Below are positions 1 to 64,000 of a DNA stretch of 64,000 bases, in pieces. Source of the stretch: Ascidiella aspersa (taxonomy: Eukaryota); the NCBI GenBank assembly GCA_963924565.1, contig OZ004614.1, positions 18,290,001 through 18,354,000 of the forward strand, read 5' to 3'. Positions within the stretch are counted from its first letter, which is position 1; each line of letters begins with the position of its first letter. The position numbers were made by a program, and so were the translations under genes. Below the pieces are notes generated by a model. That model had not been told where the DNA came from. It searched no databases and saw only the letters and a list, made by a program, of their open reading frames with translations.

Positions 1-252
1 CGAGTGAAATCGAAAGAATGAAGGCGGGCGGTTTGAAACGCCTTTTATAATCCCCACGCCTGTCGAAAAACCGCCCGACGGTTGAAAAGCGCGCGCAGTA
101 ACACCCAATCGTTTTTTCCGCGCACTCTCGCACTGCTCCATTGGCGAAAGCGTCGAGCCGTCATTTGCATCTCTTCCGATCTATAAGCGACGAGAGTGGA
201 AAAACACGCCACACTCTTCGTCGTCGAAAGCACTGAAGAACCTCCTGTCAAA
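1..252. promoter_or_regulatory. Divergent H2A/H2B promoter and H2B 5'UTR
   Basis: Minus-strand TATAAAA (~43-49) and CATTC cap-like motif for H2A; CCAAT (~106) and ATTGG (~140); octamer ATTTGCAT 163-170 and TATAA 182-186 before H2B. Near-identical copy starts at 17664. Confidence 0.85.
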
Positions 253-612
253 ATGGCTGCAAGCAAAGGCACCAAAAAGGCTGTCAAGAAGCACAACACC
301 AGCGATAACAAAAAGAAGCGCCGACACAAGCGCAAGGAATCTTTCAGCATCTACATTTACAAGGTGCTGAAGCAGGTCCACCCTGACACCGGCATATCGA
401 GCAAGGCGATGAGCATCATGAACTCGTTCGTGAACGACATCTTCGAGCGTATTGCCAGCGAGAGCTCGCGCCTTGCCCACTACAACAAGCGCTCAACAAT
501 CAGCAGTCGGGAAATCCAGACCGCTGTTCGTCTGCTTTTGCCTGGCGAGTTGGCCAAGCACGCCGTTTCCGAGGGCACCAAGGCCGTCACCAAATACACC
601 AGCTCCAAGTAA
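253..612 (+). CDS. H2B: Histone H2B (119 aa), intact, uninserted allele
   Basis: [11 protein letters not shown]...[28 protein letters not shown]...AVTKYTSSK; ATG at 253 rather than the ORF-track start at 196. Confidence 0.98.
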
Positions 613-645
613 ATTTCGGTTTGCTTGTCAGCTGAACCAAAAAAC

Positions 646-681
646 GGCTCTTTTCAGAGCCACCCATAACTTTGAAAGAGA
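646..681 (+). terminator. H2B histone 3' stem-loop and downstream element
   Basis: GGCTCTTTTCAGAGCC 646-661 followed by ACCCA and purine-rich GAAAGAGA. Confidence 0.95.
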
Positions 682-2144
682 CAAACCCGATCGCTTTGCA
701 AAAGGCTGCATTTTGTGTGTTTTGCTAATCGTATTGTTGCTCTTTTCATTCCCACATTAGTCAACGAGCGATTGATTTACTGTAAGTTCGAAATAGGTGG
801 AATCGAGCCCAAACTGAGAAAAGTTGGGCCCGAAAGCTTTCAAGTGCTAAACTATTTTCTAACTAAAATTATATTTCAAAAAAAACAAAACAAAAAAACA
901 ATGACGTTCTGGCACTTGTTGAGAAATGTAGGTAGGGTAGGGTAGGATGGAGAGGCTAGCAGAAACAACGGGTCGGACCGGCGAAGGAGGCAGGCGGTCG
1001 GTCGGTGGAAAACGAAAAGAAACAGTTGGTGTTGTGCGGCCCCGAGACAGCCTTAGCTAGGCGGGCAGCACGTTACGTTAGTCAATTAGGAAAAAACAGA
1101 AAAGCTGATTTTGCAATTTGCCAACAGGCAGGCAGGCAAACACATTATTGAGAATGAGTTTTGTTTCTTTTCGGTGGTTCAGTTTCGGCAGTCTCAGTTA
1201 AGGGCTTGTTGCCTGGCTCGAACAGCAGCAAAAACTGTTCTAAAGGCGGTCCCTTGGCTGACTGCCTGTGCTTAGGCGACAAATCGCAGGGCTTTAATTT
1301 TTCGTGTACACGGTCTCGGTGTGACCCAGCCTCGAAAGCAATATCACCGGGTAGTCTTGGGAGGCCCAAATCGATCGCGCGTTGGCGTTTTGGCAACTGA
1401 ACACCTCGAAAAGGGCAGTCGTTCAGCTAAAGCCGAACGTTTCGAGCGTTGCTGACGACGGTGTGTCCTACTCAGCGACTTGATAGTCGACGGGTGCGCG
1501 CTACAGGACCTCAGGCGCTGGTAGACAAAATTTGAAGCGCCACCTCGGTCGGGCAGCCAGGCAAGCGAGCCTCTTGCTAAAATCAAAAGCACACCAAAGT
1601 GCAAGCAGTCGGCAGCAAACCTTTTCGGCATTTCACCGATTTCGCTTTGGTACGCAAACCACGTACAAATGGCCAGCGTGTGCTGTGTCGTCATAAATCC
1701 TTTATTGTTTCTTCGTTGTCGAAGAGAAGTTGATTGAATTAGCAAGCAAATTGCCATTTAGAAGGGATTGTCTATCCCTGGGATTGTCTATCCCTGCGCT
1801 TAAGCTTTGCTTGACAACCAGACAACTGAACATATTTATACTGTCAGACAGTCGCAAATTACATCTGCGACTTATTTTGCTGCTACCAAGTCGGGTAGTG
1901 GAAAGTTAGTTCTGCGTAAAGACGCAACTTGGATTACTCTCGCCATCTGCAACCAACTTGGAATTGGATTAGCGCGGCTGCGCCATCAACCCTGCAACCA
2001 GGTGTGAACTTTCTTATTTCCTGAGTAACATTGCTATATAAACTGCCCTACCGGCCAACTGACAAGCCGCCATTTTGTCAAACCTGGCACTTCGGGAAAT
2101 TTTTTGAAATTCTGCGGGAAATTTAGATTCCGTACCTCGCCGAA

Positions 2145-3428
2145 ATGGCCCCTACCACGAGTTGTCCTTTAACGGAAGCTGAACTCAAAAGCCTGATTAA
2201 TTTCGATCGTTCTACAGAGGTAGAAGCTCAGTTTACCCCAGCCCACTCTCGCCCCGCCATTTATGACCTTCTGGCTCACCTTCGCTTTAAGTTTACCAAC
2301 CTAGAGGGGCTGACACAACTTCCTAATGGTCGAGTGCAATTCGTTTGCACGACCAAAGAAAAAGCTGTAGAGCTAGCTAACCTCCTAAGACCCCATGCAC
2401 GCTATGCAGAAACATTTAATCCAGATACGATAAAAGTCCGTCTCAGCTACGTGCCAATAAGACTCTCTGACAAGGCCTTAGCCCGGATATTCTCCGCAAA
2501 ATTCGCGACGTGCCTCCGATCAAGAGAGATGCGCGACTCCTATGGTTATAAGAACGGCAAACGTGAACTAACAGTGGTCAATTCTGAAATTATGCAAAGC
2601 CCCCTTCCGAAAGAGGCATGGATAGGTCCATTCAAAATAGGAATCCACTACGATGGTCAACCCCCATTTTGCAAATACTGCAAAGCACAGGACCACGAGG
2701 TGGAGCATTGCACAAAATTAAAAGAGAAAAAGAAGCAAATTAAAGAAAAAGAAATACTAGATAAAAAAATAGCATCAAACATCCATCCTAACCATAACCA
2801 ATTCAATCAGGACCCAATATTTAGTGCCATATTAGAAAACATGGACATCTTCCCCAACCTGGCAGGACCCACAACCTCCAATATTTTCCTTGCGGGAACT
2901 AGACCCGAAAACCATACCAAAACTACCAGTACCCCCCAACCCGGAACCATCCCCCCACCTGCCCACACGATTGTCCAATCCCAACCAGCAGTGACCGACA
3001 AAGTTGAACCTCACCACGATGACAACATCAATCGCATCGTCCCGATTCACATGAATATCCCCTCAGACTTAGAGTCGGACGAACACGAAGATGAAGACGA
3101 CCTTGAAGAAGCCGACAACCACAACGAGAATGGAAATAAATGCGAGTCGAAAGACTTGCAGGAATTTCGAAAAGAAAAGCAACCAGAAGACCGCCCACCA
3201 CCTCCCCCCAAACCCACACCTTCTTACGCATACCCCGGACTCCCAAAACCATCCATTGTTGACCCTGCAAAAAGAGATAGATCGGGTGACTCAACTCCCG
3301 ACCGTAAACCCAAAAACCCCAAAACCCAAAACACCATCTATGAATGCCCCCAATGTTTTACGTCCTTTATTGATGACATACAAAATTGTGACTGCGTCAT
3401 ACCCACACTCCCAGATTCCACAATATAA
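2145..3428 (+). CDS. Family A ORF1p (427 aa), nucleic-acid chaperone with CCHC zinc knuckle
   Basis: CKYCKAQDHEVEHC knuckle, low-complexity tail, C-terminal CPQC..CDC; lies upstream of ORF2. Confidence 0.85.
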   Translation: MAPTTSCPLTEAELKSLINFDRSTEVEAQFTPAHSRPAIYDLLAHLRFKFTNLEGLTQLPNGRVQFVCTTKEKAVELANLLRPHARYAETFNPDTIKVRLSYVPIRLSDKALARIFSAKFATCLRSREMRDSYGYKNGKRELTVVNSEIMQSPLPKEAWIGPFKIGIHYDGQPPFCKYCKAQDHEVEHCTKLKEKKKQIKEKEILDKKIASNIHPNHNQFNQDPIFSAILENMDIFPNLAGPTTSNIFLAGTRPENHTKTTSTPQPGTIPPPAHTIVQSQPAVTDKVEPHHDDNINRIVPIHMNIPSDLESDEHEDEDDLEEADNHNENGNKCESKDLQEFRKEKQPEDRPPPPPKPTPSYAYPGLPKPSIVDPAKRDRSGDSTPDRKPKNPKTQNTIYECPQCFTSFIDDIQNCDCVIPTLPDSTI

Positions 3429-3556
3429 CCCCCTCCCCCCCCCGCCCATCCTTGTCGTTGATATATCCTTATTTATTGTTTGTGTAACTTAAATTTAGTA
3501 ACTGTAGCCTATAACTGTTGTTTTATTGTAATCATGCAACTACCGTAAAATGTAGA

Positions 3557-6500
3557 ATGCCCGCATACCTAAAAGTCATAACGCTAAACGTCGCGGGCAT
3601 ACACAACCCCCGTCGACGTTTAGCCATTTTCGAACTCCTAAAGTCCACTCGAGCAGATATAATCCTGCTTCAAGAGACCCACTCCACCCCACAGGACGAG
3701 GCCACCTGGGCCCACGAGTGGACCCCCGGCCCCGCCCTTTTTAACTCCGCCCCCTCCGGAGGCTCTGCCTCTAAGGGAGTAGCCATCTTGTTTAACTCCC
3801 CCACCTTCACCCCAACAAACGTCTTCTCTGACTTAACCGGCAGAACCTTATCATGTGACATCACCAACTTGGACCCAACTATCCACATAACTAACATATA
3901 CGCCCCATCCGGCAATAGAACCGCAAACACCAAATTCTTTGAAAATCTATACCCATACCTCACCTCCCCAAACCCGATAGTTTTTGCAGGAGACTTCAAT
4001 TCTGTTTTACAACCCCACTTGGACATTTACCCCCCAAAATCAGCCCGCCATATAAACAAATCTCTAGCCACACTCATCGCCACAATACAATTAATTGACC
4101 CCTATAGAACTGCAAACCCTGACACCCAAATTTTTACAAGAAGACAAACGAACACACAATCACGCATAGATCGATTCTACATCTCGTCAGATATCATAGC
4201 CACCAACTATTCAGTTACCCCTTTTTCCCTCTCCGATCATGACCAGGTCCTAATAACCATTAATATACCCATACGCCCCCCAACAGGCCACGGCCTTTGG
4301 AGAAATAACATCCAAACTCTGAAACACCAAGATTTCAAAACCAAACTTCAAGTTAAACTCCACTGGCTAACGACATTAAAACACGACTTTGACCCGCTCA
4401 GTTTCTGGACCCTAATAAAGGAAAGAGCTGCTACCCTCCATAAAATAGTACATAAAGAGAACAACATAACTAACTCCCGGGAAATAACCCAGAAACATTT
4501 GGACTTAGCCAAATTAAGGGAGGAAATGAATCCCAATAACTACCAGCAAACCCTTGTTAAGTTCCAGAATCTCAAGCGTGAATTAAACAAACATTATATA
4601 TCAAAAGCACGATACGATCTGTTAAAAGCAAAAGCAAACTTAATAGAAAACAAAAACCTCTCTACCAAAACCCTCTACAAACTAGTGCTACCTAAAAAAC
4701 ATTCCAGTCACATTAAAGAACTACTAGACGAAAATTCATTACCGTATGACACCCCCGTTGAACTATGCAACATCGCGAAAAAATTCTACGGAGAACTTTA
4801 TGCACCATCACCCCCCACATACCACCACCTAAACCACTTTACCGATAACCATATACCCATTCCAGACCAGTTAAACACGGCACTAACCCAACCCATTACC
4901 CTTATAGAAATCCGACAAGCAATTAAAGCCTTTCCATCTGGTAAGACCCCCGGGCCCGATGGGCTAACTATCGAGTTCTACAACGAGTGCTGGGATTTAA
5001 TCGGACCCAAGGCTGCCACTCTAAATTTCCATTTTTCCCTACCACACATGCCAGTTTTACCCTACGTTTTCCCTACGCTTTTGCGGGTAAATCTAGGGGC
5101 CCTACAACAACTCCATTGACGTAAGTGGGCTAAAAAACAAAATAGGGAGAGGAAATTTGCCCGGCAACCAGCTTCCGTACTTAAAATTTTTTTAAGTTAT
5201 TTTATTTAATTTTCCATTTTAGAAGAATGAGTCAGTCCCCAAAGTTTGAAATTTAAAGTTCAGTAAACGGCTAGTATAGTGCCTTCTTTCTGTAGGCCTA
5301 ATATTTTCACACCAAGTTCTATAATTTAATGTTATTTGGTAAATAACTCCATTGCACGTGTCTAAACCCCATAATTTTATTTTTTACGAAAATACCCTAC
5401 TTCCCCCTACAAAGTACGCTTTTCCCCGTAGGTATTCCCTACCCCCTACTTTAGGCGAAAATACCCTACCGTAGGGTAATATCCCTACGAGTGGCAGCCT
5501 TGATCGGACCCCACCTCCTCCCCGCCCTCAACCATGCATACTTCTCCCCCTCTCTCCCTCCTACTTTCGTAGAAGGCGCAATAATACTAATCCCCAAAAC
5601 CACAGATGCCAACACCCTCTCGAACTTCCGCCCCATCTCACTTTTAAATACAGACCTTAAAATTCTTAACAAAATTCTCAACACCCGCATCAAACCCCAT
5701 CTAAAACATTTTATTTCCCCCAACCAGCATGCCCAAACCAACAAAAATACCTCCACCGCCTCCAACCTCCTCCGCGACCTATATCATTTCTCATCCCAGA
5801 GCGACACCCACTCCTTCTTCATATCGCTCGACTTCAAAAAAGCCTTTGACTCCATAACCCATACCTGGCTCTCCCACTCCCTTATTTCCCGTAATTTCCC
5901 CCCGTGTTTTGTAAACTACCTGACCGCTACCCAAACCTCGGCTTCATCCCAAATTCTAATTAACGGTCACCCCTCCCAACCCGTGGCGATCAGGAGAGGA
6001 GTGAGACAAGGCGACCCGCTAAGTCTCACCCTCTTCCTGATCGCCCTCGACCCTCTCCTCCAAAGTATCCAAAACAACCCCTCCATTGCCCCCTCCCCTG
6101 CTCCCATCCGAAACCCCCCTAAATTTATAGCATATGCAGACGACGTCACCCTCACCCTTGCGCACCACCAATCCCTGCCTGCCTTATTTGACACCTTATC
6201 TAAATTTCACGACACCTCTGGCCTCTCCCTCAATCCCCTTAAAACCAAAGCCACTTACAACCGCTCCCTCCCCCCGCCCTTTCTAAATATCCCCACCATA
6301 AATTGGAACCCCCTAGCCATATTTCCCCTCAACATACCAATTGGCGACCCCACCCAAATTACCCAAGCATGGAACACAGCATACACCGAATTTGTAAACA
6401 AGACCTCACTAATCAAACACCCCTTTCTCACTTTTGACACTAAATCTATTCTATCCAAAACCCTGCTTCTCCCTCACTTCTCCCAACTAGCCCACGTCTA

Positions 6501-7488
6501 CTCCCCCCCGGACCGCATCAAAAACAAAATAAACAAGAAAATGTGCCAATTCATCACCGGTCCCCGCAACCCCACCATCCCATTGGACAAGCTCGCGGCC
6601 AGCCGCCCACACGGAGGCTACTCCATTGCCAACATTCCCCTCTATTCGGACCTTTTTCTTATAAGACAAGTAGGCGCATACTTGCGACACCGCTTAGCTG
6701 ACACCCCATCCGACACACAAACCCAAATAATCGAACACCAGCTAGGTATTCCATTGGCCCGAAAATACGAGCTCCGTTTCAAAAATACACTCCCCCATAC
6801 CATTTTCCCTTCCCCACACTATAAGCAAATCTGGAACATCATTTTAAAATATAACCCGACCCTAACCGAAATAATATCCCCCAAAATAAAACCCTTATAT
6901 CTCCGACTTACAACCCCACATCAGTACCTCCACCCCACCAACCAAAACCGAAATCCCCCCAACTGGCCACTCATACACCATCCCATGCTTCCCTCCTACC
7001 TTAAAACATTCAACTACAAACTGGCATCAAATGCAATCCCTGTCAAATGCCACACAGTCCCAAATATTCCGTCACTCCAACCAAACTGCCTCCTTTGCCA
7101 CACACGCTATGAGTCGGATGTCCATCTTTTTCATGAATGCCCACAAATACAACCCCTCCTAAATCATGTCAGATACATACACACCGCCTTCACATCCCAC
7201 CAAACAGATTTCTTCAATCACCACTCCCACATCACATTCACCACACCCCTTCAAACCCCCTTCCCAAACAACAACCTAATAACCCTTCTCAACACTGTCT
7301 TACACCATACTATATGGAAAACCAGAATTAAAAAAGCCATATTAGAAACCCCTGACCCAAACCCCACTCCGCCGCAAAAACTGATAACATCCTTCAATCA
7401 ATCAATACGTATGAAATATAGAATCGAACAAGCAAAAACTACTCCAACATATATTGATCTATTCGAAAAGTTAATCACTTTACTATAA
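3557..7488 (+). pseudogene. Family A ORF2p (APE endonuclease-RT-CCHC), interrupted only by a MITE
   Basis: TLNVAG, LQETH, GDFN, SRIDRFY, SDH endonuclease motifs; PGPDG, FRPISLLN, LDFKKAFDS, GVRQGDPLS, YADD; CLLC..HLFHEC. Joining 3557-5007 to 5511-7488 gives one 1142-aa frame. Confidence 0.93.
5008..5502. mobile_element. hAT-type MITE (495 bp)
   Basis: Perfect 14-bp TIR CAAGGCTGCCACTC / GAGTGGCAGCCTTG, 8-bp TSD ATCGGACC (5000-5007, 5503-5510), multiple subterminal CCCTAC repeats. Confidence 0.93.
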
Positions 7489-8063
7489 ACCAAGCTAGAT
7501 CACTCTCACCCCACACCCTCCACCCTAGTTCCCGCCCGACTCCCTTTCTGTCCATTATTGTTTTCATTTCTTAACTTCTAATCTACCAATACAGAGAAAC
7601 CAACGATTTCAGAGAGGTAAAAGTAACCATCGCCGCCATTTTGTTTTTAGAGACGCCATTTTGTTTTTCCGACGGCCATTTTGTTTTGTGATTAAGGCCC
7701 TTTTTAACTGAAATTGACAATTTCAAAGTGTGTCCCTACCCTCTGCAACCACAAAAGCATATCCTCGAAAGAGGGGAGCGAGAAATAAACCCAGAAATAT
7801 CTTTTTTCCTACTCGTTGTTGTTTTTCCTTTTCCTTTCGTGCCAACATGCATACTCCCCTTGTAGGAGGAGTAAAGGCCTCTTATTTGTTTTTATTTTAG
7901 TTTTGTCACTGCTTAACGGTTTACACATCCCCTGCAGTCATGACACCAGCGTGCTGCACCCAGTTTCCCCTGTTATTTTTCGCCATACTTTTCGCCGTCC
8001 GCTACCAAAATTACACACTGCTCGTTGTTCACATCCGAAACGAATATCAATAAATAACCAATA

Positions 8064-8139
8064 AGGGCAATGATGAGCCCAAACCAAAGGGGGGCCCTAG
8101 CAAATTGCTAGCCCCAAAAACCCTGAGGTCACTGAGCCC

Positions 8140-8140
<1 letters not shown>
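8064..8140 (+). ncRNA. Box C/D snoRNA-like (kink-turn) module at the 3' end of family A
   Basis: AGGGC-A-ATGATGA ... CTGA-GCCCT with internal hairpin CTAGC-AAATT-GCTAG; immediately precedes the poly(A). Confidence 0.7.
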
Positions 8141-8185
<45 letters not shown>

Positions 8186-8195
8186 AATCGTCAAA

Positions 8196-8798
8196 ATGTC
8201 AGGAGGCGCAGGAGATAGCAGCAAGCCGAAAGCCAAGAAGGCATCGCCGACCCAGGCGACTCATCCCACCTACCAGGTGATGGTCACCGCCGCCATTACA
8301 CAGCTTAAAGAAAGAAACGGCTCGTCCCGACAGAAGATTGTCAAGTACGTCAAGGACAACTACAAGGTCAGCGACAACTTCAACGTACCCTTAAAAACCT
8401 GCATCAGGCGCCTTATCAAAAGTGGGCAGCTCGTGCAGGTCAAGGGAACTGGTGCTTCGGGCTCTTTCAAGCTCGCCAAGACCGACAAGAAGCCGGTCAA
8501 AAAAGAGGCCAAAAAGAAGCCAGTTGCCGCCAAAAAGCCGGCAGCCAAGAAAGCCGTCGCGGCTAAAAAGCCAGCTTCCGCCTCGGCTAAGAAGACCACC
8601 GCCAAAAAGGCCGCCGCCGCCGCGAAAAAACCCGCCGCAAAGAAGTCGCCCAAAAAGCCGGCTGCCAAAAAAGCGCCGGCAAAGAAATCGACGACGGCCA
8701 AAAAGCCGTCGCCCAAAAAGGCGGTCAAGGCAAAGAAGCCAGCAGCAAAGAAGCAGGCCAAGAAGCCAGCTGCCAAAAAGGCTGCCACTAAAAAGTAA
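8196..8798 (+). CDS. H1: Linker histone H1 (200 aa)
   Basis: [26 protein letters not shown]...[13 protein letters not shown] globular domain; K/A/P-rich tail with SPKK motifs. Confidence 0.97.
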
Positions 8799-8857
8799 GC
8801 CCCCCCCAATGATGAGCCGCACGCCTCCCCAATACGGCCGTGGCAAACACAAAAAAC

Positions 8858-8897
8858 GGCTCTTTTCAGAGCCACCTTTTACTCACAAAAGAGATAT
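8858..8897 (+). terminator. H1 histone stem-loop and downstream element
   Basis: GGCTCTTTTCAGAGCC 8858-8873, then AAAAGAGA. Confidence 0.93.
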
Positions 8898-9049
8898 TTT
8901 GAAGCAAGCCGTCGACGCTTGCCTAGAGCATACCGTTAGATATAGGACTTGCGCTTTTGAGATAATTATCGCTACAAACAACAAACGAAAGAAATTTGCC
9001 TCCACTTAAGACGCGGGTCAATTTCAAAGCGTGCTTTTACGCTTGCCAC

Positions 9050-9479
<430 letters not shown>

Positions 9480-9506
9480 AATGTCCGAAACCTAAAAAAC
9501 ATCACC

Positions 9507-9545
9507 GGCCCTTTTCAGGGCCACCCAAAAATGCTAAAAGAGATA
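9507..9545 (+). terminator. H4 histone stem-loop and downstream element
   Basis: GGCCCTTTTCAGGGCC 9507-9522, then AAAAGAGA. Confidence 0.93.
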
Positions 9546-9566
9546 TTTTGTTAAATGCTAAAGCTA

Positions 9567-9585
9567 TGTGTGTGTGTGTGTGTGT
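9567..9585. repeat. (TG)n microsatellite
   Basis: About 9 TG units. Confidence 0.8.
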
Positions 9586-9719
9586 CTTGCTGCCCCAGTC
9601 GTTTAGTCCAGTACGGTTAGAAGGCATTTTGGCGAAAAAGAACGAGGCTCGAAAGGCCTGATAAGTCTCATGTCACATTATGCCGAAAGGCGCAAATCTC
9701 TCGGCCGGCGAGAAGAACG

Positions 9720-10261
<542 letters not shown>

Positions 10262-10294
10262 GTCCGTGCAAACGCCGAACATCAACAACACAAC

Positions 10295-10332
10295 GGCTCT
10301 TTTCAGAGCCACCTATTGTTTTGAAAAGAGAT
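10295..10332 (+). terminator. H3 histone stem-loop and downstream element
   Basis: GGCTCTTTTCAGAGCC 10295-10310, then GAAAAGAGA. Confidence 0.93.
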
Positions 10333-10693
10333 TTTAAACTCCGGTAAAGCGTTCGACTGCTAAGCGTAAGCCACCGACCCGACTCGCAACGGGTGGTATC
10401 ACGCGGACGCGTAGGGGGATCTACTAGGCCGTCTGGTCCGAAATGATGCCAGAGTGGCAGATTGGGGTTGCCTTTTGGCTTTTGGCGTTAACGGCCCTCG
10501 AAATACTTTATGCCCTGGCAAGTAAGCCAGCATCTCGGTTTGACACATGCGTCCTTTTAGCGAGTTTTTCGGTCGTCGCTCGAAGGTTTGTTATTTGCCA
10601 AGTAAAATCCTGCTCACTAACGAACTAGGGGGGTACATTTCAAGGTAGAGGCAGGTACTATAACTAGCAGTAAGTTTAAGCAAGCCAAATGGT

Positions 10694-10729
10694 TCTCTTT
10701 CAAACTGTAGGGTGGCTCTGAAAAGAGCC
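10694..10729 (-). terminator. H2A histone stem-loop and downstream element
   Basis: Reverse complement GGCTCTTTTCAGAGCC at 10714-10729, then GAAAGAGA. Confidence 0.93.
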
Positions 10730-10756
10730 GTTTTTTGGTGTGAAGCAGTTGTTGCT

Positions 10757-11143
<387 letters not shown>

Positions 11144-12230
11144 TTATGTTTGTTTATTCGCGTCACTAGGGGAAGCGAATAAAGGAGGAAAAGGACGAGA
11201 AAAACGGGCGAGGCGTACATTACACAACACGGAAAAAATAATAAAAAAAAGGAAAAGAAAGGTAATGGGTAATAACAATGAAAAGCGTTGGACAGAATGG
11301 GCGGCGGGGGTTAATAAATATTCGGAGGAAACAGTGCTAGGTCTCAACAGGGTATGTAGTGTGACGAGGTTACTAGGGAAAGGACAAGAAAAAGGCGCGA
11401 CATGACAATATATTGACCACTAGGAGAGCTAGGGGGCGTTGTGGTGGAAGACCAATAGATAGACAAAATTAACGAAGGCTTGCGTGGCGATGCTTACTAT
11501 AAAACGAGGAGGAGTAATATTGAAACAAGCAAACAAGAGATTAAATGGCGTAGGTAAATAAGTAAACAAGGAAAAGAAAAAAAATGGCGACGGATACTGA
11601 AAAGAATAAAAAGTACAATAAGTAGAAAAAAGAGTGTTGGTCAGCCAATGAGAGCTCAGAGTTTGTAGTGTCTAGGGTTCGGGGAGGGGGGTATGTCCCC
11701 TGGTTCTTCTCCCTGGATTGGCTATTAAGGAGAGCTTTTGCTAGTTCTCTCTCGTTGGTGGCAGTTTGGGTTTTTGCCTCGGACGAGAGCATTTTAGGGG
11801 TAATTCTGAATTTTATTGGGGCGCACAAAGGAGCTTGGTCTTTTGATGGTTGTTTTGCCTGTTATTTGGGCCTGTTCTGAAAAGAACTTGGCCTATTTTT
11901 GGGTTGGATATTTAGATTCTATTTTGCCTATTTTTTCACCTATCCCATTAGGACTGGGTGAAAGTGAGGAGGATTTTTGGTAAGGTGGTGCCGTGAAATT
12001 TAGTTGTTCTAGGTATTGGAGGGTTAATTTTTTGGAGGGCAGCTTTGCCTTGTTGGTTTTGGGTGGTCTAAGTGGGTTTTTTATTTGAAATTGTCGGGGT
12101 TTCTGTTTCCTTATTGTGCGGTTTAAAGTTTTATTGGGTGGGAAATTGGCGGGTTGAAATTGTCGTTTAAGTTTTAACTTTATTGGGGGTGGGGTGGCAA
12201 AGCTGCCGCAGGACGCAACTCACAACGTAC

Positions 12231-15200
12231 CTATTGGGATAGCAAATTCCTGAGGTCTTGTATTGTTGACATGAATGTTGTGTCTAGCCTATTATGTTCA
12301 ACGTTAAGTCGTTGTGTAATTCCTCTTTTTATTGCAGATATAATTGCTGAAACTGGCCGAATTGGTTTATGTTCAAACTTGATTTTATTTCTGGTTCTCC
12401 AGATGTGGTGCCGGGTGAGTGTATTGATGTATACTAGGTGCTCTGTGTATATTTCAAGGTGGCTGGGTATGTTGAGTCGTGTGGTAATCTCATCGGTGAG
12501 CGTGGTGGCAGTGTTGGTGAGTCGGTTGATTAGCTGTTCAATGTATTTCCACACTGGCGCCAGTGTGGAACATGTTGAAAAAATGTGGTGCGTGGTTTCT
12601 GGCCTACTTCCGCAGAAGAGGCACAAGGTAGCCGGGTCGAGAGATATGGAAGAGAATTTGGTGGATACGGGTAAGAGGTCAAATAAAGTTCTATAATTAA
12701 ACGTTTTTGCCGCGTTAGAGAGGATTGGGTGGTGGACGTTATTCCAGAGGGTTGTCGGAGCCATGGGACCATCCCTCTGGCTAACGTCGGGGTTGGGGGA
12801 GACTAGGCCTAGATAGAGGGTACGGATTGAGCCATGAACGAGTTGGTCGAAGGAGAAGGAATATTTTTTAACCAGGTTTAAGGCGTGTTTGTAGAAGGGG
12901 TTGGGGATAACGGCGTGGGGGTGTGAGTTTCTTAGTCGTAACTTAAAAAGGTTTGAAAGTTGGAGTCCAATATTATACTCGATCATGGCCAATCCGGGTG
13001 TAGTTGGGGTATCGTTTTCTCTATGGCGGCAATAGAAGAAGATAGACTGCATAAAGAAAAGATCGCAGTAGACGGGAATGTTTGCTACCTTGTATCCCCC
13101 CCTATCGAACGGAAGGGCCAGTTGTTGTATTGGAAGGTGCAATCTACTGTTCCCAGTTATAAAATTACCGACCGCGTCATCTACCCGTTGCCGCAACGAC
13201 TCGGGGAGTGGATAAACCGTGGCTGTATAGGATATTAATGGCAGGAATTTAGCCTTCGTGACGATGGATTTGGCGTTCCACGTCATTGCGAACCGGGCAT
13301 GGCGTTTTATTGTGTCTGTGAGGGTTTTAAAATGTTCGGCCCAGTTCGCCGTGACGCTCGGCCCAGACCCGATCACGGTCCCGAGTAAACTCAGGTGCGA
13401 TCGAGTCCATCCGATGGGGGGGAGGGGGCCCTGAGCGCTTCGGGTGTAGAGGCCTTTGGTCTTGGAGTAGTTCAGAGTTAAACCCGAAGCGTCTCTGAAA
13501 CGATCTAATTTTTGGAACGCCAATGTCACGGAGTATGGGTGGCAAAGGGTCAGGGTTGTGTCATCGGCATAACTGGGACACTTGATGCAGTGTCGACCAG
13601 GTATGCCGATGCCGCTGACCGACGAGTCGGCCTGAAGGGCCAGTGAGAAGGGCGTTGCGGCAATCAGGAAAAGGAACAAGCTAAGGGGATCGCCTTGTCT
13701 TATTCCCCTTCCAATTGCAAATGGCGCGGTCGGGAACCCGTTAACAAGAACAGTAGATTGTGCGTCTGTGTTTATGCTGCGTATTACTCTGATAAAGTGT
13801 TCAGGAAAACCCATTTTAGTCATAACACAATAAAGCCATGCGTGGTCGACCGAGTCGAAGGCCTTCTTGAAGTCTAGGGAGATAAAGTAAGCATCCGTAC
13901 CCCTCCCCAGCGCGTCATAGTAGAGATCCCTAAGGAGGGTGGTGGCATCCGATATACGCCGTTTTGGCGCTGCGAATTGGTGGGGGTGGAGGACTCGCTC
14001 CAGGATCGCTTTTATCCGAGTGGCCAGGATTTTGGTGTAAATTTTTAGGTCGGTGTTGAGCAGGGAGATAGGGCGATAGTTTCCTAGGTCCGAGGGATCT
14101 TGTTTTTTGTGTAAAAGGGTGAGTGTGCCGAGTTTCATGTCCTCGGGGATTTGGCCTTGTTCGTGGATTCGGTTCATGACGTCAGTCAGATCCCGACCAA
14201 TCAGCTCCCAGTACAGAGAATAAAACTCTGTGCTGATGCCGTCCGGACCGGGGGACTTTCCCGACGCCATTTGCCGAATTGCGTTATGTACTTCCTGGCC
14301 CGTGATTGGTCGGGTCAGGGTGTCGTCTAAGGGGTCTAAGCTAGTAGGGACGTGCGCTAGAAAACTCCGCTGCGCCTCGGCGTCTGTGGGTTGAGTGCGG
14401 TACAAGTCCGTGTAAAAGCTGTGGGCGATGTTAAGCATCTCTACGTTGTTACTGGTTTTGTTTTGGCTTGTGCCTTGTTTAAGCTCGAGTATGGTTGTGT
14501 TCCTACGCTGTTCGGCAAACCGAGCAAAGAATGCCTTTGTGCCCCGGTCTCCCCAGTCAAAACCTTGGGCTCGGGATTTAAGAAGTCTGGCGCGGGCAGA
14601 TTGCCGCTGAAGGGTGCAAAGTTGACGTTTAAGGGTTAGGTAGGGGGTAAGTAGGGTTGGGTTGTTTGCCAGCGACCCCCAGAGTGCCGTGACGCCTTCC
14701 TGCAGTTGCACATGGTGTTTGTTTCGCTCTACGGCTTGCAATTTGGAGTGCTTTATGTTAAGGTCTTTTATGCGTTGTTTTATGTGCAGCCACCAGGAGG
14801 TTTTATCATCGAAAAGGGCGGGGTGGAGCGTGCTCCACATTTCCCACCGCTTTTCGAGTTCCTCCCGGAAAGCTGCGTTGGCGTAGGTGCTAGTATTGTT
14901 TTTCCAGTACCCCTTACCCTTGCGGGATCCGGGGACCGTCTCGATTTGTAAGGTTACCATGTCGTGGTCCGACTGGCAATTGGGCGTCCCATTTTCCGAA
15001 ATTGGTTTTATGAGTGCGCTGATATAGAAACGATCTAAGCGGGACTGTGTGTTGTTAAGTCTACGTGTATAGAATGGCCTATCGCCGTACAACTGCCGAA
15101 AGGAGTCTGACAACTGGAGATCGCGGCAAACGTCAATGAGACCTGCCAGGAGCTCGGGATAAGTAGAGGGGGGTAAACGATCAAGGCGCGAGTTCTCCAC

Positions 15201-15653
15201 CCCGTTAAAATCGCCCGCCAAAATGGTTGGGTGCCTCGAATGCACGTGCACGTACAGCGACCCGAAGAAAGCTCTGCGAGCAGCACTTCCTTCGGTTCGC
15301 TGCGGGGCATACACGTTTACGACGTGTATTGTTGAGCCGAAAAGCTGTATATCGACTGCCAGGACCCGCCCGTCTCCGTCGCCACTACGCGCGCCGAAGC
15401 TGAGTGATGGATGCCTAAGCAATATCGCGACCCCGTTCCTCGCGAGAGGCCTCGACAAGGCCGACCAAAACAGGGCTTTATTGGGTTGCCATTCAACACC
15501 CCACGCCATTTCCTCCGCAGGAGAACTGTGCGTCTCCTGCAGAAGAATGACGTGTGCGTCGCTTCCAGAAAGGGAATGAAAAATGGCCGATCGTTTGGCC
15601 GCATCTTTCATTCCCCCGACGTTGAATGTGGTTACTTTAAGGTAAGTAGCCAT
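12231..15653 (-). CDS. Family B ORF2p (1140 aa): APE endonuclease, reverse transcriptase, C-terminal CCHC
   Basis: TFNVGG, LQETH, GDFN, SRLDRFY, SDH; SPGPDG, YRPISLLN, LDFKKAFDSV, GIRQGDPLS, YADD; CLFC..HIFSTC; uninterrupted. Confidence 0.97.
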   Translation of the reverse strand: MATYLKVTTFNVGGMKDAAKRSAIFHSLSGSDAHVILLQETHSSPAEEMAWGVEWQPNKALFWSALSRPLARNGVAILLRHPSLSFGARSGDGDGRVLAVDIQLFGSTIHVVNVYAPQRTEGSAARRAFFGSLYVHVHSRHPTILAGDFNGVENSRLDRLPPSTYPELLAGLIDVCRDLQLSDSFRQLYGDRPFYTRRLNNTQSRLDRFYISALIKPISENGTPNCQSDHDMVTLQIETVPGSRKGKGYWKNNTSTYANAAFREELEKRWEMWSTLHPALFDDKTSWWLHIKQRIKDLNIKHSKLQAVERNKHHVQLQEGVTALWGSLANNPTLLTPYLTLKRQLCTLQRQSARARLLKSRAQGFDWGDRGTKAFFARFAEQRRNTTILELKQGTSQNKTSNNVEMLNIAHSFYTDLYRTQPTDAEAQRSFLAHVPTSLDPLDDTLTRPITGQEVHNAIRQMASGKSPGPDGISTEFYSLYWELIGRDLTDVMNRIHEQGQIPEDMKLGTLTLLHKKQDPSDLGNYRPISLLNTDLKIYTKILATRIKAILERVLHPHQFAAPKRRISDATTLLRDLYYDALGRGTDAYFISLDFKKAFDSVDHAWLYCVMTKMGFPEHFIRVIRSINTDAQSTVLVNGFPTAPFAIGRGIRQGDPLSLFLFLIAATPFSLALQADSSVSGIGIPGRHCIKCPSYADDTTLTLCHPYSVTLAFQKLDRFRDASGLTLNYSKTKGLYTRSAQGPLPPIGWTRSHLSLLGTVIGSGPSVTANWAEHFKTLTDTIKRHARFAMTWNAKSIVTKAKFLPLISYTATVYPLPESLRQRVDDAVGNFITGNSRLHLPIQQLALPFDRGGYKVANIPVYCDLFFMQSIFFYCRHRENDTPTTPGLAMIEYNIGLQLSNLFKLRLRNSHPHAVIPNPFYKHALNLVKKYSFSFDQLVHGSIRTLYLGLVSPNPDVSQRDGPMAPTTLWNNVHHPILSNAAKTFNYRTLFDLLPVSTKFSSISLDPATLCLFCGSRPETTHHIFSTCSTLAPVWKYIEQLINRLTNTATTLTDEITTRLNIPSHLEIYTEHLVYINTLTRHHIWRTRNKIKFEHKPIRPVSAIISAIKRGITQRLNVEHNRLDTTFMSTIQDLRNLLSQ

Positions 15654-15710
15654 GACTACTATTTAGTTTAGGTTCAGCTATCTATCCTAGGTACATCCTA
15701 AGTTGCGTCC

Positions 15711-17081
15711 TTATGCCATGCTTTGCGAAAGCGGCGTGGCCTTCTTCTCGCATTGGGGGCAGACGCTTATGTCTCCCGTGTTTGAAAAAAAATGGCAGCT
15801 GCCGACGCAGCTTTGTAGCCACTGGGGGCAGCCGGTACACTTAGTGGCTTTGCCCGCTAGAGGGACTTGGACGGCCACGCCGCAATCGCAGGTTTCGGTT
15901 AGAGTTTCTAGGCGCTGTGCCTTATGGTTATTTGTACTCTCGTCCGAGCCTGAATAAAACCGCTTAACTGCATCTTTTATGTTGTCGTCGTCCTGGTGCT
16001 GTTCCCCTCCTGTTGAGTCCGTTTCCGATGTGAAAGTGGTTGTAGGTTCGCTTGAGCTGAATTCCGTGGTGACCGATGTGCCCGCGTTCACCGCTAAGGC
16101 GTCGTTTTCAGTGGTGCCCGCGTTCACCGCTAAGGCGCTGTTTTCAGTGGTGCCCGCGTTCACCGCTAAGGCGCTGTTGCTTGCTGTGCCCGCGTTCACC
16201 GCTAAGGCGTTGTTGTCATTGGACCCCTGTTCACCAGGGGCCGCTTTTCCTTTCCCGCCTTCCTCGCTCTCGCTCGGTGGTTGGTCGGTTGGCGGGGGGG
16301 AGGTCCTCTCAGGCGCCTGTTGATGGGAAGGCGGCGGAGGAGGAGGAGGAGGAGGAGTAGGAGGAGGAGGAGGGATGTTGGGGAGAGGAAGGCCTGGCTT
16401 GGGCCATTGTTTCCCGTTTCGTCTGTTGACGGTGGTGTAGCCATCCGTGTTGGATGGCCCTGGTTTGGGGGTTGACGTATGATCCGGCGTTGTCAGCTCC
16501 TGTGATTTCAGGACCTGGCAGTCGTCTTTGTAGTGGCCGAACTTTCGGCATATAAAGCATTGGGGGGGTTGGCCCGTGTACTTTGTCGGGAAGGCCAGCC
16601 CCTCGACCCGGATCGTTTGCGGGATGGGGCTTCTTTTGAGGTCCGCAGTTCTCATTGTATAAGTGGTGCGGCCGTCGTTTAGATGGTTGCGGTCCTTTTG
16701 TCGCTTGTAATCTTTAACTTCTCCGTGCCGGAAATTCAATAGTGAGACTATTTCCTGGATCGGAAATCTTGGCGGGACGTGCGAGACTTCCACCGTAGTG
16801 AACTCGCTTTCATACCGCTTGACGGACTGGACCGCTGATTGGCCGGTTAGGCGGATTACCAGGTCATCGGCGGCTTTTTCGTCGACGCAGGTGAAGTCGG
16901 TGAAGCCTCCTCTGCGTTCGACGATGCCTTCCAGGCGGTTGTAATTGAAATGCACCTTCTTGAGTAGTTCGTATATGAAGTTGCGGGATCTTTTGTCCGG
17001 CAGCTTTGCCACAACTTCTGTTTTTCTTTCAAAGATGGTTCGACTTCTGGCGACAACTTTGTTCCAGCCTGGCTGGGCCAT
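15711..17081 (-). CDS. Family B ORF1p (456 aa)
   Basis: CFICRKFGHYKDDC knuckle, poly-Pro stretch, C-terminal multi-Cys domain (CDC..CTGC..CVGSC..CPQC). Confidence 0.9.
   Translation of the reverse strand: MAQPGWNKVVARSRTIFERKTEVVAKLPDKRSRNFIYELLKKVHFNYNRLEGIVERRGGFTDFTCVDEKAADDLVIRLTGQSAVQSVKRYESEFTTVEVSHVPPRFPIQEIVSLLNFRHGEVKDYKRQKDRNHLNDGRTTYTMRTADLKRSPIPQTIRVEGLAFPTKYTGQPPQCFICRKFGHYKDDCQVLKSQELTTPDHTSTPKPGPSNTDGYTTVNRRNGKQWPKPGLPLPNIPPPPPTPPPPPPPPPSHQQAPERTSPPPTDQPPSESEEGGKGKAAPGEQGSNDNNALAVNAGTASNSALAVNAGTTENSALAVNAGTTENDALAVNAGTSVTTEFSSSEPTTTFTSETDSTGGEQHQDDDNIKDAVKRFYSGSDESTNNHKAQRLETLTETCDCGVAVQVPLAGKATKCTGCPQWLQSCVGSCHFFSNTGDISVCPQCEKKATPLSQSMA
16078..16213. repeat. 36-bp coding tandem repeat (x4) in family B ORF1
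   Basis: Core GTGCCCGCGTTCACCGCTAAGGCG repeated; encodes NxALAVNAGT units. Confidence 0.85.
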
Positions 17082-17655
17082 TGCGGGCTGGGTTGAGGAG
17101 GTGTGCAGTGGGGTGACTGCAGGTTAATGGGGAGGGTATTGGTGGCGTCTTATTGGACGGTTGTCCTCAACGCTTAGGTCGGGTAGTTCTAGCGGGCCTT
17201 GAAAAAGGCCAGGAAAAGGTTTTTCCTTTTGCGCTTGGTAGGATCTGAGGGTTGGGGTTTTTTGGGTTGGCCCACTTACCGTTCCGGCGGCAAAACTCTT
17301 GAAAAACCGAGTAATGCGTTTTTTTCCGGCAACGGGGTGGGACGGGTTGCTGGTACTAAGCCTGTTCAGGGAAATCCCTACGCTCCAAACCTTCGGGGCT
17401 AGGCAGGAGCTTATTCTCTTTTCTTCCTGAATCAGGTAAGTCTGGCAGGATATTGCGCAGATCTTGCTGTCGTGGACGGTTTGTCGGGTCCTTACGGAGC
17501 TCGAAACAACAACCGTTCTGAGTCTGGTCTGAATGACTGACTGCTGACAGCTCTTCGGATATTGTGAAGGATAGAGTTCTTCACTTTGTAATAACTTGAA
17601 ACTGGCTTGCTTGGCTTTGCTTAAAATAGCTTGGCTTTGCTCTGTACACTTGTAC

Positions 17656-17905
17656 TTGTTTCTCGAGTGAAATCGAAAGAATGAAGGCGGGCGGTTTGAA
17701 ACGCCTTTTATAATCCCCACGCCTGTCGAAAAACCGCCCGACGGTTGAAAAGCGCGCGCAGTAACACCCAATCGTTTTTTCCGCGCACTCTCGCACTGCT
17801 CCATTGGCGAAAGCGTCGAGCCGTCATTTGCATCTCTTCCGATCTATAAGCGACGAGAGTGGAAAAACACGCCACACTCTTCGTCGTCGAAAGCTACGAA
17901 GAACC
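17656..17905. promoter_or_regulatory. Second copy of the H2A/H2B divergent promoter, now flanked by retroelements on both sides
   Basis: Essentially identical to 1-242 from position 17664; octamer 17826-17833. Confidence 0.9.
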
Positions 17906-19282
17906 GATTTCACTCGAGAAACGAGAAACTCGAACATACAAGTGTATGACCCAAATATGTTGTCCAAGCCATGGAGCATGGTTGTTTCCCAGGGGAATCC
18001 CCACACCGCCGCAGGGAATCCTTCCCTCGTCGCAGCGCCCCGCAGGAGGGAGGTCTTCTCCCGTCGTACGGAGGTCGTTGCTAAAATTCCAAGCAAGAGG
18101 TCAAGGAACTTCATCTACAGCCTCCTAAAACTGGTGTCGTTCGACACCAACAATCTGGAGGGGATAGTCGAACGAAAAGGAGGCTACACCGACTTCACGT
18201 GCAAAACTGAACAGCAAGCCGAAGAGTTGGTCTTCAAGCTGAAGAGCAGACCCGAGGTCGAGCTCGCAAGGCGCTATGAGAGCGAATATACCAGCGTGGA
18301 AATATCGCACGTGCCACCTCGCTTCGACATCGGTACGCTTATGGCGTACATCCAGAAGAATCACGGCACTGTCCTAGAGGCCAGAAAACTAAAGGACGCC
18401 ATAGCCGGTCTCCCAGACGGGAGAATAAAAGCAGAGGTGCTCACCGAGCACCTGAAACGAAAACCCATCCCGGCAACCATCCGATGCGAAGGACTCACGT
18501 TTCCAGTGAGGTACTACCAGCAACCACAGCAGTGCTTCCACTGCAGAGCCTTCGGCCACATCCGGGCAAATTGCCCGACACGCCAGCCCCCATCGCAGCG
18601 CCCAGCAGACGAGGAACCCGACCCAGCGACAAACTCAGAGAAGACCCCGGAGAACACGCCAACAGACATCTCGTCGGAGAGCGGTGAGAAGACAGAGGCG
18701 GCAACATCATCCAGCATAACGGCGGCCACAGCAGTAACAGCAACAGCAGCATCCGGCAACTCAGCGGCAAACGATGTCCAACAGCCAGAAGAAGACTGCA
18801 CCACCAAACGACAAAGAAGCAGCGGCAACACCCCTCCCGATCACGACCAAAAGCGTCCAAAAGCAGAAGATGACAGGCTTTGCCTGCCGCAGCCCGAGGG
18901 GCCTCCTGTGGACGGGCCAGTGCGCAAATGCCGTGAATGCCTCGAGTGCGACTGCCAAGCACTCGTGGATTTTCCAGAGCCGGGCACACCGACTGTATGC
19001 GACGCCTGCAAAAGGATCTTCCGCTGGTGCGACGAATGTAATTATGCATACGTGTGGCTTCCCAAAAGCCAGAAGTCTTGCCCCACGTGCGGGACTTTCA
19101 TACCTGAAAGCCTCTCACAAACCCTCCCGGGTTGACAGAGGCGGTCTGGAAGCAGGGAACCTGCATAATCATTGTTTGTTTTCAAAGTTATATTTGCATA
19201 TTTGTTTTTCGCCTCGCCCGTTTTATTTCGTTCTTTTTCTTTCTTATTCGTTTTCTGTAATTGATGCGAATAAACCAACATA
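17906..19282 (+). mobile_element. Family C copy 1: ORF1-only non-autonomous element in the H2B 5'UTR
   Basis: Splits GAAGAACC|CTCCTGTCAAAATG; ORF1 homologous to family B ORF1; 3' end similar to the family B 3' end; no ORF2 and no poly(A). Confidence 0.85.
17957..19135 (+). CDS. Family C ORF1p (392 aa), copy 1
   Basis: RRTEVVAKIPSKRSRNFIY aligns to family B RKTEVVAKLPDKRSRNFIY; CFHCRAFGHIRANC knuckle; Cys-rich C-terminus. Confidence 0.85.
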   Translation: MLSKPWSMVVSQGNPHTAAGNPSLVAAPRRREVFSRRTEVVAKIPSKRSRNFIYSLLKLVSFDTNNLEGIVERKGGYTDFTCKTEQQAEELVFKLKSRPEVELARRYESEYTSVEISHVPPRFDIGTLMAYIQKNHGTVLEARKLKDAIAGLPDGRIKAEVLTEHLKRKPIPATIRCEGLTFPVRYYQQPQQCFHCRAFGHIRANCPTRQPPSQRPADEEPDPATNSEKTPENTPTDISSESGEKTEAATSSSITAATAVTATAASGNSAANDVQQPEEDCTTKRQRSSGNTPPDHDQKRPKAEDDRLCLPQPEGPPVDGPVRKCRECLECDCQALVDFPEPGTPTVCDACKRIFRWCDECNYAYVWLPKSQKSCPTCGTFIPESLSQTLPG

Positions 19283-19293
19283 CTCCTGTCAAA

Positions 19294-20814
19294 ATGGCTG
19301 CAAGCAAAGGCACCAAAAAGGCTGTCAATGAAGCGGACCCTCCTCTCCTCGAAGACCGTCCTGAAACTGTCAGCTCTTTCCTCCAACCCCCTGCAACCCA
19401 GCCAGCTGAAGTTTTGGCCACTGATGTGCCCTCAACGTCGCAAGCTCGTCCGAAGATGCTTGCAAACGTCGACCAAGACATCATTGATGCCTTGATGTTC
19501 GACCAATCCTCAGACGTGACTGCACGTTTTGTTCCAGCCCTCAGTCGGGCTATGATCTCGCTGCTGATGCACGAGGTCTACCCGACTATGAGGGACTGGA
19601 TCGACCACCTTGAAGCGATTGTACAAAAGCCGAACGGCTATGTTACTTTCACTTGCACGAAAAGAGAATCTGCTGCCGCCCTGACAGCACTACTACGGGC
19701 GAGGCCCGAATGCAGTTTTGCCGAGCTATTTGATGAAGATCAAATAAAGGCAAAACTGTCATATGTACCTCCGCGAATGCGAAACGACGCCATCAAGAGA
19801 TGGTTTACTCTCAAATATGCCGAGTGCACAAGAGTCAGAATCCTTCGGGATAACGATAAATGTGCCAATGGCAAGAGAGAACTGACGCTGAAAAGCTCAG
19901 AAATCGAGAATAATCCTATCCCGAAGTTCATAAAACTCGGGAAGGCCAAGGTAGCAGTTTACTACCAAGGTCAGCCGGACTTTTGCAATTATTGCAAAGA
20001 GATGGGCCACGACTTACCCTCGTGCCCAAAACTGGCAAAAAAAAAAGAGAAAAAAAGAGAATACGCCAAACAAAAGCATCTCGTCAGAGCAGAGCCACCG
20101 CCTCTGAACGACGAAAATTTTCCTCCTATGGAGGTACTACCAGGAGGCTCTCCACTGCTCGCTGGGATCCCCCCCAGTGCCACTAGCACACCGAACGTGG
20201 TCAGAATATCGCCGAGCAAGAGCGAAAAACGAAGAAAAAGGAAAGAACGAAGAAAAAAAAAGAAGAGACAACAAAGAGAGAAGCGAAAAGAAAAGAAGAA
20301 GGCAAAGAAAAGAAATGATACAACAACGGAGTCATCCTCTTCATCTACCCCCCTCCCAATCAACGATGCCGATCCCGGTATCGAAATGCATTCCTCTCTC
20401 GAGGCCGAGCTCGAGGAAAATGCTTTCATGGCGTTCCATGCCTATGAGAAACCCCTCAATGCCATTCCCATTGGAATTGATCCCGGTTCCGAGAACTCCT
20501 CCCATATATTCTCTTCGAGCGACCCATCGCCACAAGGGAAGAGAAATCGATCTTCAACCACAGAAGGGAGCTCAAAAACACCCGCCCACAAGCCGAAGCG
20601 TCGATTGGTCGACTATACCATAGACGAGATCTCGGCAATCAAGGCCCAAACAGTGACCGGTGGTAACTACACCGGGTACTTTTGCCGAGCATGCCGCAAT
20701 TATTTCAACCCTCTCATGAAGGAGCAGTCAACTCAATGTGGCTGTCCTCTCACATCGAAACAACTCTACAGCGAGCTGCAATGCGAGCTATACGCTCATG
20801 AGTCTACTTTTTAA
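19294..20814 (+). CDS. H2B N-terminus (11 aa) in frame with family D ORF1p (506 aa total; internal Met at 19456)
   Basis: [11 protein letters not shown] then ORF1 similar to family A (KLSYVP, NGKRELTL, CNYCKEMGHDLPSC), with a long K/R tract. Confidence 0.8.
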   Translation: MAASKGTKKAVNEADPPLLEDRPETVSSFLQPPATQPAEVLATDVPSTSQARPKMLANVDQDIIDALMFDQSSDVTARFVPALSRAMISLLMHEVYPTMRDWIDHLEAIVQKPNGYVTFTCTKRESAAALTALLRARPECSFAELFDEDQIKAKLSYVPPRMRNDAIKRWFTLKYAECTRVRILRDNDKCANGKRELTLKSSEIENNPIPKFIKLGKAKVAVYYQGQPDFCNYCKEMGHDLPSCPKLAKKKEKKREYAKQKHLVRAEPPPLNDENFPPMEVLPGGSPLLAGIPPSATSTPNVVRISPSKSEKRRKRKERRKKKKRQQREKRKEKKKAKKRNDTTTESSSSSTPLPINDADPGIEMHSSLEAELEENAFMAFHAYEKPLNAIPIGIDPGSENSSHIFSSSDPSPQGKRNRSSTTEGSSKTPAHKPKRRLVDYTIDEISAIKAQTVTGGNYTGYFCRACRNYFNPLMKEQSTQCGCPLTSKQLYSELQCELYAHESTF

Positions 20815-21126
20815 AAGCCCTCCCTACTTCTCAGATGTTCGAAGATGCCACCTCCAGGTTCTTCAGTTTATGTGAAGACATCTTCGTTCATCCCTTTGGA
20901 TTCCTTTTTTTTCATTGTAAGTATACTTTGCATTGTTTGTTTATGTTTTTGTCTTTCGACAAGAACTCAACAACTTTGTATATATTCCCTTTATTCACTG
21001 TATATTTAACTTGTATTATTTGTTTCGTTTTTTTTCCTCGCAAAACTTTAATAAAACAACGGGCAATGATGCTCCCCTCCCCGGGTGGTGCAGCTGTCAC
21101 CAACACAAACCCGAGGCCCTGAGCCC

Positions 21127-21159
<33 letters not shown>
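19329..21159 (+). mobile_element. Family D copy 1: ORF1-only poly(A) element starting at H2B codon 12
   Basis: Begins after AAAAAGGCTGTCAA; ORF1, short 3'UTR, AATAAA, C/D-like module, poly(A) 21130-21159. Confidence 0.85.
21060..21127 (+). ncRNA. Box C/D-like module, family D copy 1
   Basis: CGGGC-A-ATGATGC ... CTGA-GCCCG; compensatory C-G pair replaces the A-T pair of family A. Confidence 0.65.
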
Positions 21160-21161
<2 letters not shown>

Positions 21162-22515
21162 AACTCGAACATACAAGTGTATGACCCAAATATGTTGTCC
21201 AAGCCATGGAGCATGGTTGTTTCCCAGGGGAATCCCCACACCGCCGCAGGGAATCCTTCCCTCGTCGCAGCGCCCTGCAGGAGGGAGGTCTTCTCCCGTC
21301 GTACGGAGGTCGTTGCTAAAATTCCTAGCAAGAGGTCAAGGAACTTCATCTACAGCCTCCTAAAACTGGTGTCGTTCGACACCAACAATCTGGAGGGGAT
21401 AGTCGAACGAAAAGGAGGCTACACCGACTTCACGTGCAAAACTGAACAGCAAGCCGAAGAGTTGGTCTTCAAGCTGAAGAGCAGACCCGAGGTCGATCTC
21501 GCAAGGCGCTATGAGAGCGAATATACCAGCGTGGAAATATCGCACGTGCCACCTCGCTTCGACATCGGTACGCTTATGGCGTACATCCAGAAGAATCACG
21601 GCACTGCCCTAGAGGCCAGAAAACTAAAGGACGCCATAGCCGGTCTCCCAGACGGGAGAATAAAAGCAGAGGTGCTCACCGAGCACCTGAAACGAAAACC
21701 CATCCCGGCAACCATCCGTTGCGAAGGACTCACGTTTCCAGTGAGGTACTACCAGCAACCACAGCAGTGCTTCCACTGCAGAGCCTTCGGCCACATCCGG
21801 GCAAATTGCCCGACACGCCAGCCCCCATCGCAGCGCACAGCAGACGAGGAACCCGACCCAGCGACAATCTCAGAGAAGACCCCGGAGAACACGCCAACAG
21901 ACATCTCGTCGGAGAGCGGTGAGAAGACAGAGGCGGCAACATCATCCAGCATAACGGCGGCCACAGCAGTAACAGCAACAGCAGCATCCGGCAACTCAGC
22001 GGCAAACGATATCCAACAGCCAGAAGAAGACTGCACCACCAAACGACAAAGAAGCAGCGGCAACACCCCTCCCGAGAACGACCAAAAGCGTCCAAAAGCA
22101 GAAGATGACAGGCTATGCCTGCCGCAGTCCGAGGGGCCTTCTGTGGACGGGCCAGTGCGTAAATGCCGTGAATGCCTCGAGTGCGACTGCCAAGCACTCG
22201 TGGATTTTCCAGAGCCGGGCACACCGACTGTATGTGACGCCTGCAAAAGGATCTTCCGCTGGTGCGACGAATGCAATTATGCATACGTGTGGCTTCCCAA
22301 AAGCCAGAAGTCTTGCCCCACGTGCGGGACTTTCATACCGGAAAGCCTCTCACAAACCCTCCCGGGTTGACAGAGGCGGTCTGGAAGCAGGGAACCTGCA
22401 TAATCATTGTTTGTTTTTCAAAGTTTTATTTGCATATTTGTTTTTCGCCTCGCCCGTTTTATTTCGTTCTTTTTTCTTATTCGTTTTCTGTAATTGATGC
22501 GAATAAACCAACATA
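21160..22515 (+). mobile_element. Family C copy 2 (intact ORF1 21192-22370)
   Basis: Near-identical to copy 1; followed by CTCCTGTCAAAATGGCTGC. Confidence 0.85.
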
Positions 22516-22561
22516 CTCCTGTCAAAATGGCTGCAAGCAAAGGCACCAAAAAGGCTGTCAA

Positions 22562-24419
22562 TGAAGCAGACCCTCCTCTCCTCGAAGACCGTCCTGCAAC
22601 TGTCAGCTCTTTCCTCCAACCCCCTGCAACCCAGCCAGCTGAAGTTTTGGCCACTGATGTGCCCTCAACGTCGCAAGCTCGTCCGAAGATGCTTGCAAAC
22701 GTCGACCAAGACATCATTGATGCCTTGATGTTCGACCAATCCTCAGACGTGACTGCACGTTTTGTTCCAGCCCTCAGTCGGGCTATGATCTCGCTGCTGA
22801 TGCACGAGGTCTACCCGACTATGAGGGACTGGATCGACCACCTTGAAGCGATTGTACAAAAGCCGAACGGCTATGTTACTTTCACTTGCACGAAAAGAGA
22901 ATCTGCTGCCGCTCTGACAGCACTACTACGGGCGAGGCCCGAATGCAGTTTTGCCGAGCTATTTGATGAAGATCAAATAAAGGCAAAACTGTCATATGTA
23001 CCTCCGCGAATGCGAAACGACGCCATCAAGAGATGGTTTACTCTCAAATATGCCGAGTGCACAAGAGTCAGAATCCTTCGGGATACTGATAAATGTGCCA
23101 ATGGCAAGAGGGAACTGACGCTGAAAAGCTCAGAAATAGAGAATAATCCGATCCCGAAGTTTATAAAACTTGGGAAGGCCAAGGTAGCAGTTTTCTACCA
23201 AGGCCAGCCGGACTTTTGCAATTATTGCAAAGAGATGGGTCACGAAATACCCTCGTGCCCAAAACTGGCAAAAAAAAAGAGAAAAAAAGAGAATACGCCA
23301 AACAAAAGCATCTCGTCAGAGCAGAGCCACCGCCTCTGAACGACGAAAATTTTCCTCCTATGGAGGTACTACCAGGAGGCTCTCCACTGCTCGCTGGGAT
23401 CCCCCCCAGTGCCACTAGCACACCGAACGTGGTCAGAATATCGCCCAGCAAGAGCGAAAAACGAAGAAAAAGGAAAGAACGAAGAAAAGAAAAGAAGAGA
23501 CAACAAAGAGAGAAGCGAAAAGAAAAGAAGAAGGCAAAGAAAAGAAATGATACAACAACGGAGACATCCACTTCATCTACCCCCCTCCCAAACAACGACG
23601 CCGATCCCGGTGTCGAAATCAATTCCTCTCTCGAGGCCGAGCTCGAGGAAAATGCTTTCATGGCGTTCCATGCCTATGAGACACCCCTCAATGCCATTCC
23701 CATTGGAATTGATCCCGGTTCCGCGAGCGGTAATTCCTCCCATATATTCTCTTCGAGCGACCCATCGCCACAAGGGAAGAGAAATAGAGCTTCGACCTCA
23801 GAAGGGAGCTCAAAAACACCCGCCCACAAGCCGAAGCGTCGATTGGTCGATTATACCATAGACGAGATCTCGGCAATCAAGGCCCAAACAGTGACCGGTG
23901 GTAACTACACCGGGTACTTTTGCCGAGCATGCCGCAATTATTTCAACCCTCTCATGAAGGAGCAGTCAACTCAATGTGGCTGTCCTCTAACATCGAAACA
24001 GCTCTACAGCGAGCTGCAATGCGAGCTATACGCGCATGAGTCTACTTTTTAGAAGCCCTCCCTACTTCTCAGATGTTCGAAGATGCCACCTCCAGGTTCT
24101 TCAGTTTATGTGAAGACATCTTCGTTCATCCCTTTGGATTCCTTTTTTTTTTCATTGTAAGTATACTTTGCATTGTTTGTTTATGTTTTTGTCTTTCGAC
24201 AAGAACTCAACAACTTTGTATATATTCCCTTTATTCACTGTATATTTAACTTGTATTATTTGTTTCGTTTTTTTTTCTCGCAAAACTTTAATAAAACAAC
24301 GGGCAATGATGCTCCCCTCCCCGGGTGGTGCAGCTGTCACCAACACAAACCCGAGGCCCTGAGCCCGGTAAAAAAAAAAAAAAAAAAAAAAACAAAAAAA
24401 AAAAAAAAAAAAAAAAAAA
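22562..24419 (+). mobile_element. Family D copy 2 (H2B ATG at 22527; frameshift in A-run ~23280; C/D module 24300-24367)
   Basis: Near-identical to copy 1; ORF split into 22494-23339 and 23216-24052. Confidence 0.85.
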
Positions 24420-25780
24420 CAAGAAACTCGAACATACAAGTGTATGACCCAAATATGTTGTCCAAGCCATGGAGCATGGTTGTTTCCCAGGGGAATCCCC
24501 ACACCGCCGCAGGGAATCCTTCCCTCGTCGCAGCGCCCTGCAGGAGGGAGGTCTTCTCCCGTCGTACGGAGGTCGTTGCTAAAATTCCTAGCAAGAGGTC
24601 AAGGAATTTCATCTACAGCCTCCTAAAACTGGTGTCTTTCGACACCAACAATCTGGAGGGGATAGTCGAACGAAAAGGAGGCTACACCGACTTTACTTGC
24701 AAAACTGAGCAGCAAGCTGAAGAGTTGGTCTTCAAGCTGAAGAGCAGACCCGAGGTCGATCTCGCAAGGCGCTATGAGAGCGAATATACCAGCGTGGAAA
24801 TCTCCCACGTGCCACCTCGCTTCAACATCGGTACGCTTATGGCGTACATCCAGAAGAACCACGGCACTGTCCTAGAGGCCAGAAAGCTAAAGGACGCCAT
24901 AGCCGGTCTCCCAGACGGGAGAATAAAAGCAGAGGTGCTCACCGAGCACCTGAAACGAAAACCCATCCCGGCAACCATCCGATGCGAAGGACTCACGTTT
25001 CCAGTGAGATACTACCAGCAACCACAGCAGTGCTTTCACTGCAGAGCCTTCGGCCACATCCGGGCAAATTGCCCGACACGCCAGCCCCCATCGCAGCGCA
25101 CAGCAGACGAGGAACCCGACCCAGCGACAATCTCAGAGAAGACCCCGGAGAACACGCCAACAGACATCTCGTCGGAGAGCAGTGAGAAGACAGAGGCGGC
25201 AACATCATCCAGCATAACGGCGGCCACAGCAGTAACAGCAACAGCAGCATCCGGCAACTCAGCGGCAAACGATATCCAACAGCCAGAAGACGACTGCACC
25301 ACCAAACGACAAAGAAGCAGCGGCAACACCCCTCCCGAAAACGACCAAAAGCGTCCAAAAGCAGAAGATGACAGGCTATGCCTGCCGCAGTCCGAGGGGC
25401 CTTCTGTGGACGGGCCAGTGCGTAAATGCCGTGAATGCCTCGAGTGCGACTGCCAAGCACTCGTGGATTTTCCAGAGCCGGGCACACCGACTGTATGTGA
25501 CGCCTGCAAAAGGATCTTCCGCTGGTGCGAGGAATGCAATTATGCATACGTGTGGCTTCCCAAAAGCCAGAAGTCTTGCCCCACGTGCGGGACTTTCATA
25601 CCGGAAAGCCTCTCACAAACCCTCCCGGGTTGACAGAGGCGATCTGGAAGCAGGGAACCTGCATAATCATTGTTTGTTTTCAAAGTTTTAGTTGCATATT
25701 TGTTTTTCGCCTCGCCCGTTTTATTTCGTTCTTTTTCTTTCTTATTCGTTTTCTGTAATTGATGCGAATAAACCAACATA
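24420..25780 (+). mobile_element. Family C copy 3 (intact ORF1 24455-25633)
   Basis: Same 392-aa ORF; ends AACCAACATA|CTCC. Confidence 0.85.
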
Positions 25781-25784
25781 CTCC

Positions 25785-27114
25785 GATTTCACTCGAGAAA
25801 CAAGACACTAGAACATACAAGTGTATGACCCAAATATGATGTCCAAGCCATGGAACATGGCCGTTTCCCAGGGGAATCCCCACACCGCCGCAGGGAATCC
25901 TTCCCTCGTCGCAGCGCCCCGCAGGAGGGAGAGGTCTTCTCCCGTCGTACGGAGGTCGTTGCTAAAATTCCTAGCAAGAGAACAAGGAACTACATCTACA
26001 GCCTCCTATAAAACTGGTGTCTTTCGACACCAACAACCTGGAGGGGATAGTCGAAAGAAAAGAAGGCTACACAGACTTTACGTGCAAAACTGAACAGCAA
26101 GCTGAAGAGTTGGTCTTCAAGCTGAAGAGCAGACCCGAGGTCGATCTCGCAAGGCGCTATGAGAGCGAATACACCAGCGTGGAAATCTCGCACGTGCCAC
26201 CTCGCTTCAACATCGGTACGCTTATGGCGTACATCCAGAAGAACCACACGGCACTGCTCTAGAGGCCAGAAAGCTAAAGGGCGCCATAGCCGGTCTCCCA
26301 GACGGGAGAATAAAAACAGAGGTGCTCACCGAGCACCTGAAACGAAATCCCATCCCGGCAACCATCCGATGCGAAAGACTCACATTTCCAGTGAGGTACT
26401 ACCAACAACCACAGCAGTGCTTCCACTGCAGAGCCTTCGGCCACATCCGGGCAAATTGCCCCCATCGCAGCGCACATCAGACGAGGAACCCGACCCAACG
26501 GCAAACCTCGTAAACAACATCGCCAAACGCAACAGCAACAACAGCAACAACAATCTCCGGCAACTCAGCGGCAACCTACATCCAACAGCCAGAAGACCAC
26601 TGCACCACCAAACGAACAAGAAGCAGCGGCAACACCCCTCCCGAGAACGACCAAAAGCTACCAAAGGCCGGGATGACAGGCTATACCTGCCACCGTACGA
26701 AAAGCCTTCTTTCCACAACGAAGGGTGCGATTACCTCATCTGCACCTGCACCGGTGTGGTGGAATAATATCCAGAGGCGGACGCACCGACCGTATGCGGT
26801 GAATGTTTGAAGCTCTACCGCATGTGCAATGGATGCAATGAAGCACACGAGTGGCACCTCGAGAGCCAGAAGCTTTTCCCCAAGTGCAAGACCCCCATAA
26901 TAGGCTTCCTCTCGCAAACCCTTCCAGGTTAACAGGGGTGGCCTAGAGTGGGAATCCCGCAGAAAGTCAAATGCGCTATTTTTTGCCTAATTTGCATAAT
27001 TTCGTTAATTTCAATTATTTTTTTATATTCACATTTGTTTTCGTTTCGCCCGTTTTATTTCGTTCTTTTTCTCCCTTATTCGTTTTCTTTAATTGATGCG
27101 AATAAACCAACATA
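25785..27114 (+). mobile_element. Family C copy 4, frameshifted, with variant C-terminus
   Basis: Starts GATTTCACTCGAG; fragmented ORF1; ends AACCAACATA before an H2B start remnant. Confidence 0.8.
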
Positions 27115-27117
27115 CTC

Positions 27118-27147
27118 ATGGCTGCAAGCAAAGGAAAGGCTGTTAAG
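27118..27147 (+). pseudogene. H2B N-terminal remnant
   Basis: ATGGCTGCAAGCAAAGG-AAAGGCTGTTAAG with an internal deletion. Confidence 0.75.
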
Positions 27148-30100
27148 TAATAGCTTTGTTGTACGTGAAGGAGTAGAAGCCGCAAGGCTCAGCAACTGGC
27201 TGACCTTGTTTCTAGTGTTGTTACAGCAAACCTGTCTTACTGCTGCCATTTAGCTTTGAGGCATCGCTGAATACAAAGAGTAGCAGTTGCTTGGATTTAT
27301 TTTCATCGCTCAGCACAACGGCTTGGATTTCATCGTTTCCGTTATATGGAAACATATCGCTTCATAAGGTAACAATTGTTTGTATATTTTTCATTCGCTG
27401 GGACCCCCCGTTCGAAGCTGGATAACAAGAACCTGTAAAGACTTCGATATGAAGCGCTTAAACGTGGACCGAACAGGCGAGGTAACCATCCAGTTTGCCC
27501 CGCCCCAATCGAGACCACAGATTTACGAGCTCATGGAGCAGCATCTCGGCTTTAACTACAAGCGCCACCTTGAAAGCTTCATACAAAAGCCGAACGGGAA
27601 AAACTATTTTGTGCTGCCACGACCAGCAGCAAGCTGTCGAATTAGCTGCCAAGCTAAATACATCGAACGTAGTTAAACGGGCCGACCCCTACGAGGACTC
27701 AATTATCAAGGCAAGGTTTGTTTGTCAGGGACTTTTTCTCTGCCAACGTTGCCCCGTGTAGACTCGCCATTGACGCACCTGATTCAAGGCGCATTAATGC
27801 CGGGAAACTCATCTTAGACTTAGACCGCCAGTCGGTAGAGCTAAAGGCAATACCCAAGGAAATAAAAATGGGCCATAATACCATTATCGGGGTCCATTAC
27901 GATGGCCAACCTGAATCATGCAGGTACTGCAAACAATCTGGCCACGTCTTAGAGACATGCCCCAAATTATTAAAGAAAAACCGCGATAACGAAGAACGAA
28001 AATTGTTAGAAACCAAAAGAGCAGAAGAGGAACGACAACTTGCGCAAAATAGGCAACAAATTGTCCTTGGGGACTTCCTGAACAACGTAGTCTCTCCCTC
28101 ATCGTCTCTTACGAGACCGGAGGACCTCGGTCACATTCTTCCCGCAGAGACCAGCACCCCGGGAGGAAGACGAGTAGTACACAGGAGCGGAAGTCAACGC
28201 ATCAACCCGCCTCCACTGGAGAGCTCTGCTGAAACAACAACTACTTCCAGCTCTGATGATCTGAGCACTGGCTCATCAACAGAGCAGGAGGAGCAGGAGC
28301 AGGAGCAACAGGAGGAACACAAGAAGGAGCAGCGGAAGGAGAAGGAGCAAGATAAGAAGGAGCAGGAGCAGCATGATGAACAACACCATAACACACCGGA
28401 CCCGGACTCGGAACGGGGCAAAGGTACTCAACCTGTTGGCGGCACCAAGAGACCCTTAGAGATCTCGCCGTCCGACACTAGTGGCACATCCAGAAAAATC
28501 CCCTACACCGACTTGGTGTGTCAGGCCTGCCATGGCATCAGTACCAATTGGCCGCAACCTTTTATGCTCAGAATGTGGGGACGATTCCTTCGCACCCCTC
28601 AACTATAGTTGCCCCCCAGTTTTGATAACCCCCTCTTTTAAAAAAAAAATGTCAAAATTTTAAAACCCCTTATCAATAAACAAAATGGCGTCACATTTAA
28701 AAATCGCAACTTTTATTGTAAACGGTTTAACCAATGTAACTAAACGTAATGCTGTCTTCAACTATTTAAAAACTTTAAGCGTCAACATTTTAGTTTTGCA
28801 GGAGACCCACTCGACACCCCAGGTTGAGTCAACCTGGGCTGCCGAGTGGGCTCCGGGTGTAGGTTGTTTCAATTCTTGTCCCTCCGGAGGGTCTTCCTCC
28901 GGGGGTGTCGCCATTTTATTTCCTGCGTCCCCACTTACCTACCCCTTTAGACATTTTCTCAGATCTCACCGGCAAAATTATATCCTGTAATATTAATACT
29001 CTAACCCATACCATACATTTAACCAATATATATGCCCCGTCCGGTAAAATCAATTATTTAGCCAACAACAAATTTTTCGACAACCTTTACCCTTACGTAA
29101 TCGCTCACCTCCATAAAGAAATAGCTAAAAAACTTAACGTAGAAAAATCCCGGGAAATAGCCCAGAAACATTTGGACCTTGCCAAATTACGGGAACAAAT
29201 GAGTCCCCTTAACTACCCCCAAACCTTTGCTACTTTCCAAAAATTAAAACGTGAACTCAACCAATACTACCTGGAAAAATCAAAACAAGACCTTCTAAAG
29301 GCAAAGATTGATAATATGGAAAATAAAAATATATCTAATAAAGCCCTTTACACTCGAGTATTGCCACAAAGAAAAAAACCCATATTAAAGAATTACTGGA
29401 CGAATTTCACCTCCCACATACCACCCCCTCAGAACTCTGCCACCTAGCGGAAACTTTTACCAAAACTTGTACGACTCCCCCCCGATCCCCCAGACCCAAT
29501 ACGACCCCTTCATCCACAATCACACCCCAATTCCCGACCAACTTCACCACTCACTCACCCAACCATTCACCCAACACGAAATTAGAAACATCATTAAGAC
29601 CTTCCCCACCGGTAAAACCCCCGGGCCCGACGGTCTCAGCATCGAGTTTTACACGGAATGCTGGGACCTCATCGTGCCCTATCTCACCCTTGCCCTCAAT
29701 CATGCTTACCTTGCCCCAATCCTCCCCGCCGATTTCACCCACGGAGCCATAAACCCTTATCCCCAAAACCCCCGCTGCCAACACCCTTGCCAACTATCGC
29801 CCCATTTCTCTTCTAAACACAGATCTCAAAATCCTAAACAAAATTTTACACCAATGTATTAAACCGCATTTAAAACACTTTCTCTCACCCTTACAACACG
29901 CACAACCCGGGAAAAATACATCAACTGCATCAACAACCCTCATCCGTGACCTCTACCACCATGCCACCCAGAACATCCTATTTTATATCCCTTGATTTTA
30001 AAAAAGCCTTCGATTCAATCACCCACCCCTGGCTCACCCACATCCTCACCACCCGCAACTTCCCCCCACCCACCCTTCATAAATTACATCCAAACCACCC

Positions 30101-32162
30101 AAACTTCAGCTACCTCCAAAAATTTAATAAATGGCTTCCCCACTAACCCCGTGGCGATCAGAAGAGGTGTGAGGCAAGGCGACCCGCTGAGTCTCATCGC
30201 CCTCGACTCCTTCCTCTAAAACAGCCAGGACAACCCCTCCATTTCTCCCTCTCCCGCCCCTACCCGCACCCCACCCAAACTCGTCGCATACGCGGACGAT
30301 GTTACTACCCTCCTTGCCCACCCCCACTCCCTCCCCCTGCTATTCGACACCTTGGCCAAATTTACAACCGTATCCGGCTTGACCCTCAACCCCCTCAAAA
30401 CGAAGGTTACCTATACCAAATCCCTCCCCCTCCCCTCCATGATATACCTCAAATCGATTGGAACCCCCTATCCATATCCCCCTTAAATATACCCATAGGA
30501 GACCCCACCCAAATTACTCAAGCTTGGCAATCTTCATACACAAACTTTAAAAACAAGATCTCACAAATTACACATCCGTTTCTAACCTTTGACTCCAAAT
30601 CCATTCTCTCTAAGACCATCCTTCTCCCCAATTTTACTCAACTGGCATCCGTTTACCCAGCCCCAAACCTTATAAAAAATCCCATTCCCCTCGACACCCT
30701 GGCGGCCAGTCGCCCCCATCCCCCTCTACCTCGACCTCTTCCTTACCCGCATAATAGGCCCCTACCTCAACCAACGCACCCTTGATTCCCCCGCTGATAC
30801 CCAAAATCAAATTATAGAATACAACCTTGGAATTCCTCGATCAAAGAAATACGATTTTAGAATCAAAAATAATCTGCCACACACTATGTTTCCCTCACCA
30901 TATTATCAACAAATTTGGACTTTAATAACTCAATATAATCCGACATTGACCGAACTCACGTGCCCCAAAATAAAACCTCTACCTCCGCCTCACCATCCCC
31001 CAGCAATACTCTAATCCCAATCCCAGCTACAACCCCCCCAATTGGACCCAAGTTCACCACCCCCTCGCCCGCAACGCAATACCGGTAAAATCCCACACCA
31101 CCCCCAATATACTTTCCCTTGACCCCAACTGCCCCCTTTGCCACACAAAATATGAGTCCGATGCCCACCTATTCCACAACTGCATCCAAATCCAAGCCCT
31201 CCTCACCCATGTCAAAAACCTTTATTTTAATTTCACCTTCCAACCCACTACCTTTTTTGATTTTCATTCCCATATTTATTTTGTCATCCCGCCCCACTCC
31301 CCAACAACGACCTTATCACACTTTTAAATACAATCCTACACCACACCATATGGAAAACCCGCATTAGAAAAATCATATATCCCCAGACCCGCAACCCACC
31401 CCACCCCAAAGCCTAGTACTATTTTTTAATAACTCTATTCGATCCCGGTGCCAAATTGAACAGGCCAGACCCTTCTCTCCCCACATTGACCTGTTCGTTA
31501 AGCTAACTTCCCTCCTTTAATTACCAACTGACCCCTCCTGTCCCACCAAGCTAAATTGTCCAAACCCCATGTCAATCCAAAACCTCAGGGCCATCCTTTT
31601 ACCCCTTTATTTTTATATCTCTTGTTTTGGTTGTGTATATGATTGCCTTTTTCCTTTTATTTCTCTCCTTTTTAACACTCAGTTGTCTTGCTGAATCAGG
31701 AAACGTAGCCCTGAACCATTTGTACCCCTCAGGACGCCATTGTGTTTTTTCATCGCCATTTTGTTTCCCGCCATATATTTTTTTTATTATCGCCATTTTG
31801 ATTTTACAGTTCTGCAAATTATATACATAGAGCCTGTTTTAAAGCTTTTAAACCAAACCCCACCTAAATGTTAGGCTATCACAGCCTCCAAATTTTAGCC
31901 TCACTCTAAAAACAAAAGATCTCCCGCATGCATACACTCCTCCTCATAGGGGGAGTGAAGGGCAGGTCTCGTCTAACTCCCTACTGCAAAACAACCTGGT
32001 TCTGATTTTGCCAACTTTCCTCGTTTTTTTCTTTTTCTTGTTATGCAATATGTCCCAATAAAACAAACCACACAGGGCAATGATGAGCCCAAACCAAAGG
32101 GGGGGTTATTGCTAACCCCACCACCCCCTGATGTACCTGAGCCCTCGAGTAAAAAAAAAAAA
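27148..32162 (+). mobile_element. Family E: decayed two-ORF element at H2B codon 12, with TSD
   Basis: ORF1 remnants (~27450-28640), ORF2 remnants from 28685 (EN and RT motifs, YADD ~30290), C/D module 32074-32145, poly(A), then AAGGCTGTCAAG duplicating the 5' flank. Confidence 0.85.
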
Positions 32163-32172
32163 GGCTGTCAAG

Positions 32173-33147
32173 AAATAGTCTTTGACATTGTTAAAGAAGT
32201 AGAGGCCGCAAGGCCCAGCAGCTGGCTGGATTGTTAGGGTTGTTTACTGCCAGCTTTAGAGCCTTATTATCTGAACTGCAGTCTATGGTTGAATTTTGCA
32301 ACTGTGCTTCGTCAGGCAAGCGAAAGACGTGCTTATAGCACACGGATTATATTCATCGTACTTCTATTTTGGACTATTATCTGTGGAGTGCGTTACCGCA
32401 CAAACTCTTGACCGCACGGTAACATTTGTTCTGTATTTACTATAATACATCGACTCAACGAGTCTGATAGTTTACAGCCAAGGCTGCTCGGAAAATGGCG
32501 ACACCCGGTCCCTCTTATGCAAGCGCGGCAAAAACCTTTAATGAGAAGCCCCTGGCCACACCCTGGAAGTATGTCCGAAACTAAAGAAGAAAAACCGCGA
32601 CATTGCGGAAAGGAAGGCTTTAGAAACAGAGAAGAAGCAGGAGCAAGCCCGGAACGAAGATCAACAACAAGGCCTCCCAAGCCAACCTTTGGCGATTTTT
32701 TCACCTTCGACCACCAACTCGGAGGTACAGTGGAGGTAACCTCCACCCATCTGAAAAACCCGCAGGATCTATCCCACATCGTCAGAGCCGACAACTCCAG
32801 CCCGGAGGGGCGCAAACCCCCAAGGATTACACAAAAGCCCGTTGGGACATCTTATCAGACGTCAACAAATTCGGGAGAAACATCGGAGTCAGAGTCGGTC
32901 TCGGATACAGGAAGCACCTCATCACCTCCCTCCCACCAGGAGAAAGACCAGGAGGAGGAGCGCGAGCACGAGTAGGAGCAGAGGAACCTGGACAACACAA
33001 CACACCAAACCCGGACTTGGAACCGGGCAAAGGTACTGGCCGCTCAAAGAGACCTTTAGAGGTTTCGCCGTCCGATACTATCGGCGCCACAAGTAAAGTC
33101 CCTAACACAAACTTGGTGTGTCAGGGCTGCCATGGCACCGCCATTGG
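32173..33147 (+). mobile_element. Family F: 5' fragment of an E/H-like element at the duplicated H2B site
   Basis: 5' motif AGAGGCCGCAAGGCCCAGCAGCTGGCTGG shared with ~48382; ORF1 remnant PKPTFGDFF. Confidence 0.75.
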
Positions 33148-33282
33148 CCAACACGCTCCGAGTAGTTGCCGTTGCGCATCAGTCTGTGCACACGACCGAC
33201 TGGGAACTGCAGGTCAGCTCTCGAGGAACGGCTCTTCGGCTTTGCCTTTGCTTTACCACCTCCTTTTACCACGTCCAGACAT
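33148..33282 (-). pseudogene. H2A 5' fragment (frameshifted) with an uninserted 5'UTR
   Basis: Matches ~11001-11134; upstream minus-strand UTR CATTCTTTCGATTTGACTCGAAACAAAACAAATAATTTGAAAA-ATG. Confidence 0.9.
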
Positions 33283-33521
33283 TTTTCAAATTATTTGTTT
33301 TGTTTCGAGTCAAATCGAAAGAATGAAGGCGGGCGGTTTCAAACGCCTTTTATAATCCCCACGCCTGTCGAAAAACCGCCCGACACCCAATCGTTTTTTC
33401 CGCGCACTCTCGCACTGCTCCATTGGCGAAAGCGTCGAGCCGTTATTTGCATCTCTTCCGATCAATAAGCGACGAGAGTGGAAAAACACGCCACACTCTT
33501 CGTCGTCGAAAGCACTGAAGA
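33283..33521. promoter_or_regulatory. Third, slightly deleted H2A/H2B promoter copy
   Basis: Matches 1-239 with a ~20-bp deletion; H2B TATA mutated to CAATAA. Confidence 0.85.
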
Positions 33522-34782
33522 TCTTTCGATTTCACTCGAGAAACAAGACACTCGAACATACAAGTGTATGAAGGTTGTACTCCAAATATGATGTCCAAGC
33601 CATGGAACATGGCCGTTGCCCAGGGGAATCCCCACACCGCCGCAGGGAATCCTTCCCTCGTCGCAGCGCCCCGCAGGAGGGAGGTCTTCTCCCGTCGTAC
33701 GGAGGTTGTCGCTAAAACTCCTAGCAAGAGATCTACGCCTCCTGAAATTGGTGTCTTTCGACACCAACAACCTGGAGGGATAGTCGAAAGAAAAGGAGGC
33801 TACACGGATTTTACGTGCAAAACCGAAGAGCGTCCTTAAGCTCAAAAGCAGACCCGAAGTCGATCTCACAAGGCGCTATGAGAGCGAATACACCAGCGTG
33901 GAGATCTCGCACGTCCCACCTCGCTTCAACATCGGTACGCTAATGGCGTACATCCAGAAAAACCATGGCACTGCTCTAGAGGCCAGAAAGCTAAGGACGC
34001 CATAGCCGGACTCCCAGACGGGAGAATAAAAGCAGAGGTGCTCAACGAGCACCTGAAACAAAACCCCATCCCGGCAACCATCAGATGCGAAGGCCTCACA
34101 TTTCCAGTGAGGTATTACCGACAACCGCAGCAATGCTTCCACTGCAGAGCTTTCGGTCACATCCGGGCAAACGCCCCCATCGCAGCACACATCAGACGAG
34201 GAACCCGACCCAGCGACAAACTTCGTGAACATGGATGGCAACGGACACCTCGTCAAAAAGCAAAGAGGAGACGAAAAAAGTGGAAAAAACAGAAGTGGCA
34301 TCATCGTCCAACGCAACAGCAACAACAGCAACAACAACCTCCGGCAACACAGCGGCAACCGACATCAAACAGCCAGAAGACGACCGCACCACCAAACGAC
34401 CAAGAAGCAGCGGCAACACCCCTCCCGAGAACGACCAAAGGCCGAAGATGACAGGCTATGCCTGCCACAGTCCGAGGGGCCTTCTGTGGACAGGCCAGTG
34501 CGTGAATGCCTCGAGTGCGACTGCCAAGCTCTTGTGGATTTTCCAGAGTCGGCCACACCGACTGTATGCGACGCCTGCAAGAGGATCTTCCGCTGGTGCG
34601 ATGGATGCAATTGGGCATACGTGTGGCTTCCCAAAAGCCAGAAGTCTTAGGGGCTCGTAATTTGCATAATCATTGTTTGATTTCAACGTTTTTATTTGCA
34701 TATTTGTTTTCGTCTCGCCCGTTTTATTTCGTTCTTTTTCTCCCTTATTCGTTTTCTTTATTGATGCGAATAAACAAACATA
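33522..34782 (+). mobile_element. Family C copy 5, decayed, in the H2B 5'UTR
   Basis: CACTGAAGA|TCTTTCGATTTCACTCGAG ... AAACAAACATA|CTCCCGTCAA. Confidence 0.82.
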
Positions 34783-34800
34783 CTCCCGTCAACTGTCAAG

Positions 34801-37800
34801 TAGTATTTTTAAACGTGTAAAAGGAGTTGAGGCCGGGAGGCTCAGCATCTGGCTGAACTCGAACGCTTATAGTGCAAAGACAGTTTTCAGTACGTTGTTG
34901 TTGCTGCTGTTCGAGGTTCTTACAGTTGTGTCTGTCTACAAAAGTACAGACTTATTTATTCAGAGCTCAGAAAACTTTGGATTATTTTCGTCGAATCTTC
35001 AATCCTATGGATTTATTTCATCTCTGACCTGCCCTGCAAAAAGGTACACTTGTTTATTTCTTTTTCCACCCGCCTCGGGTCACCATTGTCAATATGGTTG
35101 AAGCCGGGCGTGAATGGATAAAAAACGTCTGCAAAGACTTTGATTTTAACCGGCTTATTGTCGACCGGACGGGAGAGGTGGAGGTCCACTTCTCCCCACC
35201 CCAGACAAGGCCTAAGATTTATGAACTCTTCGAGCAAATCCAGTTCGACTACAAGGACATCCTTGAAAGTTTCATACAAAAACCGAATGGTAAGCTTAAA
35301 ACCGAATGGAAGCTTAGAACCCTTCGTGTTGTCAAGGAAGCTGAACCATATCAGCCATCGCTACATACATACATATTCGAGTGCGCGTTACATGTACATC
35401 ACAATACCATGCACACAAGTTTGTAAAGTATTGAGAGGTGTTCTTCTCCTTCCACGGCCGCCAGCTCAGCTCGTAGACGCGCGTAGACGCGCGTAGACGC
35501 GCTGATACGGGTCAAGGTAGGTTATGTGCCAAACCGCCTAAACCCAAACACTGTAAAAGATTATTTTTCGGCCAAGGTAGCACCTTGCAAGTCGGTCAAA
35601 GACTTACGTGACTCACGCCGTATAACAGACGGTAAACTAACCTTAGACCTAGATCGTGCCACCGTGGAACATAAGCCAATCCCCAAGGAGATTAAGATGG
35701 GCCCCCACATTATTGGAGTTTTCTATCCGAACCAACCCGAAACATGTGAATACTGTAAGAGATCAGGTCACGTCATTGCAAATTGTGAAAAACTCGAAAA
35801 GAAAAACAAAGATAATGAAGAACGAGAAAGACTTGAAAGTTTACGCAAAGCCATAAGCAACGCTTACAAACCAGATAGGAACAATGTAACACTTGCAACC
35901 TTCTTAAATTAGGAAGTCGCAAGCCATGTGGAGGTCAGTTCGTCTCCCCTTCGGAGACCAGAGGACCTGGCCCACATTCTGCCAGCAGAATCCAGTACCC
36001 CAGGCGGAAGGAGACCTCCAAGGAACATCCCACCCGCAAACCTACCATCAGGAGGTACCAGCTCTACATCAGCAAAGTCCAGCACTGACAGCTCACACAC
36101 AACAGCATCGGAGGAGGTAGAGCAGGAGCATGTACATGGAGAGGAGCCGGAGGAGCCATAAGGAGGAGGAGCATGAGGAGCAGCATGTGGAGGAACATGA
36201 GGAGGAGCAGGAGAAGGAGCTTGGAGAAAACACCAATTTCGACCAACAGTCGGATAAAGGTACGTACACCTTTGCTTTCGGGCAACAAACGGCCACCCGA
36301 TCGTTCACCCTCTGACTTAGAGGGAAACCCCAAGGCCCCAACCAAATGTATTGCTTGTCATTGCCAAGGATTCCATAACTTATTGTGTCCAATTGCCCCA
36401 GAAGATGCCCTTTTTAAAGGGCTCAATCACATCACAGCGATATATCGTAACCTTCTTGTCCAAATAGTAACCTTTTACAACAACTTAAAAATAAAAATAA
36501 CAAAATGGCGTCAAAATTAAAAATCGCAACTTTTAATGTAAATGGTTTAAATAATGTAATTAAACGTAATGCTGTTTTCAAATACTTGAAGACTTTAAAC
36601 GTCAACATTTTAGTTTTGCAGGAGACCCACTCGACACCCCAGGTTGAGTCAACCTGCGGTGCTGAGTGGGCTCCGGGTGTAGGCTGTTTCAATTCTTGTC
36701 CCTCCGCAGGGTCTTCCTCAGGGGGGATCACCATTTTATTTCCCGCGTCCCCACTTACCCCTGTAGATATCTTCTCAGATCTCACCGGCAAAATTATATC
36801 CTGTAATATTAATACTCTGACCCAATACCATTCATTTAACCAATATATATGCCCCGTCCGGTAAAATCAATTACTTGGCCAACAACAAATTTTTCGACAA
36901 CCTTTACCCGTATGTAAGCTCCCCCCACCCCACCATATTAACGGGAGATCAACTGCGTCTTACAGCCCCACCTTGACAAACACCCCCCAAAACCAACCCG
37001 TCACCTCAACAAACCCTTAATTCCCTGTTAGACACCCTTACCCTCACCGACACCTTCCGTACCCTTAACCCCTACGCTAAAACCTTCACCCGTCGTACCC
37101 ATAATTCCCAATCCCGCCTCGACCGATTTTATGTTACCCCCAACATCACCCCCGTTAACCACACCTTCACCCCAAACCCCTTCTCAGACCATGATATAGT
37201 CACCCTTACCCTAGATATCCCCATCTCTCCCCCCAGAGGCTACGGCCTCTGGAAGAACGACATCCGCACCCTTACCCACCCAGACTTCCAAATCCCACTT
37301 TATGTTAAATTTAACCGGCTAAAATCAATACAACAGGACCCACTTGATTTTTGGATCCTAGTAAAAACCCAAATTGCTCACCTCCATAAAGAAATTGCTA
37401 AAAAACTTAAAGTAGAAAAATCCCGGGAAATAGCCCATAAACATTCAACCCTTGTACCCTTAACTACCCCCAAACCGTTGCTACTTTCCAAAAATTAAAA
37501 CGCGAACTCAACCAATATTACATGGAAAAATCAAAACAAGACCTCCTCTTAAAGGCAAAGGTTGATAATATGGAAAATAAAAACGTCCCCAATAAAGCCC
37601 TTTATACTTGTGTGTTGCCCCAAAAACAAAAAACCCATATCAACGAGCTACTGGTTGATTTCCATCTCTCCCATACCACCCCCACCGAACTCTAGCGGAT
37701 AAATTTTACAAAAATATGTACGACTGCCCCCCAACCCCCCAGACCCAAATTGACCCCTTCCTCCACAACCATACCCCAATCCCTGACCAACTTCACCATT

Positions 37801-40557
37801 CCCTCACCCAACCCATCACCCGCCGCGAAATCAGAAACGTAATTAAGACCTTCCCGCCCGGTAAAACCCCCGGGCCCGACAGTCTCAGCATCGAGTTTTA
37901 CGCTGAATGCTGGGATCTCATCGGGCCTTTCCTCACCCTCACCCTCAACCATGCTTACCTCGCCCCAACCCTCCCCACCTATTTTACCCACGGAGCCATA
38001 ACCCTCATACCCAAAACCCCCGCTGCCAACACTCTCGCCAACTATCGTCCCTATTTCTCTTCTAAACACAGATCTCAAAATCCTTAACAAAATTTTAAAT
38101 CAACGTATTAAGTCTCATTTAAAACATTTCCTCTCTCCCCTTCAACACGCACAACCCGGAAAAAATACCTCCACAGCTTCCACCCTCATCCGCGACCTTC
38201 ACTACCATGCCACCCAGAGTAAAATACCCCCGCCTACTTCATATCCCTTGATTTCAAAAAAGCCTTTGATTCGATAACACGCCCCGATCTCTCACACATC
38301 CTCACCGCCCGCAACTTTCCCCCAGCCTTTCTAAATTACATATATAACACCCAGATTTTAGCCACATCCGCCATTTTATTAAATGGCTTCCCAACTGAAC
38401 CCGTGGCGATCAGAAGAGGTGTGAGACAAGGCGACCCGCTGAGTCTCACCCTCTTCCTGATCGCCCTCGACCCCCTTTTAAAGAACATACAAAACAACCC
38501 CTTCATCTCCCACCCCACCCGCAACCCGCCCAAACTCGTGGCATACGCCGACAATGTCACCCTCACCCTAGCCTACCCACATTCCCTACCCCCACTATTT
38601 GACACCCTGGCAAAATTTTAAGACATATCAGGTCTACACTCAACCCCCTCAAAACAAAAGCCACATATACCATAACCATACCCCCTCCCTACCACAACCT
38701 ACCCCAAATCGACTGGAATCCTTTATCAATTTCTCCCCTCAACATACCCATCGGACATCCCACCCAAATCACCCAAGCATGGCAAACCTCATACACTAAC
38801 TTCAAAAACAAGATCGCACAAATCACACATCCGTTTCTAACCTTTGACTCCAAATCCATTCTCTCTAAAACCATCCTCCTCCCCAATTTTACACAACTGG
38901 CTGCCGTTTATCCTCTACCAAACCCACTAAGAAATAAAATCAACCAAAAAACACTACAATATATTACCGGTCCCCGCAACCCCTCCATCCCTCTCGACAC
39001 CCTGGCGGCCAGTCGCCAACATACCCCTATATACCTGGACTTATACCTTATTTGTGTAATCGCCCCCTACCTCATTCACTGCACCCCTTCCGACACTCAA
39101 ACCCAAATTATTGAGTACAATCTAGGAATTCCCCTCTCAAAAAAATATGACTTTAGGCTTAAAAATACTGTCCCACATACCATATTCCCATCGCGATACT
39201 ATAAACAAATTTGGACCCTAATAAATAAATATAATCCCATTTTGAATGAAATCACATGTTCCAAAATAAAACCCCTTTACCTACGCCTTACTATACCCCA
39301 CAGATACTCCAACCAAACCCCAACTACAACCCCCCCCCCCAACTGGACCCAAATTCACCATCCCAACCACCTTCGGACCTTTAACTATAAATTAGCCCAC
39401 AATGCCATGCCCATCAAGTCCAATCAATACCCGCCAAAATATCCTTTCCCAACCCCAATTGTCCCCTCTGCCACAAAAGATATGAATCTGATGCACACCT
39501 ATTTCACCAATGCTCCCAAATTCAACCCCTTCTCACCCACGTTAAAAACTTCTATTTTAATTTCACCTCCCTCCCCACAACCTTTTTCGACTCCCATGCC
39601 CACATCTATTTTGTTACCCCACCCCACCCCCCACTCCCCCAAAATGCACCGTCCTTCATCACACAATATGGAAAACCTGATAAAAAAGTCATAAACCCAG
39701 ACCCGCAACCTACCCCACCCCAAAACCTAATATTGCGTTTTAATATGTCAATTCAATCCCCGTGCAAAATTGAACAGGCCAAACCCAACTCCCCCCCACA
39801 TTGTCCTGTTCGTTAAACTGACTTCCCTCCTTTAATACCAACTGACCCCTCCTCTCCTACCAAGCTAAATTGTCCCAGCCCCAGGTGAAACCAAAACCAT
39901 AGGTCTGCCCTAACCCCTTCTTTAAATTTTATGTTTACCTCTGTTTTACTTTTAGCCTTTTTTTTCCTTGTCTATCTTGTTATTCGGTTTCAATTATTTA
40001 TTCAAATTAGGAAAAAGTTACCCTACTGTCTTTGCTCGCCTGTTCCAATGAGACGCCATTTTGTTTTTCGGACCGCCATTTTTTTTTTTATTGATCCTTT
40101 GTCTGATATGAACAATATATTTTAAGGCGGCATCGCACTGGCATACCTTGTTTAGCCTGTCATGTCTTTCTTCGAGAGCTCTGTTAGCCCGAAAAAATTT
40201 TAAAATTTCAAAATGTACATCCTCAGACGAGGGGAGCTATGAAATACACAGAGCAACATGTCAAGTAACACGCAGACCTGCTGACGCATACTCCTCTTGG
40301 TAGGGGGAGTAAAAAGCAGGTCAACCATAAACTCTCCCTTTTTTTAAAATAACCCATCAAACTACATGTGCAAATAAATTTAAATTTTTACGCACCCATA
40401 TCCATTTATCGTTTCATATCCTCTTTACCGCTTATATCTTTTCAACCCGATTCCAAAATAAAAAACCGAAAAAGGGGCAATGATGAGCCCAAACCAAAGG
40501 GGTGGTTAGCAAATTGCCAACCCCACCACCCCTGAGGTACCTGAGCCCTCAAAAAAA
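34801..40557 (+). mobile_element. Family G: decayed full-length E-like element at H2B codon 12
   Basis: Follows CTGTCAAG; ORF1 remnants 35094-36470, ORF2 remnants from 36505; C/D module 40474-40549; A7 tail. Confidence 0.82.
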
Positions 40558-42950
40558 TGAACCTTATATTGTCAGACAGTCGCGAATTATATCTGCGACT
40601 TATTTGCTGCTACCAAGTCGGGTAGCGAAAAGCTATTTTTGCGTAAAGACGCAATTTGGATTACTGTCTTCATTTTCAACCCTCTTGGAATTGGATTAGC
40701 GCGGCTGCGCCATCAACCCTGCAACCAGGTGTGACAATTTTCATTTCTTAAACTGTCTAAATTAGCCGTATCTTGCCATCCTGCTGCACCGGATCCGCCA
40801 TTTTGTTTCTCACATCGAGGCTTAAAAAGAGTCCTGCGGGAAATTTGTAATCCATAAAGGAATGATACAGCTCCCCAGTGGTCGAGTACAATTTGTTTGC
40901 ACCACTGCTGAAAAAGCGTCAGAGTTGGCCCAGCTTTTGAAGCCAATAATCAGATATGCCGAGGTCTTTAACCCCCACACAATTAAAATCCGCTAAGCTA
41001 TGTCCCTATCCGCTTAACGGACAAAGCATTGGTAAGAATCTTCTTGATTAAATTTGCAACCTGCCTCCGTTCACGGGATATGCAGGACTCATATGGCGAC
41101 AAGAACGGGAAACGAGAGCTTGTAGTAATTAGATCCGAAGTAAGCCTGGATAGGCCCCTTCAAAATAGGAATCTTGTACGACCATCAACCAATGTTTTGC
41201 AAATACTGTAAGGAACAGAACAATGAAGTAGACCATTGCGCCAAGCTTGAAGAAAAAAAGAAATCCCTTTAAGATAAAAAAGCACTTGATCGAAAAGCGG
41301 CTGGCCTTTACCCAGGCCTTTAGCACCAGAATCCAACATTCAGTACAATACTAGAAAATATGGAACAATTCCCTAATTTAGGGGCAAAACTGGCCAACAA
41401 CATCTTCTTAGGCGGTGTTAGACCGGAAAACATCCCAAAAGGTACAAGTACCCCAACTCAAACATACCCCCCAATGACCCCCCCGAACACTCAAAAAAAA
41501 CAGCCTCAGACCCACCATCTAGCCATGACGAACACAAAAAGTCCGACTCAGATCTGTCATCTGTCCACGCCCACCTCGGAGACCCACCGCGCCTCTGGAG
41601 GTGTAGCCATTTTATTTAATTCCCCCACCTTTACCCCAATAAACATCGCTTCAGACATGGCCGGAAAAATTCTGACATGCTACATACCAAATTTCCACCC
41701 AACCCTCCACATAACCAACATATATACGCCCCATCCGGAGCAAAAAATAAAAACGCCAACCTCAATTTTCTTGAAAACCTATACCCATACTTATCATCCC
41801 AATTTCCAATAGTACTTGCAGGTGATTTCAACTGCGTACTACAGCCCCACCTGGACATATACCCCCCCCCCAAACCGCCCGCCATGCGAATAAAGCCCTG
41901 GCTACACTTATTATGACAAAACAACCTGATCGACCCAAATACAGAACCGCAAACCCCGACACCCAAATATACACCAGAAGACAAATCAATACCCAATCAC
42001 GCATCGACCGCTTTTATACTTCCACAGATGTCACAGCCACCAATCACTCAGTTATCCCTTTACCCCTCTCCGACCACGACCTAGTATCAATTACAATAAC
42101 CCTCAATATACCCACACGCCCACCCAGAGGCCACGGCCTCTGGAAAATCAACATCAAAACCCTCACCCACCCAAATTTTAAAACCAAATTCCAAATAAAA
42201 CTCCACTGGCTAAACACACTAAAACAGGACTATGGCCCGCTCAGTTTCTGGACCCTAATAAAGAAAAGAGCTGCCACCCTCCATAAAACAATACATAAAG
42301 AGATTAACATTAGTAACTCCCGGGAAATAGCCCAAAAACACTCGGACCTAGCCAAATTAAGGGAGCAAATAAATCCCAGCAACTATCAGCAAATCTTTGT
42401 TAAGTTCCAGAAACTGAAGCGCGAACTAAACAAACACTACATAGAAAAAGCACGTCACGACCTTTTAAAAGCTAAAGCAAACGAACTCGCAAAATAAAAA
42501 CCTTTCAACCAAAACCTTCTACGAACTGGTAAAATACCCCAAAAACAAAGAACATCAAGGAACTATTAGATGAAAATTGGTAAGACCCCCACGCAACCCG
42601 TCACACTTACTGAAATCCGACATGCAATAAAAACCTTCCCATCTGGTAAGACCCCCGGGCCCGATGGTCTCAGCATTGAGTTTTATAACGAGTGCTGGGA
42701 TTTCGTCAGGCCCCACCTCCTCCCCGCAAGTTTCACAGAAGGCGCAATCATACTGATTCCCAAAACCCAAGACGCCAACACCCTTTCAAATTTCCGCCCC
42801 ATCTCACTTTTAAATACAGATCTTAAAATCCTCAACAAATTTCTAAAACACCAGGATCAAACCCCACCTAAAACACTTTATTTCCCCGAACCAACATGCC
42901 ACATCCACTGCCTCCAACCTCCTTCGCGACCTATACCACTTCTCCACCCA
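40558..42950 (+). mobile_element. Decayed, internally deleted family A-like copy
   Basis: 5'UTR matches ~1830-2010 (GGATTAGCGCGGCTGCGCCATCAACCCTGCAACCAGGTGTGA); ORF1, EN and RT remnants. Confidence 0.82.
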
Positions 42951-43029
42951 AACTGCGTACTTGACTCTCAGACCTTGACAACTGCCCCCCCCCCCCCCCC
43001 CCCGAAAAGAGAAACCCTTTAAGCAATTC

Positions 43030-46000
43030 ACTAAAATCACTAATAAAAACCTTTGACCCCGACTCAATCGGTTTTATACTTCGAACATGGTAAACCCAAT
43101 ACAAATTTGCCCCATCCCCATTCTCTGACCACGACACCTTTACAATTAAATTAAACATCCCCGTAAGACCCCCAAAAAGCCATGGACCGTGGAAAAACAA
43201 CATCGAGACCCTTAAGGACATAAAATTTCAAGCTGCCCTCCAACATAAATATAAAGTATGGAACACCCTTAAGCACAAGACTTTGACCCCCTCAATTTTT
43301 GGATCTTGATAAAAGAAAAAGTTGCCCTACTCCATAAAAAAATGTATAAACGTATTATTTGTAATAAGACCCGGGAATTAGCCCAAAAACAATTGGAATT
43401 TTCAAACCTCAGAGAGCAACTTTCCTCTCGTAACGACCCGCAACTTTTTGCCAACTTCCAAAAATTGAAAAAAATAACTAAACAAATATCATATGCAAAA
43501 AACAGAAATGCCCTATTAAAAGCCAAAGCGAACGATTTGGAAACACGAAACTATGCCGACAAAACATTATATGAAAAACTCTTACCCCAAAAACGAAAAA
43601 TGGCTATCGTCGAACTGATTGATGAACAGTACTATTTGCCCCATACCACAACGCGAGAAATTTTAAACCTGACTAAAACCTTTTATCAAACGTTATACAA
43701 CCCGAACCCCTATAAAACACCCACCATGACCAATTTAGAGAATGCCACCCCCCAATTCCGGATAAACTCCACGACACCCTAGTTAGACCAATCCCCTGCC
43801 ACGAAATAAAAAGCGCAATAAAAACTTTCAAAACCAGTAAAACCCCGGGCCCAGATGGACTCAGTATTGAATTTCACTTGGAACACTGGGACCTTATTAA
43901 AACCGAACTGACGGAAGCCCTAAATTATGCCTCAACATCACAATCTCTTCCCACCAAATTTACTGCTGGCTTTATAACGATAATACACACAAAGCAAAAG
44001 AAACAACCGACTTGCGAAACTACCGGCCAATTTCCCTCCTTAACACCGATCTAAAAATCCTCGATAAAATCTTAAATACCAGAATAATACCACACCTAGG
44101 CAGTATAATAATACCCCAACATCAACACGCTCAACCCCTAAAAAACTCGTCCACAGCGGCCATCTGCCTTAGAGATATATACAATTCGGCCAAAAACCGC
44201 ACAACTCCATCCTACCTCATTTCATTAGACTTTAAAAAAGCATTTGACTCAATCAACTATAATTGGATAATCAACACTCTAGAAAAAATAAATTTCCCCA
44301 AAACCTTTATAAGATACATACACACGTGTCAGCAGTCGGCCAGCTCCAAAATTCTTGTCAATGGACATCAAACGGAAAGTGTAGACTTCAGGAGGGGAGT
44401 GAGACAGGGAGACACCCTTAGCCTCACCCTTTTCTTGATGGCAGTCCACCCCTTTATACAAAAAATACATAGACACCCAGGGGATAATTGCAGCACCGAC
44501 CCCCACCTCACCAAAATGCGTAGCATATGCCGACGACATAACACTTACAATTTCACACCCACACTCCATTCATAACTTATTCCAAACACTAGAAAATTTC
44601 AAAGACATCTCAGGACTATCATTAAACCCAACACAGACCTAATCAGGAAATACACCCCATCAATAACTGAATTGACGTGTCCAAAAATAACCCCAATCTA
44701 CCGTAGAATAAAACCCCCCTCAAACACCATCCCCCCATCTCCATATTACAACCCTCCGAACAGGGCATAAATCCAGAGCCGGATTCTCCCCCCATATCTG
44801 AGAACGTTTAATTATAAACTCGCCTACAAGGCCCTCCCCACCAAAGTGAATCAGATGCCAAACGATCCGATGGCAGAACCCAACTGCTACCTACGCCACA
44901 ACACATACGAAACCGACATTCACCTCTTTCATACCTGCCCCAAAATCCAAGACCTGCTCAACCACGTAAAACAGATACACAAGAACATAACCGGCTAAGA
45001 CACCCCTTTTTTTTATACAAGCTCTCACATATTTTTCGCCACACCAGCATGTCCCCCCCTTACCCAACAACGACCTCATAACAATAATTAACACAATCTT
45101 GCATTATACCATCTGGAAAACCAGGATAAAAAGAGCCATTAACCAGAACACAGAACCCCTTAACCCACAAACTTTGTTACAATCCTTTAACAGGTCTATG
45201 AGAGCAAGACACTCAATTGAAAGAGCTAGAGAAAACCCACAACACCTGGCACTATTTAGCCAAGTGCAAGATAATCTCTAAGGTTCCGTACCGCAACGAA
45301 ATCCAGTACGACCCCTTATTTCAAATCGCTGTAGAGGCTTTTCGTACTACCGCGAAACGGCAAAAAGCACATTGCCCTTACCGAAAACATGAGCGCCAAT
45401 ATTTTTCGTCCTTTAATAACTGGCCTCTGACACACTGACGCGTCGTACAGGTAAAATACCGGAAAAATCGAACATCAGGTACTATTTGTGACACATACCC
45501 CCATCGAGGATAGTAAACCCCTTTTCCATTCTGGGTTACCGCCCCTTTGTGCACCTTTTAGCCTATTATTCCTCCCTGACACAGTGATACTTGAGAGAGT
45601 GCATCTCATGGATTACGTACCACAACGAGACTGCGACCCTCACTTGAAACGTGAGCTTTCACTTCTTTACCCTTATTCGCCTTTATTTTCTACATTTATT
45701 GTAATCACATTATACTCCCCGTTTTCCGTATCTTATAACACCGCTGCGCCAAGTTCATGCCCTCAAGATATGAGTGAATCCTTATTATTACCCCGTTTTT
45801 CGTATTTTGTAACACCGTTGTGCCAAGTCCATGCCCTCAATATATGAATGAATCTTTATAATTACCCTTGTTCGTATTTTTGTAACACCTCCACACCAAG
45901 TCTATGCCCTCAAGATATGAGTGAATTTTTATTATTACCCCTTCTCCGTATTTTTTTAACACCGCCACGCCAAGTCCATGCCCTCAAGATATGAGTGGAA

Positions 46001-46233
46001 ATTTATTACTATTGAATATTTCAACTTACCGATGTTGTTAAGTATGTATCGTTACTTGATTACCGTATGTTTTTGTCTGATTACCCGTACGACGCTAGCG
46101 CCACACAAAATAAAACATTGCAAAGGGCAATGATGCTCCCCACCTCGGAGGCCGACAATTGGCGACAAATAATTGTCGACCCAAAACACCCGAGGGTCTC
46201 TGAGCCCTCAGTAAAAAAAAAAGTAGAAAAAAA
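43030..46233 (+). mobile_element. Family J: 3' part of a distinct element ending in the H1 5'UTR
   Basis: ORF2 remnants (NYRPISLLN, GVRQGD, YADD ~44526), C/D module 46124-46208, A-rich tail, then ATGGTCAAA-ATG of H1. 5' boundary approximate. Confidence 0.8.
45717..46010 (+). repeat. ~73-bp tandem repeat (x4) in the family J 3'UTR
   Basis: Repeated AACACC..CCAAGT(C/T)CATGCCCTCAAGATATGAGTGAA core. Confidence 0.85.
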
Positions 46234-46242
46234 ATGGTCAAA

Positions 46243-46423
46243 ATGTCAGGAGGCGCAGGAGATAGTAGCAAGCCGAAAGCCAAGAAGGCACCGCCGACCC
46301 CGGCGACCCATCCCACCTACCAGGTGATGGTCACCGCCGTCATTGCACAGCTTAAAGAAAGAAACGGCTCGTCCCGACAGAAGATTGTCGAGTACGTCAA
46401 GGACAACCAACAGGTCAGCAACA
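46243..46423 (+). pseudogene. H1 5' fragment fused to the 3' half of a family C element
   Basis: [15 protein letters not shown]...RQKIVEYVKDN matches ~8196-8377, then switches to family C sequence. Confidence 0.9.
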
Positions 46424-46966
46424 ACAGCAACAACAGCCTGCGACAACACAGCGGCAATCGACACCAAACAGCAAGAGGACGACTCCACCAAACGACCAAG
46501 AAGCAGCGGCAACACCCCTCCCGAGAACGACCAAAGGCTGAAGAAGACAGACTGCACCTGCCACCGTCCGAAATAATTCCTTTCGATGAAACAGAGGATT
46601 CTTACATCATCTGCTCCTGCAGCGGTTTAGCGGGATTTCCAGAGGTGCACGCACCGACCGCATGCGGTAAATGCGGGAAGATCTTCCACCTGTGCGACGG
46701 TTGCGACAACACACACATGTGGCTCCCCAAAAGCCAGAAGTTTTGCCCCAAGTGCGGGACCCCCATAATCGACAGCCTCTCAAAAACCTTTACGGGTTGA
46801 CAGAGGTGTAGTAGTCTAGAGGGGTTCTTGCAGAGGGGCTCGTTATTTACATAATAATTGTTTGATTTAAACTTTTTATTTGCATATTTGTTTTCGTCTC
46901 GCCCGTTTTATTTCGTTCTTTTTCTCCCTTATTCGTCTTCTTTATTGATGCGAATAAACAAACATA
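46424..46966 (+). mobile_element. Family C copy 6, 3' half
   Basis: Cys-rich ORF1 C-terminus and family C 3' end followed by CTCCCGTCAA. Confidence 0.8.
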
Positions 46967-46976
46967 CTCCCGTCAA

Positions 46977-48313
46977 TTCACTCGAGAAACAAACACTCGA
47001 AGCATACAAGTGTATGAAGGTTCTATTCCCAAGATGATGTCAAAGCCATGGAACATGGCCATTTCCCAGGGCAATCCTCATTTCGCCGCAGGGAATCCTC
47101 CCCTCATTGCAACGCCCCACAAGAAAAAAGTTTTCTCCCGCCGGACAGAAGTCGTCGCTAGGTTCCCATTCAAACGATCAAGAAACTACATCTACAGCCT
47201 CCTGAAATTGGTGTGTTTCGACACAAAGAACCTAGAGGGGATCGTCGAAAGAAAAGAAGGCTACACGGATTTTAAGTGTAAAACAGAAGAACAAGCTGAA
47301 GAAGAGCAGACCCGAAGTCAATCTTGCAAGGCGCTACGAAAGCAAGTACACCAGCGTGGAGATCTCACACGTTCCACCTCGCTTCAAAATCGGTATGCTG
47401 ATGGCATACATACAGAAAAACCACGGCACTGCTCTAGAGGCCAGAAAGTTAAAGGACGCCATCGCCGGACTACCTGACGGACGAATAAAAGCAGAGGTGC
47501 TGACGGAGCACCTGAAACAAAACCCTATCCCGGCAACCATCAGATGTGAAGGCCTCACATTTCCAGTAAGGTATTACCGACAACCGAAGCAGTGCTTCCA
47601 CTGCAGAGCCTACGGCCACATCCGGGCAAATTGCCCGACACGCCCACCACCAACGCAGCACAGAGGAACCCGACCCAGCGACAACTCGGAGAAGACCCCC
47701 GAGAACATGCCAGCGGACATCTCGTCAGAGAGCGAGGAAAAGACAAATAAAGAAGAAAAACCAGAGGAGGCAACATCCTCCAGCACAACAACACCCACAG
47801 CAACAACAGCCTACGGCAACACAGCGGCAACCGACACCAAACAGCCAGAGGACGACTCCACCAAACGACCAAGAAGTAGCGGCAACACCCCTCCCGAGAA
47901 CGATCAAAAGCGATCAAAGGCCGAAGATGACAGGTTATGCCTGCCGCAGTCCGAGGGGCCTTCTGTGGACAGGCCAGTGCGTGAATGCCGTGAATGCCTC
48001 GCGTGCGACTGCCAAGCTCTTGTGGATTTTCCAGAGTCGGGCACACCGACTGTATGCGACGCCTGCAAGAGGATCTTCCGCTGGTGCGATGGATGCAATT
48101 ATGCATACGTGTGGCATCCCAAAAGCCATAAGTCTTGCCCCACTTGCGGGACCTTCATACCGGACAGCCTCTTACAAACCCTCCCGGGTTAATTTGCATA
48201 ATCATTGTTTGATTTCAACGTTTTTATTTGCATATTTGTTTTCGTCTCGCCCGTTTTATTTCGTTCTTTTCCTCCTTATTCGTTTTCTTTATTGATGGGA
48301 ATAAACAAACATA
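46977..48313 (+). mobile_element. Family C copy 7, diverged
   Basis: Starts TTCACTCGAGAAACAA; ORF1 in two frames (47010-47477, 47356-48192); ends before CTCCCGTCAAAATG. Confidence 0.82.
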
Positions 48314-48324
48314 CTCCCGTCAAA

Positions 48325-48360
48325 ATGGCTACAAGCAAAGGCACAAAAAAGGCTGACAAG
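48325..48360 (+). pseudogene. H2B N-terminal remnant (12 codons)
   Basis: ATGGCTACAAGCAAAGGCACAAAAAAGGCTGACAAG. Confidence 0.85.
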
Positions 48361-51300
48361 TAATAGTTGTTGTGAAGGAGTAGAGGCCGCAAGGCCCAGC
48401 AGCTGGCTGGACTTGTCAGGGTTTGTTATTGCCAGCTTTAGACCCCTTTTCTGAAACTGCAGTCTGTTGTTGAGATCTGAAACTGTGCTCACCAGTCAAG
48501 TGAAAGAAGTGCTTTCAATAGCACTCGGATTATTTTCATCGTACCTTTTTTTGGACTATTATCTGCGGAGTGCACCAGCGCACAACACTGGACCGCAAGG
48601 TAACAATTGTTTCACGTTTTTTCTACTATACAGTGGCTCAAAGAGCCCAATAGTTTACAGCCAAAAGCTGCTAGGGAGCCGAGCCGACATTTTGTTTTAA
48701 AATGGCGACAAGCTCGGCAAAAACCTTTAATTAGAAGTATAAGCCACGTGGGGGAAGTGGAGATCCACCAGAAACCGAACGGGCGGACACTGCTATGTTG
48801 CGTTAATGAATATCAGGCCACAATTTTAGCTAACAAGCTTAAAAACCTCGACGTAGTTAAATACACCGAGGTATACCAGGAAAATGTAACCAAAGTCAGA
48901 GTGAGCTTCATCCCCCCACGGATGAAGCCCTCAACAGTTGAAAAGTTTTTCAACTTCAAATATGTTCCGGCAAAACTAAATCGGGAGACTTTAGACTCTC
49001 GCCAAATTCGCTGCGGCAAGATTGTCCTTGATGTGGACAAGAAAAAGTTAGAGCCTTTCGACATACCAAAAGAAATCCGTATGGGTCCCCACACCATCGG
49101 GATCCATTACGACACCCAGCGGGAATGTTGCAGGTACTGCAAAACCCCTGGCCACATCATAGAAGCATGCCCAAAATTAAAGAAGAAGAACCGCGACATT
49201 GCGGAAAGAAAGGCATTGGAAACCCAGAAGAAGAAAGAGGAAGACCACCATAAAAGCCTCCCAAAGCCAACCTTCGGCGATTTTTTCAACCTGGACCATC
49301 AACTCGGAGGCACAGTGGAGGAGGTAAGTTCAACCCCTCTGAAACACCCGGAGGAATTGTCACACATAGGCAAAGCCGACAACTCAAAGTCGGGTACGGC
49401 ATCTCATCAGGCTTCAACATCCTCGAGCGGGACAACGGTCTCGGAGTCGGATTCAGAAAGCGAATCATCATCTCCCTCCCACCAGGAGAAAGAACAGAAT
49501 GAGGAGCGCGAGCAGGAACGTCATCAGGAGAAGGAGGAGCATGAACCACATCAGCAAGAGGGACAACATCACGACACACCAGACCCGGACTTGGAACCGG
49601 GCAAAGGTACAGAATCGGCTGGTGGCACCAAGAGACCTTTAGAGGTCTCCAACACCGATGTGGTGTGTCCGGCCTGCAATGGCACCGCCTCCGTCCACAA
49701 TTTCCATTGCATAGAGTATGGGAATGATTCCCGTGCGGCACTCAATTATAGTTGTCCCACCCCTGATTAACTTTGTGTAGTAAAATGTCATACCTTTAAG
49801 AATTTTCAAAAAGCAAAATGGCGTCTAAACTCAAAATATCAACTTTTAATGTAAATGGATTACAAAACGTTACTACGCAATGCCGTATTTGAATATTTAA
49901 AAACTTTGTCTTGTAATATTATAGTTTTGCAAGAGACCCACTCGACTCCCCAAGTTGTGTCAACCTGGGCTGCCGAGTGTAGGAATTTTTAATTCTTGTC
50001 CCTCCGGGGGAGTCGCCATTTTATTTCCTCACTTACCCCTTTAGATATTTTCTCAGATCTCACCGGCAAAATTATATCCTGTAATATTGATACTCTAACC
50101 CATACTATTCATTTAACCAATATATATGCCCTGTCCGGTAAAAACAATTACTTAGCCAACAACAAATTTTTCGACAACCTTTACCCATACGTAACTTCCC
50201 CCCATCCCACCATCCTGGTTGGAGACTTTAATTGCGTTCTCCAGTCCCACCTTGATAAATACCCCCCAGAACCATCCCGTCACCCCAACAAACCCTTAAT
50301 TACCCTGTTAGATACCCTTACCCTCACCGACACCTTCCGAACCCTTAACCCGTTGTACCCATAACTCCCAATCCCGCCTTGGCCGTTTTTATGCAACCCC
50401 TAATATCACCCCCGTTAATCACACCTTCACCCCAACCCCGTTTTCAGACCACGACCTAGTTAACCTCACCCTTGACATCCCCATCGCACCACCCAGAGGC
50501 TACGGACATCCGTACCCTTTTACCCACCTCGACCCTTTACCCACCTCGACCAAATTCCACTTAACATTAAATTAAAATCCTCCCCGCCGATTTCACTACG
50601 GAGCCATAACCCTTATCCCCAAAACCCCCGCTGCCAACACCCTTGCCAACTATCGCCCCATTTCTCTTCTAAACACAGATCTCAAAATAACAAAATTTTA
50701 AACCAACGTATTAAAAAAACGCATTTAAGACACTACAACACGCACAACCCGGGAAAAATACATCAACTGCATCAACCCTCACCCGTGACCTTTACCACCA
50801 TGCCACCCAGAACACCCCCCTCCTATTTCATATCCCTCGATTTTGAAAAAGCCTTCGATTCAATCACCCACCCCTGGCTCACCCACATCCTCACCACCCG
50901 CAACTTCCCCTCACCCTTCATAAATTACATTCAAACTACCCAAATTTCAGCCACCTCCGCCATTTTAATGAATGGCTTCCCAGCAACCCCGTGGCGATCA
51001 GAAGAGGCGTGGTGAGGCAAGGCGACCCGCTGAGTCTCACCCTCTTCCTGATCGCCCTCGACCCCCTCCTCAAAAATATTCCCCATACGAATAATCACCC
51101 CCTACCTCACCCACCGCACCTTGGACACCCCTTCTGATAACCAAACCCAAATTATTTAATACCACCTAGGTACCCCTGTCCAAAAAATACGATTTCTTCA
51201 TTAAAAATAACCTTCCTCATACTATTTTTCCCTCACCATATTGTCAACAAATTTGGACTTTTATAAATAAATATAATCCGACATTGACTGAACTCACGTG

Positions 51301-52219
51301 CCTCAAAATAAAACCCCTCTACCTCCACCTCACCATTCCCCAGCAATACTCCAATCCCAACCCCAGCTACCCCCCTCCCCAATTGGACCCAATTTCACCA
51401 CCCCATGCTCCCCACTTATCTCCGTACCTTCAATTATAAACTTGCCCGAAACGCCATACCGGTAAAATCCCACACCACCCCCCAATATACTTTCCCTTGA
51501 CCCCAACTGCCCCCTTTGCCACTCCCGATACGAATCGGATGCTCACCTATTCCACAACTGCACCTCAAAAACCTTTATTTTAATTGTACCTCCCAACCCA
51601 CTACCTTTTTGGATTATCATTTCCATATTTATTTTGTCACCCCGCCCCACTCCCCCCTCCCCAACAATGACCACCTCATCACCCTTCTTAATACAATTCT
51701 ACACCACACCATATGGAAAACCCGCATTAGAAAAATTATTTCCCCAGATCCGCAACCCACCCCACCCCAAAACCTAATACTATTTTTTAATAACTCTATT
51801 CGATCCCGGTGCCAAATGAACAGGCCAGACCCTTCACTCCACACATTAACCTGTTCGTTGAGGTAACTTCCCTCCTCCTTTAATTACCAACTGACCCCTC
51901 CTGTCCCATCAAGCTAACTTTTATTTTGTTTTTGTTTGTGTTTGCATTACACCTTTTAACTTGTGTTATCCGCCATTTTTTTTGTAGTTTTTCAATTTAT
52001 ATACATGGAGCCTGTTTTAAAGCTTCTCTATACCAACCCCCACCTAAATGTTAGGCAAGCACAGCCTCGAGTCTTCTCATTCTAAGGCCAAAAAGCACAT
52101 CCTGTGATAGGGGAGAGCATTATAGCCTCACTCTCAAAACAAAAGACCTGCCTGAACTTGGTTTACAGTGTCAAGACAGATAAAGTGCGTTTTCTGACTA
52201 CAGTCATTATATAGTTTCT

Positions 52220-52253
<34 letters not shown>

Positions 52254-52599
52254 GTTTTCTTGTGCTGCGGACCACAAACAGAAAAGACGTCCGCAATTGG
52301 ATTTATTTCATCATTTCAATTTTTGGATATTACTTTAAATGCATATCCTCGAAAGAGGGGAGCGAAAGAAAAAGGCAAATCCTTTTTTTTAGAGGAGTGA
52401 AGACCAATTTCCTTTGTTACGTACCCCAACTAATTTTACGCCCATAGTGTCGCGTACCTTACCTTGCTCCCATCGCCCACTTGCTTTTTGTTGCCCGCAA
52501 AAATAAAACCACGCAGGGCAATGATGAGCCCAAACCAAAGGGGGGACCTAGCAAATTGCTAGTCCCAACAACCCTGAGCCCTCGCAAAGAAGAAAAAAA
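48361..52599 (+). mobile_element. Family H: decayed element starting at H2B codon 12, probably chimeric with an A-like 3' end
   Basis: ORF1 48607-49770 (CRYCKTPGHIIEAC), ORF2 remnants from 49818, T-run 52222-52252, C/D module 52515-52582. Confidence 0.78.
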
Positions 52600-52613
52600 G
52601 CAAACCGCCCAGT

Positions 52614-52745
52614 AGGGATTGTCTATCCCTAGTCAAGGCATTGCTTATGTTTTACTGCTTAGTTGACAGTCTGTCGCAAAATTTAACTGCGACATAGTTT
52701 TTGAGAGTTTTTTGCGTAAAGACGCACCTGGATTATATTCAACAA
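52614..52745 (+). mobile_element. Family K: A-related 5' terminus following an H3-matching 14-mer
   Basis: TAGGGATTGTCTATCCCTA, GTCGCA..TGCGAC and TGCGTAAAGACGCA motifs as in the family A 5'UTR. Confidence 0.7.
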
Positions 52746-53159
52746 CCCCTGAAAGTACACAAGAAGACAAAGAAGAGAAGAATAACGTCCCCCCATTTAA
52801 AAAAAATGTATTTTTATAAAAAAAAAATAACTTTTAAACACAATTTTGCATAAGTCTCTGTTTCATTTACGCTATTGACGTCAACGTCATCAGAGTAGTT
52901 GTGACGTCACAATTTAACCTATTGTACTTTTCTCCTAACTGTGTTTTTACCAGATAAAGTTGTTCATTCTACTTTTTTTGTTGAAATTGAAACATTTTTG
53001 TAACAGTATCACCAAAATTTTTAAGAACGTGTATCAAATATTACCGACCAAAACGAATCAAAATAAACCGTGTAGACTAATTACTGAAATTTCGTCACAC
53101 CCAAGCCAAAAGAAAGCCACAACAAGCCCGTAACGCAACAAAGTATAGTTGGGGCTCAT

Positions 53160-56100
53160 TTCAAAATACATATAACTAAAAGGCCCAAAAGCACATCTTG
53201 TTATAGAGGAGCATTACAGCCTCATTTTTCAAAACAAAAGACCTGCCGCATGCATACTCCCCCTCCCGACTGTATCACATAATCTAGTTCCTATTTATCA
53301 AGGAAATCTTCTCGAGAGAAACTGAAGTCCTCGCAAAAAGAAATCCAGCGACTACATACATCAATATTGGAAGTCATTGCATTCGAGATAAGCAACCTCG
53401 AGGGAATCATCGAACGAAAGAATGGTTATGTGGACTTCACATGTCATACCGGAGCTCAGGCCCAAGAGCTATAGTATGCAAATTTAAGAGAATTCCCGAA
53501 GTCGTGTTCGCTCGAAGATATGAAGCCGACTTCACCAGCATGGAACTTGCTTGCCCACGTGCCTCCGCGCTTCAACATAGCCCGAATCGTGGAAACAAAA
53601 AGAAACAAGGATCGCCATGCAGGAATCTCCGATGGGCGAGTCACACCGGAGATGCGTACAAACGACCTTAAGGACAACCCAATCCCGGCAACAGTGTGGT
53701 GCCAGGGACTTACCTTCCCGGTGACATAAAAGAGGATTACACATACCTTTGATCAATCAGCACCACACCAGTGAAACTTCCCCATCCTCCGACAGCCAAC
53801 TCGACGCCATTTCACCAGCTCACCATAAAAATTCACCGGCAACAAATCAAGCAATCTGACAACCCTACGAACCTCATACACTTCGGCCCAGAAGTAATTG
53901 CACACCCGTCGTGGCCCCCAAACCTAATAGCACCAAGAAAAAAACCCGAAAAAATGAAAAATAAGACAACACCCCCCAGAAGCAAACTCCATTAGGAAAA
54001 CCAACTGACAAGTAGTACTTCAACCTCGTCCGGTTATGGGTGATGTGGGAGGGGTCAAAAGCTTTTTTGAGAGCGTCGCGCTCTGGGTGGAGAAGTAAGT
54101 GGTTTGGGGGGTTTAAGGTGTCTTAAAAGTGAGATGGGCGGAAATTTGAGAGAGGGTGTGGAATATGTGTGGTTTTGGGGTTTATAATATATATTAATTT
54201 CTTCTACGAAGGGGTCCGATGAAAAATCCCGGCACTCGTTTGGTCTATGGTTATAATGGTGGTTGTTCAGGGCGCGGTGCTTCATATAGAGTTTTATCAT
54301 AGTGGTGTCCCCATTTCCCTGGAATTTTATGGAGGGAGCACTCCTTTTATTAGGGGTCCAGAAAGTCGTGCTTTAGCCAGCTAGATTTTCAGCTTTTTCT
54401 GGTTGTGCAAACAAATTATTGCACGCGACCGACCATTGGGTCGGGAGTGGGCTGGCGTAAACTATGAGCTTCGACTTCGGTAGAGCGGTCGAAGTTAATT
54501 AAGGTTTTGAATTCCGCTTCAGTAAAACCAACCATTTAGATTTCCCGTAGAATTCAAAAAATTTCCCGATGTATCAGGTCTGACAAGATGGCAGTTTGTC
54601 GTCGATAAATGTTACTCAGAACAAAAGAAACAACGTTCACACCTGGTTGATGGATGATGTAGATGGCGCAGCCGCGCTAATCCAGAGTATTTCTTGGAGT
54701 TTGAAATTGTAGCTGTGCTACCCGACTTAGTGGCGGTATTAAGTTGCAGATGAAGTTTGCAACTCGCTGCAATAAACAGATCTGGTACAGAAATTCGGTT
54801 GTGCTCTCGACAACAACAATAAAGGATTTGCGCGTCTTTGTTAACTTTTGCCCGATTGAATTCATTAAATCACTGTTTGTCATCAATTTGGCCGGATCCA
54901 TGATTTTTGTTTCGGGGGAGCGTGAAAGTTGACATCATGGCTCACTCAACCATGATGTCAGAAAACTTTTCATCTTACATGGCGCGCCTATTTGGGCAAA
55001 TAGATTCGAATTTAGCTTGAAATAACAGCATTTATTTTTCAGAGGAAGTTCTCGCCAAACCCTATTTAAACACCACTGTAACTGGTCCAGGCTCATCTAT
55101 CTTAGCATTCCTCTCCTTCAATATCTCTTCTTCTGCTTCATTTTTACATTGCAATTCCATTCCGATGTCATCAACACCTTTTGGAAATCTTTATTTAAGG
55201 GTAAAAAGAGTAGTTACGCCCTTGCATGCTTGGGAGTATTCAGACTGCCATTTATTTATAATATTGATTTGTTGCTAATAACCTTGTAGGGAGGTGGCTG
55301 ATTGTAGGTCATCAGCAACAGGTATTTTGCTCGGAAGATTTTTGCACAGTCATTCTATTATAACATGAAATATCATCTTTTTAATTGATTACTGAGCGCT
55401 TTTCCACAGTTTGTCACGCTAAATAATCACAATATTGAGTTTAAATTGCCTAACATAGTTTTATATTGTTAAGTACAAAAGAATATCACTTTTTATCTTA
55501 AAACATTTTTTGTAGGTTTAAAGTGTGATCGTTATGTGAGCAAGTTACCCCCCTGGGTTGTTTGTAGAACAAAACAATCGTTCAAATATGGCTTTTTGTT
55601 TTTTAAATAAAAGAGTCTCTTTCTGAATTTATGAACGCCACTTTGTAAAAAGTTTTGGAGTTTAATGTCTGTCCATCTCGGAGAGATTTTCTCTGCTTCT
55701 TTTCTAATTTTCTTGTCTAAAAAATGGTAGGTTATAAAATAGAAGAACGAATCCTACTACATCCGCCAATACAATTTTTTTCGAGTCACGACTGTTGCTT
55801 ATAAAAGCTACAGAACAAAGTATTATGAAGAGTACAATCATTCATAAATTTATGGGTGGCCATGGCCCCCCCGGCTACGCCTATGACAGCCACCACACAT
55901 CCACTTATTTTTTACCAATATCTTTGAAAGTTGCGTGTAATTTTTTTTGTCCTGCCTTCAAGGCACCAAATTTTTATAACTTAAGACCGTTTTAACAAGA
56001 GGGCCAGTTAGAAATGTAATGCTTACAGCAGGGGCCGCACATCAAATAAACACTAATTATTTTCAGCTTTTTCAAGAAAAACTAAATTTAAAACCAGCTG

Positions 56101-57830
56101 TTAAACACAACATCAGTCAACAAGCGTGGCAAAAGCTGTTACATCTTGACCGTACTAAGATAAGTGTAATTATTTCAAAACAATTATTTATCATAACAAC
56201 GTGACGCAAGTAAAACTTTATGAATGAAGATTGTTTTGTAATAGTTGCTTCCCATTCTAGTTTATCTGCATTAGTGTAGCCGCACTTCAAACAGTCTGCT
56301 AGCTCCCGGACTATAACGATTGTGGCATTAAAAAATCGCTAGAGTCAGTCTTGCAATTTTTAATTCTGCTCCCTCTGGAGGAAGCTACTCCAGAGGCGTC
56401 GCAATGTTGTTCAAGTTCCACTACCCTTCCACCTAGTCAACATTTATGCCACATCTGGCAAATTGAAAGAAAAACAAAATGGCTTCAATTGCGTCCTACA
56501 ACCAGATTTAGATAAATTCCCCACAACCGAGCCCTTGTAAGTTTAATCCAAACATTTGACCTGAAAGACCAGCTACATACCCGCAGATCCTTCCCAAAAT
56601 ACACAATCCTGACCTAATAGATTCTATATCTCCTCAAAAATTAACCCCTCAGAATCACATTTTCACTCCTGTCCCCTTTTCGGACCACGACATCATGACT
56701 ACCATTATACTCGATATCTTGGCCTCTGGAAGAACACCACCACCACGCTTACGAACTCCAAATTTAAATGTACTCTGGCAATTAAAGCCTGATGAGAAGA
56801 ATATCTCTGGATTTTGGTAAAAGAAAAAATTGCCTTACTCCACAAAAGAATTTATAAGAGCAAGCTGCAATAAAAACCAGGAACTAGCAAAGCATTTGTA
56901 ACTTTCTAAATTAAGAGAACAAATGAATTCTCATAACTTGAAAAAGGAACTCAGACCTTCTAACAACACAAAAAAGCCAACGATATTGAAACATGCAACT
57001 GGTCAGACAAAACTTTATATAAAAACATGTCCTAAAAAAACGAAACAAACGCACATAACACAAATCTTAGATGAATATCATCTCCCTCACACAACCACAA
57101 CCGAACTTTGCAACATAGCCCACCAATATTTACCACGATTTGTATAGTCCCCCAGCCCTTCCGTAGAGACGCGACTTCTATTTTGTGTTCCTTGGTTCAA
57201 AAAGTAACATTTGCGAATCGACCGGAATTTAAGTCACCAAATCCCCGCCAAATTTAATAACTTACTTGATGGCTTTCAGTAGCAGCACCCAAGCATGGCC
57301 GACGGTGAGCGACCGCGGTAGAGGCTCAGTTCTCACCCACGATTCCACGACCCGAGATCTATAACATGCTCAAACATGTTAACATCGTATACTTATCAAT
57401 CACAACTCTGAACGTTGCCGGTCTAAATCATTTTCTTACAGGAAACCCATTCCACGCCCCAAGTCGAGGGGGAAAAGCTAAAAATGGAGTTGCCATTTTT
57501 GTCAAAACACCCACCACAAAAAATAACTAAATTTTAGAATGCACAAGTTGAGCTCCTCGTCCACTGCGGCCTTCACAGAGACCACAGAGACCGAAGAGGC
57601 TGAGGAAGGAAGCCTAGGCACCGAAATAGGATGACACCGAGCATCCCGGTACGAGTCAAACCCGAAGCCGGCAACCTAAGGAGAATCTTCCAAATTGAAA
57701 AGCATCCTCTTATAGAGTGCTCACTATGTGACGGCGTGGAAACCCGTGCCCACCAATGTCCAAACTAAGATGGCAACCTTCCTCACAATTAGGTTAAGTC
57801 AACCTGGGCTGCCGAGTAGGCTTCGGGTGT
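53160..57830. mobile_element. Highly decayed fragments of the same L1/Tx1 families
   Basis: B/C-like ORF1 remnant ~53300-53730 (+); A-like 5'UTR/ORF1 remnant ~54050-54740 (-); endonuclease remnants ~56350-57830 (+). Confidence 0.65.
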
Positions 57831-58379
57831 AGGATTGTTCCGTTTACAGAAGAACTTGTACACCCAGTCCGTTGTGACAACAACTAGTTATTACATCACA
57901 ATAACCATTATTAACACGAGAAATATTTGGGTATGATGTCACAAATAAAGTATAGAGTATCTTACAAGATTTGTACACTCCAGTCAGCTTGGTTAGAAAC
58001 CTGTATATTTATAGGCCTATATTGTATTGCGGTATCTTCGGTTGTGAAAAGCACTAGCCTACGGGTAGCTAGTTTGGCCTGAGGAAATTTCAAAAGCGAC
58101 TGTTAGGAGAAGGGTAACATTTGCTGGACATAAAAAATAAAACTTGATATATTTATTGCTATTTCAGATGAAATAAATTTGAATAGCAGCTTATTTCGTT
58201 TACCGAGGGCTAACGAGCATGAGAACATGCGAGAACAATACTGCTTGTTGTTATACCAAAGTAAGTAAAGTAGCGAAAAAAAGACTTTTTGAAGCCAGTA
58301 AAACGTTAGCGAGCATTTCGTTATGACGACCCTCCCGTTTAGCAGCTTTAGACTACTCGAATAACAAGTAGAATTGGTA

Positions 58380-58800
58380 ATCTTTACAGTATGGCGAAAA
58401 AGCGAAACTACTTAGAATCATTTTTAAGTATGGATTTGTTCCAATCATTTCTGATGGTATTGACAATGTGTACTGTGCAAAGTTCTTTCGGCTGAATCTA
58501 TGAAACGAACAAAACATAATGACTGCAAAAATAAAGACTTGTGTCATTTTTTAAGCGATCTCGAATGGATTCCTTCGGAGTATTCCAGCCACGGCATCCT
58601 TTCAAGTGTCATGGCAAATTTGCTTCTGTGAACAGATGGATGCAGCAGAACACTGCAATGTTCTCTACCACACGGAGGTACGATGGATGTCGTTAACGTG
58701 CTTTAGGTCTTTGAACTGCGGTTTCGAGTTTAGAGAGTTTTTCACACAACAAAAGAAACAAGAGCTGGTAGTCTGGAATGTTTCCTACCCTAAACGAGTT
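58380..58800 (+). mobile_element. hAT (Buster/Charlie-like) transposase remnant
   Basis: FCEQMDAAEHCNVLYHTEVRWMS resembles the Buster-family LLLHTEVRWLS motif. Confidence 0.65.
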
Positions 58801-59299
58801 CCTTGATAAACAATGTTAAATCGAAAATTGTCAAAAATCTGAGTTTATCAAATAGAGATGATTTGGCATTCGTTAGAAATCCGTATTCCGTTGCGTCAGG
58901 TGTGCGGCTGTGCCGTGCCCTCAGGTGAGCTGACGTTAGCGGAAGTGTACTCAGGTTACATCCGGTGAGCAAAAGTAAAATTGATTTTTTTTTCAAATGT
59001 GTCCAAAAGTGCCCTGAGGAGCAGCAAAAAGTGGTCTATTTTACCGATAATTCGGTTGGAGTGATGTCAATAGAATTAGTCTTACATAGTACATTGAAAA
59101 GCACAACAAGTACATTCACGCATTTCAATAAGAGTATAACCAAAACTTCGTATATAGGCTGCAATATCTTGGTCTTTTTCCCTAACTTTTTCAAAGTCAC
59201 GCGATCCTTAAAGGTTTTCGTGATATTATGAAAAAAGCAACCCAAAAACGAAAGTACAATTTTTTGATCTGCTATATACCCATCAACTTTATAATATTA

Positions 59300-60800
59300 C
59301 GAGAACCAATTCGCTTTTCTCCACCATTAAATTGCATAAAATGTCATCCACTCACCAAGATCAGTTGTTTGTGACCTTTCGATTCGCTCGAGAAGAATGT
59401 AATTACCAGTTGGCATATCACCCATTAAAGCTGACAAATAAAGGGAATTTGCATCATACCTTGACATGTTTTTGCAGTACCACAAACAGACATCTCCCCG
59501 TATAACAGATTCCCCTGCGGCATGCCAACGTGTGAAAACAATTTGGTCGCGAAACAATTTATTAATGTGAGCATGCTTGTTTGGAAACAAAGAGAAATAG
59601 ATATCTGGTGGAACAAATTGAAACATAAGTCGTTGTGATAAACCAGGGGTTGACACACAAAAAATTGATATTCAGTGAGTGATAGATTAAAACGTCATGT
59701 AGATTGTAAGCAATAAGATAATCCCGAAATCTTCTGAAATAGTTTCTCTTTTGTGAGAGACTGCTTCGAAATGCCGTCTCTCTTGGTGGTTAGACGACAC
59801 CTGTCTTGTAATTTATCTAAATTGTCAACATATTTCGTAAGGAAAGTTAAATGCAAGAAGCAAACTTCGAAGATTATATCCTGGTGATAAAGTTTAGATC
59901 TAAGAAACGAAATTTGGTTCTTAATGCAAACCATATCTTGAACCATTAAATGATAAACACTGGTATTGCCTTTTTACAAAAGCTGAAAATTTTGCCTTTA
60001 ATTTAACCAAAGGGTGTTTTTTCATTTTGAAATCAGGTTCGTTAGATTTAATTGGTCAAGTACATGACTGTTTATATTTGTCGAGCATCAAATTTTCAGA
60101 TTTATTTTGAATTGCAAAAAAAGAATGCAACATATTGCAAATATTGGTCAGAGTTTCCATTTGAAATTAGACCCACAGGTTTATCAAAACCTGGAGGATG
60201 GATGTTATTGCAACACTTAAATGTGTGAAAGTTGTTTTTCCTGTGTTTGTTCGAAATTTTTTTCCAAGAAAGGTTTGTTTGACACCGATTTCACATGATG
60301 ACTCATGTCCTCAAAGGTGAGGTTTTTTGAACATGTTGTTGCAAAATCGTCATGTAAATTTATGGGTAATGCTTGCAATCAAAACAAAATGATTTTCATA
60401 TTGTACTACATGAAAAGATATAAAAATTTGCATTTGATTTGGGGGAGTAATTTGAAATTTCATTAAAAGATACACCTGGAAATGAGTCTACATTTTGTTC
60501 AGGATAGAAGTACTGAGAGAAGAAGTATTCTGAAATATATTTTTCAGATCTTTAAACCAACGAACAACAGGTGGGCATCAAATAGAGTACTGGCTCACAA
60601 GTGACATTGTGTTACTCATAACAAAACCAAAACTTGCATTTATCTTGAAGCTGGATGGAGGAAGATATACCTTCTAGAATATCTTTTGTGATATCGTCAA
60701 TAGATTTTTCAAGTGGTAATTGGTAGTTGAAAATTGACATTTTTTGGTTTCAATTTTAACTGAAATACAAAGCAAAAAACTCATAACAGATAAAAGTCAC
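59300..60800 (-). mobile_element. Decayed family B DNA polymerase region, Polinton/Maverick- or adintovirus-like
   Basis: YDANSLYLSALMGDMPTG resembles PolB motif A (DxNSLYP...MPxG); fragmented frames; boundaries approximate. Confidence 0.5.
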
Positions 60801-63800
60801 TATCCATAACGTAACAAAACTCAGTAAAATCACAATAAGTGATAATGTTTTAGGGTCTTTCATTTTCCTGTAGTAATTGCTTTTCTGGGGTTTCTGATGA
60901 ATTTTTTTTACCTTAAAAAATACCCGTAAAACATAACTCAATAAAATATGACTGATGTACAAGATACTCAGCTAAAAAACAAATACGAAATCATACCAAA
61001 ACGCACATAATTTGGCTTAGCATTCGGTAAGCGTTTTTCCCTCACACCATATCACCTAACTTAATCTCTTTAAAACTTCATACTATTCAGAAACAAGCTA
61101 CCAGCAAACAATAAACAAATATAACTTTGTTTTGTTGTGACAAAATCATCTCGCAACCCTAAAACATATATTATAATACAACTAAATTTTGTTTCAAAAA
61201 AAAGTCTAGGTCTCAGTAATCTTCACACTGTTTAAGTTCTTTATTATATCCAATATTATAATTTCACTAGCATTGAGCAAAGAGATTATAACCACGAGGA
61301 CAACACTGTGACGTAGCCCATTGTTTCTACTTTCGACAGCGTTTCTCTCTAGTGCATAATAGTAAAACATAAACAACTGGGCTTGACTTGCATGTTGGTG
61401 AGCTAAAATTTTGGAGCATCCGGCTTATATATATTAAGGTGTGACATTTCTGACAGGTTAAAAGTTATGCTTGAATTAGGTGTCAAACTTTCATTGCCGA
61501 GTTTCGTGTAAATACACTTAAAAAAGCCTGTTGTGGTTACAATATCAGCTGACCAAGTACTACTATATAATATGGGGTAACAACACACTCGTTGGCGCGC
61601 CAACGTCGTCCAGTTAATGACTGCGGCAGCGTACAACGCGTTGCTGTAGAGTAGACCAGTGGTTCCAAACCGGGGTGCCGGTGAGGAATTTACATTTTGT
61701 TCTTCGGTAACTACTTTTTGTGTTCGCTTATATGGTACAATTACAATATTGTTTTAAACTTATTTTTATTGCCCCAGTTTCGTTTATTTTAGCATTGCAG
61801 TAAAACGTTTAAAGAAAATTAGAGTAGGGGTCTTGTAATATGCGCAACGCACATTATTTGGGTTATGGTGCGGGTTTTATTTGAGTTGGTCGAGCATTAT
61901 TATTAATAATAAAACAATAATGTGCGTTGCGTTATGTGCGGCATTTGTAGACTGTTTTTTGCGTTACTTTTTTTAGAAAGAACCCCGAAATCAACAACAT
62001 AACTCAATCGCGTACATTTTAACAGTAATACACCTTTCCAAAATGTACACTAGGGTCCTAAGAAAGTGTCATACAACTTGTGATAACCTTGCCTGTCCTA
62101 CCAAGTCAATTTTATAAACAGAAAACGGTTTAAATTAGGACTAGGGGTCTACGCCAAAAGCGTACATTTTTATAACAGGCTTAAATGGAAAAGATTATGT
62201 TTTTCTTATGAATTAGACCGTGACGGCTGTCGAAAGTAGAATCTGCATTGCTTAAAGGCAAAAGAAAAAAGGCAAAAAAGTGAAAGTTTGTCCTCATGGT
62301 TATATAATCTCTTTGCATTGAGAAGTTTTTTTCACTAGCAAATACAGATACCTCTTGCTCACTGTTTTCACTCTCGCTAAGTTAAAATAACGAAAGGTAT
62401 CCTCGCCAAGTCGATCCTCGCCATCTCTGTGGGAACGGGTGGCGGTTATCTATAAAAATCGTTGATCATTTCATTCTGTCGCAAGATGGCATATTTAAGC
62501 CGTTAACACAAAAATACTAAAGAAAATTATCCCTGGGAACTATTTGATTCAAATGTAATTGTTCAGATTTCTATAATAACAATTAATTATCAATTGTTTG
62601 TTAAAATGATGAGAAAATAATATACGATTTTGCACGCCTAAAACAATATATATATCTGTGTTTGTGAGAGAAATTTTACATCAACATTTATTAGATTTAT
62701 GTAATGAGGACTCTCAGCTTGTCAAGAGCCAAGTTGTGTTGGGCCGATAAAGCGAAAACCGATTCGTGAAATGTTTAGAAAGATACGTTTGAATTTTATT
62801 GTGTTTTTCGTGTAAAAATATAGATTGAAACAAATGGTTGCTTTTTGGGGTGTCATCAATAAAATATATCATATTCAAGTTAGATTTCCAAACGACTTGT
62901 TTTAATTAACTGAAAAATAAAATAGCAATTCCATGCTCTATAACTCAATAGTAAGCAAAACTATACAGTCAATGGTTTAGAAATAAGCGAAAAGAAAAAT
63001 AGTAAACATCCATCATATTCAAGTTAAATTACCAAACACCTAAAGTTTTAATGAACTAAATATAAAATACCATCTCATTGCTCTTTACGTCAATAGTAAA
63101 CCAATACTGGCTATAATAAGGAAACCAGTCTTGATAGGGAAACACTGTTTTCTCTCTGCTCGCTTCTTCTCTGTGAACGAGCCCAAAATCTGCCACAATA
63201 AACAAGACAACCAATGAACAGTTCGACTTTACCAATCGACGATACTTTTGGCACACTTCGTGCAAAGGTCAGTTTTTGAAATTAGCACACCTCGCGCAAA
63301 AGCAGCTTTCTGACTCACTTTTTGACACTTCCGGAAACTTATAAAAACGTTTTTTTTCTAATTTTACTTTTGGTTACCGGGGATGTAACCTGAGTACACC
63401 GGAATACACTTCCGCACACCTGGGTTCACGGCACAACTCGCGCAACATAAAGACTACTAGCGAAGCGAGCGCGATTTTTTTAGTATACCGGTATTTCTTT
63501 TAATTTCTTGTTTTTGTTACATTTAAAAAAAAATGGTTAAAAAATATTTGTCATTATGTTTGAATACGTTTTCCGCGACGCGGCAGTTTTCCACGGCGCA
63601 ACAGTAAAGAAGCGCTGATCTAGTTCAAAAAGAGCATCAAAACGTAAACACACTGGATGCATAAAGATCATTAGCGCGAAGCGCGAAAATTTTTCGCATT
63701 TACACACATAAAATTGGCAAAACGTAGTTAAAATGGACTCGTGTCTAATTTGTCAAAGAGGCGGCGGGCCGGATGAAATATATTGGCAGGCTGGTTCTGA

Positions 63801-64000
63801 TACAGATGTGCATTAACAACAAAAAAGCTATCAAGGCTTTCTCAGCAGATTGCTTCTTCGACTTATGGTGGAATTTGTCATTTAAACTGTAATAATTGGG
63901 ACAGATTTTTGAATTAAGGTCCAAGTTAATTGGTTTCAATTCTCCTAAGTGTGGTGTAAATAAGCCTGGCTGTCCGTTCTCCCCATGATGTAAAAATAGT

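What the first reader, a model, noticed from the sequence alone, without database searches (positions are those of the whole stretch)
8064..8140. Box C/D snoRNA-like kink-turn module caps the 3' end of every poly(A)-class element (7 copies, covarying)
Seen at 8064-8140, 21060-21127, 24300-24367, 32074-32145, 40474-40549, 46124-46208 and 52515-52582. Pattern: (A/C/G)GGGC-A-ATGATG(A/C) ... CTGA-GCCC(T/G), ending a few nt before the tail. The terminal stem covaries (AGGGC/GCCCT vs CGGGC/GCCCG). The interior differs in sequence but keeps one topology: a G/C helix, an A/C-rich 3' bulge and an apical hairpin (CTAGC/GCTAG, TGGTG/CACCA, CGACAATT/AATTGTCG). Known: stem + RUGAUGA + CUGA is the box C/D motif bound by 15.5K/Snu13, which stabilises RNAs and routes them via Cajal bodies and nucleoli; Cajal bodies often adjoin histone locus bodies. 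Inference: the module may be the RT recognition signal, an end-protecting element or a zip-code delivering the RNP to histone loci.
Basis: partly seen in the sequence, partly recalled or inferred. Interest (0 to 1): 0.92.

Follow-up and report, generated by a model that had tools for sequence, protein, structure and literature searches.

The report
LINE tails ending in snoRNA-like kink-turn
A whole clade of jumping genes (L1-like LINEs) in this sea-squirt genome ends, just before the poly(A) tail, in a small folded RNA module whose two conserved ends match the box C/D kink-turn of snoRNAs, which suggests these elements recruit the host's snoRNA-packaging proteins; I found no description of this for LINEs.

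Summary
All seven + strand copies are at the stated coordinates. Each is GGGC-AAUGAUG...CUGA-GCCC, lies 4-11 nt after an AATAAA, and ends 1-6 nt before the A tail.

- **Extent:** the exact two-box pattern occurs 34 times in the genome against 0 for the reversed control. A covariance model finds at least 99 copies.
- **Carriers:** the carriers are one monophyletic clade of L1-like LINEs (endonuclease, reverse transcriptase and zinc finger; ORF1 with an RRM-like region and a CCHC knuckle) plus an ORF1-only derivative. The genome is an ascidian's. The reverse transcriptases (RTs) have diverged to 41-70% identity, yet the boxes and the 4-bp stem stay invariant while the interior is replaced.
- **Fit:** the ends match a box C/D kink-turn position by position. 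The interior is a closed hairpin with real covariation, no C' box and no rRNA guide. No Rfam family reaches threshold. It is therefore a kink-turn module, not a guide snoRNA.
- **Weak points:** terminal-stem covariation is thin, because only the outermost pair varies. The "zip-code to histone loci" idea is weakened: 51 of 60 loci have no histone gene nearby. RNA-seq was uninformative.
- **Best reading (inferred):** host SNU13 and possibly core snoRNP proteins bind, closing the stem. This bridges AAUAAA to the poly(A) site and caps the 3' end used for reverse transcription.

The scan found this module class before on other DNA of the same genome (s1-790851).

The parts
8049..8054 (+). AATAAA hexamer, 9 nt upstream of module 1
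   Evidence: distances to the module measured
8064..8140 (+). Module 1 (family A, autonomous LINE 2145-8183). P1 is 8064-8068 with 8136-8140. The 3-nt bulge AAU is 8069-8071. The C box AUGAUGA is 8070-8076 and the D box CUGA is 8132-8135.
   Evidence: 97.6 bits
8083..8129 (+). Interior of module 1. P2a is 8083-8085 with 8127-8129. P2b is 8088-8091 with 8121-8124. P3 is 8092-8094 with 8113-8115. The apical hairpin is 8097-8102 with 8106-8111. The A-rich 3' bulge is 8116-8120.
   Evidence: minimum-free-energy fold; pair counts
8143..8183 (+). A41 tail of family A, ending 12 nt before the H1 start codon at 8196
21060..21127 (+). Module 2 (class 2 interior, C box AUGAUGC), on an ORF1-only element. 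AATAAA is at 21050-21055 and the A30 tail at 21130-21159.
24300..24367 (+). Module 3, the tandem-repeat copy of module 2. AATAAA is at 24290-24295 and the tail at 24370-24419.
32074..32145 (+). Module 4 (class 1, short apical hairpin). AATAAA is at 32057-32062 and the A12 tail at 32151-32162.
40474..40549 (+). Module 5 (class 1). AATAAA is at 40457-40462 and the A7 tail at 40551-40557.
46124..46208 (+). Module 6 (class 2 interior with a long apical hairpin). AATAAA is at 46109-46114 and the A10 tail at 46213-46222. A second H1 gene starts at 46234.
52515..52582 (+). Module 7 (class 1). It has lost the stretch between the two CUGAG repeats, so the internal CUGA now serves as the D box. AATAAA is at 52502-52507 and the degenerate tail is about 52586-52599.

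Best explanation
The 68-85 nt module is the last part of the 3' UTR RNA of one clade of L1-like LINEs, and of at least one ORF1-only derivative family, in an ascidian genome.

Its invariant ends form a box C/D-type kink-turn. The canonical stem is GGGC/GCCC. It is followed by a 3-nt bulge AAU, tandem sheared G.A and A.G pairs, a U.U pair and a G-C pair. The interior is a lineage-specific closed hairpin with no guide sequence.

Most likely the host kink-turn protein SNU13 (15.5K) binds it on the nascent RNA, perhaps followed by NOP58, NOP56 and fibrillarin. Two consequences would follow. First, the closed stem brings the AAUAAA, which lies 4-13 nt upstream, next to the cleavage site 1-6 nt downstream. 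The tail is then added right after the module rather than inside it. Second, the RNA gains a protein-capped 3' end directly beside the poly(A) tail on which target-primed reverse transcription starts. That cap would stabilise the template or mark it, and it would let elements with the same module be mobilised in trans.

A plausible origin is a template switch that fused a polyadenylated box C/D RNA onto the LINE's old poly(A) site.

Shown here: the motif, its position, its conservation, and its clade-wide inheritance. Inferred: protein binding, the bridging of AAUAAA to the cleavage site, the role in retrotransposition, and the origin.
For: - **Motif fit:** both boxes, the 4-bp stem and the 3-nt bulge match the box C/D kink-turn consensus at every position. 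A rough estimate of my own puts such a fit for two random conserved blocks at about 1e-8.
- **Enrichment:** 7 copies in the window against 1.2 expected. The genome has 34 exact matches against 0 for the control and at least 99 covariance-model hits.
- **Position:** in most of the 100 aligned copies AATAAA lies 0-13 nt upstream and an A-rich tail starts 0-5 nt downstream.
- **Inheritance:** module-bearing RTs form one clade with 100/99 support. Family B, which has no module, falls in another clade.
- **Survey by RT homology rather than by module:** I matched at least 27 RT C-termini by coordinates to a module downstream. The three module-less copies I placed sit inside module-bearing families.
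- **Selection:** RT C-termini are only 41-70% identical, yet the boxes and stem are invariant in intact lineages while the interior is replaced. Column deviation is 0.07-0.08 for the stem, 0.06 for the bulge, 0.09 for GAUGA, 0.15 for CUGA and 0.23 for the interior.
- **Structure:** 85.5% of cells are paired against 81.1% in shuffles (0 of 500 reach it). There are 57 double-change cells against 16.5, and slid controls reach only 24-57%. Forcing the terminal stem costs 0-4 kcal/mol.
- **Generic snoRNA signal:** 10 of 14 sub-threshold Rfam hits on module 1 are C/D-box snoRNA families.
- **No element-encoded binder seen:** ORF1 has an RRM-like region and a CCHC knuckle, read by eye, and gets no Pfam family. 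ORF2 matches only endonuclease, reverse-transcriptase and zinc-binding domains. No L7Ae-type domain appeared, so a host protein is the obvious binder.
- **Precedents:** the HTLV-1 Rex response element bridges a distant AAUAAA to its site (PMC3694450). The telomerase RNA of T. brucei carries a C/D box domain bound by NOP58, NOP56 and fibrillarin (PMC10061497).
Against: - No binding or expression evidence exists. RNA-seq run X4 laid only 7 reads on 7243-8142 and none on the module.
- The terminal stem shows almost no covariation. Its core never varies among active lineages, which points to sequence-specific recognition beyond what SNU13 needs. The fifth pair is unpaired in 20 of 78 cells.
- Single-sequence folding is not exceptional, with z-scores from +0.46 to -2.65.
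- In sublineages with AGCCC after the C box, a local hairpin GGGC/GCCC competes with the terminal stem.
- Class 2 has AUGAUGC, so it matches 6 of 7 C box positions, and it draws no sub-threshold snoRNA hits.
- There is no C'/D' pair, and full snoRNP assembly usually uses one.
- The covariance-model hit set is biased towards conserved boxes.
- No other species could be examined.
Confidence: 0.5

Rival explanations
1. The module is a 'stringent-type' LINE 3' tail. The element's own ORF2 or ORF1 protein reads it directly, and the box C/D likeness is secondary or a relic. No host snoRNP protein takes part.
For: The GGGC/GCCC stem and the AAU bulge are invariant in sequence, not merely in pairing, across lineages whose RTs are 41-70% identical. 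Autonomous and ORF1-only families share the module, as LINE/SINE partners share tails. ORF1 looks like an RNA binder (RRM-like region and CCHC knuckle, read by eye).
Against: A chance fit to every kink-turn position is very unlikely. No L7Ae-like or other known kink-turn-binding domain turned up in ORF1 or ORF2. Elements with long A tails usually need no specific 3' structure.
Confidence: 0.2
2. The LINE transcript acts as a host gene. The module is cut out and accumulates as an orphan 70-85 nt box C/D RNA with a function of its own.
For: The size, boxes and terminal stem are those of a C/D snoRNA. The tail starts 1-6 nt after the stem, which is where mature snoRNA ends lie. Two tail-less look-alikes exist, L018 and L097.
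Against: There is no C' box. rRNA complementarity does not exceed chance: the longest matches are 7-10 nt and are reached by 16-100% of shuffles. The stretch before the D box is locked into helix P2. The interior is replaced between lineages, so no conserved guide exists. No small RNA was seen, although the library could not have shown one.
Confidence: 0.12
3. The modules are passive chimeras. Host snoRNAs were retroposed onto LINE ends by chance, as in snoRTs or L1 chimeras, and have no function in the element.
For: snoRNA retroposons with A tails are known in mammals (PMC1687206). A host-like C/D RNA with the same GGGC/GCCC ends exists (L018).
Against: The module sits at the same place in every lineage of one clade and diverges along with them. 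The boxes stay invariant while the RT changes by half. Independent chimeras would not share the AATAAA spacing.
Confidence: 0.05

Closest known systems
Box C/D snoRNA terminal core motif (kink-turn bound by SNU13/15.5K, then NOP58, NOP56 and fibrillarin)
   Same: A 4-5 bp terminal stem, an RUGAUGA box and a CUGA box, a 3-nt bulge, the positions for G.A/A.G/U.U/G-C pairs, and a size of 68-85 nt.
   Different: It is part of an mRNA-like LINE transcript and is followed by poly(A). It has no C'/D' pair and no guide. Its interior is a closed hairpin. No Rfam family reaches gathering score.
C/D box domain of kinetoplastid telomerase RNA (T. brucei TR; PMC10061497, citing Gupta 2013)
   Same: A template RNA of a reverse transcriptase carries a snoRNA-type C/D domain that recruits core snoRNP proteins.
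   Different: That RNA is a non-coding cellular RNA with proven NOP58 binding. This one belongs to a mobile element, and binding is untested.
3' stem-loops of 'stringent' LINEs shared with their SINEs (eel UnaL2, silkworm SART1/R1; from my own knowledge)
   Same: A conserved structured 3' end is shared by autonomous elements and non-autonomous partners.
   Different: Those are simple hairpins read by the element's RT and often end in short repeats. This module is a host-type kink-turn placed before a long poly(A).
HTLV-1 Rex response element, which bridges AAUAAA and the poly(A) site (PMC3694450, citing Ahmed 1991)
   Same: A folded RNA inserted between the hexamer and the cleavage site, with the closing stem restoring the normal spacing.
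   Different: The Rex element spans about 250 nt and is retroviral. This module is 68-85 nt and has a kink-turn. Bridging here is inferred only.
ENE triple-helix elements at retrotransposon 3' ends (Arabidopsis Evade; PMC12501189)
   Same: An RNA element just upstream of a retrotransposon's poly(A) tail that protects the RNA and aids mobilisation.
   Different: An ENE needs U-rich internal loops that clamp the tail. This module is U-poor and has A/C-rich loops.
snoRNA retroposons (snoRTs, PMC1687206)
   Same: A snoRNA-like sequence followed by an A tail.
   Different: snoRTs are copies of host snoRNAs made by LINE machinery. Here the module is a heritable part of the LINE itself.

Membership tests
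Kink-turn (box C/D type) | Canonical stem ending in a C-G pair, then a 3-nt bulge on the 5' strand | tested here: met
   GGGC/GCCC followed by the bulge AAU in all 7 window copies and all 34 pattern hits
Kink-turn (box C/D type) | Tandem G.A and A.G positions, then U.U and a G-C pair | tested here: met
   GAUG lies opposite CUGA in the correct register. Column deviation is 0.04-0.19. The G-C pair reads GC 62, GU 8, AU 2. The geometry itself cannot be tested with these tools.
Kink-turn (box C/D type) | Binding by an L7Ae-family protein (SNU13/15.5K) | not testable with these tools
   No RNA-protein tool was available
Box C/D guide snoRNA | C box RUGAUGA near the 5' end, D box CUGA near the 3' end, and a terminal stem | tested here: met
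   Class 1 has AUGAUGA. Class 2 has AUGAUGC, matching 6 of 7 positions.
Box C/D guide snoRNA | Internal D' and C' boxes | tested here: not met
   No C' box. Class 1 alone has an internal CUGA, and it lies on the 3' side just before the D box.
Box C/D guide snoRNA | An antisense guide of 10 nt or more to rRNA, placed upstream of D or D' | tested here: not met
   The longest complement to this genome's own 18S or 28S is 7-10 nt and is reached by 16-100% of shuffles. The region is paired within helix P2.
Box C/D guide snoRNA | Match to a curated family | tested here: not met
   No gathering-score hit. The best sub-threshold scores are 15-18 bits against cut-offs of 39-50.
Box C/D guide snoRNA | Accumulates as a discrete small RNA | tested here: inconclusive
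   Seven reads in all and none on the module. The library does not capture small RNAs.
Stringent-type LINE 3' recognition tail | A conserved 3' structure shared by an autonomous LINE and a non-autonomous partner | tested here: met
   The ORF1-only element at 17804-21159 and the autonomous families carry the module
Stringent-type LINE 3' recognition tail | Required for recognition by the element's RT | not testable with these tools
   Needs a retrotransposition or binding assay
SECIS element | AUGA / AA / GA core with internal loops on both strands, and a match to a curated model | tested here: not met
   No SECIS model among the hits at E up to 10. The 3' GA abuts the terminal stem directly.
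ENE (poly(A)-clamping triple helix) | A U-rich internal loop flanked by G-C stems | tested here: not met
   No U-rich loop. The loops are A/C-rich.
snoRNA retroposon (snoRT) | An independent retrocopy of a host snoRNA, not inherited within a LINE | tested here: not met
   The module is clade-wide and co-diverges with the RT

The most novel reading that the evidence does not exclude
A LINE clade has made the host box C/D snoRNP assembly pathway (SNU13, then NOP58, NOP56 and fibrillarin) part of its own retrotransposition particle. It would use that pathway to define and cap the RNA 3' end next to the poly(A) primer site. This would be a transposon counterpart of the snoRNP domains of telomerase RNAs, and the first snoRNP-dependent LINE.
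Probability: 0.35. Interest if true: 0.8.

Novelty: new variant of a known kind. Interest (0 to 1): 0.62.

Why it matters
Structured 3' ends of LINEs are known as signals read by the element's own reverse transcriptase. Some cellular RT templates, the telomerase RNAs, borrow snoRNP proteins. A LINE whose conserved 3' end is a host-type kink-turn would link these two ideas. It would show a mobile element exploiting the snoRNP assembly pathway for 3' end formation, stability or nuclear routing.

It would also offer a small natural test case for how a folded RNA placed between AAUAAA and the cleavage site sets the poly(A) site. The claim can be tested directly with a gel shift and 3' end mapping.

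Tried and rejected
- **Rfam:** no family reached gathering score on the modules. Permissive scans gave only generic C/D-box hits for class 1 and nothing relevant for class 2. No SECIS model appeared.
- **Guide function:** no complementarity to this genome's 18S or 28S beyond chance. The 14-nt complement of L018's putative guide is not in rDNA.
- **Other species:** I therefore could not read the 3' ends of the Phallusia, Clavelina and unnamed ENA relatives (P0001-P0010).
- **Metagenome scan:** the pattern scan returned two chance matches inside GC-rich bacterial coding sequence.
- **RNA-seq:** one transcriptome run of the same species label laid 7 reads and none on the module. This says nothing either way.
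- **Zip-code to histone loci:** not supported, since 9 of 60 loci have a histone gene nearby.
- **Hammerhead ribozyme:** considered by eye and rejected. The box reads AUGAUGA, not CUGAUGA, and there is no conserved GAAA.
- **ENE:** considered by eye and rejected, because there are no U-rich loops.
- **Element-encoded kink-turn binder:** no L7Ae-like domain turned up. ORF1 has an RRM-like region and a CCHC knuckle, and ORF2 has endonuclease, reverse-transcriptase and zinc-binding domains.
- **Literature:** searches found no description of a kink-turn or box C/D module as a LINE 3' end. The word search for 'snoRTE' returned only unrelated papers.

Full report
**Observation.**
Each reads N-GGGC-A-AUGAUG(A/C)...CUGA-GCCC-N.
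- The word GGGCAATGATG, with up to one mismatch, occurs exactly seven times in the window and only on the + strand. About 1.2 occurrences are expected, and no shuffle reached seven.
- Each copy has an AATAAA 4-11 nt upstream and an A tract, or a decayed A-rich tail, 1-6 nt downstream.
- Every + strand A tract of 12 or more in the window is preceded by the module.

**Extent in the genome.**
- The window is chromosome-scale contig 8, 18.29-18.35 Mb, of a 308-Mb assembly.
- The two-box pattern with a 40-70 nt gap has 34 matches in the genome and none for the reversed control.
- I built a covariance model from 21 distinct copies. It found 99 matches among the 150 candidates scored, so 99 is a lower bound.
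- Aligned together, the matches make 85 distinct sequences.
- In most of them an AATAAA lies 0-13 nt upstream and an A-rich tail starts 0-5 nt downstream.

**What carries it.**
- Element 1 of the window (2145-8183) has three parts: an ORF1, an apurinic-type endonuclease, and a reverse transcriptase with the zf-RVT zinc finger. That is an L1-like LINE.
- It ends 12 nt before a histone H1 start codon. The window is an animal histone cluster with canonical histone 3' stem-loops.
- By my own reading of the translation, ORF1 has an RRM-like region and a CCHC knuckle. Pfam assigns it no family.
- The best outside relatives of the RT are ascidian: Phallusia mammillata at 47% identity and Clavelina lepadiformis at 31-34%.
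- The element carrying modules 2 and 3 has an ORF1 homologue (43-44% identity) and no RT domain.
- Module-bearing copies elsewhere in the genome sit downstream of RT C-termini that are 41-70% identical to family A.
- In a maximum-likelihood tree of the RT C-terminal region, all module-bearing lineages form one clade with 100/99 support. The Phallusia protein is sister to that clade. The tail-less family B of the window (12231-17081, minus strand, no module) falls in a different clade.

**A survey by RT homology instead of by module**.
- Matching coordinates by hand against the module hits, at least 27 RT C-termini have the module downstream.
- Sixteen other regions were scanned without speed filters. 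They gave no complete module and one truncated copy.
- The three module-less copies I could place belong to module-bearing families, at 55%, 96% and 87-90% identity to them.
- So at the level of lineages the module is universal in this clade. Individual decayed copies can lack it.

**Fit to a kink-turn.** Read as RNA, the ends give the following.
- A canonical stem GGGC/GCCC that closes with a C-G pair.
- A three-base bulge A-A-U.
- G.A and A.G positions, then U.U and a G-C pair.

This is the arrangement of the box C/D core motif: RUGAUGA and CUGA flanked by a terminal stem (established knowledge). Every position fits. In class 2 the seventh C-box base is C instead of A. By a rough estimate of my own, two random conserved blocks would fit this well about once in 1e8.

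**Conservation** (74 full-length distinct copies).

| Part | Deviation from consensus |
|---|---|
| Stem | 0.07-0.08 |
| Bulge AAU | 0.06 |
| GAUGA | 0.09 |
| CUGA | 0.15 |
| Interior | 0.23 |

The model search favours conserved boxes, so these numbers lean towards the result. The stronger argument is that intact lineages with half-diverged RTs keep the boxes and stem unchanged while replacing the interior.

**Structure.**
- On the 85 distinct sequences, 85.5% of cells are paired against 81.1% in shuffles, and none of 500 shuffles reaches the observed value. There are 57 double-change cells against 16.5 expected. Structures with the 3' partner slid by 1-3 columns pair only 24-57% of cells. The smaller set gave the same picture.
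- The alignment was fitted to the model, so these counts lean towards the structure.
- Covariation is concentrated in the apical hairpin. One pair reads U-A 46, C-G 10, U-G 8, G-C 3. The two G/C helices also covary.
- Class 2 has Watson-Crick pairs (CCUC/GAGG) where class 1 has A.A and A.G mismatches. This supports a common architecture of outer helix, A/C-rich 3' bulge and apical hairpin.
- The terminal stem shows little covariation. Its four core pairs are invariant in intact lineages, and the fifth pair is often unpaired.
- Thermodynamic folding of single copies is unremarkable, with z-scores from +0.46 to -2.65. Forcing the terminal stem costs 0-4 kcal/mol. A competing local hairpin GGGC/GCCC exists only in sublineages with AGCCC after the C box.

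**It is not a guide snoRNA.**
- No Rfam family reaches its gathering score.
- On module 1, 10 of 14 sub-threshold hits are C/D-box snoRNA families that match through the generic ends. Class 2 draws none.
- There is no C' box.
- The bases before the D box are paired within helix P2.
- Complementarity to the genome's own 18S and 28S rRNA is no better than that of shuffled interiors.
- SECIS and ENE readings fail on their defining features.

**Mechanism (inferred).**
- The AAUAAA lies where a hexamer would sit for a cleavage site at the module's 5' edge, yet tails begin just after the 3' edge. The closing stem would bring the two together, as the Rex response element does in HTLV-1 (PMC3694450).
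- A kink-turn protein would stabilise that closure and leave a protein cap next to the poly(A) tail, on which L1-type reverse transcription starts.
- The hexamer-to-module distance also suggests an origin: a polyadenylated C/D RNA fused onto the old poly(A) site by template switching.
- The invariance of the stem sequence hints at a further sequence-specific reader, possibly an element protein.
- The telomerase RNA of T. brucei is a precedent for an RT template with a C/D domain bound by NOP58, NOP56 and fibrillarin (PMC10061497).

**The histone zip-code idea.** Only 9 of 60 module-bearing 3-kb loci have a histone gene beside them, and all 9 are in the contig-8 cluster. The module predates the split of the lineages. 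It is a property of the clade, not of histone targeting.

**Limits.**
- RNA-seq laid 7 reads on the 900-nt stretch and none on the module.
- The metagenome scan gave only chance hits.
- Literature searches found snoRNA retroposons and L1 chimeras, but no LINE with a kink-turn 3' module.
- An earlier follow-up of this scan reached the same reading on other DNA of this genome (s1-790851).

Noticed in passing
L018:1500-1560 (- strand; G000 C7:31068874-31068932): A 61-nt sequence with the same GGGC-AAUGAUGA...CUGA-GCCC ends and an internal CUGA. It has no AATAAA, no A tail and no interior likeness to the module. It draws sub-threshold hits to SNORD20, SNORD50 and SNORD58. It may be a host orphan C/D RNA or the kind of RNA the module came from. 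No rRNA complement was found.
   Followed up: partly
L097:101-178 (G000 C9:17304030-17304107): A tail-less module-like copy whose terminal stem is UGGC/GCCA, a change on both sides relative to GGGC/GCCC. Its 3' half is clearly of class 1. It could be a domesticated or simply a decayed copy.
   Followed up: no
window 52515-52582; L073; L010: Copies that have lost the stretch between the two CUGAG repeats, so the internal CUGA becomes the D box. L010 belongs to a different family, so the loss seems to have happened more than once.
   Followed up: partly
L116 (G000 C4:26722300-26724300, - strand): A decayed member of a module-bearing family (87-90% identical to the L003/L058 RT). It ends right at the AATAAA with an 8-A run and has no module. 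Possibly a copy of a transcript polyadenylated at the hexamer, or a deletion.
   Followed up: partly
L004, L008, L011, L012 (G000 C3:22756, C3:39282194, C5:17244, C5:86458): Class 2b autonomous copies lie within about 20-170 kb of contig ends. Three of them share the same downstream flank, which hints at a subterminal or repeated target.
   Followed up: no
L046-L054 (G000 C2:35.83-36.59 Mb): Seven near-identical copies with a G.U in the terminal stem and near-identical flanks. They look like a segmental or tandem duplication rather than separate insertions.
   Followed up: no
window 52222-52252: A run of 31 T on the + strand (A31 on the minus strand) with no module before it on the minus strand. 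It lies inside the C-rich 3' part of a + strand element.
   Followed up: no
window 2001-8000, 28001-32000, 36001-40000, 50001-52000: The 3' halves of the + strand elements have a strong negative GC skew (-0.3 to -0.6), meaning C-rich, G-poor sense strands.
   Followed up: no
G000 C5:8.8-14.5 Mb: Full-length 18S and 28S genes are scattered over about 5.7 Mb of contig 5. The 18S copies lie in both orientations rather than in one head-to-tail array.
   Followed up: no

Follow-up and report, generated by a model that had tools for sequence, protein, structure and literature searches.

What allows a LINE that ends without a poly(A) tail to start its own copying, and what places it at one exact base in front of a histone gene? 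The question is raised by a stretch of 64,000 nt from the genome of Ascidiella aspersa (C8:18290001-18354000; here called the window). The window is part of a tandem H1-H4-H3-H2A-H2B array with a clean unit of about 4.7 kb and contains five histone stem-loops. One of its H2A genes is separated from its promoter by an element that we call B. The features of B and its host gene are as follows.

11145..17649, minus strand: element B, 6505 bp, an intact APE-type LINE of the L1/Tx1 group
12231..15653, minus strand: B ORF2, 1140 aa, with AP endonuclease, reverse transcriptase and zf-RVT
15711..17081, minus strand: B ORF1, 456 aa, with a CCHC knuckle and a C-terminal Cys cluster
11135..11144, minus strand: remainder of the H2A 5' UTR, ATCGCAAAAA, the first read-through bases and putative priming sequence
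10757..11134, minus strand: H2A ORF, intact, 125 aa
10688..10734, minus strand: 3' histone stem-loop of H2A (RF00032)
17650..17682, minus strand: upstream part of the H2A leader, with a putative start site; off-site B copies and element C begin with this sequence
17683..17905: divergent H2A/H2B promoter and H2B leader, with TATA-like boxes near 17706 and 17845

The domain set of an APE-type element of the L1 group (AP endonuclease, reverse transcriptase and C-terminal zinc-binding domain) is complete in B ORF2, which matched PF03372, PF00078 and PF13966 in Pfam. Its best match among solved structures was LINE-1 ORF2p (E 3e-52), with the next reverse transcriptase at 1e-22, and its nearest named relative is from Phallusia mammillata (62%). 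ORF1 had no Pfam match; it contains a 36-bp sequence repeated four times (16078-16222). Marks of target-primed reverse transcription are 5'-truncated copies and, in three of eight off-site copies, duplications of 12-16 bp. In the H2A gene, B lies 10 nt upstream of the ATG, and its insertion duplicated 0-1 bp. All six empty H2A alleles read ...GAGAAACAAATACA directly followed by ATCGCAAAAAATG, with the insertion point of B between the two. Behind B, H2A and its stem-loop are intact, as a preliminary description of this DNA had stated, and identical to an empty allele at 540 of 540 nt. B occupies the identical base of the H2A leader at two of the nine H2A starts seen, and the 5' junction of a third B is decayed. 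Contig depths in X1 hinted that B is present in a minority of H2A copies (562/8287 at 11146) and that the assembled array is too small. We set this hint aside because depth is not a copy number.

The window also contains seven copies of a second element, C, and an element D that is fused to part of H2B.

17906..19282, plus strand: C copy 1, with H2A leader, ORF at 17957-19135 and shared 3' module at 19210-19282
19283..21163, plus strand: D, ORF1-only and poly(A)-tailed, joined in frame to the leader and initial 11 codons of H2B
21160..22515, plus strand: C copy 2, directly behind the poly(A) of D, first ~20 nt missing
24417..25780, plus strand: C copy 3
25784..27114, plus strand: C copy 4, tandem, decayed
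33523..34782, plus strand: C copy 5, within a decayed H2A/H2B promoter
46416..46966, plus strand: C copy 6, 5' part missing, behind an H1 fragment
46977..48313, plus strand: C copy 7, with 10 bp of the H2B leader repeated on either side

The preliminary description took B to be autonomous and C to be non-autonomous, and our analysis agrees: C is an ORF1-only relative of B. The C ORF (392 aa) aligns with B ORF1 over 178 aa at 54% identity, and C has no reverse transcriptase domain. C lies mostly upstream of H2B, and copy 1 terminates 11 nt upstream of the H2B ATG. Downstream of the seven copies we found the H2B stub and D (two copies), another C (two) or a stub and a decayed element (three); an intact H2B with its stem-loop follows none of the seven. 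C, stub and D form a unit of 3.2 kb that is repeated twice with 97.9% identity and ends in poly(A). The D ORF (window 19294-20814) begins at the H2B ATG and has the first 11 H2B codons in frame.

At least three further related, site-specific families are found in the array (window 1760-8195 and 27146-32162; L053:7785-7920). The tail of one lies 12 nt upstream of the H1 ATG in three near-identical copies, another is inside H2B codons 9-11, and another, with an intact ORF2 (1145 aa frame), is upstream of the H4 TATA box. At the ends of the poly(A)-tailed families, the sequence GGGC-AATGATG ... CTGA-GCCC, variable in its inner part, separates an AATAAA-like signal from the tail (window +8066, +21062, +24302, +32076, +40476, +46126 and +52517; also L053 and L061). 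We take this motif to be similar to a box C/D kink-turn with a terminal stem; a search of it against Rfam gave only a chance-level match (E 2.9). In the window, seven ends from these neighbours combine an AATAAA-like signal with an A-run and with a motif different from that of B and C. ORF2 of a further element, A, is broken by a 490-bp insert (window 5003-5503) that is absent from the copies at C8:18264731 and 18275414, and sequence similar to the insert occurs at C3:25150098. A decayed element carries a 74-bp sequence repeated four times in its 3' region (45718-46008).

B and C share a 3' module with ~79-83% identity. Its parts in B are given below.

11145..11215, minus strand: 3' terminal module, with the CGCCTCGCCCG motif, a pyrimidine tract, a stem-loop and the AACATA end
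11153..11183, minus strand: stem-loop, 9-bp stem with arms 11183-11175 and 11161-11153 and a 13-nt loop
11158-11153, minus strand: AATAAA, within the 3' arm of the stem
11145..11155, minus strand: terminal 11 nt of B, matching 9 of 11 letters of the H2A leader just 5' of the insertion site

Elsewhere, DNA similarity between B and C is recognisable only at the 5' end and over ~225 nt of ORF1. The end sequences first quoted for the two elements were correct, as were the loops of 13 and 14 nt, and none of the eight ends in the window carries poly(A) (B at 11145 on the minus strand; C at 19282, 22515, 25780, 27114, 34782, 46966 and 48313). The tailless 3' end is a confirmed feature of B and C. The true terminus of B is AACATA, 8 nt beyond AATAAA. 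The final 11 nt of B, AAACAAACATA, resemble the host sequence AAACAAATACA found just 5' of the insertion point in six of six empty H2A alleles; the letters of the empty allele are distinguishable from B at 11146 and 11148.

The stem had been described as conserved and the loop as not conserved. The first part held, since the stem is invariant except for a G-G mismatch in one of the eight copies; the second was too general, because copies in this genome keep a C and a TGA in the loop, which varies freely only in relatives from other samples, where it is 2-5 nt long. The proposed sequestration of AATAAA agrees with high predicted pairing in seven of the eight ends (0.94 in B, 0.80 in six C copies, 0.40 in one C copy), with the restriction that C pairs only five of the six AATAAA bases. 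By comparison, predicted pairing averaged 0.23 for background AATAAA (n = 644; 3.6% reach 0.8) and was 0.07-0.50 for AATAAA of the tailed families (n = 5). The folding z-score of the B end was -2.68, with 0 of 200 shuffles as stable, and two C ends folded no better than shuffles (z -0.29 and -1.02). Among 19 aligned ends, 89% of cells pair, AATAAA is retained in all 19, as it is in the relatives, and none of 11 pairs is altered on both sides; such invariant pairs are uninformative about covariation either way. What speaks for the stem is that it lies at element ends and is invariant there; covariation adds nothing. The bare stem pattern was not enriched genome-wide (65 matches versus 79 for the control); most of the 30 loci listed were unrelated chance matches, and three old ends from this search were added to the set. 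Rfam has no family for the B end. A pairing of CGTTTT with host AAAATG predicted in the C fold was dropped as unsupported by shuffles. The invariant stem is likely to be a recognition signal for the B reverse transcriptase on both B and C RNAs.

Searches of the genome for ends of the B/C type yielded 26 distinct ends, a count that is a lower bound and includes at least two that look like segmental duplicates. Twenty stop exactly at AACATA and five others are old and divergent. The last (C8:18722217) has a deletion that removed AATAAA, followed by ATCGC and 12 A within an A-rich flank; on its 5' side this copy runs into a gap. That copy is the only one with an A-run when these genomic copies are checked for A-tails; the other 25 of 26 lack the 3' poly(A) tail that marks L1 proper. 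In a search with the reverse transcriptase, the next lineages beyond B copies had ~52% identity or less, and those that were examined end in a different, tailed motif.

Eight of the AACATA-ended copies lie at non-histone flanks, and these off-site copies were compared with the sequence that an RNA reading on into H2A or H2B would carry. The comparison left out six off-site ends without AACATA, namely the copy with the deletion and 12 A and the five old, divergent ends, which have no clear flank match by eye. The first five flank bases matched the better of the two read-through sequences at 4, 5, 2, 5, 4, 4, 4 and 5 positions, that is, at four or five of five in seven copies and at only two in one. 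A match of at least four of five occurred in 2.1% of background draws, and the summed score was reached in 0 of 200000 simulations. Three of the copies have target-site duplications of 12, 16 and 15 bp, indicating that the matching bases preceded insertion. Flanks were H2A-like for four B copies and for the C copy bearing only an H2A leader; they were H2B-like for two C copies with an H2B leader and for one truncated C, and one of them matches 9/10. In all seven copies of known source (four B, three C) the flank is closer to the read-through of the source gene. An automatic duplication call at C8:4749574 was a self-match and was discarded.

Host leaders are found at the 5' ends of off-site copies (H2A on three, H2B on two), DNA evidence that the RNA began in a histone gene. 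One off-site B copy keeps the H2A promoter upstream and may be rearranged. A repeat that matches the genome 13 times has been hit at the identical base by one B and one C copy, which suggests that the two use common machinery. Empty copies of this repeat (11/11) resemble the H2A site upstream (left) of the nick, a likeness that a preference of the endonuclease would explain by itself and that suggests a part for the endonuclease in the choice of site. The T of ATCGC at C8:18448480 could have been copied from RNA, since empty repeats read ACCGC (11/11); this is unproven, with two other changes within 16 nt. An element of only ~140 bp (L034, C7:2028596-2028740) consists of an H2B leader joined to a C 3' end, with a 15-bp duplication, and looks like a SINE-like product of the B/C system. 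The off-site junctions fit the earlier proposal that reverse transcription is primed by target complementarity, and priming on read-through bases, as in R2, is probable given the junction sequences, which a preference of the endonuclease may also help to explain. Read-through priming was reportedly described for R1Bm by Anzai et al. in 2005.

We examined 80 metagenome loci that contain relatives of B. Seven have TATTCG-CGAATA with a short loop and no tail, compared to 0.8 expected. All seven fall among the 16 closest relatives (at least 37% identity); in five the hairpin is at the element's own end and in two it is in an upstream neighbour, leaving about four independent cases. The arms of the hairpin persist at 37-47% ORF2 identity, and the loop shifts from 13-14 nt to 2-5 nt. 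A histone gene was found beside none of the 80 loci, including the seven with the stem (best E 0.087). Three relatives (L067:1539, L071:102 and L084:4015) open with a spliced-leader exon followed by the donor GT and ~12 bases, suggesting that they may be inserted in, and co-transcribed from, spliced-leader RNA genes. The ascidian spliced-leader motif, as given in PMC1488885, has 358 matches in the genome. On C3 (5.21-5.45 Mb; L161-L168) there is an array of spliced-leader RNA genes with a 584-bp tandem unit that contains site-specific LINEs of 7-8 kb. These belong to at least two lineages and are inserted 28-34 nt into the gene, many with a long open ORF2; they have A-run ends, of 5-24 in the six inserts examined.

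In a tree of 86 reverse transcriptases (FastTree, midpoint root), B, its relatives and the tailed histone families form a clade with a support of 0.999. This B clade joins a group with the Keno-like L077 at 0.892, in a tree that includes no named Tx1 reference. We do not claim that the stem is the ancestral state because the tree orders hairpin and tailed families only with low support (0.45 and 0.12). The Keno-like element (L077:5786-5960 and 6549-6665) has its A-run end at a U2 snRNA gene and lies close to a U5 gene.

From these data we consider it probable that the stem of B and C is recognised by the B reverse transcriptase and that copying starts on host read-through bases paired to the nicked target. 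The histone promoter would transcribe the element and the RNA would extend at least 5-10 nt beyond AACATA. ORF2p would bind the stem, the endonuclease would nick near the histone start with a loose preference, and the junction would be set by pairing of the read-through bases with the DNA end released by the nick. RNA made from H2A would then go to H2A-like sites and RNA made from H2B to H2B-like sites. Because copying would start on a few host bases, no tail would be copied. Support at the DNA level is provided by the insertion sites, the exact AACATA end, the host leaders on off-site copies and the off-site flanks that match the source leader. Small numbers, and copies that are not all independent, weigh against this explanation.

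A variant of this explanation, differing from it only in the RNA end and counted within it, is that AATAAA is used. The RNA would be cut at a CA before the ATG and polyadenylated, and its end, ATCGC-A(n) or CTCCTGTC-A(n), would match the target leader and A-run. A CA followed by an A-run is present 13 nt (B) or 16 nt (C) after the hexamer, just before the histone ATG; this spacing is canonical for cleavage at both targets, and in H2A a GU-rich tract lies downstream. Because both targets have the CA and A-run, an RNA cut and polyadenylated there matches the target and leaves no tail. The invariance of AATAAA and the off-site copy ending in ATCGC and 12 A also fit, but the hexamer is predicted to be paired, and the latter copy has the A-rich flank, lost AATAAA and gapped 5' end described above. 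At least some read-through is implied by the C-stub-D unit, whose poly(A) end suggests that RNA may pass the C stem into a polyadenylated RNA; unequal exchange is another possible origin of the second repeat. We regard the use of AATAAA as a possible but rather unlikely account.

As for the RNA end itself, the DNA junctions are equally compatible with a long read-through RNA or with an RNA cut and polyadenylated before the ATG. Cleavage and polyadenylation at the CA is a serious possibility, though short of probable; a long read-through with mixed ends is somewhat more doubtful, and it is unlikely that B RNA is processed mainly at the histone stem-loop. We mapped ~6% of RNA run X6, which has the same species label, to B and the first 35 H2A coding bases. 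Of 59 mapped reads, 53 overran the end of this stretch as H2A mRNA would, and all 28 junction reads bore the letters of the empty allele. Too small to test the model, this sample had no reads over 11266-11597 and no B sense RNA; the few reads in the body of B (depth at most 1.1) were oriented opposite to H2A mRNA.

A second alternative is that the endonuclease alone picks the site and the RNA ends at AACATA, so that the flank matches would reflect a DNA preference, possibly with tethering near active promoters. Target choice in known families is set mainly by the endonuclease (PMC4494074). On either side of the nick, the repeat used twice is similar to the H2A site, and four related families insert within ~60 bp of histone starts. 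Yet the kind of site used by C follows the leader that it carries, even though H2A and H2B flanks have only three of the first five bases in common. The search with the reverse transcriptase also found no other B-like autonomous family, the next lineages being at ~52% identity or less and tailed where examined. We find this alternative unlikely.

The preliminary description had proposed that the stem hides AATAAA, that transcription consequently runs through H2A and that the RNA could then be processed at the histone stem-loop into a histone-type mRNA lacking poly(A). The 80-94% pairing of AATAAA in seven of eight window ends, against 0.07-0.50 in five tailed-family AATAAA, is in line with this, as are the intact H2A and stem-loop behind B. 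The three relatives with a spliced-leader exon suggest another non-polyadenylated Pol II host gene. The sense strand of B contains eight other AATAAA, and the masked one, the last of the nine, is the only one that precedes a GU-rich tract. Seven of the eight others are largely unpaired, so that masking one signal is not by itself the cause of read-through. The lack of an intact H2B and stem-loop behind any of the seven C copies in the window also speaks against this proposal, as does the lack of histone genes beside the 80 metagenome loci, including those with the stem. An element could more simply lose AATAAA than hide it, but 19 of 19 aligned ends and the relatives retain it, and no off-site copy examined has H2A or H2B coding sequence past its end. 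Histone stem-loop processing is not available to the C copies seen; for B it is possible with low probability, and as an explanation of the system we judge it improbable. That the stem is a functionless relic of common descent is very improbable, because B-C similarity is confined to the 3' end, the 5' end and part of ORF1 and the arms outlast the loop at 37-47% ORF2 identity, despite the absence of covariation and of genome-wide enrichment of the bare pattern.

The preferred explanation, in which the stem is recognised and host bases prime copying, can be compared with known systems, as far as the available text of the sources cited describes them. LINEs of the Tx1 clade (Tx1L, Keno, Kibi, Koshi and Tx1-Mar; PMC4494074, PMC4640811) resemble B in having an AP endonuclease and reverse transcriptase, a CCHC ORF1, and a precise 3' junction and variable 5' junction in a multicopy gene. 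B has this trait at one site of the multicopy H2A leader, and C at the H2B leader. The U2-inserted, Keno-like L077 is in the sister group of the B clade but ends in an A-run, which B does not. Targets named for the Tx1 clade are U2, U5, 5S, satellites, microsatellites and transposons (PMC4494074, PMC4640811), whereas the target of B is a histone leader. As in the read-through priming of R2 and R1Bm (PMC6530143), B would be co-transcribed with a host gene and downstream target bases would pair with the primer; for R2Ol, insertion rose to 98% when the RNA ended in 4 nt of read-through (PMC6530143). The hosts of R2 and R1 are Pol I rRNA genes and the R2 endonuclease is restriction-like, whereas the host of B is a protein-coding Pol II gene, and here one element uses two host genes according to its source.

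Like HAL1 (half-L1; PMC5753468), C is a non-autonomous derivative that encodes only ORF1p. C comes from an invertebrate element of the L1/Tx1 group, is site-specific and has a structured tailless end and a fixed H2A leader; it works like HAL1 but is not a member, having no descent from mammalian L1. In stringent-type LINE/SINE pairs a 3' stem-loop is likewise common to the autonomous element and its partner (PMC3472496). In the maize stem-loop the stem letters vary with compensation and the loop is kept, whereas in B and C the stem is fixed, the loop varies and AATAAA is in the stem. Tailless L1 retropseudogenes (PMC5322556), among them copies of histone mRNA, also lack a tail and are inserted at sites to which the final 2-18 nt of the RNA are complementary. 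They are a by-product on cellular RNAs at A-rich sites, whereas for B this would be the regular route of the element.

Histone genes are absent from the targets listed for Tx1 and other specific LINEs in the available text of PMC4494074, PMC4640811 and PMC8869645, although the supplements of PMC4494074 may list more for Tx1, and the word "histone" is absent from that of PMC4494074 and PMC8869645. A search of the openly accessible literature, which leaves Repbase and subscription journals outside, found no paper on histone-targeting LINEs. Leaders of protein-coding histone genes are an added type of target for elements of the L1/Tx1 group, undescribed in the literature searched. How site-specific LINEs gain new targets is an open question, and such gains are usually ascribed to changes in the endonuclease. 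We tentatively suggest that the trailing host bases act as a short guide, so that one reverse transcriptase and endonuclease could serve two histone genes and a stray landing could retarget all descendants. The move of C from H2A to H2B would be such a switch, and the hairpin lineage may also have colonised spliced-leader RNA genes. With an intact B, its partner C and a pair of natural targets 300 bp from each other, the system is well suited to a clean test of steering by the RNA tail. If the RNA tail does steer the site, this would be a simple route to target switching and may be of interest for retrotransposon-based insertion tools.

Follow-up and report, generated by a model that had tools for sequence, protein, structure and literature searches.

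The window analysed here, a stretch of 64,000 nucleotides from Ascidiella aspersa, contains histone genes that are interrupted by LINE elements (Table 1). The autonomous element B lies in H2A, and beyond the divergent H2A/H2B promoter two short elements, C1 and D1, follow one another in H2B. This promoter is 98.8% identical to window positions 1-242 upstream of an intact H2B. The ends of C1 are given by reads of empty H2B genes, which connect 17904 directly to 19283, and its head is matched both by pristine H2A in locus L067 and by the 5' junction of B. An AATAAA motif is found in the C tail, 7 nt ahead of the element end. The H2B remnant between C1 and D1 is identical to window positions 242-287, and reads run on into normal H2B at 19328. 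Behind D1 the same C-remnant-D unit is found again, with 1339/1357 nt identical between C1 and C2 and 1764/1800 between D1 and D2. The sizes proposed in an initial annotation, about 1.38 kb for C and 1.83 kb for D, agree with those measured.

Table 1. Features of the histone locus and of the C and D copies in the window.
Feature	Position	Strand	Details
Autonomous element B in H2A 5'UTR	11145-17654	-	intact ORF1 (456 aa) and ORF2 (1140 aa)
Divergent H2A/H2B promoter, common to both	17650-17904	.	H2B TATA 17844; inferred H2B start near 17876
Element C1, ORF1-only	17905-19282	+	1378 nt; 11 nt upstream of H2B ATG; poly(A) absent at junction
C head	17905-17922	+	18 nt identical to histone H2A 5'UTR
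C ORF1	17957-19135	+	intact, 392 aa
C 3' tail, B-like	19210-19282	+	79% over 72 nt to B
H2B remnant between C1 and D1	19283-19328	+	5'UTR end, ATG (19294), 11 codons + 2 nt
H2B-D fused reading frame	19294-20814	+	506 aa; starts at H2B ATG (19294)
Element D1, ORF1-only	19329-21159	+	interrupts H2B codon 12; 1831 nt including poly(A)
D terminal module, box C/D-like	21061-21129	+	closest to family K
Second C-H2B remnant-D unit	21160-24419	+	joined to D1 poly(A) within A-rich head of C
Tandem of two C copies, the third young one and an older one with a frameshift	24420-27114	+	
Older C subfamily copy, in second H2B gene	33527-34782	+	
Most diverged C subfamily copy, still ORF1-only	46977-48313	+	core dS 0.91, dN 0.07 vs C1

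C and D had been described as lacking ORF2, and this was upheld: a tblastn search of 17900-21170 with the ORF2 of B, K and A gave a best match of E 0.028 over 29 columns, and Pfam found neither reverse transcriptase (RT) nor endonuclease domains in C or D, while B ORF2 shows RVT_1 and Exo_endo_phos. The latter protein contains an APE endonuclease, an RT and a C-terminal zinc motif. Its nearest solved relative is human L1 ORF2p (E 3e-52); among the 120 hits listed, the nearest named relatives are ascidian and there are no named Tx1 sequences. For C ORF1, Pfam reports a weak zinc knuckle alone, and the predicted layout comprises two RRM folds, a CCHC knuckle, a low-complexity linker and a Cys-rich tail (mean pLDDT 81; tandem-RRM matches at E about 5e-8). 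Mammalian-type L1 ORF1 proteins have a coiled-coil/RRM/CTD organization. With two RRM folds and a CCHC knuckle in its model, C ORF1 is not of this type in the strict sense.

As first proposed, C resembles B in both ORF1 and 3' end, and D ORF1 is A-like: core identities are 54.5% (C to B), 29.5% (C to A), 44.7% (D to A) and 23.4% (D to B). In the ORF1 tree, (B,(C,X)) stands apart from (D,A,K,E), with support of 97/95 for B+C+X, 96/96 for C+X and 100/99 for D with A, K and E. Family X is a third ORF1-only family, and no partner tail was found for it, since 6/6 pattern matches were X copies. The separate clades support the earlier suggestion that the ORF1-only LINE families C and D arose independently of each other. 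B is likely the helper of C. A word-based search returned no homologues of C ORF1 or of the D ORF1 core at E 1e-8, which, given its limited lengths, is no sign of uniqueness; a profile search found 942 relatives. No convincing histone head was seen on the N-termini of the best 55 of these 942 or of 150 pattern-screened relatives, so that histone fusion in other species is not borne out by these sequences.

The 3' module of D was at first considered closest to that of J (window 46125). The two do have ATGATGCTCCCC in common; genome-wide, however, the module is nearer to an intact family, K, located shortly upstream of the window, with 79% over 73 nt as compared with 28 nt for J. GGGCAATGATG and CTGAGCCC, the putative boxes C and D, are unchanged in 7/7 aligned ends. 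An Rfam search of the module gave no match, and its folding was no better than that of shuffles (z 0.30).

Copies of C and D are also found elsewhere in the genome, so that the ORF1-only form is not confined to this array, a possibility the initial annotation had left open. Target duplications flank three dispersed copies, measuring 16 nt for C on C2 and 15 nt each for C on C7 and D on C4; here C1-C9 after 'on' label genomic locations and are distinct from window copies C1 and C2. Insertion is site-specific and in repeated sequence. The 3' flanks open with CTC in 12/13 C ends; 6/6 B ends have ATCGC-like letters there, as does the single C copy with an H2A head. This count leaves out 3/22 tail matches (L133-135) that are unassignable. 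D combines a K-like tail with the site of E. The copies at loci L024 and L026 are related to window copies by segmental duplication.

ORF1 had been described as intact in young copies. This is true of all three young C copies in the window and of one of the two D copies, the second having a 1-nt deletion in an A-run. ORF1 was also thought to be under selection, and the dN/dS comparisons bear this out. For the C ORF1 core, dN/dS is at most 0.26 in 46/50 pairs (of 55 possible; the pairs are not independent), and between C1 and the copy at window 46977 it is 0.08, with 65.5 synonymous and 28.5 non-synonymous changes. The C linker has a dN/dS near 1. Values for D are 0.24 between D1 and D2 (CI 0.12-0.45), 0.15 between D1 and the dispersed copy on C4 (CI 0.09-0.22; core 0.12) and 0.24 between D1 and L049. 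These ratios support purifying selection on ORF1 among ORF1-only copies of both families. The dN/dS of 0.24 between D1 and D2 also speaks against the C-D unit having simply been duplicated as DNA.

The 5' ends of dispersed copies are those of histone mRNAs, starting about 30 nt downstream of a TATA box; the TATA-to-head distance is 32 nt for H2B and 30 for H2A. Heads at the inferred H2B start are carried by D on C4, C on C3 and C7, and E on C6, and those at the inferred H2A start by C on C2 and C1 and B on C4. X has heads from the inferred start of H4, and K on C9 one from that of H3. From this arrangement, C and D are likely transcribed from histone promoters. The one RNA run aligned (about 6 in 100 read; 92 reads aligned) gave zero depth over most of the C ORF and across all of D past the H2B remnant. 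X has no start codon of its own and its first internal Met is near residue 135; 8/9 X heads are fused in frame to H4 or H2B, in 5 junction types. The three junctions of the autonomous E found in the window reach a stop within 2 codons. D has an internal ATG at 19438, where A and K also start, and may therefore do without the H2B ATG.

Taken together, these observations suggest that C and D are transcribed from histone promoters, that their RNA is coated by their own ORF1 protein, and that RT and endonuclease are borrowed from complete relatives; we place the probability of this reading at roughly 75%. Transcription would start at the histone promoter and continue into the element. Elements landing behind a histone ATG would either fuse with it in frame (D, X) or halt the histone frame at once (E), and ORF1 would be selected since it acts on its own RNA. 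A common 3' tail may recruit the helper ORF2, that of B for C and, judging from sequence, that of a K/E-type element for D. For B and C, whose class lacks poly(A), the transcript would read a few bases into downstream histone sequence and these bases would help to choose the site, a rule which rests on three dispersed C copies, most flanks being those of array copies. Through such read-through bases C could have moved from the H2A site of B to H2B and then stayed there, and the tandem in the window could have arisen from C-H2B-D read-through transcripts. Recruitment by the tail leaves the K-like tail of D at the site of E unexplained.

A different view, raised for C in the initial annotation, is that the ORF1 protein steers the element, the diverged ORF1 of C directing the ORF2 of B to H2B rather than H2A. 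The CTC-type (H2B-like) sites of C, seen at 0/6 B ends, would fit this, and D at the site of E implies that something besides the tail sets its site. However, C opens with H2A 5'UTR, and the dispersed copies L020 and L150 begin at the inferred H2A transcription start. L020 has an intact 3' end at an H2A-like target, where both it and a B end meet a Gypsy-like element at one and the same position, yet its ORF1 core is 96% identical to H2B copies. The data do not support the claim for C, and steering by ORF1 is unlikely. The histone heads could also be template-switch chimeras, made by reverse transcription onto abundant histone mRNA, rather than signs of promoter use. R2 is known to switch templates by jumping to other RNAs (PMC3414825), and in the stretches examined no H4 or H2B gene that is otherwise intact contains an X copy. 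The heads, however, agree base for base with where each family inserts within the array: for D this is H2B codon 12, in the window as well as on C4, for B it is H2A and for E H2B. They are also found repeatedly among the copies and, in X, are mostly in frame, which makes such an origin decidedly unlikely.

Promoter use and borrowed ORF2 must further be weighed against autonomous parents, in which the selection signal would have been earned and of which C and D would be by-products. No near-identical full-length parent was found in the assembly, the best non-family matches being 60% (C) and 47% (D) among 150 scored candidates each. The histone array is nevertheless collapsed about 30-fold (about 210 H2B promoters by read depth vs 6 uninterrupted H2A 5' ends; the pattern counting array heads took H2A/B-type heads only and missed C heads), and a parent of C or D could therefore hide there. 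At locus L048 a D-like ORF1 (84%) and a K-like ORF2 (86%) are joined, and their synonymous divergences match (0.475 and 0.470, respectively); by its sequence this locus may be a decayed autonomous parent of D. Its tail rows are not homologous and were left out. The L048 linker was also considered as the stop region of D and was dropped when 292/500 shuffles scored equally well. C read depth is higher in the 5' half (9.5 copies) than in the stop/3'UTR bin (5.7), an excess for which a diverged-tail subfamily may or may not fully account. Against hidden parents, all 8/8 full-length C copies examined measure 1245-1397 nt from head to tail and every C subfamily to dS 0.9 has the short architecture, so that identical deletions would have to be repeated. 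D depth is flat (ORF about 4.0 copies, 3'UTR 3.8), and no loose read end occurs at either stop codon among the read ends listed. Moreover, a deletion at locus L081 fuses C ORF1 to an unrelated ORF2, and L048 can be such a fusion. Hidden parents are thus quite improbable. Retention by the host, as domesticated RNA-binding proteins or dominant-negative restrictors of complete elements, would agree with strong purifying selection and a position behind strong promoters. It is very improbable, given that the copies are multiple, mobile and decaying after insertion (frameshifts in at least 5 of 11 C copies), that there is no fixed single locus, and that no RNA was seen in the one small run.

Transcription from histone promoters with borrowed ORF2 can be extended to a guild of C, D and X, of two origins. 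Its members would be long-lived parasites that exploit the promoters and start codons of the histone array, make histone-ORF1 fusion proteins and hop between histone genes with host mRNA as both head and read-through guide, ORF1 being selected in cis and ORF2 borrowed; the C/X branch has possibly been ORF2-free since 40% protein divergence. We regard this wider picture as evenly balanced between acceptance and doubt. No paper on such histone-targeting or ORF1-only LINEs, nor on histone genes as a LINE niche with Pol II promoter and in-frame start codon capture, was found in the largely open-access literature searched. An intact candidate helper adjacent to fixed insertion sites makes the cis need for ORF1 and the source of specificity assayable, and retargeting of an RNA-guided kind, from one site to a related second one, would be relevant to tools built on site-specific retroelements.

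Among known systems, C and D are HAL1-like, with trans use of a helper ORF2 inferred. HAL1 (half-L1) of mammals is a non-autonomous ORF1-only LINE derivative with several independent origins, as cited in PMC5753468 and PMC4859970. In C and D, too, ORF1 is the sole coding sequence, the element has moved as a unit, as dispersed copies and target duplications attest, and ORF1 and 3' end tie it to an autonomous LINE (C to B, D to K). Unlike HAL1, they belong to an invertebrate L1/Tx1-like lineage with an RRM-RRM-CCHC ORF1, and C, D and X are site-specific in histone genes and likely have no promoter of their own; in D and X the histone ATG is captured in frame. ORF1 retention in half-L1 elements is hard to test in old mammalian copies, whereas young and old ORF1-only copies here give a direct selection signal, measured among the ORF1-only copies themselves.

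The Tx1-clade elements Tx1L, Keno (U2), Kibi, Koshi and Tx1-Mar are APE-RT elements at fixed sites of repeated sequences (PMC4494074). Target-specific LINEs of this clade can be inserted in tandem, on either side of a duplicated target, and may rely on flanking transcription; their targets are snRNA genes, microsatellites and transposons, and the word histone does not occur in that paper (PMC4494074). The histone LINEs instead target the 5' ends of protein-coding histone genes, and three of their families are ORF1-only. R2 SIDEs and R2/R1 hybrid SIDEs of Drosophila rDNA are internally deleted, non-autonomous and site-specific; they share a transcript with a multicopy host gene and are mobilized by the complete element, and SIDEs are non-coding and freed by a ribozyme (PMC3414825). 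In contrast, ORF1 is maintained under selection in C, D and X, their copies still carry the host 5' end, and Rfam found no ribozyme in the window. Finally, R1Bm is described as requiring downstream target sequence for accurate reverse transcription, and both R1Bm and SART1Bm prime on target-like RNA 3' ends (PMC7265360). An R1Bm-type model is proposed for the poly(A)-less B and C from few flanks, whereas for R1Bm it was shown by assay in insects.

Elements C and D, the ORF1-only LINE derivatives in H2B (Table), were searched for ORF2 sequence and neither contained any. Their ORF1 cores resemble those of other LINE families here, C sharing 54.5% identity with B and D 44.7% with A. At the 3' end, C carries a tail resembling that of B (79% over 72 nt), whereas D finishes with a box C/D-like module. 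The initial annotation had described both elements in these terms and had taken J as the closest match to the D module; the description held, except that the tail of the autonomous family K is closer to that of D. Structure prediction modeled the C core as two RRM folds plus a zinc knuckle. In an ORF1 tree of 24 rows with midpoint root, C grouped with a third ORF1-only family, X (96/96), C and X grouped with B (97/95), and D grouped with A, K, and E (100/99). The proposal of two independent families thus stands as far as separate ORF1 clades are concerned (C/X/B vs. D/A/K/E), while the independence of D from a parent is clouded by locus L048, discussed below. Box C/D-like modules lie between an AATAAA-like signal and poly(A) in families A, D, E, J, and K, with 57 pattern matches genome-wide. 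One speculative role for the module is to form a kink-turn that Snu13 binds, which could direct the RNA to Cajal bodies or histone locus bodies.

The window (G000:C8:18290001-18354000 of a 308.6 Mb genome) holds a histone quintet with a stem-loop at every gene (five Rfam matches), and downstream of it a tangle of LINEs inserted close to the start codons of histone genes. Among named proteins, those most similar to the B reverse transcriptase come from ascidians (65% to one of Phallusia), which makes a sea squirt the probable host. Judging by read depth in a DNA run labelled with the same species, a haploid genome would have ~210 copies of the H2B promoter, ~9 of C, and ~4 of D, so the assembly has collapsed the histone array. 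Near the start of all five histone genes there is a gene-specific LINE site: H1 is occupied by A, H2A by B, H2B by C, D, and E, and the H4 promoter and H3 by K. A CAAAATG or AAAAATG start context follows the H1, H2A, and H2B sites.

Coordinates of the features (L numbers are loci in the genome; entries without a prefix are window positions)
Feature	Location	Remarks
Histone quintet	H2B 253, H1 8196, H4 9168, H3 9851, H2A 11134 (minus strand)	
Gene-specific LINE sites	1-17650; L066-L070	
Array paralogue	G000:C8:18444000-18500000 (L080-L085)	~150 kb off; much of the window's elements, different deletions
Element C	17905-19282	11 nt before the H2B ATG; reads of genes without it jump exactly 1378 nt
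Element D	poly(A) end at 21159	starts 35 nt past H2B ATG
Box C/D-like modules	8065, 21061, 24301, 32075, 40475, 46125, 52516	
J 3' region	45710-46011	73-nt repeat, about four copies
X loci	L051, L052, L053, L054, L055, L056, L057, L058, L082:1500-2500	
X, decayed copy	53300-53990	
K, intact copy	L070:2225-7860	intact ORF1, 1140-aa ORF2; in H4 promoter
K, other loci	L059, L060, L061, L137, L138	several near contig ends; one copy with H3 5'UTR head
D-like ORF1/K-like ORF2 junction	L048:4970-6510	decayed
Autonomous elements behind histone ATG	27138, 32163, 48351; L049:7941	open with in-frame stops, leaving short upstream ORF
Shared C and B 3' end position	L020:1-1500; L080:3900-4480	near start of Gypsy-like gag region

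C and D are families and not local accidents. The ORF1-only form occurs outside this array, with C on contigs C1, C2, C3, C5, and C7 as well as elsewhere on C8, and D as a near-full copy on contig C4 and decayed copies on C8. Full-length C copies measured 1245-1397 nt (8/8 examined), and target duplications of 15-16 nt surround C on contigs C2 and C7 and D on contig C4. Six-frame genome searches, with 150 candidates scored for each element, found no autonomous element with near-identical ORF1; outside its own family, C had no match above 60% and D none above 47%. The 46-47% matches to D are K, while those at 55-60% to C are X, a sister to C that has its own hairpin-poly(A) tail, no start codon of its own, and a first Met not before ~residue 135. 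No autonomous partner for X was found by tail pattern. In L048, a D-like ORF1 (84% ungapped) is joined to a K-like ORF2 (86%), both with dS ~0.47. This locus could be what remains of a parent of D, or it could have arisen by a deletion that joined two elements lying in tandem; L081 is such a deletion fusion, involving C.

That ORF1 stays under selection had been proposed, and the dN/dS values agree. For the C core (codons 25-212), dN/dS (Nei-Gojobori) was ≤0.26 in 46 of 50 listed pairs, with dS reaching 0.94; the other four, which lay above 0.26, were close pairs with few changes. The low-complexity linker of C was near 1, and its Cys tail 0.08-0.16 in young copies. D gave 0.24 between the window copies D1 and D2, 0.15 for the contig C4 copy, and 0.24 for L049. 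For X the range was 0.05-0.54, and dS was saturated in comparisons of one of its two branches with the other. The pairs are not independent. Because every copy compared is ORF1-only, selection came after the loss of ORF2, barring hidden parents.

Histone 5'UTR, starting 30-37 nt behind the TATA box, forms the head of dispersed D, C, X, B, E, and K copies, and these heads lie inside the target duplication wherever one is visible. This suggests that histone promoters drive transcription of the elements. Counting against it, zero reads covered the D body or most of the C ORF in a single RNA run sampled at about 6 in 100; 88 of 92 mapped reads continued into normal H2B. Starting at the H2B ATG, the frame of D is uninterrupted by stops, and the contig C4 copy is likewise open until its first break, although D keeps an internal ATG. 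X carried histone sequence at 9 of 11 examined 5' ends, eight of them in frame with H4 or H2B, through five junction types. The autonomous E, at nearly the H2B site of D, meets a stop within two codons (3/3 window junctions caught). The D and X junctions and the early stops of E suggest a constraint on the histone reading frame, met either by in-frame fusion or by an immediate stop. Also on the negative side, no convincing histone heads were found in relatives from other genomes (the best 55 N-termini and 150 screened by pattern, of 942).

After the poly(A) of D comes the C head instead of H2B, at two slightly different points; in a decayed D on contig C8, the H2B duplication comes next, as expected. 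The C-D tandem could have formed by insertion of C-H2B-D read-through RNAs or by template jumps. Duplication at the DNA level fits less well, given that D1 and D2 have diverged under selection.

It had also been suggested that ORF1 steers C to H2B. The bases after the tail were CTC (H2B-like) for 12 of 13 C and ATCGC-like (H2A-like) for 6 of 6 B, leaving out 3 of 22 matches that could not be assigned. The exception, the contig C2 copy, speaks against steering by ORF1: with a 96% identical ORF1 core, it begins at the inferred H2A start and lies at an ACCGC site. The H2B-headed C on contig C7 lies at a pre-existing CTCC. In this small sample, the insertion site would therefore seem to track the source gene rather than ORF1. 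A second H2A-headed C is on contig C1, and the first 18 nt of C are H2A 5'UTR, the same as the 5' junction of B. B and C have no poly(A) and their AATAAA lies 7 nt before the end, so their RNA would carry downstream histone bases able to pair with the nicked target. D combines a K-like tail with the site of E, which recruitment of a helper through a shared tail would not explain. The C/Gypsy-like junction (Table) recurs in a contig of run X4, labelled as another organism.

Pairing of downstream target bases in the RNA with the target is described for R1Bm (PMC7265360); for B and C it is proposed. Other known systems are site-specific Tx1 elements and flank-dependent transcription (PMC4494074), non-coding SIDEs of R2 (PMC3414825), and ORF1-only LINEs called HAL1 (PMC5753468, PMC4859970). 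In the literature searched, whose coverage was incomplete, no description was found of ORF1-only LINEs that target histone genes or are fused to them. C and D are real, would work like HAL1, and are a differing form of HAL1-like element.

Follow-up and report, generated by a model that had tools for sequence, protein, structure and literature searches.

Our analysis provides strong evidence that the family C retroelements in the H2B 5'UTRs of an Ascidiella aspersa histone array begin with leader sequence taken from a different gene, H2A. As we read the sequences, ancestors of C, like its autonomous relative, family B, were probably transcribed from the H2A promoter and captured the H2A leader, and C was subsequently inserted into H2B repeatedly. 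This reading, which draws the transcription start, the mobilisation in trans and the change of target from observed sequence relationships and junctions, has in our estimate a probability of roughly 0.78.

The window (the whole stretch of 64,000 nt that was analysed) is set in a tandem histone array on contig C8. The unit order is H2B, H1, H4, H3, H2A, with H2A on the minus strand and divergent from the next H2B, the promoter between the two genes measuring ~220 bp. Uninserted units of ~4.6-4.7 kb are located directly upstream of the window. Comparison of an empty unit with the window revealed three insertions, all sense-oriented and all in 5'UTRs: A in H1 (~15 nt from the ATG), B in H2A (10 nt) and C in H2B (~11 nt). 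The host and element features needed for the comparison are the following (coordinates of the window):

1731-8183, sense to H1: family A, a poly(A)-tailed LINE of the L1 superfamily in the H1 5'UTR (ORF1 2145-3428, APE 3518-5119, RT 5491-7488)
11145-17650, minus strand: family B, an autonomous LINE 10 nt before the H2A ATG (ORF1 17081-15711, ORF2 15653-12231)
11145-11220, minus strand: 3' tail of B, ~75 nt, common to B and C by alignment
17651-17683, minus strand: host H2A leader upstream of B, +1 to +32 plus the preceding C
17705-17712, minus strand: H2A TATA box, its first T 30 nt 5' of the A of CATTC
33283-33325, minus strand: variant H2A leader of a truncated H2A remnant (L009)
210-253, plus strand: empty H2B 5'UTR, the target site without C
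17845-17905, plus strand: H2B TATA at 17845; H2B leader from ~17875, ending where C is inserted

Leader positions are numbered from the A of CATTC (+1). The spacing of 30 nt between the TATA box and this base is canonical for a start site, and the A is the predicted H2A cap site. Six intact uninserted H2A genes (L002-L007, C8:18248831-18289977) share an identical 42-nt 5'UTR that contains the entire leader. The 25 nt at 33522-33546 are identical to +3 to +27 of these empty alleles, an exact match that is highly improbable by chance in 64 kb. The earlier note had placed an H2A leader at 17683-17656 on the minus strand and nested parts of it at the C starts 33522, 17906, 25785 and 46977; every string was recovered at its coordinates, and the six empty genes contain the quoted leader. 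Its claim that the leader is host sequence thus holds, on account of these six alleles; the remnant at 33283-33325, which it had used as the host control, is itself a diverged variant allele.

The C copies of the window and the elements joined to them are:

17906-19282, plus strand: C with an open 392-aa ORF1, leader from +9
19283-21159, repeated at 22516-24422: poly(A) element joined to the H2B start (tail of the H2B 5'UTR, then H2B codons 1-14)
21160-22515, plus strand: 5'-truncated C immediately after a poly(A) run, in a tandem composite unit
24423-25780, plus strand: C in that tandem composite
25785-27114, plus strand: C directly behind the preceding C copy, leader from +9
33522-34782, plus strand: C with a degenerate ORF1 in an H2B 5'UTR, leader from +3
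33522-33546, plus strand: outer captured H2A leader (+3 to +27), the 5' end of this C, adjoining the H2B leader
33549-33562, plus strand: inner, older, 5'-truncated leader copy, with B-homologous 5'UTR from 33563
46977-48313, plus strand: C of a diverged subfamily, leader from +12

Taking all copies together, the 5' ends of C are nested within the leader at -1, +1/+2, +3, +4, +9, +12 and +20, those at +4 and +20 belonging to array copies elsewhere than in the window. Three copies that lie outside the array, two of family C and one of family B, have their 5' end at the predicted cap site. The C copy on contig C1 (L054) starts exactly at CATTC. The one on contig C2 (L055/L017) is framed by a perfect 16-bp target duplication, and the unit runs from leader base 1 or 2 to the terminal ..ACATA; the duplication therefore encloses leader and element together, as in 5' transduction. 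The B copy on contig C4 (L056) likewise starts at CATTC; the complete leader follows and then B, and the sequence preceding CATTC is unrelated. At the 5' ends of these three copies no H2A promoter sequence is attached. The leader is part of the transposing RNA. Support from L018, L024 and the family B copy outside the array is weaker, as no target duplication was found for them.

The internal order of the C 5' end is also informative. The outer leader extends to +27 and is followed by two extra bases, by a truncated and slightly different leader (33549-33562) and then by B-like AGTG.., the same sequence that follows leader position +32 in B. The joint between leader and element in C lies at most 5 nt from the B insertion site. 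The inner leader resembles the variant that heads older B-like copies outside the array (L087, L084), and the H2A remnant has this same variant, so the captured leader tracks host alleles over time. An outer and an inner leader are the pattern expected of two successive cycles of insertion and transcription at the H2A site, and they imply that C resided there twice.

The H2B-resident C copies all lack leader positions +1 and +2, and the full-leader copies found outside the array can therefore not descend from any of them. C RNA with an intact leader must thus have had another source, most simply at the H2A site. Of the 18 occurrences of the leader that the assembly contains, not one combines H2A promoter, leader and C, and no such copy was found among the C matches either; the source is thus missing from this assembly. 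The proposal of the earlier note that C RNA is, or ancestrally was, transcribed from the H2A promoter while sitting at the B site accordingly stands in part: starts at the cap site, the position of the joint and the matching B copies speak for it, and the genome search returned no H2A-resident C. That the elements would thereby acquire S-phase or embryonic expression, as the note supposed, is conjectural.

This absence is also what an internal promoter would predict, the leader being by now an intrinsic 5' module with the initiator CATTC and needing no H2A-resident master. Several subfamilies outside the array, old ones as well as young, have leader-like heads, the leader start is Inr-like, and the joint specific to C creates a DPE-like AGACA near +28. 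However, all H2B-resident C copies start at +3 or later, lack the initiator and cannot regenerate L054 or L055; the variants of the captured leader follow host H2A alleles, and the nested outer and inner leaders are a prediction of re-insertion at H2A. We therefore consider an internal promoter improbable. Distinctly less probable still is that reverse transcriptase switched templates from element RNA onto abundant H2A mRNA, as has been proposed for the snRNA heads of SINEU and for U6-L1 chimeras. Recurrent 5' gain of gene-derived heads is documented for SINEU (PMC4494074), and C does carry two successive leader pieces, but a switch onto an mRNA of several hundred nt would hardly place the joint within 5 nt of the B site; moreover, in B the same leader is contiguous with its genomic position, and H2A coding sequence is never included.

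The 3' junction of C in H2B is constant (..ACATA/CTC.., the slash marking the junction), whereas the 5' junctions vary on either side, in the captured H2A leader as well as in the leader of H2B, at least three of them being distinct. A fixed 3' and differing 5' junctions point to several independent target-primed events at one nick, and the H2B specificity of C is thus real. By the same token, and although H2A and H2B are divergent neighbours in an array with segmental duplications and tandem composites, it is barely conceivable that a DNA-level inversion, gene conversion or unequal exchange across their promoter moved leader and element into H2B, given the target-primed signature of these junctions, the 16-bp duplication around leader and C on another contig, and that no breakpoint joining promoter sequence to the leader was seen inside H2B.

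Once in H2B, C was probably also read from the H2B promoter, since the H2B leader heads two copies that lie outside the array: L031 on contig C7, a 150-bp C derivative with a target duplication of ~15 bp, and L018 on contig C3, a C copy that starts ~30 nt after the expected TATA position. The tandem composite 17906-25780 combines C, the H2B start and the poly(A) element in one retrotransposed unit, which implies read-through. The H2B leader itself recurs outside the array at C4:18895139, C1:14741710, C4:13651309, C6:18018730 and C9:11866691. On C6 it is followed 1.6 kb downstream by an ORF2 of the poly(A) class (C6:18020384), which suggests that poly(A)-class elements carry the H2B leader as well.

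The 3' end required a correction. The earlier note had regarded the terminal AAAC(A/C)AACATA of C as flank of the B site, copied into H2B together with the 5' flank. Seven C copies and B (11155-11145) do indeed end in this sequence. Empty H2A alleles, however, read ...AAACAAATACA/ATCGC at the B insertion point, i.e. ..ATACA/ATCGC, in contrast to the ..ACATA that ends every B and C copy, whether inside the array or not. Plain host flank was hence rejected as an explanation of the 11-mer, and copying with both flanks fails on the 3' side: the 11-mer is an element-borne terminus of B and C. As copies outside the array carry it too, it is reverse-transcribed from element RNA. At 9 of its 11 positions it agrees with the bases directly preceding the B insertion point; this imperfect repeat could be the fossil of a target duplication, or else a mimic of the target.

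At several loci, family B is inserted in sense directly behind +32 of the H2A leader. Its ORF2 contains the Pfam domains Exo_endo_phos (APE), RVT_1 and zf-RVT; the best PDB match is human L1 ORF2p (E 3e-52), the nearest named protein is a pol-like protein of Phallusia mammillata (62% identity), and the distant matches are plant L1-like reverse transcriptases. Relatives of B are present in other assemblies (P0002-P0007). APE, RT and a C-terminal CCHC motif together with an ORF1 carrying a nucleic-acid-binding module place B in the L1 superfamily (L1/Tx1 clades). Of the poly(A) or A-rich 3' end typical of that superfamily, B and C show no A-run and end in ..ACATA; the neighbouring families A and D do have poly(A).

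C is 1.3-1.4 kb long and encodes only an ORF1 homologue without RT, 54% identical to the ORF1 of B over the first 178 residues. Among copies with open frames dN/dS of this ORF is ~0.2, which argues that the protein was under constraint in an active lineage. A single ORF2 type in the genome, that of B, has the ~75-nt tail that C shares. A search of the genome for a C-type ORF2 found none, the next ORF2s being 35-38% identical and of the poly(A) class. Lacking RT and sharing its 3' tail with an autonomous element of the same genome, C has the features of a non-autonomous LINE partner. A classical SINE was ruled out by the length of 1.3-1.4 kb, the 392-aa ORF and a head that is a Pol II mRNA leader, as opposed to a Pol III head. 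L087 (C5:7148358) and L031 (C7:2028596) are very short derivatives made up of a leader head and a B/C-type tail, with coding sequence scarce or absent; the family thus has SIDE- or SINE-like offshoots.

The sequence of events we propose is as follows. B, standing in sense after +32 of the H2A 5'UTR, would be transcribed by Pol II from the H2A cap site without needing a promoter of its own, and its RNA would therefore begin with the H2A leader. C, as an ORF1-only relative with a B-type tail, would presumably borrow the ORF2 protein of B type. Its ancestors would have resided at the H2A site at least twice and acquired first the inner, older and now truncated leader and later the outer one, which corresponds to the current allele. 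Target-primed reverse transcription would then have brought leader-bearing C RNAs, more than once, to a single fixed nick site in the H2B 5'UTR, ~11 nt upstream of the ATG, variable 5' truncation producing the nested leader starts, and transcription from the H2B promoter would have followed.

The nick sites of the two families differ (B, /ATCGC; C, /CTCC), and mobilisation in trans alone leaves the H2B specificity of C unexplained. Possibly, one endonuclease tolerates both sites, each located 10-11 nt before an ..AAAATG start; equally to be considered are a contribution of the ORF1 protein or the RNA to targeting, and a C-specific ORF2 that is missing from the assembly. Family A in the H1 5'UTR shows a third histone gene targeted in the same manner. 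As a tentative extension, which we hold to be rather doubtful, a guild of L1-superfamily elements might divide the 5'UTRs of replication-type histone genes among its members (A at H1, B at H2A, C at H2B and a poly(A) class at the H2B start codon), depending wholly on host Pol II promoters, with the targets of B and C set by the ORF1 protein or the RNA and not by the common ORF2 endonuclease. If true, this would be a new way of retargeting a LINE.

Several observations on the array stand beside this. The ends of the H1, H2A and H2B 5'UTRs (8184-8198, 11132-11144 and 242-256) share a similar ..TC(N)..CAAAATG motif, and the insertions in the three 5'UTRs all lie 10-15 nt 5' of the ATG; motif and spacing may be a common recognition feature. 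In the element at 19283-21159 the 14 H2B codons are in frame with an ORF1-like CCHC protein (ORF to 20814), followed by poly(A), and the element appears to borrow both the start codon and the promoter of the host. At ~27115-27160 and ~48314-48370 another element class is fused to the H2B coding sequence after ~10-14 codons (..AAG/TAATAG..), and these joints mark a second insertion hotspot within the H2B N-terminus. Elsewhere on contig C8 (3960676-3996067) every unit of a tandem array with a period of ~1.9 kb holds a 19-mer with two mismatches to the H2A leader, a likeness that is probably coincidental.

Expression was assessed in a single RNA-seq run of the same species label (X4, ~6% of it read), in which no reads fell on B, C or D, the library being probably poly(A)-selected and the elements tailless. 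Only uninserted H2B mRNA (joint 17904 to 19283) was represented, which suggests that occupied units are quiet in this sample. The absence of reads from C-occupied units recalls the way in which rDNA units occupied by R2 are silenced.

On this reading, the captured leader preserves in the DNA the point at which transcription of the element begins, and it makes parasitism on the Pol II promoter of an mRNA gene concrete and testable. B and C, with the same tail, different ORF1s and targets only a few hundred bases apart, amount to a natural experiment on LINE target specificity; the pair is also of interest for the engineering of site-specific insertion. A further question is by what means occupied units are tolerated or silenced in a histone array, in the manner of R2-bearing units in rDNA.

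Known targets of site-specific LINEs are rRNA, snRNA, tRNA and spliced-leader genes as well as telomeres. In our literature search, no LINE specialised for the 5'UTR of a protein-coding histone gene came to light. SLACS, CZAR and CRE insert a few nt into the multicopy Pol II spliced-leader genes of trypanosomatids and probably start at the host +1; their RNA would then, as proposed here, begin with host leader nucleotides, but the product of their host genes is a small non-coding RNA, and no leader-bearing derivative of theirs is known to have shifted to a second gene. The hybrid R2/R1 SIDEs of Drosophila are non-autonomous as well and join a 5' end suited to one site to a tail that serves at a different one; they are, however, non-coding internal deletions, whereas in C an ORF1 under selection has been retained, with only 54% identity to the ORF1 of B. 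R1 and R2 themselves also lack a poly(A) tail. Like B and C they are site-specific and sense-oriented; they lack their own promoter and are co-transcribed with the target gene (28S rDNA), as we propose for B and C, and co-transcribed target sequence aids precise integration (PMC4494074; PMC12192640). In contrast to the Pol I rRNA target and the ribozyme release of R2, the elements described here occupy Pol II histone 5'UTRs and the 5' end of their RNA would be the host cap site; also, R2 uses a restriction-like endonuclease and not an APE-type ORF2 of the L1 superfamily. In 5' transduction by L1 and SVA, such as the SVA subfamily with a MAST2 exon, the element is driven by an upstream host promoter, and 5' sequence of the host is passed on as a stable component of a subfamily (PMC4494074). 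Those events are accidental, affect single loci and concern dispersed elements, whereas in the histone array capture recurs and is tied to a dedicated insertion site. SINEU and the Tx1-clade LINEs Keno, Mutsu and Dewa offer L1/Tx1 LINEs specific for multicopy genes and non-autonomous partners with recurrently added, gene-derived heads (PMC4494074); SINEU is short and non-coding, in contrast to the constrained ORF1 of C, whose head is an mRNA leader ending at the insertion site of its partner. Closest in logic are thus the co-transcription of R2/R1 combined with 5' transduction, the SINEU/Tx1-type systems being a further parallel, and what sets the B/C system apart is a target in the 5'UTR of Pol II histone mRNAs together with a leader-bearing coding derivative that, on our reading, changed its target.
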